Of a stretch of 64,000 bases of DNA, positions 1 to 64,000 are shown in pieces. The stretch is from NCBI GenBank assembly GCA_963845755.1, contig CAWJTV010000036.1, forward strand, positions 384,001-448,000, read 5' to 3'. This stretch comes from an uncultured Planctomycetota bacterium (GTDB lineage: Bacteria; Planctomycetota; Planctomycetia; Isosphaerales; Isosphaeraceae). Positions within the stretch are counted from its first letter, which is position 1; each line of letters begins with the position of its first letter. The notes beneath the pieces were generated by a model. That model did no database searches. It saw only the letters and a program-made list of their open reading frames with translations, and was not told where the DNA came from. Made by a program: the position numbers and the translations under genes.

Positions 1-783
1 CGTGTCGAGCCAGGCGCTCCGCCGTGCTCTCCGCGACCAACTGGGCGTGCTGGGGCACAGCCTGTCTGAAGGTCAGGCCGCCAAGGAGAAGAAGGGGGCG
101 GCCATCACGAAATGCCTCCCCGCCGAGTATCTTGATGACGACCTGTTCGGGTTCATGGACGCCTCCAAAGGAGGGACGCACAAGCGCACCAGTCCCGTGC
201 GCGTCTCGCCACTCCTGGCACTGGATGCTTACGAGGGCGATCTCGATTTCGGGACCAACTACATGGGCGTGGATACGGGAGGGACTCCCAACATCTTCGA
301 GACCGAGATTCACGGCGGCCTGTACCGGGGAACGTTGCTCATCGAGTTGGATGCCGTGGGCAATTCGCGGATCGGCGAGGGGATCTCGGCAACGGAGATT
401 AGCAAGCCCTGGGATGTCCCGGCGGCCGAGAAATACCGACGTGTCGCCGCCTTGCTCTCCTCGTTGCAGCATCTCTGGTCGAGTGGTCGGCAATCGCGGT
501 TTCTGGCCGACATCAGCCCGAAATTCGTCGCGGCGGCAGTGCTGACTGCCAAGGTCCCCCTCTTCTTGGAATCCGTCACCGTCCGCCGGGAGGGAACCAC
601 GCCGAGGCCAGTATCGACGTCGCGCCTCTGACCGAATCGCTCCAGGATGCGAAGGAAATCAAAGTCGCTCATTGTTTCGGGGTGCGTTCCGGGCTGTTCC
701 GCCAGGTCCCCGAGGGCTGTTTGACGATCGGCCAGGCGTTCGAAACGGCCCACGGCTGGGTCAAGGACCACTACGGAGCATGA
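1..783 (+). CDS. cas7: Cas7 (Cst2/DevR-like, type I-B), 5'-partial, one frameshift near 610
   Basis: Motifs SSQALRRALRD, DDDLFGFM, KRTSPVRVS, PNIFETEIH; continues in another frame to ...GWVKDHYGA-stop (781-783), immediately before cas5. Confidence 0.85.
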
Positions 784-786
784 CCC

Positions 787-1657
787 ATGTCTGTCGTCAT
801 TATCGAGGCAGCGGCCCCGGTGGGGAGTTGGCGCCTGCCGGAGGCCCTGACGTATCACCGGACGTTGCCCCTGCCGCCTTACACGAGCCTGGTCGGCATG
901 CTAGGGGCAGCTCTCGGACTGGGCTTGCCCGACGCCTATCGCTTCATCGCGGAGCGTGGCCTCCGGCTCGGTGTTGGGGGCTGGCACGAGGGGAGGATGC
1001 GCGACCTCTGGAAGTTTCAGAAGCTCGGCGACAAAGAGGTGAAAACCGACGTGCTCTTGCGCGAGTGCTGCACCGACGTCGCCTGGCACTCGTGGTCGAA
1101 ACGGCCGATCAGGCAACGGCCGGGACTGTCGCCGATGCCTTCCGCGCCCCGGCCTATCCTCTGACCGCCGGGCCAAACGACGCCTTGTTAAAAGCCGTTG
1201 CAGTCCGAGTCGAGGACGCCGAGCCCGTCGCCGCCCGTGTTTTGGCTCACGTCCTGGTCTTTCGCGAGATCAGTCCCCAATACGAGCTTTACGAGTCGCT
1301 CCAGGACATCCCGTTCCATCGGACGATCCGCGCGCCAGCGATCGAACGGCTTCCGATCGGGTTCGCGTTCGAGCCGGATGGGCGCCGGCAACTCCTGGGC
1401 GAGGCCTTGTTTCCTTCGTGGCAGATGCGATCACACTGGCGGAGGATGACGAGTCGATCGTGGGCTATCGCGTGGAACCACAGTCCCAGATCCTCCGCCG
1501 CAGCCAGACATTCTCCACCTGGAAGGACGGATTCTCGTGGACCATTCCAGTGCATCGTTACGACTCGACCCCAACGCAGGAGGAAAACTCCTCGACAACG
1601 CCATCGCCAAGCGGAAAGACGAGGGGCAAGAAGAACAGTCCTACCGAACGCACGTGA
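787..1657 (+). CDS. cas5: Cas5, split over three frames
   Basis: N-terminus GSWRLPEALTYHRTLPLPPYTSLVGMLGAALG matches the Cas5 signature; lies between cas7 and cas3. Confidence 0.85.
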
Positions 1658-4020
1658 CAGCGGTTTACGAAGCCTGGTGCGGCCTGATCGTTGAGCACCG
1701 CGCACTGATCGATCGCATCGCCAGGCGGCACGGGCTGACGACCGAACGTCTGCTGCAATCATCGCTCCTCTGTGTGGCTCTTCATGACGTGGGGAAGCTG
1801 ACGGCCAACTTTCAGCGCATGATGAGGGCCGTCGGTGACAAGGCGTATCGGGATGCCCAAAACCGCAACTACCGCCATGAGATCGCCTCGCTCTGGTTTG
1901 TCGAGGTGACGGCCCAATCCTTGGCCAAGTCTTACGGCTCGATTCCCGGAGGGGGCTACCTGGAAGTCCTTGCCGTCGCGGGACATCATAAATTTCTCGC
2001 CGATGATTATTTGTTCAACGAAGGAAAGTTCCAGAATCCCATTGACTGGGAACCTGATACTTTCAGCGCGGTCAAGGCCGCCTATGGGCTTGCAAAGGAG
2101 ATGTTCCAGGTTCGAGGCTGGGCGCTTCGGCTCAAGGTCGATCCCTGCGAACTCGAACGGATGCTCAGTAATCGCGATGGGACATCCAATCATCCCTTTG
2201 ACCGGATGAAGGAAGCGAAGAATGCGCTCGCCCGCGCACCCGGGCCGGAGAAGGCCAGCTATCGCGATCTGTTCATCCTGCTCAAAGGGTTGCTGATGAC
2301 CGCCGACTGGATGGCGAGCGGTCAGCAAGGGCCCCGTGTCGAGATGGAGGCATCCCGGCACTTCCTCCATATCGACCCTGCCAAGCTCCTCGATCATGTG
2401 AAGACCAAGGTTGAGACGGACCGGCGAGACGCGGTGACGAGACGCCATTCGAGGGCTATCGTCCGTTCCAGGGACAGTGCGGCGAAGCGGAAGGTCACGT
2501 GCTGGCGATCGCGCCGACCGGCAGTGGCAAGACCGAGGCCGCTTGCCTCTGGGCTTTGCGCCAGGCTGAACGGGGCATGCTCGGAAACTCTTCTTCCTCT
2601 TGCCGACAATGGTCACTGCTAACAGCGTACATAGGCGATTGCGAAGTTCTTCACGGAGAAGCACAGGCACGAAGTCGGGCTGGTCCACTCAACGGCCGAG
2701 TTGATCAATAATAGAATGGAAGGAAACGAAGCCGACCGCTCAATAGTCCGTCGCAACTCGCTCTGGGAGCCCCATTTCTTTCCGCCCGTAGTGGTGGGGA
2801 CGGTCGATCAGCTCCTCGTCACTCTGTTCCACGCGGGACGATGGGCCATGAAAACCCTGGCCGCCGCCGACGCCGCCATCGTCATCGACGAAGTTCACGC
2901 TTATGAGTCTCATACTGCCGGACTGTTGATCTTGCTGATCGAGCAGCTTCGTGATCTCGGGCGCGCTTTCTGGTCATGAGCGCCACGATGCCGACCGATC
3001 TTCAGACGACGATCCGAAAGGCCCTGGAAGGGATACCGGGCCTTCATCGTTAAGGTCTCGGTCGTCAAGGATGAGACTTATACCGACTCCGCCCGAAACA
3101 ACTGGAGCGTCTGCGATACTCCTTTGACCGAGTGGCTAACGACCAAGAACCGCCAGGGAATACCCGTCCCCCCAAGCCGTTCCGTAAATTGTGGGGAGAA
3201 ACAAGAGAGGATGGGAAACCGATCAACATTTTGATCGTCGTCAACACCGTCGGCGCTGCCAGGAGCTAGCCAAAGCTCTGCAAAAGTATCACCCCGTATG
3301 TTACCACTCGAAGTTCATCTTTCTGGACCGTTACCAGAAGGAACGACAAATCCAAAAGGATAAACCACGCCTGCTCATCGCCACGCAGGTTGTGGAGGTT
3401 TCTCTCGACCTCGACTACGACGTGATGCTCACCGAGTGCGCCGCGTTCGACGCCCTCGCGCAGGCCGCCGGTCGGTCAACCGATCCCGGCGTGAGCCAGG
3501 GCGGATCGTGGTCCACCCTCCCGAGCAGGGTAGCGAGAAGGTTTACGACTTTCCGTCCGGTGTCCTGGAAACGTCATGGCGACTCTGCTGCGAGAACCAG
3601 GGCCGGCTGACCGAGGGCGACCTGATCAGGCTCACGGAGGAAGCCTATGCCGGCTTCGTGTTGACCGAAGACCGGGCGTTCGCCGACATCCAGCCCGCGC
3701 GCGTTCGAGCAGCAGCGACGGCTTGCTGGCGTGATGGACAACCCGCGTCCCGATGAGCAGGCGCTCAAGACACGGCTGGAAACTACCCGCAGATCAGCGT
3801 GATTCCCGAGCCTTTGTACGAGGAGGTCATGCGGCAGCCAGATTCCACGAAACGGCGAATGTACGAACTCAAGATGCCAGTCTGGTATGCACGTACGCAC
3901 AAATTCAAAGGCGAGAATCCCGACGACCTTCCTATCTGCCTGATGGAATATGATTCGCGATACGGCGGACGGTTCTCCGCGGTCCCGAACCATCCCGAAC
4001 CAGGCCACGAAATCTATTGA
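1537..4020 (+). CDS. cas3: Cas3 HD nuclease-helicase, several frameshifts
   Basis: HD motif ALHDVGK, GHH, LMTADW; Walker A APTGSGKT; DEVH; YHSKF; IATQVVEVSLDLDYD across consecutive ORF pieces. Start codon uncertain. Confidence 0.9.
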
Positions 4021-4029
4021 GGTGACACG

Positions 4030-5296
4030 ATGCAACTCCTCCTCAACACCTTCGGCGCGAGCCTGCGCAAGAAGGACAACATGTTCCTGGTCCGGGCGGG
4101 GGAGCGGCAGGCGTTGATCTCGCCGCGGAAGGTGCAGTCGATCGTGCTGACGACCGGCGTGCATCTCTCGACCGACGCGATCCGGCTGGCGCTGGAGCAC
4201 CATATCGACATCGCGCTCCTGGACAAGTTCGGCGAGCCGTACGGGCGGTTCTGGCATACCCGGCTGGGCTCGACCAACCGGCTGCGGCGCCGGCTGCTCG
4301 AGATCGCCGAGACCGAGGAGGGCGTCGTGCTGGCCGGCGAATGGGTCCAGGCCAAGATCGGCCACCAGGCCGGGCTTGCTCCGCGAGCTGGCGCGGACCC
4401 GTCCCGACCGGGCCGACGAGCTGGAAGCCGTCGCCGGGCGGCTCGACAAGATGGCCGACATCGTCGCCGGGCTCAAGGGGGCCGCGATCGACGAGCTCCG
4501 CGGCTCGCTCATGGGGCTGGAAGGCGTCGCCGGCCGCGAGTATTTCGCCGCGCTCAGCCTCGCACTCCCCGAGCGATTCCGCTTCCAGGGCCGCAGCCGG
4601 TCGCCCGCCAAGGACGAGTTCAATAGCCTGATCAACTACGCCTACGGCGTCCTCTATTCCCTCGTCGAACGGGCCTGCCTCCTCTGCGGGCTCGACCCGT
4701 GCATCGGCCTGATGCACACCGACAATTACAACAAACCCTCGCTCGTCTACGACCTGATCGAGTTCCATCGCGTGCATGCCGAGCGCGTGGTCGTCAACCT
4801 GTTCGCGGCGCGGAAGGTCAAGCCGGAGCTGTTCGACCAGGTTGACGGCGGCTTCCGGCTCAACGCCGACGGCCGCGCCCTGCTCCTCAACGCCCTCAAC
4901 GAGTACCTCGATCGGATGAAGCACCACGGGCGCCGGCGGCTGAAGATCCGCGACACGATCGTTTACGAATGCCAGCGCCTGGCGGGCCGATTACTGCGCG
5001 GGCTGGACGACGATCAGGACGTGGACCTGAGCGTGTTCGACCTGGCGGCGGAGCTGGGAGGTGAGTCGTCGGTCGCCCCGTCACTTCGTGCCGGAAGGCG
5101 GGCCCACGGAGAACGCGGTCGCGTCGACCCGGCCGCGGTGGACGAGGAGCCGGCGATCGCGAGGGCGATCCGGCGCGTCGGCACGATGCTCGGAAGCCCC
5201 CGCGGGCCGGTTGCCGGCACCAACGGTCAGGCGTCCCGGCCCCCGTCCGGATCCGAGGAAGGAGGCGACGGCGATGTTGACCTGGGTGATGTATGA
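4030..5296 (+). CDS. cas1: Cas1 integrase, frameshift near 4375, low-complexity C-terminal extension
   Basis: MQLLLNTFGASL..., LMGLEGVAGREYF, FNSLINYAYGVLY, LDPCIGLMH, SLVYDLIEFHR. Confidence 0.93.
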
Positions 5297-5565
5297 CATC
5301 GTCGCGGATCGGACGCGGGACAAGGCGGCCAAGGCGTGCCTCCAGGCGGGACTGTACCGCGTGCAGAAGAGCGTGTTCCTGGGCACGCTGGCCGAGAACG
5401 AGCGCGACGAGCTGGGAATCCGGCTGGAAGGGCTGATCGACGCGGACTGCGATTCGGTCTACATCTTCCCCATGTGCCGGCCGGATTTCTCCAAGGTGAA
5501 CCTGCTGGGTCAGGCGTTCGACGAGAAAATGGTCTGCGACGAGGTGCGTGCGCTTCTTGATCTGA
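5274..5565 (+). CDS. cas2: Cas2; the natural stop is apparently displaced by a 1-bp indel
   Basis: MLTWVMYDI...LYRVQKSVFLG...DSVYIFPMC; RBS GGAGG upstream; TGA at 5563-5565 is one base out of frame. Confidence 0.9.
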
Positions 5566-5643
5566 CACGGATTTCGGCCGTCAGCCGAGCTTTGAGATCG
5601 GCAATATGGCGCCGGGAATCGATCCGGATGAGGAGTCGCTACG

Positions 5644-6238
5644 ATGGATCTCGATTTCCACGAGGTATTGCTGACGCCCAGCGACTTGCTGGAACATTGG
5701 TTCTGCGGGCGGTTCACGTACTTCGAGCGGCACCTGGCGCTGCCGGAGTTCCAGGAGCGGCGGGAGAAGGTCCGGCGGGGTCGAGCGCTGCACGCGGTCC
5801 GCGAGGCGACCAATCGCGCCTACCTGAGGAAACGGCTCGGCGTGGTCGAGAAGCGGATCGACGTGAGCCTGATCAGCCGCCGGCACCATCTCCGCGGGCG
5901 GCTCGACGAGGTGCTCTTCTTCGACGACGGGACGGCCGGTCCGCTGGACTACAAGTTCGCGAAGGACCCCGGCCGGATCTACACGACCCTGCGGCTCCAA
6001 TCGGCGATCTACGCGCTGCTGATCCGGGAAAACTTCCGGGTCCCGGTTCGCCGCGGGATTTCTCGTCTACACCCGCAGCCAGAACCGCGTGGTCGAGATC
6101 ACGTATCAGCCGGAGGACTTCCGGAGGATCGGCCGAGCCGTGCAAGAGATCCTCGATGTCATCCATCGAGGCAAGCTCCCACGACGGGCACCGCCCTCCC
6201 ATTGCGTCGATTGCTGCTACCGATTTATTTGCGTCTGA
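5644..6238 (+). CDS. cas4: Cas4, frameshift near 6060
   Basis: TPSDLLEHWFCGR, GRLDEV...LDYK, QSAIYA, and C-terminal CVDCCYRFIC (Fe-S cysteines). Confidence 0.9.
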
Positions 6239-6412
6239 GACCGTCTCTTCCTCAAACCAGATGCGCGACCATGATGTTACAACGCGATCTGCCATGCAGG
6301 CCAGGCGGGAAAATGCGCCGCTGAGGCCATTTCCGTCGCGATCGGTCCCTTTTTCGTGCCCGAGTACTTGCGGCCTAACTCGAGGTATATTATAACTTAG
6401 GGGACCAGAGCG
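6239..6412 (+). promoter_or_regulatory. CRISPR leader
   Basis: Non-coding gap between cas4 and the first repeat with an AT-rich box (GGTATATTATAACTTAG); degenerate repeats lie at the far end of the array. Confidence 0.7.
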
Positions 6413-9400
6413 GTTGACGCGACCGATCCACCACAACAAGGATTGAAACATGACGCAGCCGTCTGCATGGCCTGCGATCGAGCGCCGATCCAGCTACAAG
6501 GTTGACGCGATCCGATCCACCGCAACAAGGATTGAAACCGATCCACGCAACAAGGATTGAACCGCGTTGCTGAGCGACTCGCGGCGCAGTGTTGACGGGA
6601 CCGATCCACCACAACAAGGATTGAAACATCCGATGCAGTCGCCGCGATCGCGGCGAGCGTCGCGTTGACGGGACCGATCCACCACAACAAGGATTGAAAC
6701 TCCGGATGCCGTCGAGCGTCGTCGATGGCAGATCGTTGACGGGACCGATCCACCACAACAAGGATTGAAACACGCAGTGCGGCTGGCGTGGGGTACCGGA
6801 CGGCGCGTTGACGGGACCGATCCACCACAACAAGGATTGAAACACCGGCAGCTCGCCGAGCCGCCGCGATCGCCGCGTTGACGCGACCGATCCACCACAA
6901 CAAGGATTGAAACCTCGATGCCGGCCGCGGCGGACGCTGCATCGCCGGGCCGTGTTGACGCGACCGATCCACCACAACAAGGATTGAAACGCGCGACCGT
7001 CGATCGGCCGGTCGCGGCAGTCACCGCGTTGACGCGACCGATCCACCACAACAAGGATTGAAACATCGCTTGGTCGTCGAACGGCTTCGACCGTGTCCAG
7101 CTGTTGACGCGACCGATCCACCACAACAAGGATTGAAACACGCGGAGCATGACGTTGCACGGTCGGAGCTCCGGATCGTGGTTGACGCGACCGATCCACC
7201 ACAACAAGGATTGAAACCACGGCAGTCGCCAGCCGGTGCTGCCGGTGACGAACGCGTTGACGCGACCGATCCACCACAACAAGGATTGAAACCGAGTCGT
7301 CGGCGGTGCTCGCGGTCGGCCGATCGAGTTGACGCGACCAATCCACCACAACAAGGATTGAAACCCAGGATGCGACCGCCGGCGCTTCCGGATTCGGCTC
7401 GGTTGACGCGACCAATCCACCACAACAAGGATTGAAACCTGACGCCGGCATCTGCACCGGTGCAGGTCATCGCGGTTGACGCGACCAATCCACCACAACA
7501 AGGATTGAAACATCACGCCGTCACGCGATGGCACGCGGCGTAGCCGATGTTGACGCGACCGATCCACCACAACAAGGATTGAAACCTGACGACCGGCTCA
7601 TCGCCTGGCAGGTCGATCGAGTTGACGCGACCAATCCACCACAACAAGGATTGAAACATGTCGGCCTCGACGCGATCGGCACTGACCGTGCAGCCCGGTT
7701 GACGCGACCAATCCACCACAACAAGGATTGAAACTCGAACTGCGTCGGCATCGAGTGCATCCCGGACCGCGGCGGTTGACGCGACCAATCCACCACAACA
7801 AGGATTGAAACTCGCCGTCGGCCGATCGCACGATGACGACTCGATCGTCGTTGACGCGACCAATCCACCACAACAAGGATTGAAACTGTACCCGGCTCTG
7901 GACGACTGACGCCTCGACGATCCCGTTGACGCGACCGATCCACCACAACAAGGATTGAAACAGCGCCTTCGAGATGCGTTCGACACGCGCCGATCGCCGT
8001 GTTGACGCGACCAATCCACCACAACAAGGATTGAAACACGCACGTCAGCGTCAGGCCGATCGGTATCGCACGGCGTTGACGCGACCAATCCACCACAACA
8101 AGGATTGAAACCGAATCCGGGACCACCTCTCGTGGTCCGAGGCATCGCGAGTTGACGCGACCAATCCACCACAACAAGGATTGAAACCGGCGGATCGAGC
8201 GGCCGGATCAGCCGATCCCGGTGCGCGTTGACGCGACCAATCCACCACAACAAGGATTGAAACATCGATGAGGCTCGTCCAGCCTGGACACCGGCTGTTG
8301 ACGCGACCAATCCACCACAACAAGGATTGAAACCCAGACTGCGCATGCAGGCTGGATGCCGGACCCGGTTGACGCGACCAATCCACCACAACAAGGATTG
8401 AAACCTCGAGCCGCGATCAGCTCCACGACGACGTCGCCGTTGACGCGACCAATCCACCACAACAAGGATTGAAACCTGGCGGTTCGATCCCTGGATCTTC
8501 GGCACGCCTGTTGACGCGACCAATCCACCACAACAAGGATTGAAACATGGTCGCAGCTCCGGCGTCGCGTGCGACCTGACGCGTTGACGCGACCAATCCA
8601 CCACAACAAGGATTGAAACCCGTGATCACGCGGCCGAATGGTCAGCGCCGAGGGTTGACGCGACCAATCCACCACAACAAGGATTGAAACTCCAGGAGCA
8701 CGAGCGACCGTCCGGATGCTGGTCCGCGTTGACGCGACCAATCCACCACAACAAGGATTGAAACACCTCGACGGCCTGGTCACAGCTTGACGCATCGATC
8801 GGGTTGACGCGACCAATCCACCACAACAAGGATTGAAACACGACCTCCTCTGGTCCATGGACCGACGATGCGTCGTTGACGCGACCAATCCACCACAACA
8901 AGGATTGAAACACTCGGCCAGCTACGCTCCGGCGTCACGGACACGCTGTTGACGCGACCAATCCACCACAACAAGGATTGAAACAACGGCTCGGATCACC
9001 GGGTCGGCATCCGCCAGCTCAGTTGACGCGACCAATCCACCACAACAAGGATTGAAACGTCGGCTGCGTGCATTGGTCGCGTCGGCGGTCGCCATGTTGA
9101 CGCGACCAATCCACCACAACAAGGATTGAAACCGGACACCTCCGGCAGCATGAAGGGCGAGCGGATCAGTTGACGCGACCAATCCACCACAACAAGGATT
9201 GAAACACGGTCGCGATCTGGCTATCGCCCGCGTAATCGACGGTTGACGCGACCAATCCACCACAACAAGGATTGAAACTCGTCACGCCGCCTGGTGGCAT
9301 CTGCACGCGACATATGTTGACGCGACCAATCCACCACAACAAGGATTGAAACCGGACAGCTTAGCACTACTCTCGTCGCGGCTGCCTGGTTGACGCGACC

Positions 9401-12400
9401 AATCCACCACAACAAGGATTGAAACCGATCCAGGATGGCTCGGAGCGATGTCGCGACCGACCGTTGACGCGACCAATCCACCACAACAAGGATTGAAACA
9501 GCGTGGATAGCACGCGGCCCACCCGCGATTTTTCGTACGTTGACGCGACCAATCCACCACAACAAGGATTGAAACTGGCTCCGTCGATCTCGACTTCGGC
9601 GATGGTCTTCCTCGTTGACGCGACCAATCCACCACAACAAGGATTGAAACAGAGCGTCCACGGAACCCGTCGGGGTCCGGGCTCTCGCGTTGACGCGACC
9701 AATCCACCACAACAAGGATTGAAACACTTGTCCGTCGCATCTCTCTTCGTCGGCCGACCGAGGTTGACGCGACCAATCCACCACAACAAGGATTGAAACC
9801 CCTCGTCGGGGCGGAACCGCTCGACGGTCACCCAGTTGACGCGACCAATCCACCACAACAAGGATTGAAACTCGATAATACGCGATCGTCCGCCGGGCGG
9901 CGAGAAAGTTGACGCGACCAATCCACCACAACAAGGATTGAAACTGGACGAGGTTCGGATAGGCGAACGTCGCGCTCTCGGGTTGACGCGACCAATCCAC
10001 CACAACAAGGATTGAAACGCCACCGACTCCGGTGCAACTCTACGACCATCGGTTGACGCGACCAATCCACCACAACAAGGATTGAAACCTCGACCGGCGC
10101 ATGCTGATCGTTCGGGACGGGCGAGTTGACGCGACCAATCCACCACAACAAGGATTGAAACATGCTGATCGTCAAAACACGTCACTGGTATCGGAGCGTT
10201 GACGCGACCAATCCACCACAACAAGGATTGAAACACGGTCTACTCGGGCTCGCTCACCGGAGGCAGCTCGCCGTTGACGCGACCAATCCACCACAACAAG
10301 GATTGAAACGGTGGGCAGCCATGGCCGTCGTTGGGGTCGATCCCCAGTTGACGCGACCAATCCACCACAACAAGGATTGAAACCGGGAACCGATAGGCAC
10401 CCTCGAAATCACAGCCGCCGAGTTGACGCGACCAATCCACCACAACAAGGATTGAAACAGCGTGTACGCCATCGGCAAATCCTCCGACTTTGTGGCGTTG
10501 ACGCGACCAATCCACCACAACAAGGATTGAAACCCTCGCAACCACCGAGCTCACGGGGAGCGACGGGACGGCGTTGACGCGACCAATCCACCACAACAAG
10601 GATTGAAACGGTTCGGGAAGCGGACAATGCTCGGAACGGCTTCCCACGTTGACGCGACCAATCCACCACAACAAGGATTGAAACCCATCGGCCTGTATCA
10701 CGGCGTGCTGATCGTGAAGGTTGACGCGACCAATCCACCACAACAAGGATTGAAACCCCGAGTGAGACTCCGGTTTCTCGGCCGGGATATGCAGTTGACG
10801 CGACCAATCCACCACAACAAGGATTGAAACAGGTATCCCGATGTCCTACCTCATCCGACTCGCTGATGTTGACGCGACCAATCCACCACAACAAGGATTG
10901 AAACACACTGATCGGGCAGCCTTGCGGTGCGAATTTCTCTCGTTGACGCGACCAATCCACCACAACAAGGATTGAAACCCGGTGAAGGTGCGTGGTGAGG
11001 CTGGTCGTGATGGTGGTGTTGACGCGACCAATCCACCACAACAAGGATTGAAACTTGCGGCTCTTAACATCGCACTGCCGTAGCTCCATGTTGACGCGAC
11101 CAATCCACCACAACAAGGATTGAAACCCTTCATCACGGACACGGGCTGGCCAAAGCGAATGGCAGTTGACGCGACCAATCCACCACAACAAGGATTGAAA
11201 CACAAGTCTTGCCGCGACGATATGAGCGTCACGAAGCGGTTGACGCGACCAATCCACCACAACAAGGATTGAAACCCGGATCGCGTTTTCGACGGCATCT
11301 AATCGAGTGAGTGTTGACGCGACCAATCCACCACAACAAGGATTGAAACAAGACCTGGTTCACCACTAGGCGCATCGCATTTGCTGTTGACGCGACCAAT
11401 CCACCACAACAAGGATTGAAACATTGAGCCGGTCGATCGTGTGGCGCGACGGACGACGATGTTGACGCGACCAATCCACCACAACAAGGATTGAAACCTC
11501 GCGCATCGCCGGGCTCCCGCCGGTCACGACCATGGTGTTGACGCGACCAATCCACCACAACAAGGATTGAAACGTGTCCCTGCACTTCGTCCCGGCCCTC
11601 GAGCGACCGGTTGACGCGACCAATCCACCACAACAAGGATTGAAACCGGTGCGTAGTGCGATCGTCCCGAGCGTGCAATCGGGCGTTGACGCGACCAATC
11701 CACCACAACAAGGATTGAAACCTCGAATACCTGGAAGCTGGCCAGCCGCGCCCGGCCGGTTGACGCGACCAATCCACCACAACAAGGATTGAAACCCGGC
11801 TGCGAAGCTGGTGGGCCATGAATCATTGACCGTTGACGCGACCAATCCACCACAACAAGGATTGAAACAGAAGTGGCACCATCGGAGCAGCCGCGAGATC
11901 GCCACGTAGTTGACGCGACCAATCCACCACAACAAGGATTGAAACCCATCCTTCGAGGCCACGTCGGCAGAGCATGCCTGTGTTGACGCGACCAATCCAC
12001 CACAACAAGGATTGAAACAACATCCTGAACGCCGACAACGTCGAGAAGCGCAATCGTGTTGACGCGACCAATCCACCACAACAAGGATTGAAACGCGGTA
12101 TCCCATCGACGCAATGAGCAGCGTGAAGCCATGTTGACGCGACCAATCCACCACAACAAGGATTGAAACTCGACCGACGGCGGAGCCGGTGCAGGTGCAG
12201 GCGTGTCGTTGACGCGACCAATCCACCACAACAAGGATTGAAACGCTTCAGAAGCGGTATCGGGTTCCTCGCTAATGCCTGGGTTGACGCGACCAATCCA
12301 CCACAACAAGGATTGAAACTAGATCGCTGCCGAGATGCCCGACCCCGCCACCGCGTTGACGCGACCAATCCACCACAACAAGGATTGAAACATGCCGTCG

Positions 12401-15400
12401 ATGCGGCCCCAATCGTTGCCGCCGCGAGTTGACGCGACCAATCCACCACAACAAGGATTGAAACATGATAGCGGATTAGGTGGATTGAGGCGACCTTGGG
12501 AGGTTGACGCGACCAATCCACCACAACAAGGATTGAAACCACGCGCCGTAGAACCGCTGATTGGCGTCTATCAGGTTGACGCGACCAATCCACCACAACA
12601 AGGATTGAAACGGAGCTGGAGCAGCGTCGAATCCTTCACGCTCTCCGTTGACGCGACCAATCCACCACAACAAGGATTGAAACCCGACAGCCAGGCCGCC
12701 GTAACCCCAATCCCGGGCAAAGTTGACGCGACCAATCCACCACAACAAGGATTGAAACAGCATCAGGGCATGATCCGGGCGCTCCACCGCGAAGACGTTG
12801 ACGCGACCAATCCACCACAACAAGGATTGAAACTTTTCGTCATGGGCAGTCACCCGGAGAAATGGTCGAAGTTGACGCGACCAATCCACCACAACAAGGA
12901 TTGAAACCGGCATGTTCGCGTGGCTGAGGATCTGCCCGTCCGCTGTTGACGCGACCAATCCACCACAACAAGGATTGAAACGGCCACCGCCTCGGGGAAC
13001 CGGATGCCCAAGTGCCGCAGTTGACGCGACCAATCCACCACAACAAGGATTGAAACCCCGCGGCTGGGCCAGGGCCAGCATCCGCGTCGAGGGTTGACGC
13101 GACCAATCCACCACAACAAGGATTGAAACATCGTGTAAACCAGGTTCTTCGCACCCGCGGAACTGTTGACGCGACCAATCCACCACAACAAGGATTGAAA
13201 CTCCTGACGCATCCTTCGGTCGCCCCGGCTCGCCAAGGTTGACGCGACCAATCCACCACAACAAGGATTGAAACATGAGGCGCAGCTGCAATCGCAGCTA
13301 TACGAATCGACTCGTTGACGCGACCAATCCACCACAACAAGGATTGAAACTCGCGCATCGTCCCGGTGTTAACCGGTGCCTGCGCCTTGTTGACGCGACC
13401 AATCCACCACAACAAGGATTGAAACAATCTCCGATGCGAGGTAAGGAACCAAGGGAAGCCGGTTGACGCGACCAATCCACCACAACAAGGATTGAAACTC
13501 GATGCGAGGGTCCATTGTATCGGAAAGCCGCATTTGTTGACGCGACCAATCCACCACAACAAGGATTGAAACGTCGCCCTGGACCCATGATGACCCCGAA
13601 AAATTGTAGGTTGACGCGACCAATCCACCACAACAAGGATTGAAACCTTCCTGATCGCATCGATCAACTCGATTTCGCCTGCGTTGACGCGACCAATCCA
13701 CCACAACAAGGATTGAAACCTCGGGCGTTGGGTCCAGCTTGCAGACGATGGTTCGGAGTTGACGCGACCAATCCACCACAACAAGGATTGAAACCCCGGA
13801 AAGTATTTCCCGGCCTCCCGGAGGGCCAAGGCGTTGACGCGACCAATCCACCACAACAAGGATTGAAACAACGCCATGCGCTGTGTCCAGCATGCGCCGT
13901 TTCTCGTGTTGACGCGACCAATCCACCACAACAAGGATTGAAACAGATACATCCGGTATTCATGCCCGAGAGGCACGATAGGTTGACGCGACCAATCCAC
14001 CACAACAAGGATTGAAACGCCATCACGCCCGAGCGCGTCGCCAAGGTGACCGGCGTGTTGACGCGACCAATCCACCACAACAAGGATTGAAACATCGCCG
14101 TCGCCGCCGCGATCTCGTGCGGCGGGTCCAGTTGACGCGACCAATCCACCACAACAAGGATTGAAACTCGATCGCGCGGGTCGCAATGTCGGAGATCGTC
14201 TCGGTTGACGCGACCAATCCACCACAACAAGGATTGAAACGACGCCGAATTGTTCTGGATGAACAGCGCCTTGAGTTGACGCGACCAATCCACCACAACA
14301 AGGATTGAAACATCAAAACTCGGAAGCAGACCTCGCGGAATCGATCTTGTTGACGCGACCAATCCACCACAACAAGGATTGAAACCCGTCGGAGCGGTCA
14401 ACGCCGCCCAGGGCGGTCTGGGGTTGACGCGACCAATCCACCACAACAAGGATTGAAACTTCGGGGCTCATGGCCTCCCACCTCGCCCGCGCCGCCTCGT
14501 TGACGCGACCAATCCACCACAACAAGGATTGAAACTCGTCGCGCGGCGTCAGGAGCATTCGAGCGGCGCAAGTTGACGCGACCAATCCACCACAACAAGG
14601 ATTGAAACTCGAGGATGATCTTGCGGCGCCCCCTGGGGACCTTGGGTTGACGCGACCAATCCACCACAACAAGGATTGAAACATCGGTCACCCAACCTCA
14701 CGGAGCATTCCGATGGAAAGTTGACGCGACCAATCCACCACAACAAGGATTGAAACTAGATCGCCTCGGCCGACTTGAACACATCCACCCAATGTTGACG
14801 CGACCAATCCACCACAACAAGGATTGAAACATTGAAGATCGTCTCGACGGCCTCGCGCCGCCGTTGCTGTTGACGCGACCAATCCACCACAACAAGGATT
14901 GAAACATCGCGGGACGCGAATCAGAATTGAGCGATCTGCACACGTTGACGCGACCAATCCACCACAACAAGGATTGAAACGGAAGTGACCGGAGGGACTC
15001 CGGATCATCGGTCCGAAGTTGACGCGACCAATCCACCACAACAAGGATTGAAACCCGGCACGGTGCGCGCGGCCGAAGTCCGGCCGCGGCGGGTTGACGC
15101 GACCAATCCACCACAACAAGGATTGAAACGGCGTGGGCGGGGCGGGAGGCGTCGGAGCTGGAGGAAGTTGACGCGACCAATCCACCACAACAAGGATTGA
15201 AACTCGTCCTGCCCGTTGCCCCGGACCAGGTAGCCCTTGCGTTGACGCGACCAATCCACCACAACAAGGATTGAAACACGCGGACCGGCGCGGCCGACTG
15301 GGCGCGCGCCGACGTTGACGCGACCAATCCACCACAACAAGGATTGAAACATCGTGATCGCGGTGATTGGGACCTCATCGGGGTCGAGTTGACGCGACCA

Positions 15401-18400
15401 ATCCACCACAACAAGGATTGAAACGAGAGGCCGAGCGCCATCTCATAGGTGGTCCCGCCGTTGACGCGACCAATCCACCACAACAAGGATTGAAACCTTG
15501 TCGCGGCCCTGCAGCCCGATCAGGAGGAACGGCAGTTGACGCGACCAATCCACCACAACAAGGATTGAAACCCGATGGCGAGCAGTCGGACATATTTGAG
15601 AGAGTCGAGTTGACGCGACCAATCCACCACAACAAGGATTGAAACGCGGCTGACGGCGGAGAGGGCTTGGGCTTGGGCTTGTTGACGCGACCAATCCACC
15701 ACAACAAGGATTGAAACCTCGGTGGCGATCGCCGCGCCGCTGCGGCTCCCGATGTTGACGCGACCAATCCACCACAACAAGGATTGAAACAACAGCGCTG
15801 CCGGGGCGTGCGTGAAGCCGTTGGCGGTTGACGCGACCAATCCACCACAACAAGGATTGAAACCGTGCGGCGCCGCTCAGCCCGCGTCTGCGCCGCTTCG
15901 CGTTGACGCGACCAATCCACCACAACAAGGATTGAAACTCGATCGCGCGGGTCGCAATGTCGGAGATCGTCTCGGTTGACGCGACCAATCCACCACAACA
16001 AGGATTGAAACGCGAGCTGCTCCGCCGTGAGCCCCTGGACTTCCTCGTTGACGCGACCAATCCACCACAACAAGGATTGAAACGGCGAGTGCTTCAGACG
16101 CGCGACCAACCGGTCCTTGGGGTTGACGCGACCAATCCACCACAACAAGGATTGAAACCCAATGTGACCGTTCTGGTGTACAGTTGCCATCAGTGTTGAC
16201 GCGACCAATCCACCACAACAAGGATTGAAACAAGAGCAACTCCGTCGCGATCTCCATGACCACGCTGAGTTGACGCGACCAATCCACCACAACAAGGATT
16301 GAAACATCATATCGTCATCATTACATCTCCCGACGATGACGAGGTTGACGCGACCAATCCACCACAACAAGGATTGAAACGGTCCATGCCATGGGTTATA
16401 CGAGTGCCCTCACGGCAGTTGACGCGACCAATCCACCACAACAAGGATTGAAACTATAACGACAATTACCATGCTGTCAATACCGGATCGTTGACGCGAC
16501 CAATCCACCACAACAAGGATTGAAACAGCTGCTCGGCGATCCCGTCGCGATCGAGCCGGGCCGGTTGACGCGACCAATCCACCACAACAAGGATTGAAAC
16601 TGGACCTCGCAGCGGACATCCGCCAGCTTGGCCAAGTTGACGCGACCAATCCACCACAACAAGGATTGAAACACCCAGGGGATCGACGCACTGATGTCGT
16701 GGAATTCCAGTTGACGCGACCAATCCACCACAACAAGGATTGAAACGAGGATCGCCCGTTCGGCCGAGGCCGGGGCCGGGAACGTTGACGCGACCAATCC
16801 ACCACAACAAGGATTGAAACCTCTGGCCCGTCCCGTTGATCGCGGCCAGGTCGACGCGTTGACGCGACCAATCCACCACAACAAGGATTGAAACATGATT
16901 CGACATAGGATCGCCCTCGAATGCGACTGCGCCGGTTGACGCGACCAATCCACCACAACAAGGATTGAAACACGAACCGCAGGGGATTATCTGACCTGTT
17001 ACGGAGACGTTGACGCGACCAATCCACCACAACAAGGATTGAAACTGCGCATGGGCCGAGGATCGCTTCGGTCCAGGAAGGGCGTTGACGCGACCAATCC
17101 ACCACAACAAGGATTGAAACGTCGCGATAGATGGAGAGAGCGTCGGACTTCGGGGGTTGACGCGACCAATCCACCACAACAAGGATTGAAACCGGTCCAG
17201 GAGCTGGTGGCCGAGGCCCTCCGCGACGTGTTGACGCGACCAATCCACCACAACAAGGATTGAAACACCGACTTCCCGGCTTCCTTGGCCTCGCGGACGA
17301 CGGTTGACGCGACCAATCCACCACAACAAGGATTGAAACGGCACATAGCCGCCATTGACCCCGATCCCGCTCTCGAGTTGACGCGACCAATCCACCACAA
17401 CAAGGATTGAAACGATCCGCCGCGCGATCGAGGAACGACATGATCCAATGTTGACGCGACCAATCCACCACAACAAGGATTGAAACGTCGCGCCGGTCAC
17501 GACGCCCACCCGCAGCCTTGACGTTGACGCGACCAATCCACCACAACAAGGATTGAAACCGGGACCTCGATGTCGTCGAGCAGCCCATCGCCGGCGTTGA
17601 CGCGACCAATCCACCACAACAAGGATTGAAACACCTCGGCCCAGAAGGTGCCGACGAGCGTCGGGGTCTGGTTGACGCGACCAATCCACCACAACAAGGA
17701 TTGAAACGCGACCACGGGGGCTTGCTGTCCGGGCAGGATCAGAGTTGACGCGACCAATCCACCACAACAAGGATTGAAACCACCGGAAGCCCATGGTTAT
17801 GAGCCACGGGTGAAGAGTTGACGCGACCAATCCACCACAACAAGGATTGAAACCCCGCGAGAGCGGCCACGATCGCGAGCGACGTTCGTGTTGACGCGAC
17901 CAATCCACCACAACAAGGATTGAAACCCAAGAGCAAGGCGGGGGCATCAAATGAGGATATCATGTTGACGCGACCAATCCACCACAACAAGGATTGAAAC
18001 ATGATTCAGGAGCAACACCGAATGTTGAACTCCCTGGTTGACGCGACCAATCCACCACAACAAGGATTGAAACTTCTTCGGATCATAGGCCGGGTCCAAG
18101 GCGGTCGGTAGTTGACGCGACCAATCCACCACAACAAGGATTGAAACGCGCTCAACATGGACGTCAAGTCGATCGTCGAGCCCGTGTTGACGCGACCAAT
18201 CCACCACAACAAGGATTGAAACACCTCGTCGGCGTCGGGCTTGGACTCCACGATCACCTTGTTGACGCGACCAATCCACCACAACAAGGATTGAAACTCG
18301 AGCGGAGACGTGGTGGGCTCGTTGTGGCCCTCCATGTTGACGCGACCAATCCACCACAACAAGGATTGAAACCGATCGATAGACTCTCGCCTGCTCGCCC

Positions 18401-19634
18401 GCGACTCGAGTTGACGCGACCAATCCACCACAACAAGGATTGAAACACGGCGACGAGTTCAGCCAGCGTCTCGACGGCCTGCCGTTGACGCGACCAATCC
18501 ACCACAACAAGGATTGAAACTAGGCGATCTGCGTCACCGCGCCGCCGAACTGGATCGTTGACGCGACCAATCCACCACAACAAGGATTGAAACCCGGATC
18601 GACACCCGGCCCGTCGCCAGGCTCATTGGTGTTGACGCGACCAATCCACCACAACAAGGATTGAAACCGGAAGTCCTCCGAGGCCTCGAGGGCCACATCG
18701 TGCTGTTGACGCGACCAATCCACCACAACAAGGATTGAAACAATCGGGCGTGTCGGGCGCCTCCCCTGCCCCGGGTCGCAGTTGACGCGACCAATCCACC
18801 ACAACAAGGATTGAAACATTGTGCTCCGCGTTGGCCAAGGTGATCTGAACTTGTTGACGCGACCAATCCACCACAACAAGGATTGAAACAAGTTGCGGTA
18901 GACCGCGGGAAGGTCTTCCGCAAATCGTTGACGCGACCAATCCACCACAACAAGGATTGAAACTTTGCCAGCGAGGTCGTCTTGCTGCCCGCGAAGCTGG
19001 TGTTGACGCGACCAATCCACCACAACAAGGATTGAAACGGTACATCAATGCGTCGTGGTTGGGCTCGATATCGACGTTGACGCGACCAATCCACCACAAC
19101 AAGGATTGAAACGCCGTGAGCCCGGCCCCGGGCTATTCGCTGGCATGAGAGTTGACGCGACCAATCCACCACAACAAGGATTGAAACCGGCAGATCCGCG
19201 GCAATCCCCAGCAGATGAGCGAGCGTTGACGCGACCAATCCACCACAACAAGGATTGAAGTTTGACTTACCCGTCCTGATTATTGGCCAGGGCTCACGCG
19301 GAGACGCGGAGACGCGGAGGGGAGGATGGCTGGATTTCTTCGCGCCTCCGCGCCTCCGCGTGACGAGTCCTCGCTGACGCGTCCAATCCACCACAACAAG
19401 GATTGAAACCGGTCCGCGGTGTAGAAAATTCCAGGTCCCCGGTATTGGGTTGACGCGACCAATCCGCCACAACAAGGATTGAAACCCATCGAGGGATCTC
19501 ACGCGGAGACGCGGAGACGCGGAGTTGACGCGACCAATCCACTGCAACAAGGATTGAAACTGTTGATCGCGGCCTGCTCGATTACGAGACACGGGGCGTT
19601 GACGCGACCAATCCACCACAACAAGGATTGAAAC
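6413..19634 (+). CRISPR. CRISPR array, roughly 180 repeats (estimated from span and ~73-bp period); repeat GTTGACGCGACCAATCCACCACAACAAGGATTGAAAC (37 bp), spacers mostly ~33-41 bp
   Basis: Directly visible. 3' ATTGAAAC handle, internal CAATCC/GGATTG stem, degenerate repeats after 19225 and a final GTTGAC stub at ~19672. Confidence 0.99.
19293..19363. repeat. REP-like hairpin inside the CRISPR trailer
   Basis: TCACGCGGAGACGCGGAGACGCGGAG ... CTTCGCGCCTCCGCGCCTCCGCGTGA: 26-nt inverted arms with 3 mismatches. Confidence 0.8.
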
Positions 19635-19838
19635 CAGAGATGAGGTGCGTTGGGAGCTTGCGGAGTCGGAGGTTGACACCGATTTCAGCCTTCCGCTGCC
19701 ATTCCGCTCACGCGCTGGCCGGATTATTGACTTGTTCGCGTATTCGATGCGAGGATGAAAGGGATTCGGTCACCTCGATTCCGAACGACTGGTCGTCTCG
19801 GCCGCTTCGTCGCTGAGCGCCTCAACCCGGAGGATTCC

Positions 19839-21298
19839 ATGCGTGCCTGGAGAATCTTCGTCGGCGCCGTTGCCTTCGCAGCCTTCTCGCTAGCCACCGT
19901 TGTCGCGTCAAGCCGTGCGGACGATCTGTTCGCCAACAACCTGGGAATCTATTACGAAAAAGTCGCGTACGACGACGGCACGTTCGGCGCGAAGTTGACT
20001 CGTGCCGCCCGAGGCCAATAGTCCAGCGGCGCAGATTGGACTGGAAGTGGGCGACGTCGTCTTCATGATGGACGACCAGAGGTTCCGAACGCCGCAAGAT
20101 GTGCTGAGTCACGTGAACAATACATCCGTGACGCTGATCGACGTCCGTACGGGCCAGGTCAAACAGGCCGTCGTCGTCCTTCCGGGAGCCGCTCCCGGTC
20201 CCGATCCGGTGGGCCCGATCCCGCCGGGTGCGGGAGATCTCTTCGCCGACAACCTGGGGATCCATTACGAGAAGGTCACGTATGGCGACGGCACGTTCGG
20301 CGCGAAGTTGACTCGTGCCGCCCGAGGCCAACACACCGGCGGCTCAGATTAGACTGGAGGCGGGCGACGTTGTCTTCATGATGGACGGCCAGAGGTTCCG
20401 CACGCCGCAAGACGTGCTGAATCACGTGAACAATACGTCCGTGACACTGATCGACGTCCGTACCGGTCAGGTGCAACAGGCCGACGTCGTCCTTCCGGGA
20501 GCCGTTCGTGGCGTCAATCCAACGGACCACGTCCAGCCGCGCCAGGGTGCATTGAAATCCGGATGGATCACTCAGCCCGATTTGAGGAGCGTCGTCAGGG
20601 AGGAGCTGCGCGGCGGACACGTCAAATACCGGCGGCCCAGTCTCGAGAATCACGGCCGTTTTCTGGACTGGAACCTCGGCGGTCCCGATCTTAATTTCTT
20701 CAATGCCAGTCCCGCGGTTTATGCTCAGTTCCAGGTCGAGATCATTCGCATGAGCCTGGTTCAGCAGCAGCAACGCAACTTCTGGGAGCCGTACCTTCAG
20801 CGCGTGGAAGGGCGGATCGCCGACCTCCTCGCGAAGGAACCGGCCGTAGGGCCCGAGCCGCGGCCCGCGCGGGAGGACGACGGGCCGGACGCGAAGGACG
20901 ATCCCGACGATGAGGAGATGGGAATGGCGCTGGGTGGTGTCGACGAAGAAGTCGAGAGAATCCTCAAGGAAGCGATCAACGCGAAGGCGAGGGCCAGTGG
21001 GCTGACTCCTCGCGAGAAGCGGCCGCCCGCCGAGGGAGGTATCAACCAGGTGACCCTCGCGACACCCAGCGGCCAGGGCCGTATCTACATCATGCCTCGA
21101 ACACCTTATTATATCCGAGCGTTCGCGCCCGTGTCTGTGAGTGATTTCAGCGCGTACGCCGCGGGGGCCACGACGGGACTGTTGAGCGGTGAGTACGTCT
21201 ACATGGTGCGCAATTCCGGAGGGGCGAGTACCCTGGCGCCTCACACGCCGATGAGCACCTTCCGCGTGGATCGCAGTGGAAGAATCCGGCTGCAATGA
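19839..21298 (+). CDS. Secreted protein with two tandem PDZ-like repeats and an unknown C-terminal region (two frameshifts)
   Basis: Signal-peptide-like MRAWRIFVGAVAFAAFSLATVVASSRA; repeated unit with SPAAQIGLEVGDVVFMMD (PDZ-like); ~313-bp internal duplication 19920-20503. Confidence 0.65.
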
Positions 21299-21328
21299 TG
21301 CCCGGCCAGGCGCGCCGAGCGAGCAATC

Positions 21329-24300
21329 ATGAGCACTTTGTTCATCAGCCACAGCAGCAAGGAGAACGACGAGGCCCTGGCGCTGCATGCGAAGCTGGCC
21401 AAGGAATGGGGATTCCAGAACGTTTTCCTCGACTTCCATGAAGTGGACGGCATTGCCGCTGGGAAAGAGTGGGAGCAAGAGCTGTATCGCAGGCTCCGCC
21501 TTTGTCAAGGGATTGTCGTCCTCTGCAGCAAGAACTCGCTGGCCTCACCCTGGTGCTTTGCCGAGATCACCCAAGCGCGGGCTCTGGGCAAGGAAATGTT
21601 CCTCGTCGAAATCTCGCCTTGCGAGGTACCCGCGGCGTTTCAAGACCGCCAGCTCGTCCGGTTAACTCCGGACGGACGAGTTGACTACGATCGACTTCTT
21701 CAAGGCCTGAAAGTCGCCGGCCTGGATCCGAAGGATGATTTTGAGTGGGACCCGAAGCGGTGCCCTTATCCGGGTCTTGACTGCTTCGAGGCCGCCGACG
21801 CCTATGTGTTTTTCGGCCGAAATGGGGAAATCACTGAGGTGACGGATGTCCTGAGGCGAATGCGCAATGGTCATGAGCGGCGCATGGCGGTGGTCATCGG
21901 TAGTTCGGGGAGCGGCAAGTCGTCGCTGCTCAGGGCCGGCGTCCTCCCCCGGCTGCGAAAGGACCGCGAGAAGTGGGTGGTTGTCCCGCCGTTTCGTCCG
22001 CGCAAGGCCCCGTTCGTCGAGTTAGCCAAGGCGCTTGCGCTCGAACTGGAAGCGGCGGCCCAGGAGGCATCGAAGGCAGCGGTACAGCGGCACGAGCGTT
22101 GGGAAGTGATCGCGGATCGGCTCACTCAAGAAGAGGGGGGGCGTCCTGGACTGGTCAGAATCGCAACGGAACTCCAGGCGACACGCGGCAAGGATGCCGC
22201 GGTCCTGCTGGTGATCGACCAGTTCGAGGAATTGCTCGAGAGCACGGCGAAAACCGACGCGAAGGACTTCTTGCGAACGCTCAACGAGTCGCTGTCACAT
22301 TTCGAGAGCCCTCTCGTCGTACTGGCCACGCTGCGCTCGGATTCACTCGCGTCCTTCCACGCACGGGGGCTCTCGTCGGAACCGATCCACGTTCAGCCCA
22401 TGGCGAAGGCTCGGTTTGCGGAGATCATCGAACGCCCCGCGACTCGGGTGGGCGTCCGTTTCGAACCGCCGAGTCTGATCAACAACATTGCGGCGGACAC
22501 GCAAACCGAGGATGCCCTCCCGCTGCTGGCGTTCACCTTGCGCGAGCTCTACCTGCACCGCGCCGCACCCGAGCGGATCACTCAAGCGGACTACGAGGGC
22601 GTCGGCAAGATCGACGAGGCGATCTCCAAGGCTGTCTCGCAAATCGAGAAAGGATTGCCGGGCCTGCCGGATGCAGGGCTGCGCGAGGTCTTTCTGGAGA
22701 TGGTCGACGAGGTTGACGGTAGCCTCCTTCGCAAGTCGCTTCCGGTCGAACGCGTGCCGGAACACGTCCGGCCCATTCTCGACAGGTTTGTGGACGAACG
22801 GCTCGTCGTCTTGCGCCGGGAGGATCACGGGGATGTCCTGGAGGTGGTGCACGAGTCCCTGTTTCGCGTCTGGCCCCGACTGAAGCGATGGATCGAGGAT
22901 GACCAGATTAATCGCCGAATCCGCCGGAGTTTGACGCTCGTAACGCGCAGTTGGGTCGAGCGAGGAGAGAAGGATTATGGTCTTGATATCGGTCCACGGT
23001 TCCTGGAGTGGGAGGACTGGGCTCGATCGCATCCCGAGCTGGTCGAACCCAAGCAAGGGGACTTTCTCGAGGCCTGTCGCAAAGAGCGCAAGGATATTCT
23101 GGAAGAGACCAAGAGGAAGGTGAGATGGTTGTATTTTGCATTGACCGTGGTGGCGATCGCTGTCGTGCTCGCGGGTATGGTCGCGTGGTCCGGGTGGAGA
23201 TTGTCGGACGTACGAAGCTCGAGCAAGGCAATGGCCGAGAAGGCCCGCTCCGTGGCCTCGACGTTGGAAAAGGACGCGCGGAAGCGCACCGACCTGTCCG
23301 GTTGGGACGAAGTCGTGCAGGCTGCGCAAGAGGCATTCAACCTGGCAAAGAACGCGGGAAGCGACCGCTTGCTCAAAGAGCTCGAGGAGGAGTTGGCGAA
23401 CTTCCGGAACGAGCGCGATCAGGCACTCAAGGACAGGCAAGCCTTTCGCGCGCTCGAGAATGCGCGCATCCTCGCGATTGGCCTCAAGACAGAGCAAAGA
23501 ATCTATCGATATCATTTCGATTTCGTGCTGGAAACGTACCGTAATGCCTTTGTTGAGTATGGAATTCATGCCGAGGATGGGCCCATCGCGGAGTCGGTCA
23601 AGATCATCGGTTCCAGCAAGATCCGCACGACGTTAACGGCGGTGCTCGACGACTGGGCGGATCGGACGCCGGACACGGCCCTGGCCTCGCGTCTCTATGC
23701 GCTCGCCCGCGAGAGCGACCCGGACGACCGCCACAACGCGCTGCGATCGTCCGTTGAAAGCCGCGACGCGGCCACTCTGAAGCGCATCGCGCAAAGCCGC
23801 GAGACGGACAGTCTTCCGGTTGTCTCCCTCGTGCGTCTGGGGTCGGCCTTGCTTTCCGTGGGTGAGGCGGATGTGGCCGTCAAGCTCTTGCGCACGGCCC
23901 ACGATCGTCACGCCGGCGATCTGTGGGTCAATCTGCATCTGGCTGAGTCCCTTTCGGACCTGGCAAATCCCCGCTACGAAGAAGCCGCCCGTTACTTCAC
24001 GGCGGCACTGGCGCTGCGGCCCGATAGCCCAAGCCTTCTGTACGACATCGGCGTCGTGCAGCACCGGAGGGGCGACCTGGATGAGGCGATTGCCAACTAC
24101 AGTGCCGCGATCGAACAGGACAAGCACTACACCTGGGCCTTCATCAATCGCGGCAACGCCAGGCTGGCAAAGCAGCAGTATGCCGGCGCACGCGACGACT
24201 TCCGGGAAGCGCTTCGGCTCGATTCGACGATCGTTCTCGCGCACTACGGGCTCGGAACCGTCGAGTACGAGTGTAAGAATTACGACGAGGCCATCAAGGA

Positions 24301-25060
24301 ATTCGGAGTGGTAACCGATCGCGCCGTGGCGTTTGCCGCGGCGTTCAATCAGCGAGGGCGTACGTGGGAGGCCAAGGGTGATAACGAGCGCGCAGTCGAA
24401 GACTTCGTGCATGCGACTCGAGTCGATCCTCGGAGCCCGGACGCATATAATAATCTCGGCAATCTGTATCTCAAGATCCAAGATTACGATCAGGCGCTTC
24501 ACATGTACAACGACGCGATCCGGGTTGACGCCGGATACGCGCCTGCGTACGACGGCCGTGGCAACGTGCTGAGTCAGAGGCAAGAGTTCGACCAGGCCAT
24601 CAACGATTTCGGTACGGCGATCCGTCTTGACTCGAATAATGCCGGAACGTTTTACAATCGCGGGACCTTGCTGTTGAAGCGGGGGAAGTACTTCGACGCG
24701 ATCACCGACCTAGAAACCGCGGTCCGACGGGATCCGCGGCACTCCACGGCGAGCAACGATCTCGCATGGCTGCTCGCGACGTGTCCTGTCGAAGCGTTCC
24801 GCGATGGCAAGAAGGCGGTCAAGTACGGCCTGGCGGCCTGTACGTTGTCGGAGTTTAAGGATCCCCAGCATCTGGACACGCTCGCCGCGGCCTACGCGGA
24901 ACAGGGACAGTTCGACAAGGCCGCCGAAACGCAGAATAATGCGATCAAAATATCGTCAAAGAGTGGAGACAGCGCGTTTCAGGCAAGTTTGCGCGAGCAT
25001 CTTCAGCTCTACATCGATAAGAAGCCTTACCGTGAGGAGCCGAAGTCAGCAGGCCCGTGA
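21329..25060 (+). CDS. TIR + STAND (nSTAND1-like) NTPase + hydrophobic helix + TPR protein
   Basis: LFISHS...SPWCFAE (TIR with the catalytic-position Glu), CPYPGL...FFGR, Walker A GSSGSGKSS, Walker B LLVIDQFEEL, ALPLLAF, hydrophobic WLYFALTVVAIAVVLAGMVAW, many TPRs. Confidence 0.9.
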   Translation: MSTLFISHSSKENDEALALHAKLAKEWGFQNVFLDFHEVDGIAAGKEWEQELYRRLRLCQGIVVLCSKNSLASPWCFAEITQARALGKEMFLVEISPCEVPAAFQDRQLVRLTPDGRVDYDRLLQGLKVAGLDPKDDFEWDPKRCPYPGLDCFEAADAYVFFGRNGEITEVTDVLRRMRNGHERRMAVVIGSSGSGKSSLLRAGVLPRLRKDREKWVVVPPFRPRKAPFVELAKALALELEAAAQEASKAAVQRHERWEVIADRLTQEEGGRPGLVRIATELQATRGKDAAVLLVIDQFEELLESTAKTDAKDFLRTLNESLSHFESPLVVLATLRSDSLASFHARGLSSEPIHVQPMAKARFAEIIERPATRVGVRFEPPSLINNIAADTQTEDALPLLAFTLRELYLHRAAPERITQADYEGVGKIDEAISKAVSQIEKGLPGLPDAGLREVFLEMVDEVDGSLLRKSLPVERVPEHVRPILDRFVDERLVVLRREDHGDVLEVVHESLFRVWPRLKRWIEDDQINRRIRRSLTLVTRSWVERGEKDYGLDIGPRFLEWEDWARSHPELVEPKQGDFLEACRKERKDILEETKRKVRWLYFALTVVAIAVVLAGMVAWSGWRLSDVRSSSKAMAEKARSVASTLEKDARKRTDLSGWDEVVQAAQEAFNLAKNAGSDRLLKELEEELANFRNERDQALKDRQAFRALENARILAIGLKTEQRIYRYHFDFVLETYRNAFVEYGIHAEDGPIAESVKIIGSSKIRTTLTAVLDDWADRTPDTALASRLYALARESDPDDRHNALRSSVESRDAATLKRIAQSRETDSLPVVSLVRLGSALLSVGEADVAVKLLRTAHDRHAGDLWVNLHLAESLSDLANPRYEEAARYFTAALALRPDSPSLLYDIGVVQHRRGDLDEAIANYSAAIEQDKHYTWAFINRGNARLAKQQYAGARDDFREALRLDSTIVLAHYGLGTVEYECKNYDEAIKEFGVVTDRAVAFAAAFNQRGRTWEAKGDNERAVEDFVHATRVDPRSPDAYNNLGNLYLKIQDYDQALHMYNDAIRVDAGYAPAYDGRGNVLSQRQEFDQAINDFGTAIRLDSNNAGTFYNRGTLLLKRGKYFDAITDLETAVRRDPRHSTASNDLAWLLATCPVEAFRDGKKAVKYGLAACTLSEFKDPQHLDTLAAAYAEQGQFDKAAETQNNAIKISSKSGDSAFQASLREHLQLYIDKKPYREEPKSAGP

Positions 25061-25323
25061 GGAACTCTCGGCGCCGATGGTGAATGCCAGCTTCCAGGAG
25101 TTCCAGGCCAGGTAGAGCACAGGTCCACGGGGTGTGGTAGAATCGGTCGCGTGGGTCGCTGACAGGAGTAAACCTCTCGAAGGGATTGTTGGTAGCCACA
25201 TATCGAGTCTACTTTCAGCGACACACATTCTACTATCCTTTATCATGGTATCCGGCATCATACTCTCCGAACTTAATTGCTGCGAATGCGACTCGACCTT
25301 GTGATGTAGAATTATTCTTTTGC

Positions 25324-26142
25324 TTATTTTAGCGGTACGTAGAGCTTATTTTCCGCGGCCAGCTTTGTAAGTACGCGCCCGTAACGATCGACATTATTCA
25401 CGGACCCACCTGCGCCGCGATGTAGCGCATCGCCCTGATCACCGTATGCAAGGACGCCACCCGAGTTCCAGAGTATGTCTTGTGAGTATTCGGGGGACGT
25501 CAGGACACGTCGCTTCACATTGTGGAAGGCCAGATAATTTGATATCACAAGATCATCAGAGAATCGCATGTCGGTGTCTGCTACGGCGCTCTGCATGTAG
25601 GGAACAAAGTCGGGTCCAAAGACTTGGGTCGGATAGGCAACGCCGGCAAAGCCTTCGGCGACTGCGCAGCATTCACCATGATTTCTTACGGAACGCGCAC
25701 GCGAATTGACAAAATCAAAGCCCGCGGCGCACCACACTTCATGCTCGTCGTCACCGACTGCGCAGGCCAGCGCCGCTTGTGCAAGCGCGGATACGGCGCC
25801 GGGTGGATAGCGGATATCGTCATCGACACTAATGACGATCGAACGCCGGCTCTGTTGCTGTAATCGCACCACGGTCGGCACGATCTTGGTAGCCGGTCCC
25901 CAATCGCGATCACATCGCTGAATCTTGACCAGCGAATTGCCAATCAACCAGTTCGGCAGGGACTCCTCGGGCGGGTATTCTCCACCGGTTCGATCAAAGC
26001 GCGGCGGGAGGTTGAGTAGGATCGCGTCCGGTTGCCGCGTCTGATTCAGCAGACTGTCAATCATCGGCCGACAATTGGGCAGCCGCGTCGGCGAGGTGGT
26101 GAGTGAGACAACGACAATGACAGGCATAGGAGCGTTGTTCAT
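25324..26142 (-). CDS. Glycosyltransferase, GT-A fold
   Basis: VSLTTSPTR...SLLNQT, DWGPATK, SVDDDIRY (DxD), SDDLVISNYL. Confidence 0.75.
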   Translation of the reverse strand: MNNAPMPVIVVVSLTTSPTRLPNCRPMIDSLLNQTRQPDAILLNLPPRFDRTGGEYPPEESLPNWLIGNSLVKIQRCDRDWGPATKIVPTVVRLQQQSRRSIVISVDDDIRYPPGAVSALAQAALACAVGDDEHEVWCAAGFDFVNSRARSVRNHGECCAVAEGFAGVAYPTQVFGPDFVPYMQSAVADTDMRFSDDLVISNYLAFHNVKRRVLTSPEYSQDILWNSGGVLAYGDQGDALHRGAGGSVNNVDRYGRVLTKLAAENKLYVPLK

Positions 26143-26597
26143 GTGTGCGGGCTAAAATCGAGAACCCGACGAAAGTGTGCGACACACGAGTCCGATCCCG
26201 TCTGCCGACGCCGTGTCGGCGGAGCGCATGCCGCGTGAGAACGGGGAGCTGCAAAGATTAGGGCGCAACCGGGCTTCTGGCAAGGGTGCTAATTTCGAGA
26301 CTATGCTCGGAGCCAACCGGGCTGAGAAGCCTGAGCCGCTGACGGTAAGCTCCAAAGGGATCGTTCGAGCGACTTCCCTACACACGGAGACTTGTGATGG
26401 TTCAGCCTGAATGGGAAGAACTACCTTGCTCGGCAAGCTAGGCAGTGAATTGAAAACTGTCGATGGGAGGTCGGGGCCAACCCGACCCCGCTCGTCTCTT
26501 GATTTTTCCATGCGTCCAACGCTAAGAACATGTGTCGATCGGGAAACGACGGGCGCGGCGCCTTCGATACGACACCGCTCAGGCGGAGGAGAGAATC

Positions 26598-26990
26598 GAT
26601 GCGACGAACCACGACTCGATCGGCGATGGTGTTGGCCCTGCTCGGGATCGGCTGCGGGTGGATCGCCCCCGCCCCCGCCGGAGGCATCGTCCTCCATAGC
26701 CCCGGCGGGGCTCGCCCCCGGCGATCAATTCCGCTTCGCCTTCCTCACCGACGGCACGACGAACGCGCTATCGTCCGACATCAGCGCATACGACAGTGGG
26801 GCCAACCCCTGTTCTTCGCTTGATTAGCCGGCCAAACGAGAGGAATTTGTTCAAACCCAGGCGGGCGGGGCCACCTACCATGGGGGCACGGTTAATCGTG
26901 GCTCGCTCCATCGGATCGACGGCCTCGGTCAACGCCATCGACCACATCGGCCAGTCGGACACACCCGTCTATTCGCGTCGCCATCCGTAA
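26598..26990 (+). pseudogene. Truncated secreted-protein gene (resembles N-terminus of PEP-CTERM-type proteins)
   Basis: Signal peptide, then PAGLAPGDQFRFAFLTDGTTNALSSDISAYD, a short stop-containing insert, then QAGGATY...IGSTASVNAIDHIG; ends at the IS66 remnant. Confidence 0.5.
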
Positions 26991-27330
26991 AACGTTTCCT
27001 GGTTCATTCCGTCGATTCGGCAAAAGGTCCGGACGGAGGGACCGCTCCGCTTCCAACGAGCCAGAACCGGCCCGCCAGTACGCCTCTCGGCTGCCAGCAA
27101 GCTGCACGACGCGGGCCATGGTTCTCTGCCTTTCGGCCATGACCCGATCGTAACATGCGCTGCAAGAAGGGGTTGAGCGGGGACGGAGGGACCGCTCCGC
27201 TTCCAACGAGCCAGAACCGGCCGCCAAATACGCCTCTCGGCTGCCAGCAAGCTCCACGACGCGGGCCATGGTTCACTCCCTTTCGGCCATGACCCGATCG
27301 TAACATGGGCTGCAAGAAGGGGTTCACCGG
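26969..27330 (-). mobile_element. IS66 TnpA-like remnant with a 150-bp tandem duplication
   Basis: REAYWR/LARWKRSGPSVRTFCRIDGMNQETFYGWRRE is TnpA-like HTH; near-identical units start at 27031 and 27181. Confidence 0.6.
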
Positions 27331-27484
27331 GCACGCACACAGAAAGGTAAGGTCTCCAGTGCGCCCGACTGACGCGAGAATCGAATCCCGGCCCGGATCG
27401 CTTCCGAAAAAGTGGGAACAACCGACCTCCGCGGCGTCTTTACTGGGATAGGAAGCACCTGACGCAACCGGGGAGGCGGATTCC

Positions 27485-30400
27485 GTGATAGCTCGGCGCG
27501 ACGGGGCCGGTCTGCAAGGTCTTCGCGGGCTTTTCGACGCGGGGACGGCCGCCGGCTTGACGGATGGTCAATTGCTGGAGCAGTTCGCGACGCGGGACGA
27601 GGCGGCGTCCCAGCTCGCATTCACAGCCCTGTTCGAACGGCACGGCCCGATGGTTCTGCGCACCTGTCGGGCGGTCCTGCACGACGAGAATGAGGCCCAG
27701 GACGCGTTCCAGGCGACGTTTCTCATCCTGGCGCGTCGGGGCGGTGCGCTCTGGGTGCGGGACTCGGTGGGCCCGTGGCTGCACCGGGTCGCCTATCGCG
27801 CGGCGGTCCGCGCCGATCGCGACGCACGGCGGCGGCGGGCGGCCGAACGGCGGGCGGCCGAGCGATCGGGCCTGCTCGTGGAGGACCCCGTCCGGGATGA
27901 CCTGGCGAACGTGCTCCACGAAGAGCTGGATCGCCTACCGGACTGGTGCCGCGTACCGCTGGTGCTCTGCGACCTGGAGGGCCGCACCTACGAGGAGGCG
28001 GCGCGGCACATGGGATGCCCCGTCGGCACGGTCAAGAGCCGGCTGGCCCGAGGCCGTGGACGGTTGCGCCGCCGGCTGACCAGTCGCGGCCTGGCGCCGG
28101 GCGTTGTCGTACTCGGTGCGGCGATCGCCGATCCGGCCCGTGCGGCGGCGGCGACCTTCACCGAGGCTGCGGTGCGGGTCGCGACCCGTCACGCCGCGCC
28201 AGGTGCAGGGCCGGCCTCGGCAACCGCGTCCGCGCTGGCCCAGCAAGTGCTGAGGTCCATGTTCTGGAAAAGCCTGAGAGCCGCGTCGTTGAAGATGGCC
28301 ATCGGGACCGCGATGGGGATGGCCATCCTCACGACGGCTGCGGGCTCGCTCGCCCAGCCGGGACCGCGGGGAGGGCCACCGACCGACCCGGCGATCCAGG
28401 ATGAACCCAAAGCCAGCCCGCGAACCGATGGGGCCGCCTCGTATGCGTGGCGCCGCGCGGACCCGTATCAGCCGCCCGATTTCGAACGCTTCTTCCCCGA
28501 CGATCCCGTCGGAGGAACGGAGTTGGACGCACTCTGGAACGACGAGAAGAAGGACGATCGCCCCGACGCGGAGGTCCTCCGAACCGTGCCGCCAGGGGCT
28601 GCGCCGCACGGAATCCGACCGGACGAAGGTCCTCGAATGGATCGGCGACCGGTACATCTGGTTTGCGTCGCCACAGAACCCAGACGCCATCGAGATCGTC
28701 TACCATGCATCGGATTTCCGGGGCAAGGACGCCGACCCCTACGGGGCGCGCAAGGGCGCCGTGCACGACGGCCTCGCCATGGTCCAGCCCAAGCCGCCCG
28801 CGGTCCTGCGCACCCTGGTCAACCTCTGCATGCAGGTGGATGACCGCGAGGACTGGGACCGAATCGCCTGGGGCACGCGGTCGCAGCGGACGGAGGTCCT
28901 CTCCTACCTGAAGCCCTACATGGCTGCCCGGGACGAGGCAACTCGCGAGAAGGCGGCCTTGCTCGTGAAGGTCTTTGACAGCGTGGGAGTCCGTTACAAG
29001 GCGATGGGGGCATGGGTCGAGAAATCCGTGCGCACGAAGTACGGGGACCGGCTCCCTGAGTTCAAGAGCGTGCTCATGAGGGGCGCTTCCCGAGAGCGGC
29101 TTGACGCCCTGGAGCGGATCTCTCGCCATTGGATTGGTCTCATCCTCGACGAGTCCTTCATCGCCGCGTATCGGGCGTGCGCGGACGACCCCGACGTAGC
29201 CGTGCGCCGCGCAGTCGCGCGCACCTTGAACGTTCTTTGGTTCGGGATCGATCGCGTGCCGGGCGACGAGTTGATCGGCCTCCTGGTCACCCTACTGAAC
29301 GACCAGGACCGCGACGTCCGCGACGACGCCGTGGAGTCGTCGCGAAGTATTCTGGGTCAGTCTCGGCCACCGCGGCGCAGACGGGAGGAGGTCGTCCGCC
29401 GGCTCGTATCGATCGCCCTCGAGGACGCAAGACCGGAACTGCTCAAGACGATCCGCGGGGCCGTTCATGAAGACCGCGATCTGGCGATCAAGGTTCTGGA
29501 CGAATCGTTGCGCAGCGCGGACCCCATCCTCGCCCGAGCTTCCCGCGCGATCTACAGGGACCTGACCAACCACGCCCCACCTGGCGAGCAGAGTCGTCCC
29601 GAGGTGCGGAAAGGGTATCCCAAGGCGCTTCGGGATCTGCACGAGCATTTGGGGCGGGTTTACCCGTACTTCCGGTTGAAACGGATCGACTGGGACCAGG
29701 TCGGTCGCGAGCTCCTGCCTCGCACCGAGGCCGTGGAAACGGAGGAACAGTTCGGGCTCCTGGTGATGGAGCTCGTGGCGCGGTTGGAAGACAGCGGCGC
29801 GTCGGTCCGGGGCGAGAGCGTACCGAGTCCGGACCCGCGGCTGCCGGAGTGGGGCCCCGCGCTGGCCTGCCTGATCGACGACCGAGGGAGGCCGGTGGTA
29901 TATGACGTGGGATGGATCGTCCCGGAGAATGCCGGGCTGCGACCGGGGATGACGGTCGTCTCGGTCAACGGCGAGCCCGCGGAGGCCGCAATCCGCCGGT
30001 GGATGCGCCGTGAGCAAAGGTTCCACGGCTATTCCAGCGAGCGGTGGCTCAGGTCGAACGCGGTCAGGAAATTCCTCCAGCAGGACGAGAGAGAAGCGAA
30101 AGTGGCCCTGGTGCTGGAGAGATGTCGACGGGCAAAGGAAGGCGGTCGACCTGACGGCCGATAGCAACTTCCGGCGCTACTGGATCCCGCGGCTTCCGGT
30201 GCCGAAACCGGGCGTCGATGAAGAGGGAGCTGAGGTGTCCTGGCTCATGCTGGAGGGCCGGATCGGGTTCATCTCCATCCGCGTCCTCCGGACAGGCTTT
30301 GAAGCCTTGCTGGGCCAGGCGGTGGAGAGCCTGGGTGACGCGAAGGGCTTGATCATCGACCTGAGGGGCAACGAAGGCGGCGAGTTCCACGCGAAGTCGG

Positions 30401-30804
30401 CGTTCCGAAGCTTCGACCTGGCGCCCGGCGACATGGCCGGCCCGCGTCCGCCATGCTACAAGGGACCGATCGCGCTCCTGATCGACGAGCAGACCATCGG
30501 CGCCGGCGAGGAATGGGCATCGTGGTTCGTCGCCCGGAAGCGAGCCCGCGTCTTCGGCACGACATCGGCCGGGGCCTTGTCTCGGGGCGAGGAGACGTAC
30601 ACGCTCAGCAATGGTCTGTACCAGGTCGTAATCCCCACGAAGGCGGATGCAGGGTTCCTCGGCGAGCCGATCGAAGGTCGTGGGCTGAAACCGGATGTCG
30701 AGGTGAGGTGCAGCGCCATGGACTTGTCCCACGGCAGGGATACCGTCGCGGAAGCAGCCGCCCGATGGCTGGCAGAGGCGGACGGGAACGCGCCTCGCCC
30801 ATAG
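27485..30804 (+). CDS. ECF sigma-70 factor fused to HEAT-like repeats, PDZ and an S41 peptidase-like domain (frameshifts ~28590, ~30125)
   Basis: LTDGQLLEQF, HGPMVL..C, DAFQATFLILAR, GTVKSRLARGR; DDPDVAVRRAVA; GLRPGMTVVSVNG; IIDLRGNEGG, IEGRGLKPDV. Confidence 0.75.
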
Positions 30805-30818
30805 CGGTGGCCGGCTCC

Positions 30819-33800
30819 TCAGTTGGCACGGGCGAACGGCTCGGACGGCATGGCCAGGTCCATCATCAGGAGTCGGAAATCGGCTCGGCCGCGGAGCGGG
30901 TCGAGGGCATCCTCGATGCGGTAAGCATCGGGGCTGCGGTAGCCCCGGCCGACGGCCTTGTGCAACAGGGCCATCGCCGTCTCGGCCTCGCTCGACGCCT
31001 CGGCGGCCGACACGACCGCGCCGTCCCGGCCGGCCAAGCCCGCCAGAGCGGCGTGGGAACACGCGAAGAGAAAATGCTGCTGGCCCGTCCGCGACGGCAC
31101 GGCGTCCCACAGCTCCAGCGACCGTCGGGCGTCGGCCGCGGCCCCGGCGGGGTCGCCCAGGGCGCGGCGGGCCAGCGCACGGTTGAGGTAATTCTCTGCC
31201 AGGCCGTCGTTGTAATCCGTCGCGTGGGGGTACGCCTTGACCAGCGCCTCGAGCGCCGCGACGGCCCGCTCGACGTGATCGCGGGCCTCGTCCGGACGGC
31301 CGAGGCGGCGGAGAACGGCGGAGAGGTTGTTGTCCGTTTTCGCTGCCTCGCTGCGATAACCCGGGACCTTCGGGTTGTCGTCGGCCAGCTTCCGGTAGAT
31401 CGTCAGCGCCGCGCGGTACGCATCCTCTGCCTCCGCCGCCTTGGCCGTCTGCGAGAGCAGGACGCCGAGGTTTAGGTAGCCAACCGCCAGGCCGCGGCGG
31501 AATTCGGTGACGGCGGGGTGGTCGTCGGCCAGCTTCCGGTAGATCACCAGCGCCGTGCGATGCTCGACCTCCGCCTCCGCCGCCTTGCCCCTCTGCGACA
31601 ACAGGTTGCCCAGGAGGATGTGGCTGTCCGCCAGGCCGCGGCGGAATTCGGTGACGGCGGGGTGGTCGTCGGCCAGCTTCCGGTAGATCGCCAGCGCCGC
31701 GCGATACACGGCTTCCGCCTCCGCCGGCTTGCCCGTCTGACGCAGCAGGATGCCGAGGTTTAAGTGGCTAAGCGCCTGGCGGCTGCGGAACTCGGTGACG
31801 GCGGGGTGGTCGTCGGCCAGCGTCTGGTAGATCGCCAGCGCCGCGCGGTGCTCGGCCTCCGCCTCCGCCGGCTTGCCCGTTTGACGCAGCAGGTTGCCGA
31901 GGTTGTTGTGGCTAAGGGCCAGGCGGTGGCGGAATTCGGTGGCGGTGGGGTGGTCGTGGGCCAGCTTCTGGAGAATCGCCAGCGCCGCGCGGTACGCGAC
32001 TTCCGCCTCCGCCGGCTTGCCCGTCTGACGCAGCAGGATGCCGATGCGACCGACCGTATCCGCCAGCTCGCGACGGGCGCCGTTCGAGGACCCGGTGGTG
32101 GCGGCCAGCGCCTCCTGGTCGGACCGGGCCAGGGTGTAGGTCGACAGGGCCTCAGCGGTCTTGCCCGTCCCGAAAAGGAGTGAGCCCAGCCGTGATCGGC
32201 AGGCCGCCAGCGCGGCCCGTGCCGACGGGTCGGACCCGGTCAGCCCCGCCAGGAGCGATTCCGACCGGCGGTAGGCCGCCAGCGCATCCTCCGTCTTGCC
32301 TGTCGATTCAAGCAGGACGGCGACCGCGGTCATGCTGCGGCCGACATCGGGCATTGCCGCGGCGCCGGCCCCCGGCTCGCTCGCCAGCGACTCCCGCGCC
32401 GCCAGCACCCCACGGTGCGCCGCCAGCGCGTCCTCGGTGCGGCCGACCTTCCACGTCAGGTCGGCCAGTTCGTAGTTCGAGGCCACCAGCGCCCGCCGCG
32501 AGGCGATGTCCGTCTCCCGGCCCAGCAGCGCGCCGAGCTTGCCGTAGAATTCGGCGGCCGACTTCAGGAGGCGGTCGCGCAGCTCCTGGAACTGGTCCTG
32601 CTTGAGCAGGAAGTCCTCACTGACGCCGGTGTGGAACCTCTTGATGGCGTCGGCGGCCAGGTCGTAGCGGGCCTGCACCGCGGCCTCCGAGCGGGCCAGG
32701 TCGGCGTTGGCGGCGGCCAGGGCGGTTTTGGCCTTCGTTTCGCGGGCCAGGGCGTCGCGGAGGCTTCCGTTGGCCGAGGCCAGGTCGTTCCGGGCCTGGG
32801 TCTGCACGGCAGCCACCGCCGTGAGCCCGATCACGCCGGCGACCAGCGCCACCGCCGCCGCCGTCACGGCCGTCCGGTTCCGCCGCGCCCACCGCCGCGC
32901 CCGCCGCGAGAGCGGCTCGCGCCAGGCAGTCACCGGCTCGTCGGCCGTCCACCGCTCAACGTCGTCGGCCAGCCCCCGGCATGACGGGTAGCGGTCCTCG
33001 GGTTTCGTCGCCATCGCCTTGAGGCAGACGGCCTCCAGCGCCTTGTCGATCGACGGGTCGAGCCGTCGGGGCGGCAGGAACTCGCCCTGCTGGACCCGGC
33101 GGAGCACCTCGCCGGTCTCTCCCTCAAACGGCGGCCGGCCGGTCAGGAGGCAATACAAGGTGGCACCGAGGCTGTAGACGTCGGAGCGGGGCCCGAGGCG
33201 GTCCAACGCGCCGGCGGCCTGCTCGGGGCTCATGTAGGCGGGCGTGCCCAGGACGCTGCCGGGCAGGGTCTCGGCGCTGCCGCTGGCGGAGGACGGGGCC
33301 AGCGTCCGCTCGTCGGATTCGGTCCCCGGTCCGGCCCGGCCGACCGCCTTCGCCAGTCCCCAGTCGACCACCAGGGTCTCGCCGTGCTTGCCGACGATGA
33401 CGTTGCCCGGCTTGATGTCGCGGTGGAGGACGCCCCGGCTGTGGGCGTACTCGATCGCGTTGCAGACGTCGGTGAACCGCCTCAGCAGCTTACGACGATC
33501 CAGCGACCGGCGGCCCGGGTCGTCCTTGACGGCGCCGTCGGCGTGGAAGTGCTCGATCGCCTTCTTGAGCGAGTCGCCCTTGATGAACCGCATGGCGTAA
33601 TAGGGCCGGCCGCCGTCGTAGGTCCCCAGGCCGTAGACCGGGACGATCCCCGGGTGCTCCAGGCCGCCGGTGATCTCGGCCTCGACCAGGAACCGCTGGC
33701 GGCTGACGGGGTCGTCGGCGTGGTTGTCGAGGATCTGCTTCAGCGCCACCTCGCGGTTCAGCTCGCCGTCCAGCGCGACGAACACTGCCCCCAACCCGCC

Positions 33801-34232
33801 CCGGGCGTGGGGCCGCAGGACGCGAAACCGCTGGCCGCCGCTGGTGGCGGTGCCGACCGAGTAGGTGCAGGTGCGGTCCGGGTCGCCGCTGGAGTCGGTG
33901 TCGGATCCGACGTGGACGAGGGTCCCCTCGACGTCGGGCCCGCCGGCGGCGGCGAGGCGCGCGCGGGTGGAGCCGGTCAGCGCGAACGCGGCGAGGCTCT
34001 TCTCGGCGTCGCCCCCGTGGGCGAGTAGGTGCTCGGCGAGCAGGGCGTCGAGTAAGGCGCGGCGGGCGCCGGTGAGGGCCCCGTGTTCGACGAGCAAGTC
34101 GGCCATCGCTCGCCCCGGCGACGCCGTCCAGGCGCCGAAGGCGGCGACGAGCTGGGACTGGTTGACCATTCGGTTCTGCAGCGCCAGCAGACCGAAGAGC
34201 AGGTCGCGTGGCGCCTCATCGCATCGTGGCAT
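30819..34232 (-). CDS. Ser/Thr protein kinase with TPR-like repeats
   Basis: [37 protein letters not shown]; ~49-aa tandem repeats; start [19 protein letters not shown] chosen by comparison with the paralog at 37032. Confidence 0.92.
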
Positions 34233-34645
34233 CGGCTCGGCTCCCGGCCCCGGCGGCGGACGATCGTGCCCGGCCGCCCTCGTGGCGAACGGATCGCAGC
34301 GGGCCGGTGATAGGATAAACGAGTCAATGGACCAAGAGGAAGTCACTTCGGTGAGAGCTGCGTCCCCTCTGCCCCACCCGGTTGACGCGCCCATCAACCG
34401 CAACGGCCGATTCACACGGGGCTTGAATATCATTCGAATACACAAGGGCGAACGCAACGTCGAGAGTGAGTTCACCACGATCAACACGGTTGTTGCTCGC
34501 ATCACGCCGAGAGCCGCCGTGATCCACCTCTTCCGTAACGCCCAGAGGTTTTTCTCTAGCGACCTGATCGTCGTCAGATCGCCAAGCATTCGAAATCCCG
34601 AAGAACGTTGCCAGGCTGGTCCCAGGATTGATCGCCGAGACCTAA

Positions 34646-35554
34646 GAGCGCTCGGAAAAAATGAGTTCACTGGCCCAGGAGCCTCAAACAGATCAAGGAA
34701 CATGCTAACTTGAGGAACGCGTCTTGAATCTCGGTGAGCCGATCCAAACGGCGGCGCAGCCGGCCGAAGGAGTGCAGCCACGCGATGGTCCGCTCTACGT
34801 ACCAGCGGGACTTGCCCAAACCGCTGCCGTGCTCCGTATTGCGGGCCGCCAGCACCGGCGTGGTCCCCCGGCCGCGCAAACCCTGCCGCACCGGTTCCGA
34901 GTCGTAGCCCCGATCCCCCTGCAAGCGGTCGGGCTTCTGCCGCTTCGGCCCCGGCTTGCCGCCCACCGGCGGCATGTCGTCGAGCGTCGTGAAGACCTGG
35001 GTGATCTCGGGGACGTTGGCGGCGGTCACCGTCGCCGCCAGCGGCACGCCTTGGGCGTCGGTCATCACGTGGTGCTTGCTGCCGGATTTGCTCCGGTCCG
35101 TCGGATTCGGGCCGGTATCCTCGCCCCCTTCCGGGGCCTTGGCGAAGGAGGCGTCGATCAGCGCCCGCTCCCAGTCGATCGCGTCAGCGCCGTTGAGCTC
35201 GGCCAGCAAGACGGCGTGCAACTGGCGCCAGACACCGGCCTGCTGCCACGCCTGCAGGTAGGACCGGCAGGTCTTGCCGCAGCCGCAGCCGAGGTCGGCG
35301 GGCAAGTCGTCCCAGGCGATGCCGGTCTTGAGCACGAACAAGATGCCGGTGAGGATCTTGCGGTAGTCCAGGGGTTTGCGTCCCGGGAAGCGGAAGCGGC
35401 GCGGAGGCGGGGGTGGCAGCAAGGGCTCCAGGCGCTTCCACAGCGCATCGGAGACAAGGGGTTTCATGGTGGTCCTCCTTCGGTTCGGGAGATCACTCTC
35501 CGAAGGACTCAAGAGCAGACAGCGTGCCAGTGGATTCATTTTTTCCGAGCGCCG
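34646..35554 (-). mobile_element. IS5-family insertion sequence
   Basis: Inverted ends GCGCTCGGAAAAAATGA(G/A)T(T/C)CACTGG at ~34648 and ending 35552, enclosing a transposase. Outermost bases uncertain. Confidence 0.85.
34667..35467 (-). CDS. IS5-family DDE transposase
   Basis: MKPLVSDALWKRLEPLLP, GILFVLKTGIAWDDLP, ALIDAS, GDRGYDS, RWYVERTIAWL. Confidence 0.92.
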   Translation of the reverse strand: MKPLVSDALWKRLEPLLPPPPPRRFRFPGRKPLDYRKILTGILFVLKTGIAWDDLPADLGCGCGKTCRSYLQAWQQAGVWRQLHAVLLAELNGADAIDWERALIDASFAKAPEGGEDTGPNPTDRSKSGSKHHVMTDAQGVPLAATVTAANVPEITQVFTTLDDMPPVGGKPGPKRQKPDRLQGDRGYDSEPVRQGLRGRGTTPVLAARNTEHGSGLGKSRWYVERTIAWLHSFGRLRRRLDRLTEIQDAFLKLACSLICLRLLGQ

Positions 35555-35811
35555 AAGCGAGTACGATGGAAACGGCGATCCATCAGCCCGCAGTAGGACT
35601 GCGGGTAGCCCGGTCGGGTTGTGGCGCGGTTTTGTCGCCTCAATGCCGCATGGAGCGCCTGAATTCCCTTCTGCGGTTGGGTCAGTCGCCCGGTCTTTAG
35701 CGTCCAATTCCTCTCTGCGCTCGGACGTCGTTCGCGCGAGAATTGTGCAACTTTCACGCAGTGCGACAGGTGGTGAACGTTCGCGCCATTCCTCATCACC
35801 AGGGGACTAAA

Positions 35812-35985
35812 ATGAGCATCCCGCATTTCAACGCACAAGTCTCACTCGATCAGACGGGCCAGCGGCATTATCGAGCGGGCGCTGGTGTGTTCGTTCCGGC
35901 GAGCGTTCACCCTTCCAGCGCGACTTGCATCTCTACCTGACGACGGAACTGTGGAAACGACGCTGAATGTTCGGCCTGTTGTCGC
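35812..35985 (+). pseudogene. Cys-rich peptide precursor 1, in-frame TGA and apparently truncated
   Basis: MSIPHFNAQVSLDQTGQRHYR...TCIST-TGA-RRNCGNDAECSACC; RBS-like AGGGGA upstream; leader resembles the peptide at 36306. Confidence 0.55.
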
Positions 35986-35987
35986 TT

Positions 35988-36278
35988 CAAATCGCCGACA
36001 ACGCCGGTGGAACCGACGAACCCCGCGCGCTCAATGACCTGGCTGTGCGGAACGATCAGATTTTCGCGTTGGTCACCGAGCAATTCGGTTACAATCGCTC
36101 GCTCAGCGCGGTGGACCTCCAACCGTCTTCATTGAGAGGAATCCGCAAGATCGTCGAACTCATCGTTTCGTTCGTCCGTCGCGAGACGGACGTGATCGAC
36201 AAGTATTTCGTCCGTGTCAACGTCACTGAACCGTTTCCTTTCCTCGTCTCGAAACTCACGCCGTACTACGCCCACCAG
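35988..36278 (+). pseudogene. Cyanobactin PatG/PatA C-terminal-domain-like fragment
   Basis: IADNAGGTDEPRALNDLAVR...RKIVELIVSF..RETDVIDKYFVRVNVTEPFPFLVSKLTPYY resembles the PatG C-terminus as I recall it (EKYFVRVDVTEEFPFLVTKLSPYYDR). Confidence 0.7.
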
Positions 36279-36305
36279 GTTTGCGTGGTACAGGAGAGAC
36301 TGACC

Positions 36306-36554
36306 ATGAGACTCCCGGGATTCACTGCCTCTGTGTCGTTGAGCCAGTCCACAACTCACTACGAGGCTTCGCCGCTCATAACGCGGGCATTTGTCGCGAA
36401 GGCGACCTCCGACACGGTGCGAGCGGCTCTGTCGTCATTCGGTTCGGCGTGCAACTGCAACCCTCCTCCAGGCGGGTGCTGCCACGGCGATTCACAAGGG
36501 GACCCCTGCGTCTGCTGCCGAATCGGCAATCATGTCCGCTGTATATATATCTAG
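36306..36554 (+). CDS. 82-aa Cys-rich peptide precursor 2 (8 Cys in C-terminal core)
   Basis: RBS AGGAG; MRLPGFTASVSLSQSTTHYE...CNCNPPPGGCCHGDSQGDPCVCCRIGNHVRCIYI-stop. Confidence 0.7.
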   Translation: MRLPGFTASVSLSQSTTHYEASPLITRAFVAKATSDTVRAALSSFGSACNCNPPPGGCCHGDSQGDPCVCCRIGNHVRCIYI

Positions 36555-36581
36555 CATATTCGCTTTTCTGTTGACACTTGT

Positions 36582-36880
36582 CCTAACGCGGCCTTCGGCC
36601 GCAACCCCATCGGGATTCCCGATTCGAGATTCCGGATTCCCGAAGGGGAAGGATCCGGGAATCCGGAATCTCGAATCCGGAATTCGGAATCCCCAGAGGC
36701 GCGCACGGCGCAGGGAGCCTACGGAGGACGACTCTAACGCGGCCTTCGGCCGCAACCAAAAGTGGGATTCCCGATTCGCGATTCCGGATTCCCGAAGGGG
36801 GATGATTCGGGAATCTCGAGTCTGGAATTCGGAATCCTCCGATGCGCGGCACGGCGCAGGGATCCTACGAAGGAAGACTC
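36582..36880. repeat. Two tandem copies of a ~151-bp modular palindromic element
   Basis: Each: CTAACGCGGCCTTCGGCCGCAACC + inverted heptamer arrays (GGATTCC / GGAATCC) + GCACGGCGCAGGGA.CCTACG.AGG. Confidence 0.85.
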
Positions 36881-37031
36881 CAAGGCAAGGCCCGATCAAA
36901 CGGGGCCCGGCTGCACAAGACGAGCGGTCATGCGATAATCTTACGGATCCGGTTCGTGGCCCGGTGGGAGGACACCGACGTCGGAGTCCAGACACCCGTG
37001 GGCCTCGCCGGACGGCCGGGAGATCATTCGC

Positions 37032-40000
37032 ATGGCGCCCGTCGATCCCGAGCGCAACCTCCTCCTCGGTTTGCTCGCCTTGCAGGTCGGCCTCATCGAT
37101 CAGGGCCAACTCGTCGCCGCCTTCCAGGCCTGGACGCGCGACAAGGCGCGCCCCCTTGCCGACCACCTCATCGACCGCGGCGACCTGGACGCCGACCAGC
37201 GCGGCGTGATCGAGGCGATGGTTGTCCTGCACCTCAAGAAGCACGGTGGGAGTCCGGAGAAGAGCCTCGCCACCATCCCCGCCGGCCGATCCGCCCGCGA
37301 GGCCCTCACACTCCTCGCCGACCCCGACGTCGAGGCCACACTCGACCACCTCGGCACCGGCTCGGAGCCCACCGAGACCGACGTCGGTCCCACCTCCGAC
37401 CGCACCGCCACGCTCTCGGTCGGCTCGGCCACCTCCGACGGTCAGCGGTTCCACGTCCTGCGCCCGCATGCCAGGGGTGGCCTCGGTGTCGTCTTCGTGG
37501 CCCTCGACCGCGAGCTGAACCGCGAGGTGGCGCTGAAGCAGATCCTCGACTCCCACGCCGACGACCCCGTCAGCCGCCAGCGATTCCTGCTCGAAGCCGA
37601 GGTCACGGGCGGCCTGGAGCATCCCGGAATCGTGCCGGTCTACGGCCTGGGAACCTACGCCAGTGGCCGGCCCTATTACGCCATGCGATTCATCCGGGGT
37701 GATTCCCTCAAGGAGGCCATCGACCGCTTCCATCATGAGCAGGCTTTGAAAAGCGATACTCGGCCGACGTTCCCTCGAGCTGCGCAAGCTTCTGCGACGC
37801 TTCCTCGATGTGTGTAACGCCATCGACTACGCCCATTCGCGCGGCGTCCTCCACCGCGACATCAAGCCGGCGAACATCATCGTTGGCAAGCACGGCGAGA
37901 CCCTGATCGTCGACTGGGGACTGGCCAGGGCGCGAGGTCGGGCCGACGCCGGTACCGCGGACGAGCGGCCGCTCATGCCCAGCCCGGCCAGCGGGTCGTC
38001 CGAGACGCTGCCCGGCAGCGCACTGGGAACGCCGGCGTACATGAGCCCGGAGCAAGCCCGCGGCGACCTGGAGCGTCTGGGCCCGCGGTCAGACGTCTAT
38101 AGCCTGGGGGCGACGCTCTACTGTTTACTGACGGGAAAGCCGCCGTTCGAAGGCGACGTGAACGACGTGATCGCGGACGTGCAGCGGGGCGCGTTCCCGC
38201 CGCCCCGGTCTCTCGTCCCGTCGATCGACCGGGCGCTGGAGGCGGTTTGTCTCAAGGCGATGTCCTTGGATCCGGCGGACCGCTACGCAACCTCCAAGTC
38301 GCTCGGCGAGGACGTGGAGCGGTGGATGGCCGACGAGCCCGTGGCGGCTTATCGCGAATCCTGGACCCGGACGCTCACCCGCTGGCTGACGAGGCATCGG
38401 ACCGGAGTCACCGCGGTCGGTGCGGCCATGCTGGTGGCCCTGGCCGGTCTGGGGGCCGTACTGGGCGTGCAGGCGCGGGCCAATAGCCAGTTGATGGCCA
38501 AGAACGCCGAACTGGACGTCGGATTCCGCCGCGAAGCCGAGGTTCGCAAGGAGGCCGAGACCAACTTCAACATGGCCCTCAAGGCCGTAGACGACTACTT
38601 GACGAGCGTCAGTGAAAACACACTCTTCAAGCTCCAGGATTCCGTCGATATTCGCAGACTTCGCCAGGAGCTGCTCAATTCCGCGCTCGAGTACTACAAG
38701 GGCTTCGTCAACCAGCGGAGCCAGGATCCACTCCTCCGCCGACAACTGGCGCGCGCCTACTTTCGGGTGGGACAGATCACCCAGGAAGTCGAATCACCGA
38801 ACCAGGCGATCGAGGCTTACTCACCAGGCCCAGGCCATCTGGGAACCGCTCGTCGCGACTCGTCCCGACGACCATGAGCTTCAAGGCGACCTGGGCGCAT
38901 CGTACCTGGCCGTCGGTAAGCTGCAGGACACGGCCCCCAACCTCGATCTTGATGGGGCGACGAAGTCGCTCACGCGAGCACGTGCGATCCTGGAGCCGCT
39001 CGCGGCGGCGTACCCGCTCGAGCCGGGTTACCAGTCGAGTTTGGCCGATTGCTATTCGGAAATCGCCGCGATCCAGGCGAGGAGGGAACAGCCCGGCGAG
39101 AGCCTGGTCCTCCTCGAGAAAGCCAAAGCCATCGAGAAAGGCTTGATCAAAGGATACCCGAATAAGCATGCCTACCAAAAAAGTCTGGCGGAGATCACCA
39201 ACGTCCTCGGGTACGCATACTACAAACGGCGCAACAGCAACGAAGCGCTCGAGTCGTTTCGCGAGGTCCAGAACATCTGCCTGACCGTCTTGAAACAAGT
39301 GAAAGTCGGCCCCAAACCTCTCTGGCTCTTGAACCTGATGGCGCTGAGTCATTCCAACATCGGCTGGATTCACAAGGAGAAGGAGGAGATCGATGATGCG
39401 CTCAAGTCTTTAGAACAATCACTTGATTATCGATATGCTCTGGTCGATTCCCACCCGTCGGTCACCGAGTACAAGGCCAAGCTGGGATTGAGTTGTCGCG
39501 AGGTCGCCCAGGTCCAGCACGAAGCCCATGAGGACACCAAGGCGTTCCAGTCGATCCAACGGTCCGTAGACGTCCTCAAAGCCCTGGTTCGCGAGCAGCC
39601 CGACCAGGCGGGTTATCGCTGCGAGCTCGGCCTGAGCTGGAACTACCTCGGCGTCCTGTACGACGAGGATCGGAAGAATATCGAGGCGCTCGCCGCGTTC
39701 GAGCAAGCCGTGGCCGAACAGCAACAGGCCGTCGACAAGGCGAAGGAGGTCGACGGGTACCGAGCCTATCTCGCCAATCACCTCGACAATCTCGGCGAGC
39801 AATTCGTGGACCTCGGGCGTGTCGCCGAAGGACTGGCACGCTACCGGCGTTCCCTGCGGCTGTTCCGCGAGCTCAACGCGGCTCATCCGGGAATCCGCTA
39901 TTACTCCCTCGAGGTCTTGAAGTCGTTGATCCGGCAGGGAACGATCGAGCGCCACGATGGCGACTCGGCCGCCGCACGGAAGACGTTTACTGACGCGCGA

Positions 40001-40663
40001 ACGATCCTGGATCGCTGGTCGGCCGCCACGCCGGGAGACGCCGCGCTGCGAGTTCTGCTCGGCGCGGCGCTCGACCGAGAAGCGAACACGCTGTTCGATC
40101 AAGGACTCGCGGTAGAGGCCAAGCAACGGCTCGAACGAGCTCTGGTGATGTTGCGACCTGAAGTGAATCCCGCGACGTCCGACAAAGAGGGCAGCGAAGA
40201 ACGCCGATCACGCCGCGAGGTGCAGTACGTCCTGGGGCTCGCGCCTCGGGTCGATGAGGCGGGCGTTGAGGAACGCCGATGGCGCAGCGAGGTGCTTTGG
40301 GACCTGGCCCATGTCCTTCGCGCCCTCAAGTTGCTCGCGGATGCCGAGAAGGCCGATGGCGACCGTGTGGCCTTGTGGCAAGAGCGTCCGCCCACGGAGT
40401 TGGTCAACCTGGCCTTCAGGCAGTTGGAGAGGGCCCTCGTGATCGGCTACGGCAAGACGTCCATTTCCGATCGGGCCAGAGCCGTCCGCGACCTCGATCT
40501 CGACCAGGCCGCCGCCAATCTCCGCCTGGCAATCGCGCGGGGCTTCCGAGACCTCCGCATGATCCAGTCCCATCCCGACTCCCAAGTCCTCCTCTCACGG
40601 GAAGATCTCAAATTACCAATCATGGATATGGCCTTTCCGGCTCGGCCCTTTGGGGACCAATAG
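37032..40663 (+). CDS. Ser/Thr protein kinase with TPR-like region (frameshifts ~37765, ~38820)
   Basis: Same kinase motifs as the gene at 34232; ends ...PIMDMAFPARPFGDQ. Confidence 0.9.
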
Positions 40664-40858
40664 GCCCTTGGCTCATGGGCCGAAATCGGTAATCGCCTGT
40701 ACCAATGAGATTTGTAGGGTGGGTCTTTGTGTAGACTAGTAGGACACTTGGGTGGCCCGGGCGAGAGATCGGCCCGTGATCGTCCGGGACCGCCGCTGGT
40801 CCGCCCGAGCACTCGCCCGCCTGGCGAGGTCCCCATTCGTCCGGAGACAAGGTGACCC

Positions 40859-41801
40859 ATGATCTGTCGCAGCGAACTGAAGCGGCTCCAGGGCCAGCAG
40901 GATTACCCGTCGCTTTCCCTGCTCGCCCCCACCCACCGAACGGCTCCCGCGACCCACAAGGATCGGATCGTCGTGAAGAACCTCGCTGAGCAAGGGCTGA
41001 GGCGCCTCGAGAGCGAGTTCAAGAAGCGCGAGGTCGCGGCCCTGGTCCAGAACCTGAACCGGCTCGTCGACCACGTGGACTGGGAGCATTCACTCGATGG
41101 CCTGGCCCTGTTCGCGAGCCGGGACGTGGCAACCGCGGTTCACCTCCCGTTCCGCCCGAGGGCGAGGATTGTGATCGACGCGACGTTCGCAACCCGCGAC
41201 CTGGTCTATGCGCTCAACCGGGCCCCGTGCTACCGGGTCCTCGTGTTGACCGAGAAACCGACGCGGCTGTTCGACGCGTCGACCAACGTCCTGACCGAAT
41301 ACGCCGCCAAGCCCTTCCCGATGGTCCACAAGGGTCGCGGCGGGGCGTCCCGACTCCCGGGGGGCCAGGGGATCCAAGGATCCCAACGCGATCGTCGGCG
41401 TCCTGGCCGGAAGCCATGACGACCCGAACCCCACCGCCCTCGGCAGGCTCGTCTGGCCCATCTTCAAGTCGGGTGCGACCCTGAGGCGGACCCGGGCGCT
41501 GGCCCGACTCCACGAGGCGGTGAGCGTCAACCGCCACGCGTCAGGGATCGATCAGGTGTGGCGGGCCGCCCTCGAGAAACGCTGCCAGATCCTGCTGGTC
41601 GAGACCGACTTCGAACATCCCGCGGACCTGAGCCCTCAGGGTGATCGCCTACTCCCCTACACCGGCCGAGGGGCGGCGTCCCTGGATGACGCCGTGGACG
41701 AGGTGATCGAGAGGGTCATCGCCGCCGGCGGCGAGGTGTTCTTCTACGACCCGGGCGTCCTCGACCTCCACCAGCGGATCGCGGCCGTGCTCCGCTACTG
41801 A
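40859..41801 (+). pseudogene. Bacterial archaeo-eukaryotic release factor family (baeRF3-like) protein with apparent internal deletion
   Basis: SLSLLAPTHRTAP...DRIVVKNL, DGLALFAS, TFATRDLVYALNR..YRVLVL, C-terminal DDAVDEVIERVIAAGGEV...IAAVLRY; frame break near 41380. Confidence 0.65.
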
Positions 41802-41941
41802 GTTGACCGTGGGGCCGAGGAGATCGGAGGGCGGGAAGCGACCGCCCGAGAACCACGATGAACCCATGTTCGCGCGGGCATCACTCCGATTCGCGGGGCG
41901 TCTGTTACTGCACGCTGCCGTAAGTCGAGAAGGACCCTTTT

Positions 41942-42200
41942 CCTAACGCGGCCTTCGGCCGCAACCCAAGAGGGATTGAGGATTCCCAATTCCGGATTCC
42001 GGATTCCCAATTCCGGATTCCCAATTCCGGATTCCGGATTCCCAATTCCGAATTCCGGATTCCGGATTCCCAATTCCGAATTCCGGATTCCGGATTCCCA
42101 ATTCCGAATTCCGGATTCCGGATGAAGAGGGATTCGGGAATCGGGAATTCGGAATCAAGGATCCCCCAGATGGCGGCACGGCGCAGGGATTCTACGGAGG
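41942..42200. repeat. Third copy of the modular element, with the heptamer array expanded to ~20 units
   Basis: Same head and tail as 36582-36880; GGATTCC/CAATTCC/GAATTCC run 41980-42123. Confidence 0.85.
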
Positions 42201-42451
42201 TAGAGTCTGAACTGGCACGATTCGTGCAGATCATCGAGCGGAAGGGGTGAGCGAGGAAAGGTGCGAAGGGCCACAGGCTGCGCCCGGCTTCGACGGCCCA
42301 AGCCAGAACTTGGTATGCGAATTGCTACGAGACCGATCACCCGATATCCGGATCGGTCGGAGTACCGGCATTCAGCACCCACGCCGTGCGAGAGCGAGGT
42401 TCCATGGACGACCTCCGAGGGCTCGGCCTCATGAAAGCTAAAGGGTGATCG

Positions 42452-43960
42452 ATGGGACGGCTGCAGGACGCTGACAGTGAATACATCTCGACCGGTATCC
42501 TTGGGCTCGATCACATCCTCGGCGGCGGTTTCCTCCGCGAAGGGTTCTATCTCCTCCAAGGAGATCCGGGCTCCGGCAAGACGACCCTTGCGCTCCAGTA
42601 CCTTATGTCGTGCGCCCGCAATGGCGAGCGGGGCCTCTACATCACCCTGACCGAGACCCGGAGCGATATCGAACGCGCCTGTCGCTCGCACGGCTGGACC
42701 CTCGACGCCATCGAAGTCAGCGACATGACGCGGTCCGACTTCAACGTTAGCGGCGAGTCCCATTACGTCGTCTTCCACCCGTCCGAGGTCGAGCTGGGCG
42801 AGACGACGCGGCAGATCATCGCCGAGGTCGAACGCATCAAGCCCAGGCACGTCGTCTTCGACGGGCTCTCGGAATTGCGGCTCCTGGCCGCCGACTCGTT
42901 GCGCTATCGCCGTCAGCTCCTCTCCCTCAAGCATTACTTCGAAGAGCAGAAGATCACGGTGCTGATGCTCGACGACCGGACGAACCCCCTGGGGCAGATC
43001 CAGCCCGAGAGCCTCGTCGGTGGCAACATCGTCATGGAGAAGTATCTGCCCGGCTACGGCGGGGCCAGGCGGCGGCTGAATGTGACGAAGGTCCGCGGGG
43101 CCGACTTCCAGGATGGCTACCACGACTACGAGATCGTCCAGGGTGGGGTGGTGGTCCATCCGCGGCTCGTCGCGGCCGAGCACCACGAACGGTTCGAGCC
43201 GGAGATGTTCTCGAGCGGCATCGCGAATCTCGATCTCTTGACGCAAGGTGGCCTCCAGGCAGGCACGACGACGTTAGTCCTCGGGCCCGCGGGGGTCGGC
43301 AAGTCCACCATCGCCATGCAGTTCGTCGCCAAGGCCCTGGCCGCGGGGCGAAAGGCGGCGGTCTTCACCTTCGACGAGGTCATCGACACGCTCTTCTCCC
43401 GCTCGGAGAAGCTCTGCTCCAACGGTATCCGGCAATTCCTGGCGGACGGGCAGCTCCACGCCCAGCAGGTGGACCCGGCCGAGCTCTCCCCCGGCGCGTT
43501 CGCCGACAAGGTGACGCGGGTCGTCGCGGGCGGGGCGAAGCTCATCGTCATCGATAGCCTGAACGGATACATGTCGGCCATGCCCGAGGAGCGGTTTCTC
43601 ACGACGCACCTCCACGAGCTCTTCGCCTATCTGAACCAGCAGGGGATCGTGACCATCGTCGTCGTGGCCCAGCATGGCCTCCTCATGGCGAATTCGGCCG
43701 AGCTCGATGTGAGCTATCTCGCCGATACCGTGTTCCTCCTCCGCTACTTCGAGGTCGACGCCCAGATCCGCCAGGCGATCAGCGTCTTCAAGAAGCGGAC
43801 CGGCTCGCACGAGCGGTCGCTCCGCGAGCTGATGATCCGGAACGATGGCATCCAGGTGGGCGAGCCCCTGAAGGGCTTCCGGGGCATCATGACCGGCGTG
43901 CCCCAGTACGAAGGGGAGATCCGCCCGCTCCGAGAGGAGGGGAGGACGGATGCTGTCTAA
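42452..43960 (+). CDS. KaiC-like double RecA-fold ATPase
   Basis: Two Walker A motifs (GDPGSGKT, GPAGVGKS), VFDGLSE, VIDSLNG, SYLADTV. Confidence 0.9.
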   Translation: MGRLQDADSEYISTGILGLDHILGGGFLREGFYLLQGDPGSGKTTLALQYLMSCARNGERGLYITLTETRSDIERACRSHGWTLDAIEVSDMTRSDFNVSGESHYVVFHPSEVELGETTRQIIAEVERIKPRHVVFDGLSELRLLAADSLRYRRQLLSLKHYFEEQKITVLMLDDRTNPLGQIQPESLVGGNIVMEKYLPGYGGARRRLNVTKVRGADFQDGYHDYEIVQGGVVVHPRLVAAEHHERFEPEMFSSGIANLDLLTQGGLQAGTTTLVLGPAGVGKSTIAMQFVAKALAAGRKAAVFTFDEVIDTLFSRSEKLCSNGIRQFLADGQLHAQQVDPAELSPGAFADKVTRVVAGGAKLIVIDSLNGYMSAMPEERFLTTHLHELFAYLNQQGIVTIVVVAQHGLLMANSAELDVSYLADTVFLLRYFEVDAQIRQAISVFKKRTGSHERSLRELMIRNDGIQVGEPLKGFRGIMTGVPQYEGEIRPLREEGRTDAV

Positions 43961-45618
43961 TGACGCGGGCGGCCGCGATGCCGTCGGCGATCGTGTCTTG
44001 ATGCTCGCCCCGACGCTGCGGGATGCGGCCATGGCCCGGAACATCTTGACCGAGTCCGGCTTCGTGTCGGAAGTCTTCGAGGTGTATGAAGACCTGGGCC
44101 CGGCCGTGGAGGAAGGGGCCGGAGCGGTCATCCTGATGGAAGAATTCTTCGCGTCGAAGGACGCCGCGGCCTTCCTGGGAATGCTCGGGCGGCAGCCCGC
44201 ATGGTCGAGCCTGTCGCTGATCGTGCTCTCGGCGGGGAAGGACCACCTCTGGAAGGCGCAGTCCGTCCTCAAATCGTTCGCGAATGTCGTCCTCGTCGAG
44301 CGGCCCGTCCGCATCGAGCCGCTGCTCAGTGCCGTCAGGGCGGCCCTGGCGGCCCGGCGAAGGCAGTACGAGATCCGCGACAACATCGAGGAGATGAAGC
44401 GGTCGGCCGAGGAGCGGAACCGGCTCTACCAGGCCGCCGAGGCGGCGAGGGCGGAGGCCGAGGCCGCGAACCGGATGAAGGACGAGTTCCTGGCCACCCT
44501 CTCCCACGAGCTGCGGACCCCGCTCAACGCCATCATCGGCTGGGCGAGGATCCTCCGCACCGGCAAGGTCGACGACGCGGACCGGGAAGAGGGCCTCTCG
44601 GCGATCGAGCGGAATTCTCAGATCCAGGCCCAGCTCATCGAGGACCTGCTCGACATCTCGCGCATCATCTCGGGCAATTTGCGGCTCGAAGTCCAGCGGC
44701 TGGACCTCATCGTCGTCATCGAGGCGGCGGTGGCCGCCGTCATGCCGGCGGTCAGCGCCCGTGGAATCCGCGTTCACAAGGTGCTCGACTCCCTGGCCGG
44801 TCCGGTTATGGGTGACGCCGCCCGGCTCCAGCAGATCGTCTGGAACCTGCTCTCCAACGCGGTGAAGTTCACGCCCAAGGGCGGCAAGGTGCAGGTGCTC
44901 CTGGAGCGGGTCAACTCGCACGTTGAGGTGAGCGTCATCGACACCGGCATGGGCATCAAGCCGGAGTTCCTGCCGCACGTCTTCGACCGTTTCCGCCAGG
45001 CCGACGCCAGCACGACGAGACGATACGGCGGCCTCGGGTTGGGCCTCGCCATCGTCAAGCAGCTCGTCGAGATGCACGGCGGGAGCATCCGGGCCAAGAG
45101 CCCCGGCGAGGGCCAGGGAGCGACCTTCACCGTGACGCTTCCCATCGCGGTCGTCCATGCCGATCGGCCCGAGACGAGGCAAGCCCGCCCCAAAGAGGAA
45201 GAGCCGGCGGAGGATTATTGCCAGGGTGGGGCCTTGAAGGGCCTGAGAGTGCTCGTCGTCGACGACGAGCCGGATGCCCGGCAGATCATCCGCCGGGTGC
45301 TCATCGAGTGCGAGGCGGAAGTGGTCGTCGCGGCGACTCCGGCCGAAGGCCTGGGCCTCATCGCGACGTTCCAGCCCCATGTGATCGTGAGCGATGTAGG
45401 CATGCCCGAGGAAGATGGGTATGATTTCATCAGGCAGGTGAGGGCAAGTTACTCGGCGAAGGAACTCCCGGCCGCGGCCCTGACGGCATTCGCCAGGGTC
45501 GAGGATCGGAAGCGGGCGCTGCGGGCCGGCTTCCAGACCCACGTGGCGAAGCCGGTTCGACCCCGAAGAATTGACGGCCGTCATCGCCAGCCTTGCCGGG
45601 AGGACAGGCCACGCATAG
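43950..45618 (+). CDS. Hybrid sensor histidine kinase (frameshift in the last ~25 codons)
   Basis: LSHELRTPLNAI, NLLSNAVKFT, DTGMGI, GGLGLGL, receiver VLVVDD...SDVGMP; corrected end ...SLAGRTGHA-stop. Confidence 0.9.
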
Positions 45619-45645
45619 GAACCGGGAAAACAGGAGGTTTCGATC

Positions 45646-46041
45646 ATGAGCGAGACAGACGGCCGCGTCCCAGGGAAGCGCGTGCTGATCGTCAACGACA
45701 GCGTTGACACGGCCAAGATGATGAGCCTCCTCCTCAACCTCGAAGGGTTCGAGACGCGGACTGCCTTTGACGGAGTGAAGGCCCTCGAGGTGGCGTTCGA
45801 ATTCCTGCCCGAAGTCGTGTTGCTGGACCTGACTCTGCCAGGGAAGACCGGTCAGGAGGTCGCGCTGGAGCTGCGCGAGAATAACGCCACGGCCGGGGCG
45901 CTGATCATCGCCATCTCGGGATATGGGGACCAGGACGCCCCGCCGGGGTGCGATCGCCTGCTGGTCAAGCCCGTGGATCATCGCGTCTTGCGTGCGCTGC
46001 TCGACGCACCCGCGGTTGAGCACGGCCTGCCCCTCGCTTGA
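45646..46041 (+). CDS. Single-domain response regulator
   Basis: VLIVNDSVD, LLDLTLPG, AISGYG, LVKPVD. Confidence 0.88.
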   Translation: MSETDGRVPGKRVLIVNDSVDTAKMMSLLLNLEGFETRTAFDGVKALEVAFEFLPEVVLLDLTLPGKTGQEVALELRENNATAGALIIAISGYGDQDAPPGCDRLLVKPVDHRVLRALLDAPAVEHGLPLA

Positions 46042-46097
46042 CCACGACGGAAAGGTCAGAGGCCGTCTGCCCGGACATCCCCCGGCGGGGCGACTTA

Positions 46098-46216
46098 GAG
46101 TCTGTCCCAGAAGGCGCCGGTCCGGGCGAGCGGGGGGCGTCAGCCCCCTGTCTTGGAGGTCCGTCGCTCACCGGACAGGTGGCTGACGCCCCCGCTCGCC
46201 CTTCTGGAACAGACTC
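46098..46216. mobile_element. 119-bp MITE-like element with TTA direct repeats
   Basis: Terminal inverted repeats GAGTCTGT(C/T)CCAGAAGG, flanking TTA on both sides, internal long hairpin. Confidence 0.7.
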
Positions 46217-46256
46217 TTATTCCTTTTGAGGTCGATACTCCGTTTCACGAGGGCGC

Positions 46257-46316
46257 TTGACAGGCAATCCGCCGCGGTCTATATAACCACTAGATTAGAT
46301 AATCGAAATGTTATAT
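46257..46316 (+). promoter_or_regulatory. Sigma70-type promoter overlapped by a likely ArsR operator
   Basis: TTGACA-N17-TATATA; inverted repeat ATATAAC-N22-GTTATAT (46281-46316) just before the ArsR start. Confidence 0.7.
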
Positions 46317-46320
46317 AAAC

Positions 46321-46671
46321 ATGGCAACGGATACCTTGAGCAGCACCTTCGCGGCTCTGGCCGACCCCACGCGCCGCGCGATCCTCGCACGGCTTGCCGC
46401 GGGCCCGGCGACCGTCAAGGACCTCTCGGCGCCGTTCGCGATGAGCGGTCCTGCGATCTCCAAGCACCTCCGGGTCCTCGAGCGGGCCGGCCTGATCGCG
46501 CGCGGCCGGGAGGCGCAATGGCGCCCCTGCCGTCTGGAGGCGGCGCCGCTGAAAGAGGTCGCCGACTGGGCCGAGAACTATCGTCGCTTCTGGGAGGCGA
46601 ACTACCAACGACTCGATGAGTACCTCGAACACATGAAAGAGAAGGAGCGGAATCATGGACACGGCGAATAA
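46321..46671 (+). CDS. ArsR/SmtB-family transcriptional regulator
   Basis: FAALADPTRRAILARL, AISKHLRVLERAGLI. Confidence 0.92.
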   Translation: MATDTLSSTFAALADPTRRAILARLAAGPATVKDLSAPFAMSGPAISKHLRVLERAGLIARGREAQWRPCRLEAAPLKEVADWAENYRRFWEANYQRLDEYLEHMKEKERNHGHGE

Positions 46672-47143
46672 GGTCGGTGCCACGACATTCACGATGCCGT
46701 CGGATCGGGAGTTTGCCATGACGCGCGTCTTCGCCGCGCCGCGCCGGCTCGTCTGGGAGGCCTGGACCAACCCCGAGCACGTGCCGCACTGGATGTTGGG
46801 GCCGCCAGGCTGGACCATGCCGGTCTGCGAGATTGACCTCCGTCCGGGCGGGGCGTGGCACTTCGGCTGGCGTCAAGCGGACGGAACCGAGATGGAGATG
46901 CGCGGCGTGTATCGCGAGATCACGCCGCCCGAGCGGCTGGTCACCACCGAGTCGTGGGGTGGCGACTGGCCCGAAACGCTCAACACGCTGGTCCTCACCG
47001 AGGAAGATGGCAGGACGACGATGACACAAACGGTTCTCTATGCGTCGAAAGACGCTCGCGACGCGGTGCTCGAGACGGGGATGAAATATGGCGTGTCCAT
47101 GAGCTTCGATCGTCTCGCCGACCACCTGCGAACGATGGCGTGA
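46655..47143 (+). CDS. SRPBCC/AHSA1-family protein
   Basis: TRVFAAPRRLVWEAWTNPE, EIDLRPGG, GVYREITPPERLV. Confidence 0.9.
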   Translation: MDTANKVGATTFTMPSDREFAMTRVFAAPRRLVWEAWTNPEHVPHWMLGPPGWTMPVCEIDLRPGGAWHFGWRQADGTEMEMRGVYREITPPERLVTTESWGGDWPETLNTLVLTEEDGRTTMTQTVLYASKDARDAVLETGMKYGVSMSFDRLADHLRTMA

Positions 47144-47191
47144 GTCTCGCGCGAGGGCGGAGTGCGATCGCCGTACTCGCGGCAGAAAGCA

Positions 47192-48572
47192 TCACTTCGG
47201 CGATGTCTGGGCCGAGCTGGCGGAATCCGATACGGTCGGTGTCGTTTCATCGCCGAGCTCGGCCGAACCGTCGTCGGGCAGGCTTTCGAGATAGGTCCCG
47301 ACCAGGGCGTCTTCCGAAGGTGGGAGGGCGCCGCGCTCGCGGTGATAGAGCTCACTGGCAAGGGCCACGAGTAGCGCCCGATAGCCACGCTGTTCCCTCT
47401 GGCGAACGGCCGGCCAGAGGTACCACGGGTACTGGAAAGCCACCCTGGCATCGTTGGTCGTGACCAGCCAGCTTGCCACCTCCTGCGGTGACAGCGCGCG
47501 GGCGCCTGCCGGCGCGTCGGGGCTCACGGGATAAAGTGATACGCTGGTCGTCCGCTGTGCAACGTGGAAGCGCGCCCGCACCGCCGGCCGGCGTTGCTGC
47601 GGGTCGGTGTTCTCCACGTGTGCCAGCCAGTTGGCGAAGAGTAATCGAATGACGCGGCGGCTGCGTTCGGGCTCGCGCGAGCTGGCGCTTCATGCTGTGG
47701 AACTTTAGCGTCAGGTCGGCCGGCAACTCCAGATCACCGAGTCGATAGGTCAGCTCCTCCTCGATCTGCTCGGGAGGGGGATCGACCGGCCCGTCCAGGA
47801 ATTGCATGAGATCGAGATACTCCCGCTTGAGTGTGAACGAATCCCATTCGGGCCTCGGCCGGCACACGATCACTTCCTCCAGGGCGCGTCGAATCTGGGG
47901 AATCGTGGTCCTGGGATCTGCCGCCCATTTCGCCAGACGCTGCTGGATTTCGCCGTGATGGAGAGCGGCACGCAGGCGAATCGCCAGCCGCTCGCGCCGC
48001 CGCAAGTGGACGTACATGCGGAGGATGGCTCGATAGCAGTCCCAGGCGCCGGCCATGTTGCCGATATCCGCGCACCGTCCGCCCTCATGGTACGTCATGG
48101 CGAACAGCGTCCCGTCCCACCAATTGCTCTGAATAGGGTAGTACCGCCCTTGGTTCACATCCTCCGGCCCCGAGATGCCGTCGGCACATTCAGCCGCCTG
48201 GATAAACAGGTCCACCAGCGGGCGGTTCGCCTCGAACCAGTCGTGGACCTTCGGATCGCCCACGTTCAGGTTCAGGGGCATGGGGGTGAACTTCTGATTC
48301 GCCCGCCGCACCAAGGTGAAGGCATTCGGTTCATCGGAGATGCGGAAAGCCCGGAACTCCGCGACATCGAACGGGTCGCCGATGTCGGGGAGCCCGTTGA
48401 GGCTCCTCAGCCACCAGATTGCGAGGGCCCCGGCGGCGATCGCGAGGCAGATCACCAGGACGATCGAGACCCACGCGAGCTGGCGAAGCCTCTTGCGCAT
48501 CAACTGGAGCAGCTTCCGCGACGTACCGCTCACAGCCTCGGGGGCGGCGGGAGTCTCGACTTGAATTCGCAT
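47192..48572 (-). CDS. Hypothetical membrane-anchored protein (frameshift ~47675)
   Basis: N-terminal TM helix then LPDIGDPFD; ORFs 47352-48572 and 47192-47617 join by a frameshift. Confidence 0.6.
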
Positions 48573-48784
48573 GAGAAGGTCGTCTCCGCGCGAGGCGAGA
48601 TTCTTGGCTTGCCGTTTACACTATCCTACCAGAATCTGTCTCGTCTGCAACGACAATTGTCAGAGAACCAAAAAACGGGACCAGAGGCCCGGGAACGCGG
48701 AAGCCGGACGTTCGCCATTTGGAGGCGCGGGGTCTGACTTCCGAGCCACTTGACCCCTGACCCCGATTCGTGAGCCCCGGTCCT

Positions 48785-48933
48785 CTACCCGACGAGCTCT
48801 CGGATCGGCTCACCGCGCTCGATCCGGTAGGTGGGGCGGCCGGTCCGATCCTCGAAGGTGATGGATCGGCCGTCGATGCCGAGGTGGTGGTAGACGGTGG
48901 CGGCGACGTCCTGCGGGCTGATCGGGCGGTCCA
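48785..48933 (-). repeat. Duplicated 3' end of the DUF1501 gene (direct repeat of 54518-54666)
   Basis: 149 bp, ungapped, 6 mismatches by eye, includes the stop codon; weaker similarity extends ~65 bp beyond the stop. Confidence 0.95.
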
Positions 48934-48991
48934 AGTGGCACATCGAATCACTCGACGACCTCCTGGTCGAGCAGAACCTCGATGTATTTAT

Positions 48992-50368
48992 GGCTCTTCT
49001 GCAAAGCGTGTGGGTAACTTCGGACCGATTTTCAGATTTCCGGCAGCATGCACGTGAGGATTTTGAGCCGGAGGTATTCTTCGTCTCGAAGTCCGTAGGC
49101 CCGTCGTTGGATGACGCGGATCTTGTTGTTGATCCCTTCGACGAAACCCAAGGGCACCTTGTTCTCCTCATGGCAATACGACGCGATTCCGTCCCAGTGC
49201 TCATCGACCATCCGTGCGAACTTCTCGTACGGCTTGAGGCGTTGCCACCTCAAGGCCGATTTCCATCGCTCGAAGAATCGCCGCGCCCATACCTCCCGCT
49301 TGTAATCCCAGAGCTGACCGAACATCTCCTTGAGGAGGTAGGCTTTGTTCAACCTCCTGTTGGCCTTGAACAGCGCCTTCAACGACTGGCGCCCCTCCTG
49401 GGACAAGTTGGCCCGGCGGGACAGCAGTGTGTACTTCTGGCCCTTGATGAACTTTCGGTCCTTTCCCGAGAGCCGGGCGTACTCGCTCTTGCGCACCTTG
49501 TCCAAGGCCTCGTTCAAGTGCTTGAGAATGTGAAACTTGTCATAGAGGATGCCGGCCTGGGCGCGTTCCCCGTCTTGAGGGTGGAGTTGCGGAACGCCTT
49601 CCACATGTCCATCACGGCCAGGCGGATTCCCTTGCATTTCCGCGGCCCCAGCCACTGGAAGAAGAGGTCCATGCTCTCCTCGGATCGATCCGTGCCTCCG
49701 AACCAGATCGGCCGGCCGCGGATCAAATCGCTCACGACGATGCGGTAGTTGTGCCCCTTGCCGATGGAGAGTTCGTCGATGCCGATCACCTTCGGGCCAG
49801 GCGTCCCGGCGCGTCGGAGTTGCTCGCCCATGTACTCCATTTCCAGCGCCTTGACGGTTCTCCAATCGAGCCGGAGTTCGCGGGCCACATCCCGGACCGT
49901 CGAGGCCCGACAGCGCCGCCCCACATAGAAGGCGAACCGCTTGGTGTAGAAAGGGTTGTTGGCCAACCAGGGCAGATGCTCCCGTTTCACGGCGCCGCAG
50001 CTCCGGCAAGACACTCGCCGGACCTCGAACTCCAGGTAGACCCGGGTGTCGCCACAGGAGAGGTCGCGTACTCGACGGGTCGTGCGGTCGTAAAAGGTTC
50101 GCTGAATCCGCCCACAGGCGCCGCAGGCCATTTTTTCCCCCGGCGCAGGAGCCGCACGATCCGCGCCTTGGGATCTCCGAAGATGCCACGGACCCTGGGG
50201 TCCGGACGGAAACCGATAAACCGGTACGCATCTTCCAATCGACGTTGTTTTCGCATCCGGTCATCATGCCAGATTCTTCGCGCCGAAGAGAAGCCAAAAG
50301 GCCCTTCAAACGAGGGGTTTCAGGGCCGCAATACACGATTTCCTACCCACACGTTTTGCAGAAGAGCC
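48992..50368 (-). mobile_element. ISL3-family IS, 1377 bp, 8-bp target duplication GTATTTAT
   Basis: Inverted ends starting GGCTCTTCTGCAAA.CGTGTGGGTA; GTATTTAT at 48984-48991 and 50369-50376. Confidence 0.95.
49032..50256 (-). CDS. ISL3 transposase (frame changes ~50135 and ~49560)
   Basis: CGACG zinc finger, IGIDELS, VMDMW, YDKFHI, VEGINNKIRVIQRRAYG. Confidence 0.9.
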
Positions 50369-50704
50369 GTATTTATAATGGATCTTGGTCAACCTACTGA
50401 CTCCGGCCCGGATCTGCGAGAGAACGTCTTCCGATACCGGAGCCTGAATGTTCAGGTGACCGCCGTCACCTAACCTGGTCAAGCTTTCCAGGGTCGTCAT
50501 TCTCGCTTCGTTGTAGGCGATGCAGGTCTTGTGGCTGATGTTCGGATGGTCGCCGACATCCAGGAGACACACGTCTTCTTTGTAGTTTTCGTAGGTGGTC
50601 ATACCGACCATGACCACGCGCGGGATCCCTGTCTGGATCTGAGATCACGACCCAGAGGTGGGTATCGACCTCCCGGTCACGGATATAGAAGGTGTCGCCA
50701 GCCT

Positions 50705-51253
50705 TCATGGCTCAGGTCCGAAGACATCCTCGAAGACCTGGCGCGCGGCCTCGTCACGCTCGACGACGGCCACCATGTCTGGCCGGTCCTGGGCCACGAG
50801 GATATCCTGCCACGGTATCGGGCTCGCACTGCCCTTGAAGTGATCGACCCACTCCTTGAACCCGTGGGTGTGCTCGGAAAGCTCCCAGTCGTCGATCTGA
50901 TGATACCGCTCGGTTACTTCAGCAAGCTTCTCCACGATGCCCTTGGACAACTCGCCTCGACCGGGATCCGCCACGAGTTCGACCGCGTACCCGTCGGTAT
51001 GGATAAAGTCGTCCCACTCCCCGGCACGAGTCCCATTCCCTTTGATCAAGTCGTAGAGGGTCGAAAGGACCGGCCCTTGTTTCATCGCATAAACACGGTC
51101 GCCCGTAATGGACTCTCCGGTCTCTGCTAACCACTCGCGATCGGCGATATAAAGGAGCTTCAGGAGACGAAGGTAGCTCATTTTCTTGCGGTCGAATCGG
51201 AGGAGGCAAGCGCTCGCCTGCAAGGCGCGCTCGAATTTGAAGCGAAAGTGCAT
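50705..51253 (-). CDS. Panacea-domain (DUF4065/SocA-like) antitoxin
   Basis: LRLLKLLYIADRE....GESITGDRVYAMKQGPV, ELSEHTH...EW. Confidence 0.85.
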   Translation of the reverse strand: MHFRFKFERALQASACLLRFDRKKMSYLRLLKLLYIADREWLAETGESITGDRVYAMKQGPVLSTLYDLIKGNGTRAGEWDDFIHTDGYAVELVADPGRGELSKGIVEKLAEVTERYHQIDDWELSEHTHGFKEWVDHFKGSASPIPWQDILVAQDRPDMVAVVERDEAARQVFEDVFGPEP

Positions 51254-51558
51254 GGCTTCTCCTTCTATTTTGAACTGATCAATGATACACTGCCAATTGT
51301 AGGCCGGTCAAGCCAAAGACCCCGAGTGCGCGAATACGCGGATACATGGAGACGTAAGCCGCGTTTATTGCTGCGACCTTCGACGATATGGCGTTCCCGG
51401 ATCTGCCCCGACTGGCTCATGGCGAATACCAAATGAACCTCGGGCCTGCCCCGGCTGTCCGACTCTTGTGGGGTAAAATGCAACAGGTGCCTGCGACTCT
51501 GGTTTGCTTTCTGTAGAGCAATGAGCGGCGCCCGCGGTCTACGGTCTGGGCTAAAACT

Positions 51559-53145
51559 ATGGACGCAGAAAAGCGGAGGCGATGGGAGAACGACCGAAGG
51601 ATGGCGCGGTTCTACGAGTTGCTTGAGGGCATCCTCAAGAGGCATGATCCGGTCGAGTACATCCTCGCGATGTCAGCCAGGCTGCGGGAGTGCCGCAAGG
51701 ACGACCAGAAATGGCGGCAGACGCCCCCGTTCCGCGCCGTCCACTCGGTCGAGGCGTGCTGCGCTTTCGCGCGAGGGCAAAGCCGGGACCCTGTTACGCT
51801 GAACCGAATCGGCCGCGCGATGAACGTTTACCACGAGCACGACGACCCGATGCAGCATGACGTTCTCGGGTTGAGCCTCGCCCACTTCGTCAGGATCGCC
51901 CACCGCGAGCAGATGGAACTGCAATACAGACATGGCGAAGACGATTTCGCTCGCATCCTGACCATTTATGCCCAACCCGGCTCACTGCCCCGATCGTCCA
52001 GAGCGTTCCGAGCGAAGTACAAGCTGACGCCCCGTCAATGGGTCCGTCTTTGCTTCCTTGCCGCAACTGCGGCTGAGAATAGCCCCGTCGGGTTATTCCT
52101 CTCGGAAACCATCATCGATTACATTCGGCAGAGTAATCTTTCCGAGGACATCCCCGAGGAGGCGGTACGTTCGTTCCTGGAGTTATCAACCCGCACGCCG
52201 AGTCAGATCGGAGCGAGATTCCGCGACGAGCGAAAGAAACTTCCTCCTTACTTGCACTCGTCAATCCGGTCTGTGTTGCTGGAGGCCCCGCTCATCGCTA
52301 TCGGACGCGACCCCGTCGGGCACGAGGCCATGGTCCTGATGATCAAGGATCTGATGTTCCGTCACGGCGGCGAGGGGCTCTACCGGCTGATGAAGGGACT
52401 CGATGAGTTCGATCAAGAAATCGGCAGCGCCGTCGCGGGCTACGTCGGTCGCGTCCTCGATTGTCTCGACGGGCGGGTGTCGCTGCACGGCGAGGCTCAG
52501 TTGAAGAAGCATGCGGGCGGGAAATGTTGCGACTTCCTCCTGGAGTTTCCCGGCGAGATTCTCTTGGTCGAGGCGAAGGCGGTCTCGTTCACCAAGACTG
52601 TCTTGACGGAGAAGTCGGTCTCGGAGGACACTACTACCCGCAGGATTGCCGAGGGGATCCGACAACTCTACGCGACCGCGTACGACCTGCATTCGGGCAG
52701 GTTCGATGCCCTGAACATCGATAAGTCCAAGCCTCTCATGGGCATCGTGGTCACGCTGGGAGACATCCCGATGGTCAACACGAAGTGGTACTTCGAGACG
52801 TTCATCATGGCGATGGCGAGCCCGAAGCTCGAATCGCCGGTCTACCCGAGCCCCAACCTCGTGCGGCGACCGGTGTCGATGACACTCAGGACGTTGGAGC
52901 ATTTGGTGATGATTGCCAACTCGCTGGGGAGGTCACCGACGAAGCTGCACTCCGATTGGTCGGCGGAGAACGAGCTCTTGGTCGGCGATTGGGATGCGTA
53001 CCTTGGCCACATCGTCAAGGACAACTACCAGGCAGTCAGGAGACTGCCGTTCATGAGACCTCAGACGGTCAACCTGTTGGTCTCCCTCGGCGCTCTGCGC
53101 GAGTTCGTCGAGGAGCAGATCGAGTGGCGGGACGGAGCCGCTTGA
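51559..53145 (+). CDS. 528-aa hypothetical protein with C-terminal PD-(D/E)XK-like nuclease motif
   Basis: Intact ORF; CCDFLLEFPGEILLVEAK...GIRQL. Confidence 0.6.
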   Translation: MDAEKRRRWENDRRMARFYELLEGILKRHDPVEYILAMSARLRECRKDDQKWRQTPPFRAVHSVEACCAFARGQSRDPVTLNRIGRAMNVYHEHDDPMQHDVLGLSLAHFVRIAHREQMELQYRHGEDDFARILTIYAQPGSLPRSSRAFRAKYKLTPRQWVRLCFLAATAAENSPVGLFLSETIIDYIRQSNLSEDIPEEAVRSFLELSTRTPSQIGARFRDERKKLPPYLHSSIRSVLLEAPLIAIGRDPVGHEAMVLMIKDLMFRHGGEGLYRLMKGLDEFDQEIGSAVAGYVGRVLDCLDGRVSLHGEAQLKKHAGGKCCDFLLEFPGEILLVEAKAVSFTKTVLTEKSVSEDTTTRRIAEGIRQLYATAYDLHSGRFDALNIDKSKPLMGIVVTLGDIPMVNTKWYFETFIMAMASPKLESPVYPSPNLVRRPVSMTLRTLEHLVMIANSLGRSPTKLHSDWSAENELLVGDWDAYLGHIVKDNYQAVRRLPFMRPQTVNLLVSLGALREFVEEQIEWRDGAA

Positions 53146-53327
53146 CCAATTCGATGGCGCGGGGAAAGCCTACCTCGGCATAGGAGGCGATGGCGTTATC
53201 TCTCGAGAGGTGTAGACGCCGATCGAAAAGATTGGCACTTTGCCGGTCGAAGCCTGCTCGGTGGGCTCAGCGAGTTCAGAGGATCAGGAGCCGATTTTGA
53301 CCACCGGCCACTGACCCTCTTCGAGCA

Positions 53328-54263
53328 TCAGTTCTGATCTTCTGGCTTTCTGGACACATCGACCTCGATGACGGCCTGAGAATCAAGCCCTTTCGGAAGT
53401 CTCGGCATCTGAATTCCTGGATAAGCACCCCACAAGCGCCTAATGTCCTGTTCGTTCAGACCCATTCTCTGGAGGGCTTCCTTTCTTTCCATGCTCATAC
53501 GTATGATCTTACGATAATAGTTGACGAGCTGCACGCCTAGCTCGCTCGCCTTGACGATATGGATCGTGTGTCGCCCATGGACGCCGAAGAAAACATCCGC
53601 CTCCCAGACATTGGTCTGGCCTACCTGTCTCAGAGGATGTGGCTGGGGCCACCATTCTCCCTGCCTGTTCGAGAAAATGAAAACATCGCTGCCCGGAGGA
53701 TTAATACATTCGCACCTAAACGTGTATTTGCCAGCGGTCCTAAACGTCTCAAGCGGGGCATCGGTTTCTAGAGGCAGAAATCTGATCCCCAAAGTCTGTT
53801 GCGCTCGGATGAATCGCTCGTTCTCGTTCCTGATGCGCTGGGCGAGGTCGTGGGGGAATAATTCGACTTCGATGTCGCACTTCTGGAGTTCGACGACTCC
53901 CTTACCACAAACACCTTGGTTTGGGTCGAGGATGCCGACAAACACTTTCCTCACCTGGGCTGCGACCAATAGTTCCGTGCAGGCTTCGAGCGGCTTGGTC
54001 CTGACATGATGAGTGCATGGTTCAAGTGTCGTGTAAACGGTGGCTTCGCGAAGGAGTGCCCGGTTCTTCACGTTCGCCAGCGCCCTGAATTCGGCGTGGT
54101 CGTCATCCCCAACGACGCCAGTGCCACGGTGACCAGCGCCCAGGATATCGCCACCTATGGCAATCACGGCCCCTACTTTGGGTATGCGATCGGGGTCTTC
54201 CGGCTCACACTCGGAAGCCAGATCGATAGCTCGCTCCATCAGTTCCCGGTCTCTATCTCTCAT
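53328..54263 (-). CDS. Zn-dependent cytidine/RibD-like deaminase domain + unknown C-terminal domain
   Basis: PKVGAVI, HAE, YTTLEPC...C, GILDPN; no RibD reductase domain; visibly lower GC than flanks. Confidence 0.8.
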   Translation of the reverse strand: MRDRDRELMERAIDLASECEPEDPDRIPKVGAVIAIGGDILGAGHRGTGVVGDDDHAEFRALANVKNRALLREATVYTTLEPCTHHVRTKPLEACTELLVAAQVRKVFVGILDPNQGVCGKGVVELQKCDIEVELFPHDLAQRIRNENERFIRAQQTLGIRFLPLETDAPLETFRTAGKYTFRCECINPPGSDVFIFSNRQGEWWPQPHPLRQVGQTNVWEADVFFGVHGRHTIHIVKASELGVQLVNYYRKIIRMSMERKEALQRMGLNEQDIRRLWGAYPGIQMPRLPKGLDSQAVIEVDVSRKPEDQN

Positions 54264-54371
54264 GGTAGCTTAGCGACGTCCGAATAGAGCGAGAGGATGA
54301 CCGAAGACACGTGTAGTATATCCCCAACCGTAACAGAGCGCCTGAAAACGAGCAATTCATTGGGTGAAAAA

Positions 54372-54440
54372 GGCACTGCAAACGGGGACGCAACGGCACT
54401 GCAAACGGGGACGCAACGGCACTGCAAACGGGGACGCAAC
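54372..54440. repeat. 3 x 23-bp perfect tandem repeat GGCACTGCAAACGGGGACGCAAC
   Basis: Directly visible. Confidence 0.95.
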
Positions 54441-54517
54441 GAATTCTCCGTTTGGAGCCACGGGGTCTGACTCCCTGACCCCCTTGACCCTTGCCTCCGA
54501 TCCATGGGCCAGCATCT

Positions 54518-55879
54518 CTACCCGACGAGCTCGCGGATCGGCTCACCGCGTTCGATCAGGTAGGTGGGGCGGCCGGTCCGATCCTCGAAGGTGACGGATC
54601 GGCCATCGATGCCGAGGTGATGGTAGACGGTGGCGGCGACGTCCTGCGGGCTGATCGGGCGGTCCATGACGTACTCGCCTCGGGGGCTGCTCCGGCCGAT
54701 GATTTGGCCCATCTGCATCGATCCGCAGGCGAACAGGACGCTGAAGGTCTGGCCCCAGTGGTCGCGACCGGCGTCGCGGTTCATCCGCGGAGTCCGGCCG
54801 AACTCGCCCATCGCGACGACCAGCGTGGATTCGAATAGCCCGCGGGCGATCAGGTCGTCGATCAGGGCCGCGATGGCGCGATCGAGCGGCGGGATCAACT
54901 TGCGTGCGCCTTCCTCGGTCTTGAGCTGCGGGGGCGTTCCATGGTGGTCCCACGGGACGCAGTTCACCGTGACGAACGGCGTGCCCGCTTCGACCAATCG
55001 GCGTGCCAGGAGGGCGCTCTGGCCGAACGTGTGGTGGCCGTAGCGGTCGCGGAGCACCGCCGGCTCGGAGTTGATGTCAAAGGCGCGCGTCACCGATTTG
55101 TCCATCATCATGTCGAAGGCGCGCTGGTGGTAGGCGTCGAGGTCGCGGAGTACCGGATCAATGTCGTGGCGGAGCTGGTCCATCGATTCCAGGAACCGGC
55201 GGCGGTCTTCCAGGCGGCCGAGCGAGACGCCCTTCGGCATCGACAGGTTCTTGACGCGGAACCCGGCGTCGTTCGGGTCCGACTCCACGATGAAAGGATT
55301 GGCGTAGCCGCCGAGGTACGCCGCGTAGTGGAACAGGTTGTCGGTCCCTCCCCGGAGGTGAGGCACGGCCACGTACGGAGGTAGGCCCCGGTCTCCTGGA
55401 CCCAGCAGCCGGGCCACGGCCGAGCCCATCGACGGCCGACGCTGGACCTCGTTGTCGGGGGCGTTGAACGCCGGCCCCTCGTAACCGGTCAGCATCCAGT
55501 GGTTGCCCTTGGTGTGGTCGCCCGTCCCGTGGTTGACCGACCGGACGATGGCCATCCGATCCGTCCGTCGGGCCTGCTCCGGCAGCAGCTCGCTGAAGTG
55601 GACACCTGGTAGGCTGGTGGGGATCGCGCCGAACGGGCCGCGAAACTGGCTCGTCGCGCCCGGCTTGGGGTCCCAGGTCTCCATGTGACCGGGGCCGCCG
55701 CTGAGCCAGAACAGGATGACGCTCCGCCCGCGCGCGGACCCGTCCGCTGCCCCGATCGCTCGAAGCTTCAGGAGATCCGATAGGGCCAGACCTCCCAGGC
55801 CGAGCACGCCGGCCTGGAGGAAACTGCGCCGCGTGATCCCGTCACAATCCCGGGCACCGCCGCCGAGGATCTTGAGCAT
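54518..55879 (-). CDS. DUF1501 protein
   Basis: TRRSFLQAG, LSGGPGHMETWDPKP, LLARRLVEAG, WDHH, GEFGRTP, GRDHW. Confidence 0.93.
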   Translation of the reverse strand: MLKILGGGARDCDGITRRSFLQAGVLGLGGLALSDLLKLRAIGAADGSARGRSVILFWLSGGPGHMETWDPKPGATSQFRGPFGAIPTSLPGVHFSELLPEQARRTDRMAIVRSVNHGTGDHTKGNHWMLTGYEGPAFNAPDNEVQRRPSMGSAVARLLGPGDRGLPPYVAVPHLRGGTDNLFHYAAYLGGYANPFIVESDPNDAGFRVKNLSMPKGVSLGRLEDRRRFLESMDQLRHDIDPVLRDLDAYHQRAFDMMMDKSVTRAFDINSEPAVLRDRYGHHTFGQSALLARRLVEAGTPFVTVNCVPWDHHGTPPQLKTEEGARKLIPPLDRAIAALIDDLIARGLFESTLVVAMGEFGRTPRMNRDAGRDHWGQTFSVLFACGSMQMGQIIGRSSPRGEYVMDRPISPQDVAATVYHHLGIDGRSVTFEDRTGRPTYLIERGEPIRELVG

Positions 55880-56048
55880 GGCGTCCCCTTGTCAATCCCG
55901 TGATGTTTAACATGGATTCCGTTATCGATGCCGCGGGGATCCTTGTCAAGTCCGCGTCGCTTTCAAAATAACCGGGGAAGTCCGACCGAGTAACTTCCGG
56001 AGAGATGGGAGCATCGAGAGGGTCGGGGAGTGTCTCGGAGGGTCTGCG

Positions 56049-57748
56049 ATGAGCAACAGGGTTGTCCGGGGTCCGGGCCCCGTCTTCGTCTACGAGTGGA
56101 TCACCGCGTCGAGGCGCTGGCAAGTCTATGCGCTGCGATCGCTGTTCGTCCTGGGCTTGCTGGCAGCCTTCCTGGCAATTGGGATGAGCCGGGAGGCGGT
56201 CTTGGTCGCCGGCCCGACGGGACTCCGCGGCTGGCGCAGCTCGGCGAAGGGCTCTTCGTGGCCGTGATCGGCACGCAGTTGACGCTGGTGCTGCTGGCCG
56301 CGCCGGCCGCGACCGCCGGGGCAATCTGCCTGGACCGGTCCCGAGGGACCCTGACGCATTTGCTCGTCACGGACCTCAGCGACCGGGAGATTGTGCTGGG
56401 GAAGCTCGCCGCGCGGCTGACTCCCATCTTGACGCTCGTCGCCTGCGCGTTGCCGGTCATGCAGATCCTCACATTGCTGGGCGGGGTCGATCCGGATGCG
56501 CTCCTCGGGTCGTTCGTGGTGACGCTCGGCGTCGCGGTGCTTGGCTGTTGCCTGGCCCTGGTCTTCTCGATCTGGGTCCGCAGGACGCACGAGGCGCTGC
56601 TGGCCACGTACGCGGTGTTCGGCCTGTGGCTGCTGGGCCCTCCCATGCTCGAACAGATCAACCGGTCGAACGGCTGGTCTCTGGCCGTACCGTCGCCGTC
56701 GGTTAACCCATACCGGCTGGCCTTCGCTCCTTACTGGCAGCCGGGCTCGGTGGACTGGCGCGATTACCTGGTGTTCCTTCTCGCGACCTGGGGGTTCTCC
56801 GCGATCCTCGCCGGGCTGGCGGTGCGGTCCATGCGACGGGTCTGCACGCGCGATGTGGAGCGGAAGGCGACGGGTCGTCGGCATCCGGCAACCGGCGTCG
56901 AGATGATCGCGAGCACGCCTTTCCGGATCTTCGGCTGGTCGGGGCCGACTCTGGACTCCAACCCGGTCCTATGGCGCGAGTGGCACCGCAACCGGCCCCG
57001 GCGCTGGGCGCGGATCATCGCGATGACGTTCGTCGCGGTGGCGCTGGGCTTCAGCCTGCTGGCGATCCACGCAGGCGGCCGGAGTGGGATGCCACCCTTT
57101 GTCAACGCGTTCCAGGTTTCCATCGGCCTCCTCTTCCTGAGCGTGACCGCGGCGACTTCGCTGGCCGAGGAGCGGGTCAGGGGGAGCCTCGATGTGCTGA
57201 TGTCGACGACGTTGACGACACGGGAGATCGTGGTCGGCAAGTGGCTGGGTACGTTTCGCCTGGTCCCGCCGCTGGCGGTCCTCCCGGTGCTGGTCGTCGT
57301 CGGCACGACCGGGTCACAAGTCGAGAGATGGCCGACGGCCCTCCTGATGGTCACCTTCGTCTTATGCTGCGGCGCGGCGATCACCAGCCTGGGACTGGCC
57401 ATGGCGACCTGGTGCTCCCGGCTCGGCCGCGCCGTGGGGCTGACGGTCAGCCTGTATACCCTCGTCACGGTCGGCTGGATGTTCGGGATGATCGCGATCC
57501 TCGGCGGCCCGAACCCGGACTCGAGATTCCAGATGATGCTCAGTCCCTTCTTCTGGGCTGGCATGGTAACCGCGGATGTGACTGAAGGCCCGCACGGGGG
57601 AACCTGGGGCTGGGGCATCCTCTGGACTCTGGCCTACGCGCTGACTGCCCTGGCGCTTCTGGCCGCGACGCTGGCGACATTCAATCGCTGTCTGGGCCGG
57701 GTCGAGAGCCACGCCGTCCGGCTCGGCCGGTCGAACGGCCGGAATTGA
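56049..57748 (+). CDS. ABC transporter permease-like membrane protein (frameshift ~56220)
   Basis: GPVFVYEW, DRSRGTLTHLLVTDL..REIVLGKL, NPVLWREW, EERVRGSLDVL; many TM helices. Confidence 0.8.
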
Positions 57749-58702
57749 CACGACGCGCGGCCAGGGCCGCCATCATCAGACCGAACACCGCCAGCGTGCT
57801 CGGCTCAGGAACGGGGGACACCACGGGCGTCAGCAGGAATTCGTCCGTCTGTCCCGAAGAGCCGGTGCCGAAGGCCACGATCCGGCCCGAGCCGTCGATC
57901 CCCACGGCGGAGATCAGGGTGATGTTCGCGGAGGTCGGGATCAGGAGGTTGAGGTCCTGCATCATGCCGTTGGAATAGACGAAGGCATGTTGGGCGCCGC
58001 TGGCGATCTGCGACCAGCCGACGACATTATTCGCGTTGTTCAAGGCGTTGGCGACCGCGTTGGTGCCACCCAGATTACCCAGATCGATCGCTCCCGAGTT
58101 GATCCCTCCAGCCCCCTGGAGATAGGGGACTCTCACGCCTTGTCCATTCACCTCGGTGGTCGCGATGACGCGATTGTCATTGATGCCCGCGACCGTTCCT
58201 TGGAATTGATCCAGAATTGGAATTGGAACTTGGTGAAATACTGGGAGAGATATCCCGGGCTCTGAAGGGTTTGGCCATTCGAGGGATTGGTAACGGTATG
58301 CGGGTCGGATAGGAAAATGACGAGCTGTTGCGTACTGGAACTGCCAAGGTTGGGTAGTGTCTCGAATGATGTACCGGCATTCACGCCCAGATTGTTACTG
58401 GTCACAAGACTTGGGCTGGAGAGAATGATATCGCCATCCATCAGGTCCGTGCGAACGATATCCCCCTGGTGAAACTCCCCTAAGCCGGACACCGTTGCCG
58501 GATGTGCATAGACATCGAATGATCCCGACTGGAATGCGGACTGATCGGACGCGCTGAGAGCCCCCAGGTAGCTACCGCTCGAGTTGGCGGGGCCAAGGTT
58601 CGTCACCGAGTACAGCGCAGCCGCTCCGGCTGAGCCGGAAAGGATACCGACGAGCCCGAAGATCACCGCAAGATGCTGAACGCCTCGAAGTCCCGCCCGC
58701 AT
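57681..58702 (-). CDS. PEP-CTERM protein with HAF repeat (frameshift ~58200)
   Basis: Signal peptide, YSVTNLG, QHAFVYSNGMMQDLN, VPEPSTLAVFGL..ARR. Confidence 0.8.
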
Positions 58703-58836
58703 GGTCGCCCCTCCTTGGTCGAACGCGCCGAGAGATCGTCCGTGATTTTTCGCGTGTGAAATCATCGAGGAAACACGGTTTCTTGTCAACGAAACTTAAT
58801 GCGCAGGTCCGACTTTCCAGCCGGACGTCGGCAAGA

Positions 58837-60226
58837 CTATCCGAAGATGCGTGTGATCGGCTTGCCGGCCGCGATGGGAAGCGGGCGTCCCAGGGTATCG
58901 ATCACCTCGGTGGCCGGGTCGATGCCCAGGGCCCAGAACATCGTCGCGGCGATGTCGTCGGGCGTCACGGGATCGGTGGCGGGATAGCCGCCGATGTGGT
59001 CGCTCGAGCCGTAGATCGCACCAGGAATGATTCCGCCGCCCGCGAAGAGGACCGTGTAACACATCGGCCAGTGGTCGCGGCCGTCGGGGCCGAACTGCTT
59101 CGTGTTCGTCACCTTGGGCGATCGGCCGAATTCGCCCATCCAGACGATCAGGGTCTCGTCGAGCAGTCCGCCGCACCTGGAGGTCCAGGATCAAGGTGGG
59201 CACGGTGCGATCCGTGTTCGGCAGGAGGCGGTTCTTGAGCTGGTTGAAGTTGTCGCCGTGCGTGTCCCAGCCGCCGTTGCCCCGGCCGCCGATCGTCTGG
59301 GAGTAATAGACCGTGACGAACCGCACGCCCGCCTCGACCAGCCGGCGAGCCAGCAGGCAGCTCTGGCCGTAGGTCGTCCGGCCGTAGTCGTCGCGGAGCC
59401 GCTCGGGCTCGGCCGAGAGGTCGAAGGCTTGCTTGACCTTGGGCCGGCTCAGCATTGTCAGGGCCCGCGCGTAGAACGCGTCGATCCCCCGCGCCGTCTC
59501 CGACGAGGCGAGCAGGTCGGTCTGCTGGTCGATCAGTCGCTGGAGACCGCGGCGGTCCTCCAGCCGGTCCAGCGAGAGCGATTCGGGGAGGCTCAGCTCG
59601 GGCAGCCGGAAATTCGAACGGTTCGGGTCCTGGCCGATGAAGAAGGGGTCGAACGCCTTGCCAAGGAAGCTGGCGTGCTGGCCGGGCGAGACGCTGCCGT
59701 CGCGGAGGACATACGGGAAGCTGATAAACGAGGGGACCGCCGGGTCGTCCGACGGCCGGAGCCGGGCGACTGTGCTGCCATAAGCCGGGTAGAGCTCCTG
59801 AGTGTCGCGCAGGCGGATGTCATCGAGCGGCGGCGCGTGGCCGGTCAGGCTGTAATAGGTCGCCGAGTTGTGGTTCCTCATCGTGTGGTGGACCGACCGG
59901 ACTTGCGCGAAGCGGTCGACCACCGTCGAGAACCGGGGCAGATGCTCGGAGACCGACAGGCCGGGTTGCTGAGTCGCGATCGGCGTGAACTCGCCCCGGA
60001 TCCCCGAGGGCGCGTCGGGCTTCATGTCGAACGTGTCCAGGTGCGACGGGCCGCCGAACTGGTGCAGGAAGATCACGTTCCTGGCCCGCGCACGCAACCC
60101 GGAGCCTTCGGCGGCCCGGAGCAGGGTCGGCAGGTTCAGACCGGCGATCCCGGCGCAGCCCGCCTGAAGGAGCCGCCGACGCGTCAGCCGGCTCGTCATC
60201 TGGTAGCCGTGGCAACCGCGCATCAT
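58837..60226 (-). CDS. DUF1501 protein (frameshift ~59175)
   Basis: TRRRLLQAG, GGPSHLDTFDMKP, LLARRLVEAG, WDTH, GEFGRSP, GRDHW. Confidence 0.9.
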
Positions 60227-60256
60227 GGACGAGTCCTTATAAGATTAGAAGAATAA

Positions 60257-60423
60257 TTGAACACGAAATACACGAAACACACGAAACATACAAAATTCTA
60301 GGATACCTTCATTTCGTCTCGCTATTACTTCCACGGAGAAGCACTTTGGGTGTGACAACTCTTCACGCTGGGCTCTCGCTGACCTGCGTTCCCTTTCGTG
60401 CATTTCGTGTATTTCGTGTTCAA
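60257..60423. repeat. REP-like long inverted repeat built of 9-mers
   Basis: TTGAACACGAAATACACGAAACACACGAAA ... TTTCGTGCATTTCGTGTATTTCGTGTTCAA. Confidence 0.85.
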
Positions 60424-60442
60424 AAAATCCGTATTCCGAATC

Positions 60443-63051
60443 TCAATGCCGGAGCAGGAACTCCTTGCTGTTCAAGAGCGCCCAAACGACGTCCTCCCAG
60501 GCACTTCGTCGATGGCGGGCACGGCGAAGGTAATCGGCCATCGCATCGAACTCGGCCGGCCTGGGTTCACGGCAGAGCGCGGCGAGGTAGAGCTCGGCCA
60601 AGATCTCGCGATCCCTGGCGCCGCGTGCCATCAACCGGCCGATCCGGTTGCCGCTCTCGTCCAGTTTGCGACGGACCGTCGGCCCGTTGATCATCTGGAA
60701 GGCCTGGGCCAGGGTGGTTGCCTCGGACCGCTCGCATTCGCAGGTCAGCAGCCGCTCGGGCTTGCCGAAGGTCTTCAGGAATGCGACCTCACCCGCCGCG
60801 CCGGGCAGTTGTGCGGCACGCAAGGTGCCAGGGGCGTGGCGGAACGACTCGGGCACGTCGAGGGCCTGGCTGATGGCATCGAGCAGCACCTCGGCCGGCA
60901 GCAGCCGCACGGTCGCGTGGGAGAAGTTGGATGCGTCGTCCCGGTTGGTGGAATCAGGCGCGGCGCCGGCCTGATACGTCCGCGACTTCAGGACCCAGGC
61001 GACCAGCGGCTTGAGCCGCATCTCGTGGCTCTCGAAGTACCCGGTCAAGGTGTCCAGGAGCGCCGGATTGGAAGGCGGGTTGGAGTCGCGGAAATCATCC
61101 ACCGGCTCGACGATCCCCCGGCCGAGGAGGTGAAACCAGACCCGGTTGGCCAGGTTGCGGCGGAACTGGCGATTGTCGCGGGTCAGCCAGTCGGCCAGAA
61201 CGGCGAGGGCGTTGCCTTCGGCGGGATTGGCGGTCGGCGTTCCTCGGAGGACCGTGGGATTGAGGACGACACCCGTCCGTGGCTGGACCATCCGAGGCGC
61301 ATCACCGGTCAGGTAGATGATCTCGTCGCCGTTGATCTCGTGCTTGTCGAGGTTGTCCTTGCGGACGTTGTCGAGCTCTTTGCGCGATGGTCGAGAAGAA
61401 CGCAGCCAGACCATAATAATCGTCCTGGGTCCAGGCGTCGAACGGGTGGTTATGGCACCGCGCGCACTGGATCCGCAGACCCAGGAAGACCTGGGCGACG
61501 CTCTCGGCGGCCGTGGTCGGCTCGCGGTTGGTCCGGTAGAAGCTGGACGGCGGGTTCTGGAACGTCGAGCCCAGGCCGCCCACGATCCGGCGAACCATTT
61601 CATCAAGGGGCAGGTCGCGCGCGATCTGGTCGCGGAGCCATCGCTGGAAGACCCAGGCGCCTTTCTCGCCCATGGTCTTCTCTTCGTTCCGCAGCAAATC
61701 GGCCCACTTCAGCGCCCAGAAGTCGGCGAATTCCGGCCGATCGACCAGCGCGTCGGCCAGCTTGTTCCGCTTGTCGGGATCGCGATCGGCGAGGAAGGCG
61801 CGGGCCTCGGCGGGGTTGGGGAGCCGGCCGATCGCATCCAGGTAGGCCCGGCGGATGAAGACGGAATCGTCGCTCGGGGCCGACGGGTTGATCCGGAGCG
61901 CACGCAGCTTGGCGTAGACGTCCCGGTCGAGGGGATGATCGGCCGGCTCGGTGCGCCAGACGAAATCGGGTCGATCGGCCGGGAACGCCAGCCGGCTGAC
62001 CGCTCGGCCGTTCATGTAGCGGATCGCGACCGTGGTCTCGCCCGGCCCGCGGATGTGGACCAGCCCATCCGCGGACACCTCGACCCGGGTGGGATCGTCG
62101 AGGTCGTAGGCGGCCTGACGGGTAACGTCCCGCGTGGTCCCGTCGACGAACTCGGCGGTCACGACGAGCTGCTGATCCCGCGCCGGCTGCCTCGACCCGC
62201 TCGGATGGAAAGACCCGGAGCGACCGGACCAGAGGTGCGGTGCCGCGATCATCGAGACCACCCGAAGCGATCCAGCGCAGCAGGGTCAAGGCCTCGACCG
62301 ATCCTCGGGGAAACCGCCGGCCGCCCTCGTGGGAAACCGCCGTTGTCGGCTTGAGGAAGGCCAGGCTCTGCTCGGGCGCCAGGCGATTGATGCGCCGGCC
62401 GAACTGGTCGCGGCTTAGCGAGGCGAAATCGAAGTCCGGATCGTCGCCGCGAAGGCTGAGCCGGAATCCCCCCTTGCCGCTCAGGTTGCCATGGCATGCG
62501 CCCATGTTGCAACCGGCCTTCGAAAGCAGCGGTACGACGTCGGTGCGGAAGCTTGCCGGCCGATGGTTCGCCGCGCGATCGATGCGGATCCCGGCCGAGA
62601 CCGACAGGCTCCCGACTGTCGCTCGGATCCACCCACACCCGTCGGCCTCGGGGCGCACGACGCCCGAGGACGTGATCGAAGCCAACGATGCCGGCTCTAC
62701 GACGAATCGGCAGTCGCGGGTCGCGTCGCGGAACGATCCGTCCGCCTGAAGGAGGTTCACGGCGAGCTGCTGGCGACCGTCCGCACTCGATAGGACGATG
62801 GTTGACGGCTCGATGGTCAGGGTGGGCGAGCCAGGATTGCCCGCGACCGCCATCGAACTCGAGAACACGACGATCGCGATTCCGGCGAGACCGCGCGTCA
62901 CGACGTACCGCAGCCTGGATCCAACTCGACCTTCCGGGCGAGGGTCGCGCACCATGGTCTCCTTCCACATCCCTGCCAACGGGCTGAGGGCCGTTGGGCT
63001 GAGTCTTGTTCGCGCGCACCAAGGGCGGGGGGCCGGAGGAATGTTCGACAA
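60443..63051 (-). CDS. DUF1549/DUF1553 (PSD1-like) protein, frameshifts ~62185 and ~61385
   Basis: GCNMGACHG, FIRRAYLD, QCARCHNHPF, GIVEPVDD, TCECERS, EDVVWALLNSKEF. Start uncertain. Confidence 0.88.
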
Positions 63052-63271
63052 TATCTTAACCGTTGCCGATGGGGGGCGTCAACCGAGTCGCGACGAAGCT
63101 TGAGGGCGCATGCGAAAGGGCGAAGATGCGTCCGAACCCGGGCACGAACCCGGCTCGGACGAAACCTCGCCCTGCGTGTGATCAAGATTCGAGGGAATCC
63201 GTCCGGCGAACCCTTTTCCCTGTTGGGGAGGGAAGGTCCGCGAGCGACGCTGCGTCCGTCACGCGGCGGCG

Positions 63272-64000
63272 TTACTTGATCTCGTCGGCCGAGATCGTCT
63301 CGCCGCCCGCGCGAGTCATGAGCTTGTTGAGGGTCAGCTTGTTGATCTGGGAAGTCACCGTCCGTACGGTACCGTCGCAATATGCGAAGTTGACCATCCC
63401 CGGATGCTTGCTCGCCCAGTACGTCCAGTAGTTCTGTCCGTTGAGGGTGATGGGCTTATTGATGGTTCGATCGACATTGGTTCGGACGCAGCAACTCGTG
63501 GATTGCGACCAGACGCCCTGAGGGTAGACGCTCTCCCCCATCAGGATCGTCGTGGAGGTGCCATCGGTGATGTCGGCCATGTTGCACGTCGAGTTCTGGT
63601 ACATCATGCCGTTGTCGTACACCACGCACCACGGATTCTGGGACGCGGTGGCGATCGGGAGGAGGGACGGGCAATTGGAGTTGGTGGTCGGGATGAAACC
63701 CGCGGACTGGTTGCCGCGATAGTCGGACGGCCCGAGCTGAGAGGTCACGTTGGAGCCGGTCCCGGTCGCGATGGTCTGCGCCCGGCGGTTGGACGGGCAG
63801 ACAAACGCATCGATCGTTCGGCGGATGGCGGTGGCGTTGTCGGGCCAGGTCGTCGGCAGGTTGAAGTTCAGCTCATTATAGAGGTTGCCCTGCTCGATTT
63901 TGACGAACAAGCCCGGAAAACCGCTCCACATGTAGGTCCAAGGCGTGACTCCATTGGGCATGTTGACGGTGGGGGAGCCGGTGGGCGTGCAATTCGGATC
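63272..64000 (-). CDS. DUF1559 (prepilin-like) protein, 5'-partial
   Basis: FVCPS, DITDGTSTTILMGE, SKHPGMVNFAYCDGTVR, TRAGGE. Confidence 0.9.
   Translation of the reverse strand, partial: DPNCTPTGSPTVNMPNGVTPWTYMWSGFPGLFVKIEQGNLYNELNFNLPTTWPDNATAIRRTIDAFVCPSNRRAQTIATGTGSNVTSQLGPSDYRGNQSAGFIPTTNSNCPSLLPIATASQNPWCVVYDNGMMYQNSTCNMADITDGTSTTILMGESVYPQGVWSQSTSCCVRTNVDRTINKPITLNGQNYWTYWASKHPGMVNFAYCDGTVRTVTSQINKLTLNKLMTRAGGETISADEIK

Follow-up and report, generated by a model that had tools for sequence, protein, structure and literature searches.

Passages of PMC4259220 describe PatG-DUF, a domain found in cyanobactin pathways and conserved there, as a novel fold whose function is unknown. According to the same passages, the domain was crystallized with a zinc ion (4uvq) whose ligands are poorly conserved, NMR work by Mann et al. 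shows that it does not bind PatE, its own precursor, and an aggregation artefact is described for its binding studies. The lack of PatE binding weakens a simple role for the domain as a leader receptor. In passages of PMC12639078 the DUF of PatA and PatG is still termed a domain of unknown function, and these passages, together with some of PMC4663559, place the cleavage made by A-proteases between leader and core.

Here we analyze a locus on contig C36 of a 14.3-Mb planctomycete genome (49 contigs), within a stretch of 64,000 nucleotides that we call the window. The original prediction, made from the letters of this stretch, saw an eroded locus in which a PatG C-terminal-like domain lies between two Cys-rich peptides that share a leader. 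We find that the locus is very probably the decayed remnant of a gene cassette, fuller copies of which are present elsewhere in the same genome.

Results

Layout of the Locus

The features of the locus are as follows, in window positions.

34648..35552, − strand: IS5-family insertion element (PF13340 and PF01609), with 27-nt terminal inverted repeats at 34648-34674 and 35526-35552
35801..35806, + strand: RBS-like AGGGGA before peptide 1, a putative function suggested by its sequence
35812..35940, + strand: peptide 1, with leader end SVHPS and a core cut by a TGA, likely a pseudogene (leader HMM, translation)
35938..35940, + strand: TGA at the second-Cys position of a CxxxCxxxC pattern, a presumed nonsense change (in-frame Cys beyond)
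35941..35987, + strand: remaining Cys-rich core of peptide 1, up to the presumed deletion junction (translation, DNA likeness of the paralogs)
35988..36275, + strand: C-terminal remnant of a stand-alone PatG-DUF gene, approximately residues 220-315 of 316 (PF18065, A1 profile)
36276..36278, + strand: CAG at the usual site of the DUF stop codon (comparison with 72 other DUFs)
36292..36296, + strand: RBS-like AGGAG before peptide 2 (sequence, PYY-to-leader spacing)
36306..36554, + strand: peptide 2, an intact 82-aa precursor with a leader of ~41 aa ending TVRAA and an 8-Cys core (leader HMM)
35967..36554, + strand: chimeric 195-aa ORF, DUF remnant plus peptide 2, as called by gene callers

Both small genes begin where they had been predicted. 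The first starts MSIPHFNAQVSL at 35812, behind the purine-rich site AGGGGA, and the second starts MRLPGFTASVSL at 36306, behind the purine-rich AGGAG at 36292-36296. The HY that marks the shared leader falls at residues 19-20 or 18-19 in both peptides, and the intact gene, peptide 2, has the eight Cys ascribed to it in its 82 aa, an even number like that of the wider family described below. Scored with a leader HMM trained on 98 peptides from metagenomes, with the window genes held out, peptide 1 reaches 26.4 bits and peptide 2 reaches 33.9 bits; both are among only eight leader matches at E ≤ 0.002 in 246,868 six-frame segments of the genome, the next match having E 0.76. A word search found no homologue of peptide 2, and its Atlas look-alikes were all under 0.9. 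The leader of peptide 2 ends in VRAA rather than in VxP[QAS], and similar endings occur in L018 and P0139.

The IS5-family element stands 260 nt upstream of peptide 1 and belongs to the context of the locus, outside the cassette. Because 18 further full-length copies at ≥99% are found across the genome, it has probably been active recently, and it is a candidate cause of the gene loss described below. Several other observations concern the surroundings. Directly after peptide 2, at 36583-36886, lie two tandem copies of a palindromic repeat unit of ~150 nt that is also present at ~41795-42234; it has 478 matching pieces in the genome (blastn, E ≤ 1e-8), is REP- or MITE-like, and has no Rfam match. 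No Rfam family matched anywhere within 34000-43000. Two related Ser/Thr kinase-TPR genes diverge around the locus, at 30819-34327 (−) and 37032-40663 (+), and the second is broken across three frames in the assembly. These genes, and the ECF-type genes nearby, have a planctomycete-like appearance. Farther away, positions 6000-20000 of the window form a 14-kb region with strong AT skew (0.16-0.31), reduced GC, and no long + strand ORF, perhaps a frameshifted gene for a repetitive surface protein.

The Leader-Peptide Family and Its Linkage to the DUF

The leader has the consensus M-x-M-P-G-F-T-A-E-A-S-L, followed by Tyr, a variable spacer, and V-x-P. The motif [VILA]xP[QAS] stands near residue 37 in 78 of the 98 leaders, compared with a shuffle mean of 12.4 and maximum of 23, and it is present in 136 of 150 independent representatives. 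The cores beyond it are hypervariable in length, spacing, and sequence and contain 2 to 26 Cys (none in 2 of the 78). The Cys count after the motif is even in 77/78 peptides of the metagenome set and in 119/136 independent representatives; under one common rule, even counts were found in 96/98 family peptides and in 2545/3732 control ORFs of the genome. In crude tests for export signals, a Sec-like 9-residue hydropathy of at least 2.0 was seen in only 3 of the 98 leaders and a twin-arginine in none, and a double-glycine-like motif occurs in one. The leader family matched no Pfam or NCBIfam model in the scans run, nor did any cyanobactin model of either collection match the peptides or the small CxxC protein introduced below. 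The leader profile matches 6,137 protein clusters at 50% identity, a figure obtained with the window peptides included in the profile, in contrast to the 98-peptide HMM, which excluded them. Large Cys-repeat proteins with 330-530 aa (L056:6577-8178, L093:2716, L085:4634, L004:7175-8215) begin with this leader too, which so serves more than short peptides; one of these large proteins matches NF041328 (MXAN_6577-like) above the cut-off.

The original prediction expected this leader to be linked to PatG-like genes in other genomes, and metagenome, phylum, and Streptomyces screens all bear this out. The complete DUF encoded on contig C14 of the same genome has 7,576 relatives of 173-553 aa among 8,000 candidates scored; the DUF alignment comprises 110 of the 120 relatives listed. 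Our metagenome set consists of the best 80 of 490 confirmed DUF loci, is biased toward closeness to the C14 copy, and holds near-duplicates (e.g., L054/L062 and L087/L089). Leader peptides are present at 69 of these 80 loci, and 7 of the 11 loci that lack one have <220 nt of downstream sequence. At the 37 loci with at least 1.5 kb of upstream sequence, an S8 protease gene was found in 35 and a gene for a small CxxC protein in 32. Among 400 genomes of the phylum, the DUF occurs in three, with leader genes adjoining it in each. Strong leader matches are confined to these three and to G282, which has no DUF match; all four genomes belong to one family and so are not independent. Five further genomes of the 400 have weak leader matches (E 0.002-0.009). 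The genus to which a Streptomyces record belongs was represented by 301 genomes, of which 16 have the DUF and 6 have the leader, which adjoins the DUF in 5. With the local HMM, 7 of 15 Streptomyces DUF loci have a leader within 1.5 kb, and pooling both searches raises this to 9 of 15. The linkage of DUF and leader is strong but not universal. The original prediction was staked on this linkage and on a PatG_C match (see below), and both were found.

Hosts among the matches include Streptomyces, Ignavibacteria, Methylobacter, Desulfobaccales, Gemmataceae, and the archaeon Methanoperedens. No DUF relatives were found in viral contigs, and a scan of genome contigs with a single protein returned four loci only. 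A tally of neighboring genes, which the original prediction had proposed, covered 88 of 107 candidate ORFs of at least 150 aa, the 19 omitted mostly overlying peptide genes. In these 88 neighboring ORFs, transporters, radical SAM enzymes, YcaO proteins, and oxidases are not recurrent.

Fuller Cassettes in the Same Genome

A tblastn and motif scan of the genome contigs located the DUF and the leader outside C36. On contig C31, genes for an S8 protease, a CxxC protein of 66 aa, a complete DUF, and one leader peptide follow one another, with all frames open. On contig C14, an S8 gene with a frameshift in the assembly is followed by a complete DUF gene and three leader peptides, and contig C33 carries a lone leader peptide. 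In the C14 and C31 cassettes, as in the metagenome loci, the S8 and the DUF are separate genes; each of the two cassettes has one S8, and neither contains a radical SAM enzyme. These two fuller copies lay outside the view of the original prediction, which rightly coupled the PatG-like domain to the leader and missed two core genes of the system, the PatA-like S8 and the small CxxC protein.

The proteins of the cassette point toward cyanobactin proteases. The only PDB matches of the C31 S8 at E ≤ 1e-15 are the cyanobactin N-terminal protease entries 4h6v, 3zxx, 3zxy, and 4h6w, with which its D, H, S triad is aligned; against TIGR03895 it scores 115 bits, below the full-length cut-off of 421. 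The DUF profile matches the PatG-DUF structure 4uvq at E 1.8e-5, and an AlphaFold model of the DUF matches the same structure at E 2.8e-14 (TM 0.66/0.78). The N-terminal arm of the DUF is disordered, and in 67 of 110 sequences it contains a VxP[QAS] motif with CxC or CxxC behind it, against a shuffle mean of 0.7, although these sequences are related; the linkers of fused S8-DUF genes contain words similar to this motif. The word LPG[FW] occurs in 38 of 39 CxxC proteins. An uncontrolled co-fold that paired a leader (alignment A2) with residues 55-316 of the C14 DUF (alignment A1) scored 0.23 against a mark of 0.32, which counts neither for nor against an interaction.

Some further loci deserve mention in their own right. 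In the ORF L043:513-1556, a natural leader-DUF combination, the usual DUF start is preceded at a distance of 40 codons by an in-frame leader-like stretch; AlphaFold2 gives the first 88 residues of the ORF pLDDT <50, an uninformative result, as the leader-like stretch has no alignment depth. At C38:57592-59579 (L011), a locus of a different kind, a PatA-like S8 is fused to the DUF, as in cyanobactin pathways; this fusion and its relatives L008, L009, and L010 belong to non-cyanobacterial genomes. In one CxxC protein (L002:9917-10117) the GLGD...PCxxC part matches phrog_32048 (E 5.6e-6), and the protein resembles Atlas clusters with phage members (0.92). Genes for an FG-GAP/ASPIC-UnbV protein and a membrane protein diverge from the C14 cassette at C14:45121-48107 (L001:5122-8108); none of the other cassettes scanned has this pair beside it.

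Signs of Decay in the Window

The PatG C-terminal-like domain of the original prediction is confirmed by an HMM search, in which 35988-36275 matches PF18065 (PatG_C) at E 7.5e-18, with 65.1 bits against a cut-off of 25.9, over profile positions 19-115 of 115. The ~97 aa taken for the domain are PatG_C as claimed, although they represent only the last ~96 residues of a protein of ~315 aa, fitting positions 220-315 of the A1 profile, and PatG_D is missing. Full-length relatives carry both PatG_D (PF18047) and PatG_C, whereas the window has only PatG_C positions 19-115; the C14 and C31 paralogs have both domains, ~315 aa, and a stop of their own, and the remnant does not. None of the four window sequences compared with NCBIfam matched. 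No sequence of the S8, the CxxC protein, or PatG_D is left in the window. A possible S8 trace at 35630-35752 (tblastn, E 1.2) was rejected, being unsupported by the S8 HMM.

DNA likeness to both DUF paralogs starts only at 35988, directly after the CCRF of peptide 1, and this abrupt beginning points to a deletion. At the other end of the remnant, a CAG had been noted where the stop codon is expected. It occupies 36276-36278, two codons past PYY, and leads the ORF caller to report a single ORF of 195 aa. Among other DUF genes, 69/72 stop two codons after PYY, 3/72 stop after four, and none is fused to a peptide. At 40 of 62 other loci the spacing from PYY to the leader is 34-61 nt, a range that includes the 42 nt of the window.

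Of 52 conserved columns, the remnant breaks 15; in 69 close DUFs, a set picked because it resembles the C14 copy, the median is 3 and the highest value is 9. For the more distant Streptomyces DUFs, of which five loci out of 15 were scored, the counts are 4, 6, 6, 12, and 18 columns, and thus the 15 broken columns alone are not proof of decay. The closest full-length database relatives break 5-10 columns, and a partial relative breaks 4. The end branch of the remnant is 0.81 against a median of 0.089, and its pN is 0.28 against 0.11-0.20, with pS in range. In a tree of the 96-residue fragment, the window copy grouped with neither paralog.

In peptide 1, the TGA at 35938-35940 ends the gene after 42 aa with one Cys, and four more Cys follow in frame. 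The CxxxCxxxC pattern that it interrupts occurs in 15 of 112 family peptides. The relic state that had been proposed is borne out by the peptide 1 stop, the presumed deletion junction, the lost DUF stop, the absence of any remaining protease, and, with the caveat given above, the eroded DUF columns.

A second assembly bears on these lesions. Its protein P0121 has the same truncation and the same read-through of the CAG into a fusion, and it comes from a contig of 107,998 nt, whereas the window lies on one of 532,286 nt. Compared at the protein level only, the two differ by four amino acids, all in the 81 DUF residues and three of them toward the consensus; in the 94 residues of linker and peptide 2 there is no difference (Fisher p = 0.044), and the protein sequence of peptide 2 is identical. 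A frame change near 36020-36031 places the N-terminus of P0121 in another frame; either an additional lesion or a sequencing error could account for it. The P0121 variant at 36159 is also seen in a short-read piece.

A history that would account for this arrangement begins with peptide 1, the DUF gene, and peptide 2 side by side. The end of peptide 1, together with two thirds of the DUF gene, would then have been lost in a deletion of at least 660 nt, after which the DUF remnant would have drifted and lost its stop. Peptide 1 would also have acquired its nonsense codon, and the sequence of all these steps is tentative.

Discussion

We favor, as a reasonably probable reading, that the locus is the relic of an S8/CxxC/PatG-DUF/leader cassette and that peptide 2 is cleaved in trans to release a mini-protein with a predicted four disulfides. 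The PatA-like S8 would cut after [VI]xP[QAS] at the end of the leader, and this cleavage would free a disulfide-bonded core. In the case of peptide 2, the S8 would be supplied by another cassette in the genome, that of C31, and the released core would hold four disulfide bonds. The site that PatA cleaves in cyanobactin precursors is a five-residue word ending in A/P-S, and its analogy to [VI]xP[QAS] offers a lead. Since the N-terminal arm of the DUF, itself disordered, contains the same motif with CxC or CxxC, the S8 probably trims the DUF there as well. The DUF itself is most likely a partner or scaffold of the protease, and the small CxxC protein, in which the LPGF word of the leader recurs, may be a leader mimic or a redox helper. 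The original prediction had PatG-like domains "serve" the leader; what links the two is their genomic association, which may reflect a physical relation. Against the scheme, the cores would have to reach an oxidizing compartment, and yet no transporter or oxidase recurs among the 88 neighboring ORFs and the leaders are neither Sec- nor Tat-like.

Family and mechanism could be as proposed and the whole locus nonetheless dead, peptide 2 included, so that no product is made here. All elements other than peptide 2 are broken, an IS5 copy lies close upstream, no sigma-70-like promoter match was found upstream of the peptides (a weak test), and the VRAA at the end of the peptide 2 leader departs from VxP[QAS]. 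We nevertheless consider a dead peptide 2 unlikely, though far from negligible, given that the gene retains an RBS-like sequence, a full leader, eight Cys, and a stop, that it is unchanged between two assemblies that differ at four residues of the DUF remnant, and that the lone leader peptide on C33 provides another such case.

More doubtful still is the proposal that the cores are cytoplasmic metal-binding peptides rather than exported disulfide mini-proteins and that the cassette acts in metal handling. Paired Cys for metal binding would likewise give even Cys counts. No export gene recurs among the 88 neighbors and the leaders lack signal-peptide features, CxxC or CxC motifs are present in the partner proteins, and a zinc ion is reported for the 4uvq crystal in passages of PMC4259220, which also describe its ligands as poorly conserved. 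The cores, for their part, are hypervariable and range from 2 to 26 Cys, yet their counts are nearly always even, and long members match NF041328, the MXAN_6577-like Cys-rich family. Hypervariable cores with even Cys numbers are a better fit to disulfide-rich proteins.

The chimeric ORF at 35967-36554 is best read as a by-product of decay. That it encodes a functional new protein, a 195-aa fusion of PatG_C and peptide, is very improbable, even though the read-through was found in two assemblies. Its ATG at 35967 sits within the core of peptide 1, the DUF part lacks PatG_D and most of the helix at 205-222 of the predicted fold, and none of 72 other DUF ends is fused. The protein cluster of the chimeric ORF has two members only, and among seven matches just one other protein spans both the DUF part and the peptide part, with its N-terminus in another frame.

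We give hardly any credence to the idea that long-read assembly errors produced the lesions and that the gene set of the organism is intact here. The C14 S8 is indeed frameshifted in this assembly, and no read piece from four DNA runs, all of one study and sampled in small shares, bridges the junction at 35985-35988 or the position 36276. P0121, on a different contig, shows the same truncation and read-through, however, and the one short-read contig piece that covers the TGA at 35938-35940 has no listed difference (depth 2). Finally, there is next to no chance that this TGA is decoded as selenocysteine: it falls at a Cys position, selA and tRNA-SeC are present in the genome, and a hairpin is possible downstream, but a TGA with a Cys-rich continuation occurs in 0/122 other family peptides, read-through would enter the DUF remnant out of frame once 16 codons are passed, no native selenoprotein gene or comparator SECIS was found for comparison, and the loop of the hairpin starts with AU, unlike the rule for bacterial SECIS elements.

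Returning to the preferred reading of a relic whose peptide 2 is matured in trans, we can ask what the cassette means more broadly. It is quite possible, if not quite probable, that it represents a new class of ribosomal peptide pathway, bacterial and archaeal, that yields thousands of disulfide-rich mini-proteins, with a leader that is not of the Sec, Tat, or double-glycine type, a conserved core made up solely of the PatA-like protease, a CxxC leader mimic, and the PatG-DUF, the DUF as the missing processing or export factor, and maturation in trans. If so, the function of the DUF in cyanobactin pathways could be read from a minimal system, and one working cassette could serve precursors scattered across a genome. 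Since the DUF is a separate gene in a four-part cassette without tailoring enzymes, its role can be tested by omission in a small reconstitution. The precursor family of 6,137 clusters is also a likely untapped source of disulfide-rich scaffolds. The locus itself is a poor experimental subject, and its value is as a pointer to the system. It hints that lone precursors can outlast their own cassette, and it warns that gene callers turn such relics into false fusion proteins.

Relation to Known Systems

The locus is very probably a decayed member of a large and apparently undescribed peptide-processing cassette. We found no description of the cassette in mainly open articles, screened by title and the beginning of the abstract, and a genome-mining supplement could list such loci; the passages available from PMC4663559, PMC12639078, and PMC4603692 make no mention of it. 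Database names can mislead in this respect: the homologue P0082 is named "cyanobactin maturation protease PatG ...", whereas the stand-alone relatives have no protease domain.

Other families share parts of the design. Double-glycine bacteriocins and other exported disulfide peptides have a conserved leader, a variable Cys-containing core, and precursors in tandem. The cassette precursors resemble these in all three respects, but no C39 peptidase or ABC transporter was found among the 88 cassette neighbors, and the protease is an S8. Sactipeptides and ranthipeptides are radical-SAM RiPPs with Cys-rich precursors; the cassette precursors likewise are Cys-rich and have a conserved leader, but a radical SAM enzyme is encoded by 0/88 of the neighbors.

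The closest comparison is with cyanobactin pathways. Both have a PatA-like S8 with a catalytic triad (in the cassette, that of C31), a DUF of the same fold as PatG-DUF, and several precursors whose leader is conserved and whose cores are hypervariable. In cyanobactin pathways, however, the leader protease PatA/PagA and the macrocyclase PatG each bear the DUF at the C-terminus, whereas in the cassette S8 and DUF are separate. The cassette has one protease, which best matches the PatA type; G-type macrocyclase, heterocyclase, and prenyltransferase are lacking among its 88 neighbors; and it has the CxxC protein in addition. Its leader is unrelated to that of PatE, and the Pfam and NCBIfam cyanobactin models revealed no PatE-type precursor and no B and C genes, as described in passages of PMC4663559, among the peptides and the CxxC protein. 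Whereas cyanobactin cores are short and lie between recognition sites, those of the cassette are long and contain even numbers of Cys. Judged by its gene content, the cassette thus resembles the first step of a cyanobactin pathway, yet it is not a cyanobactin pathway.
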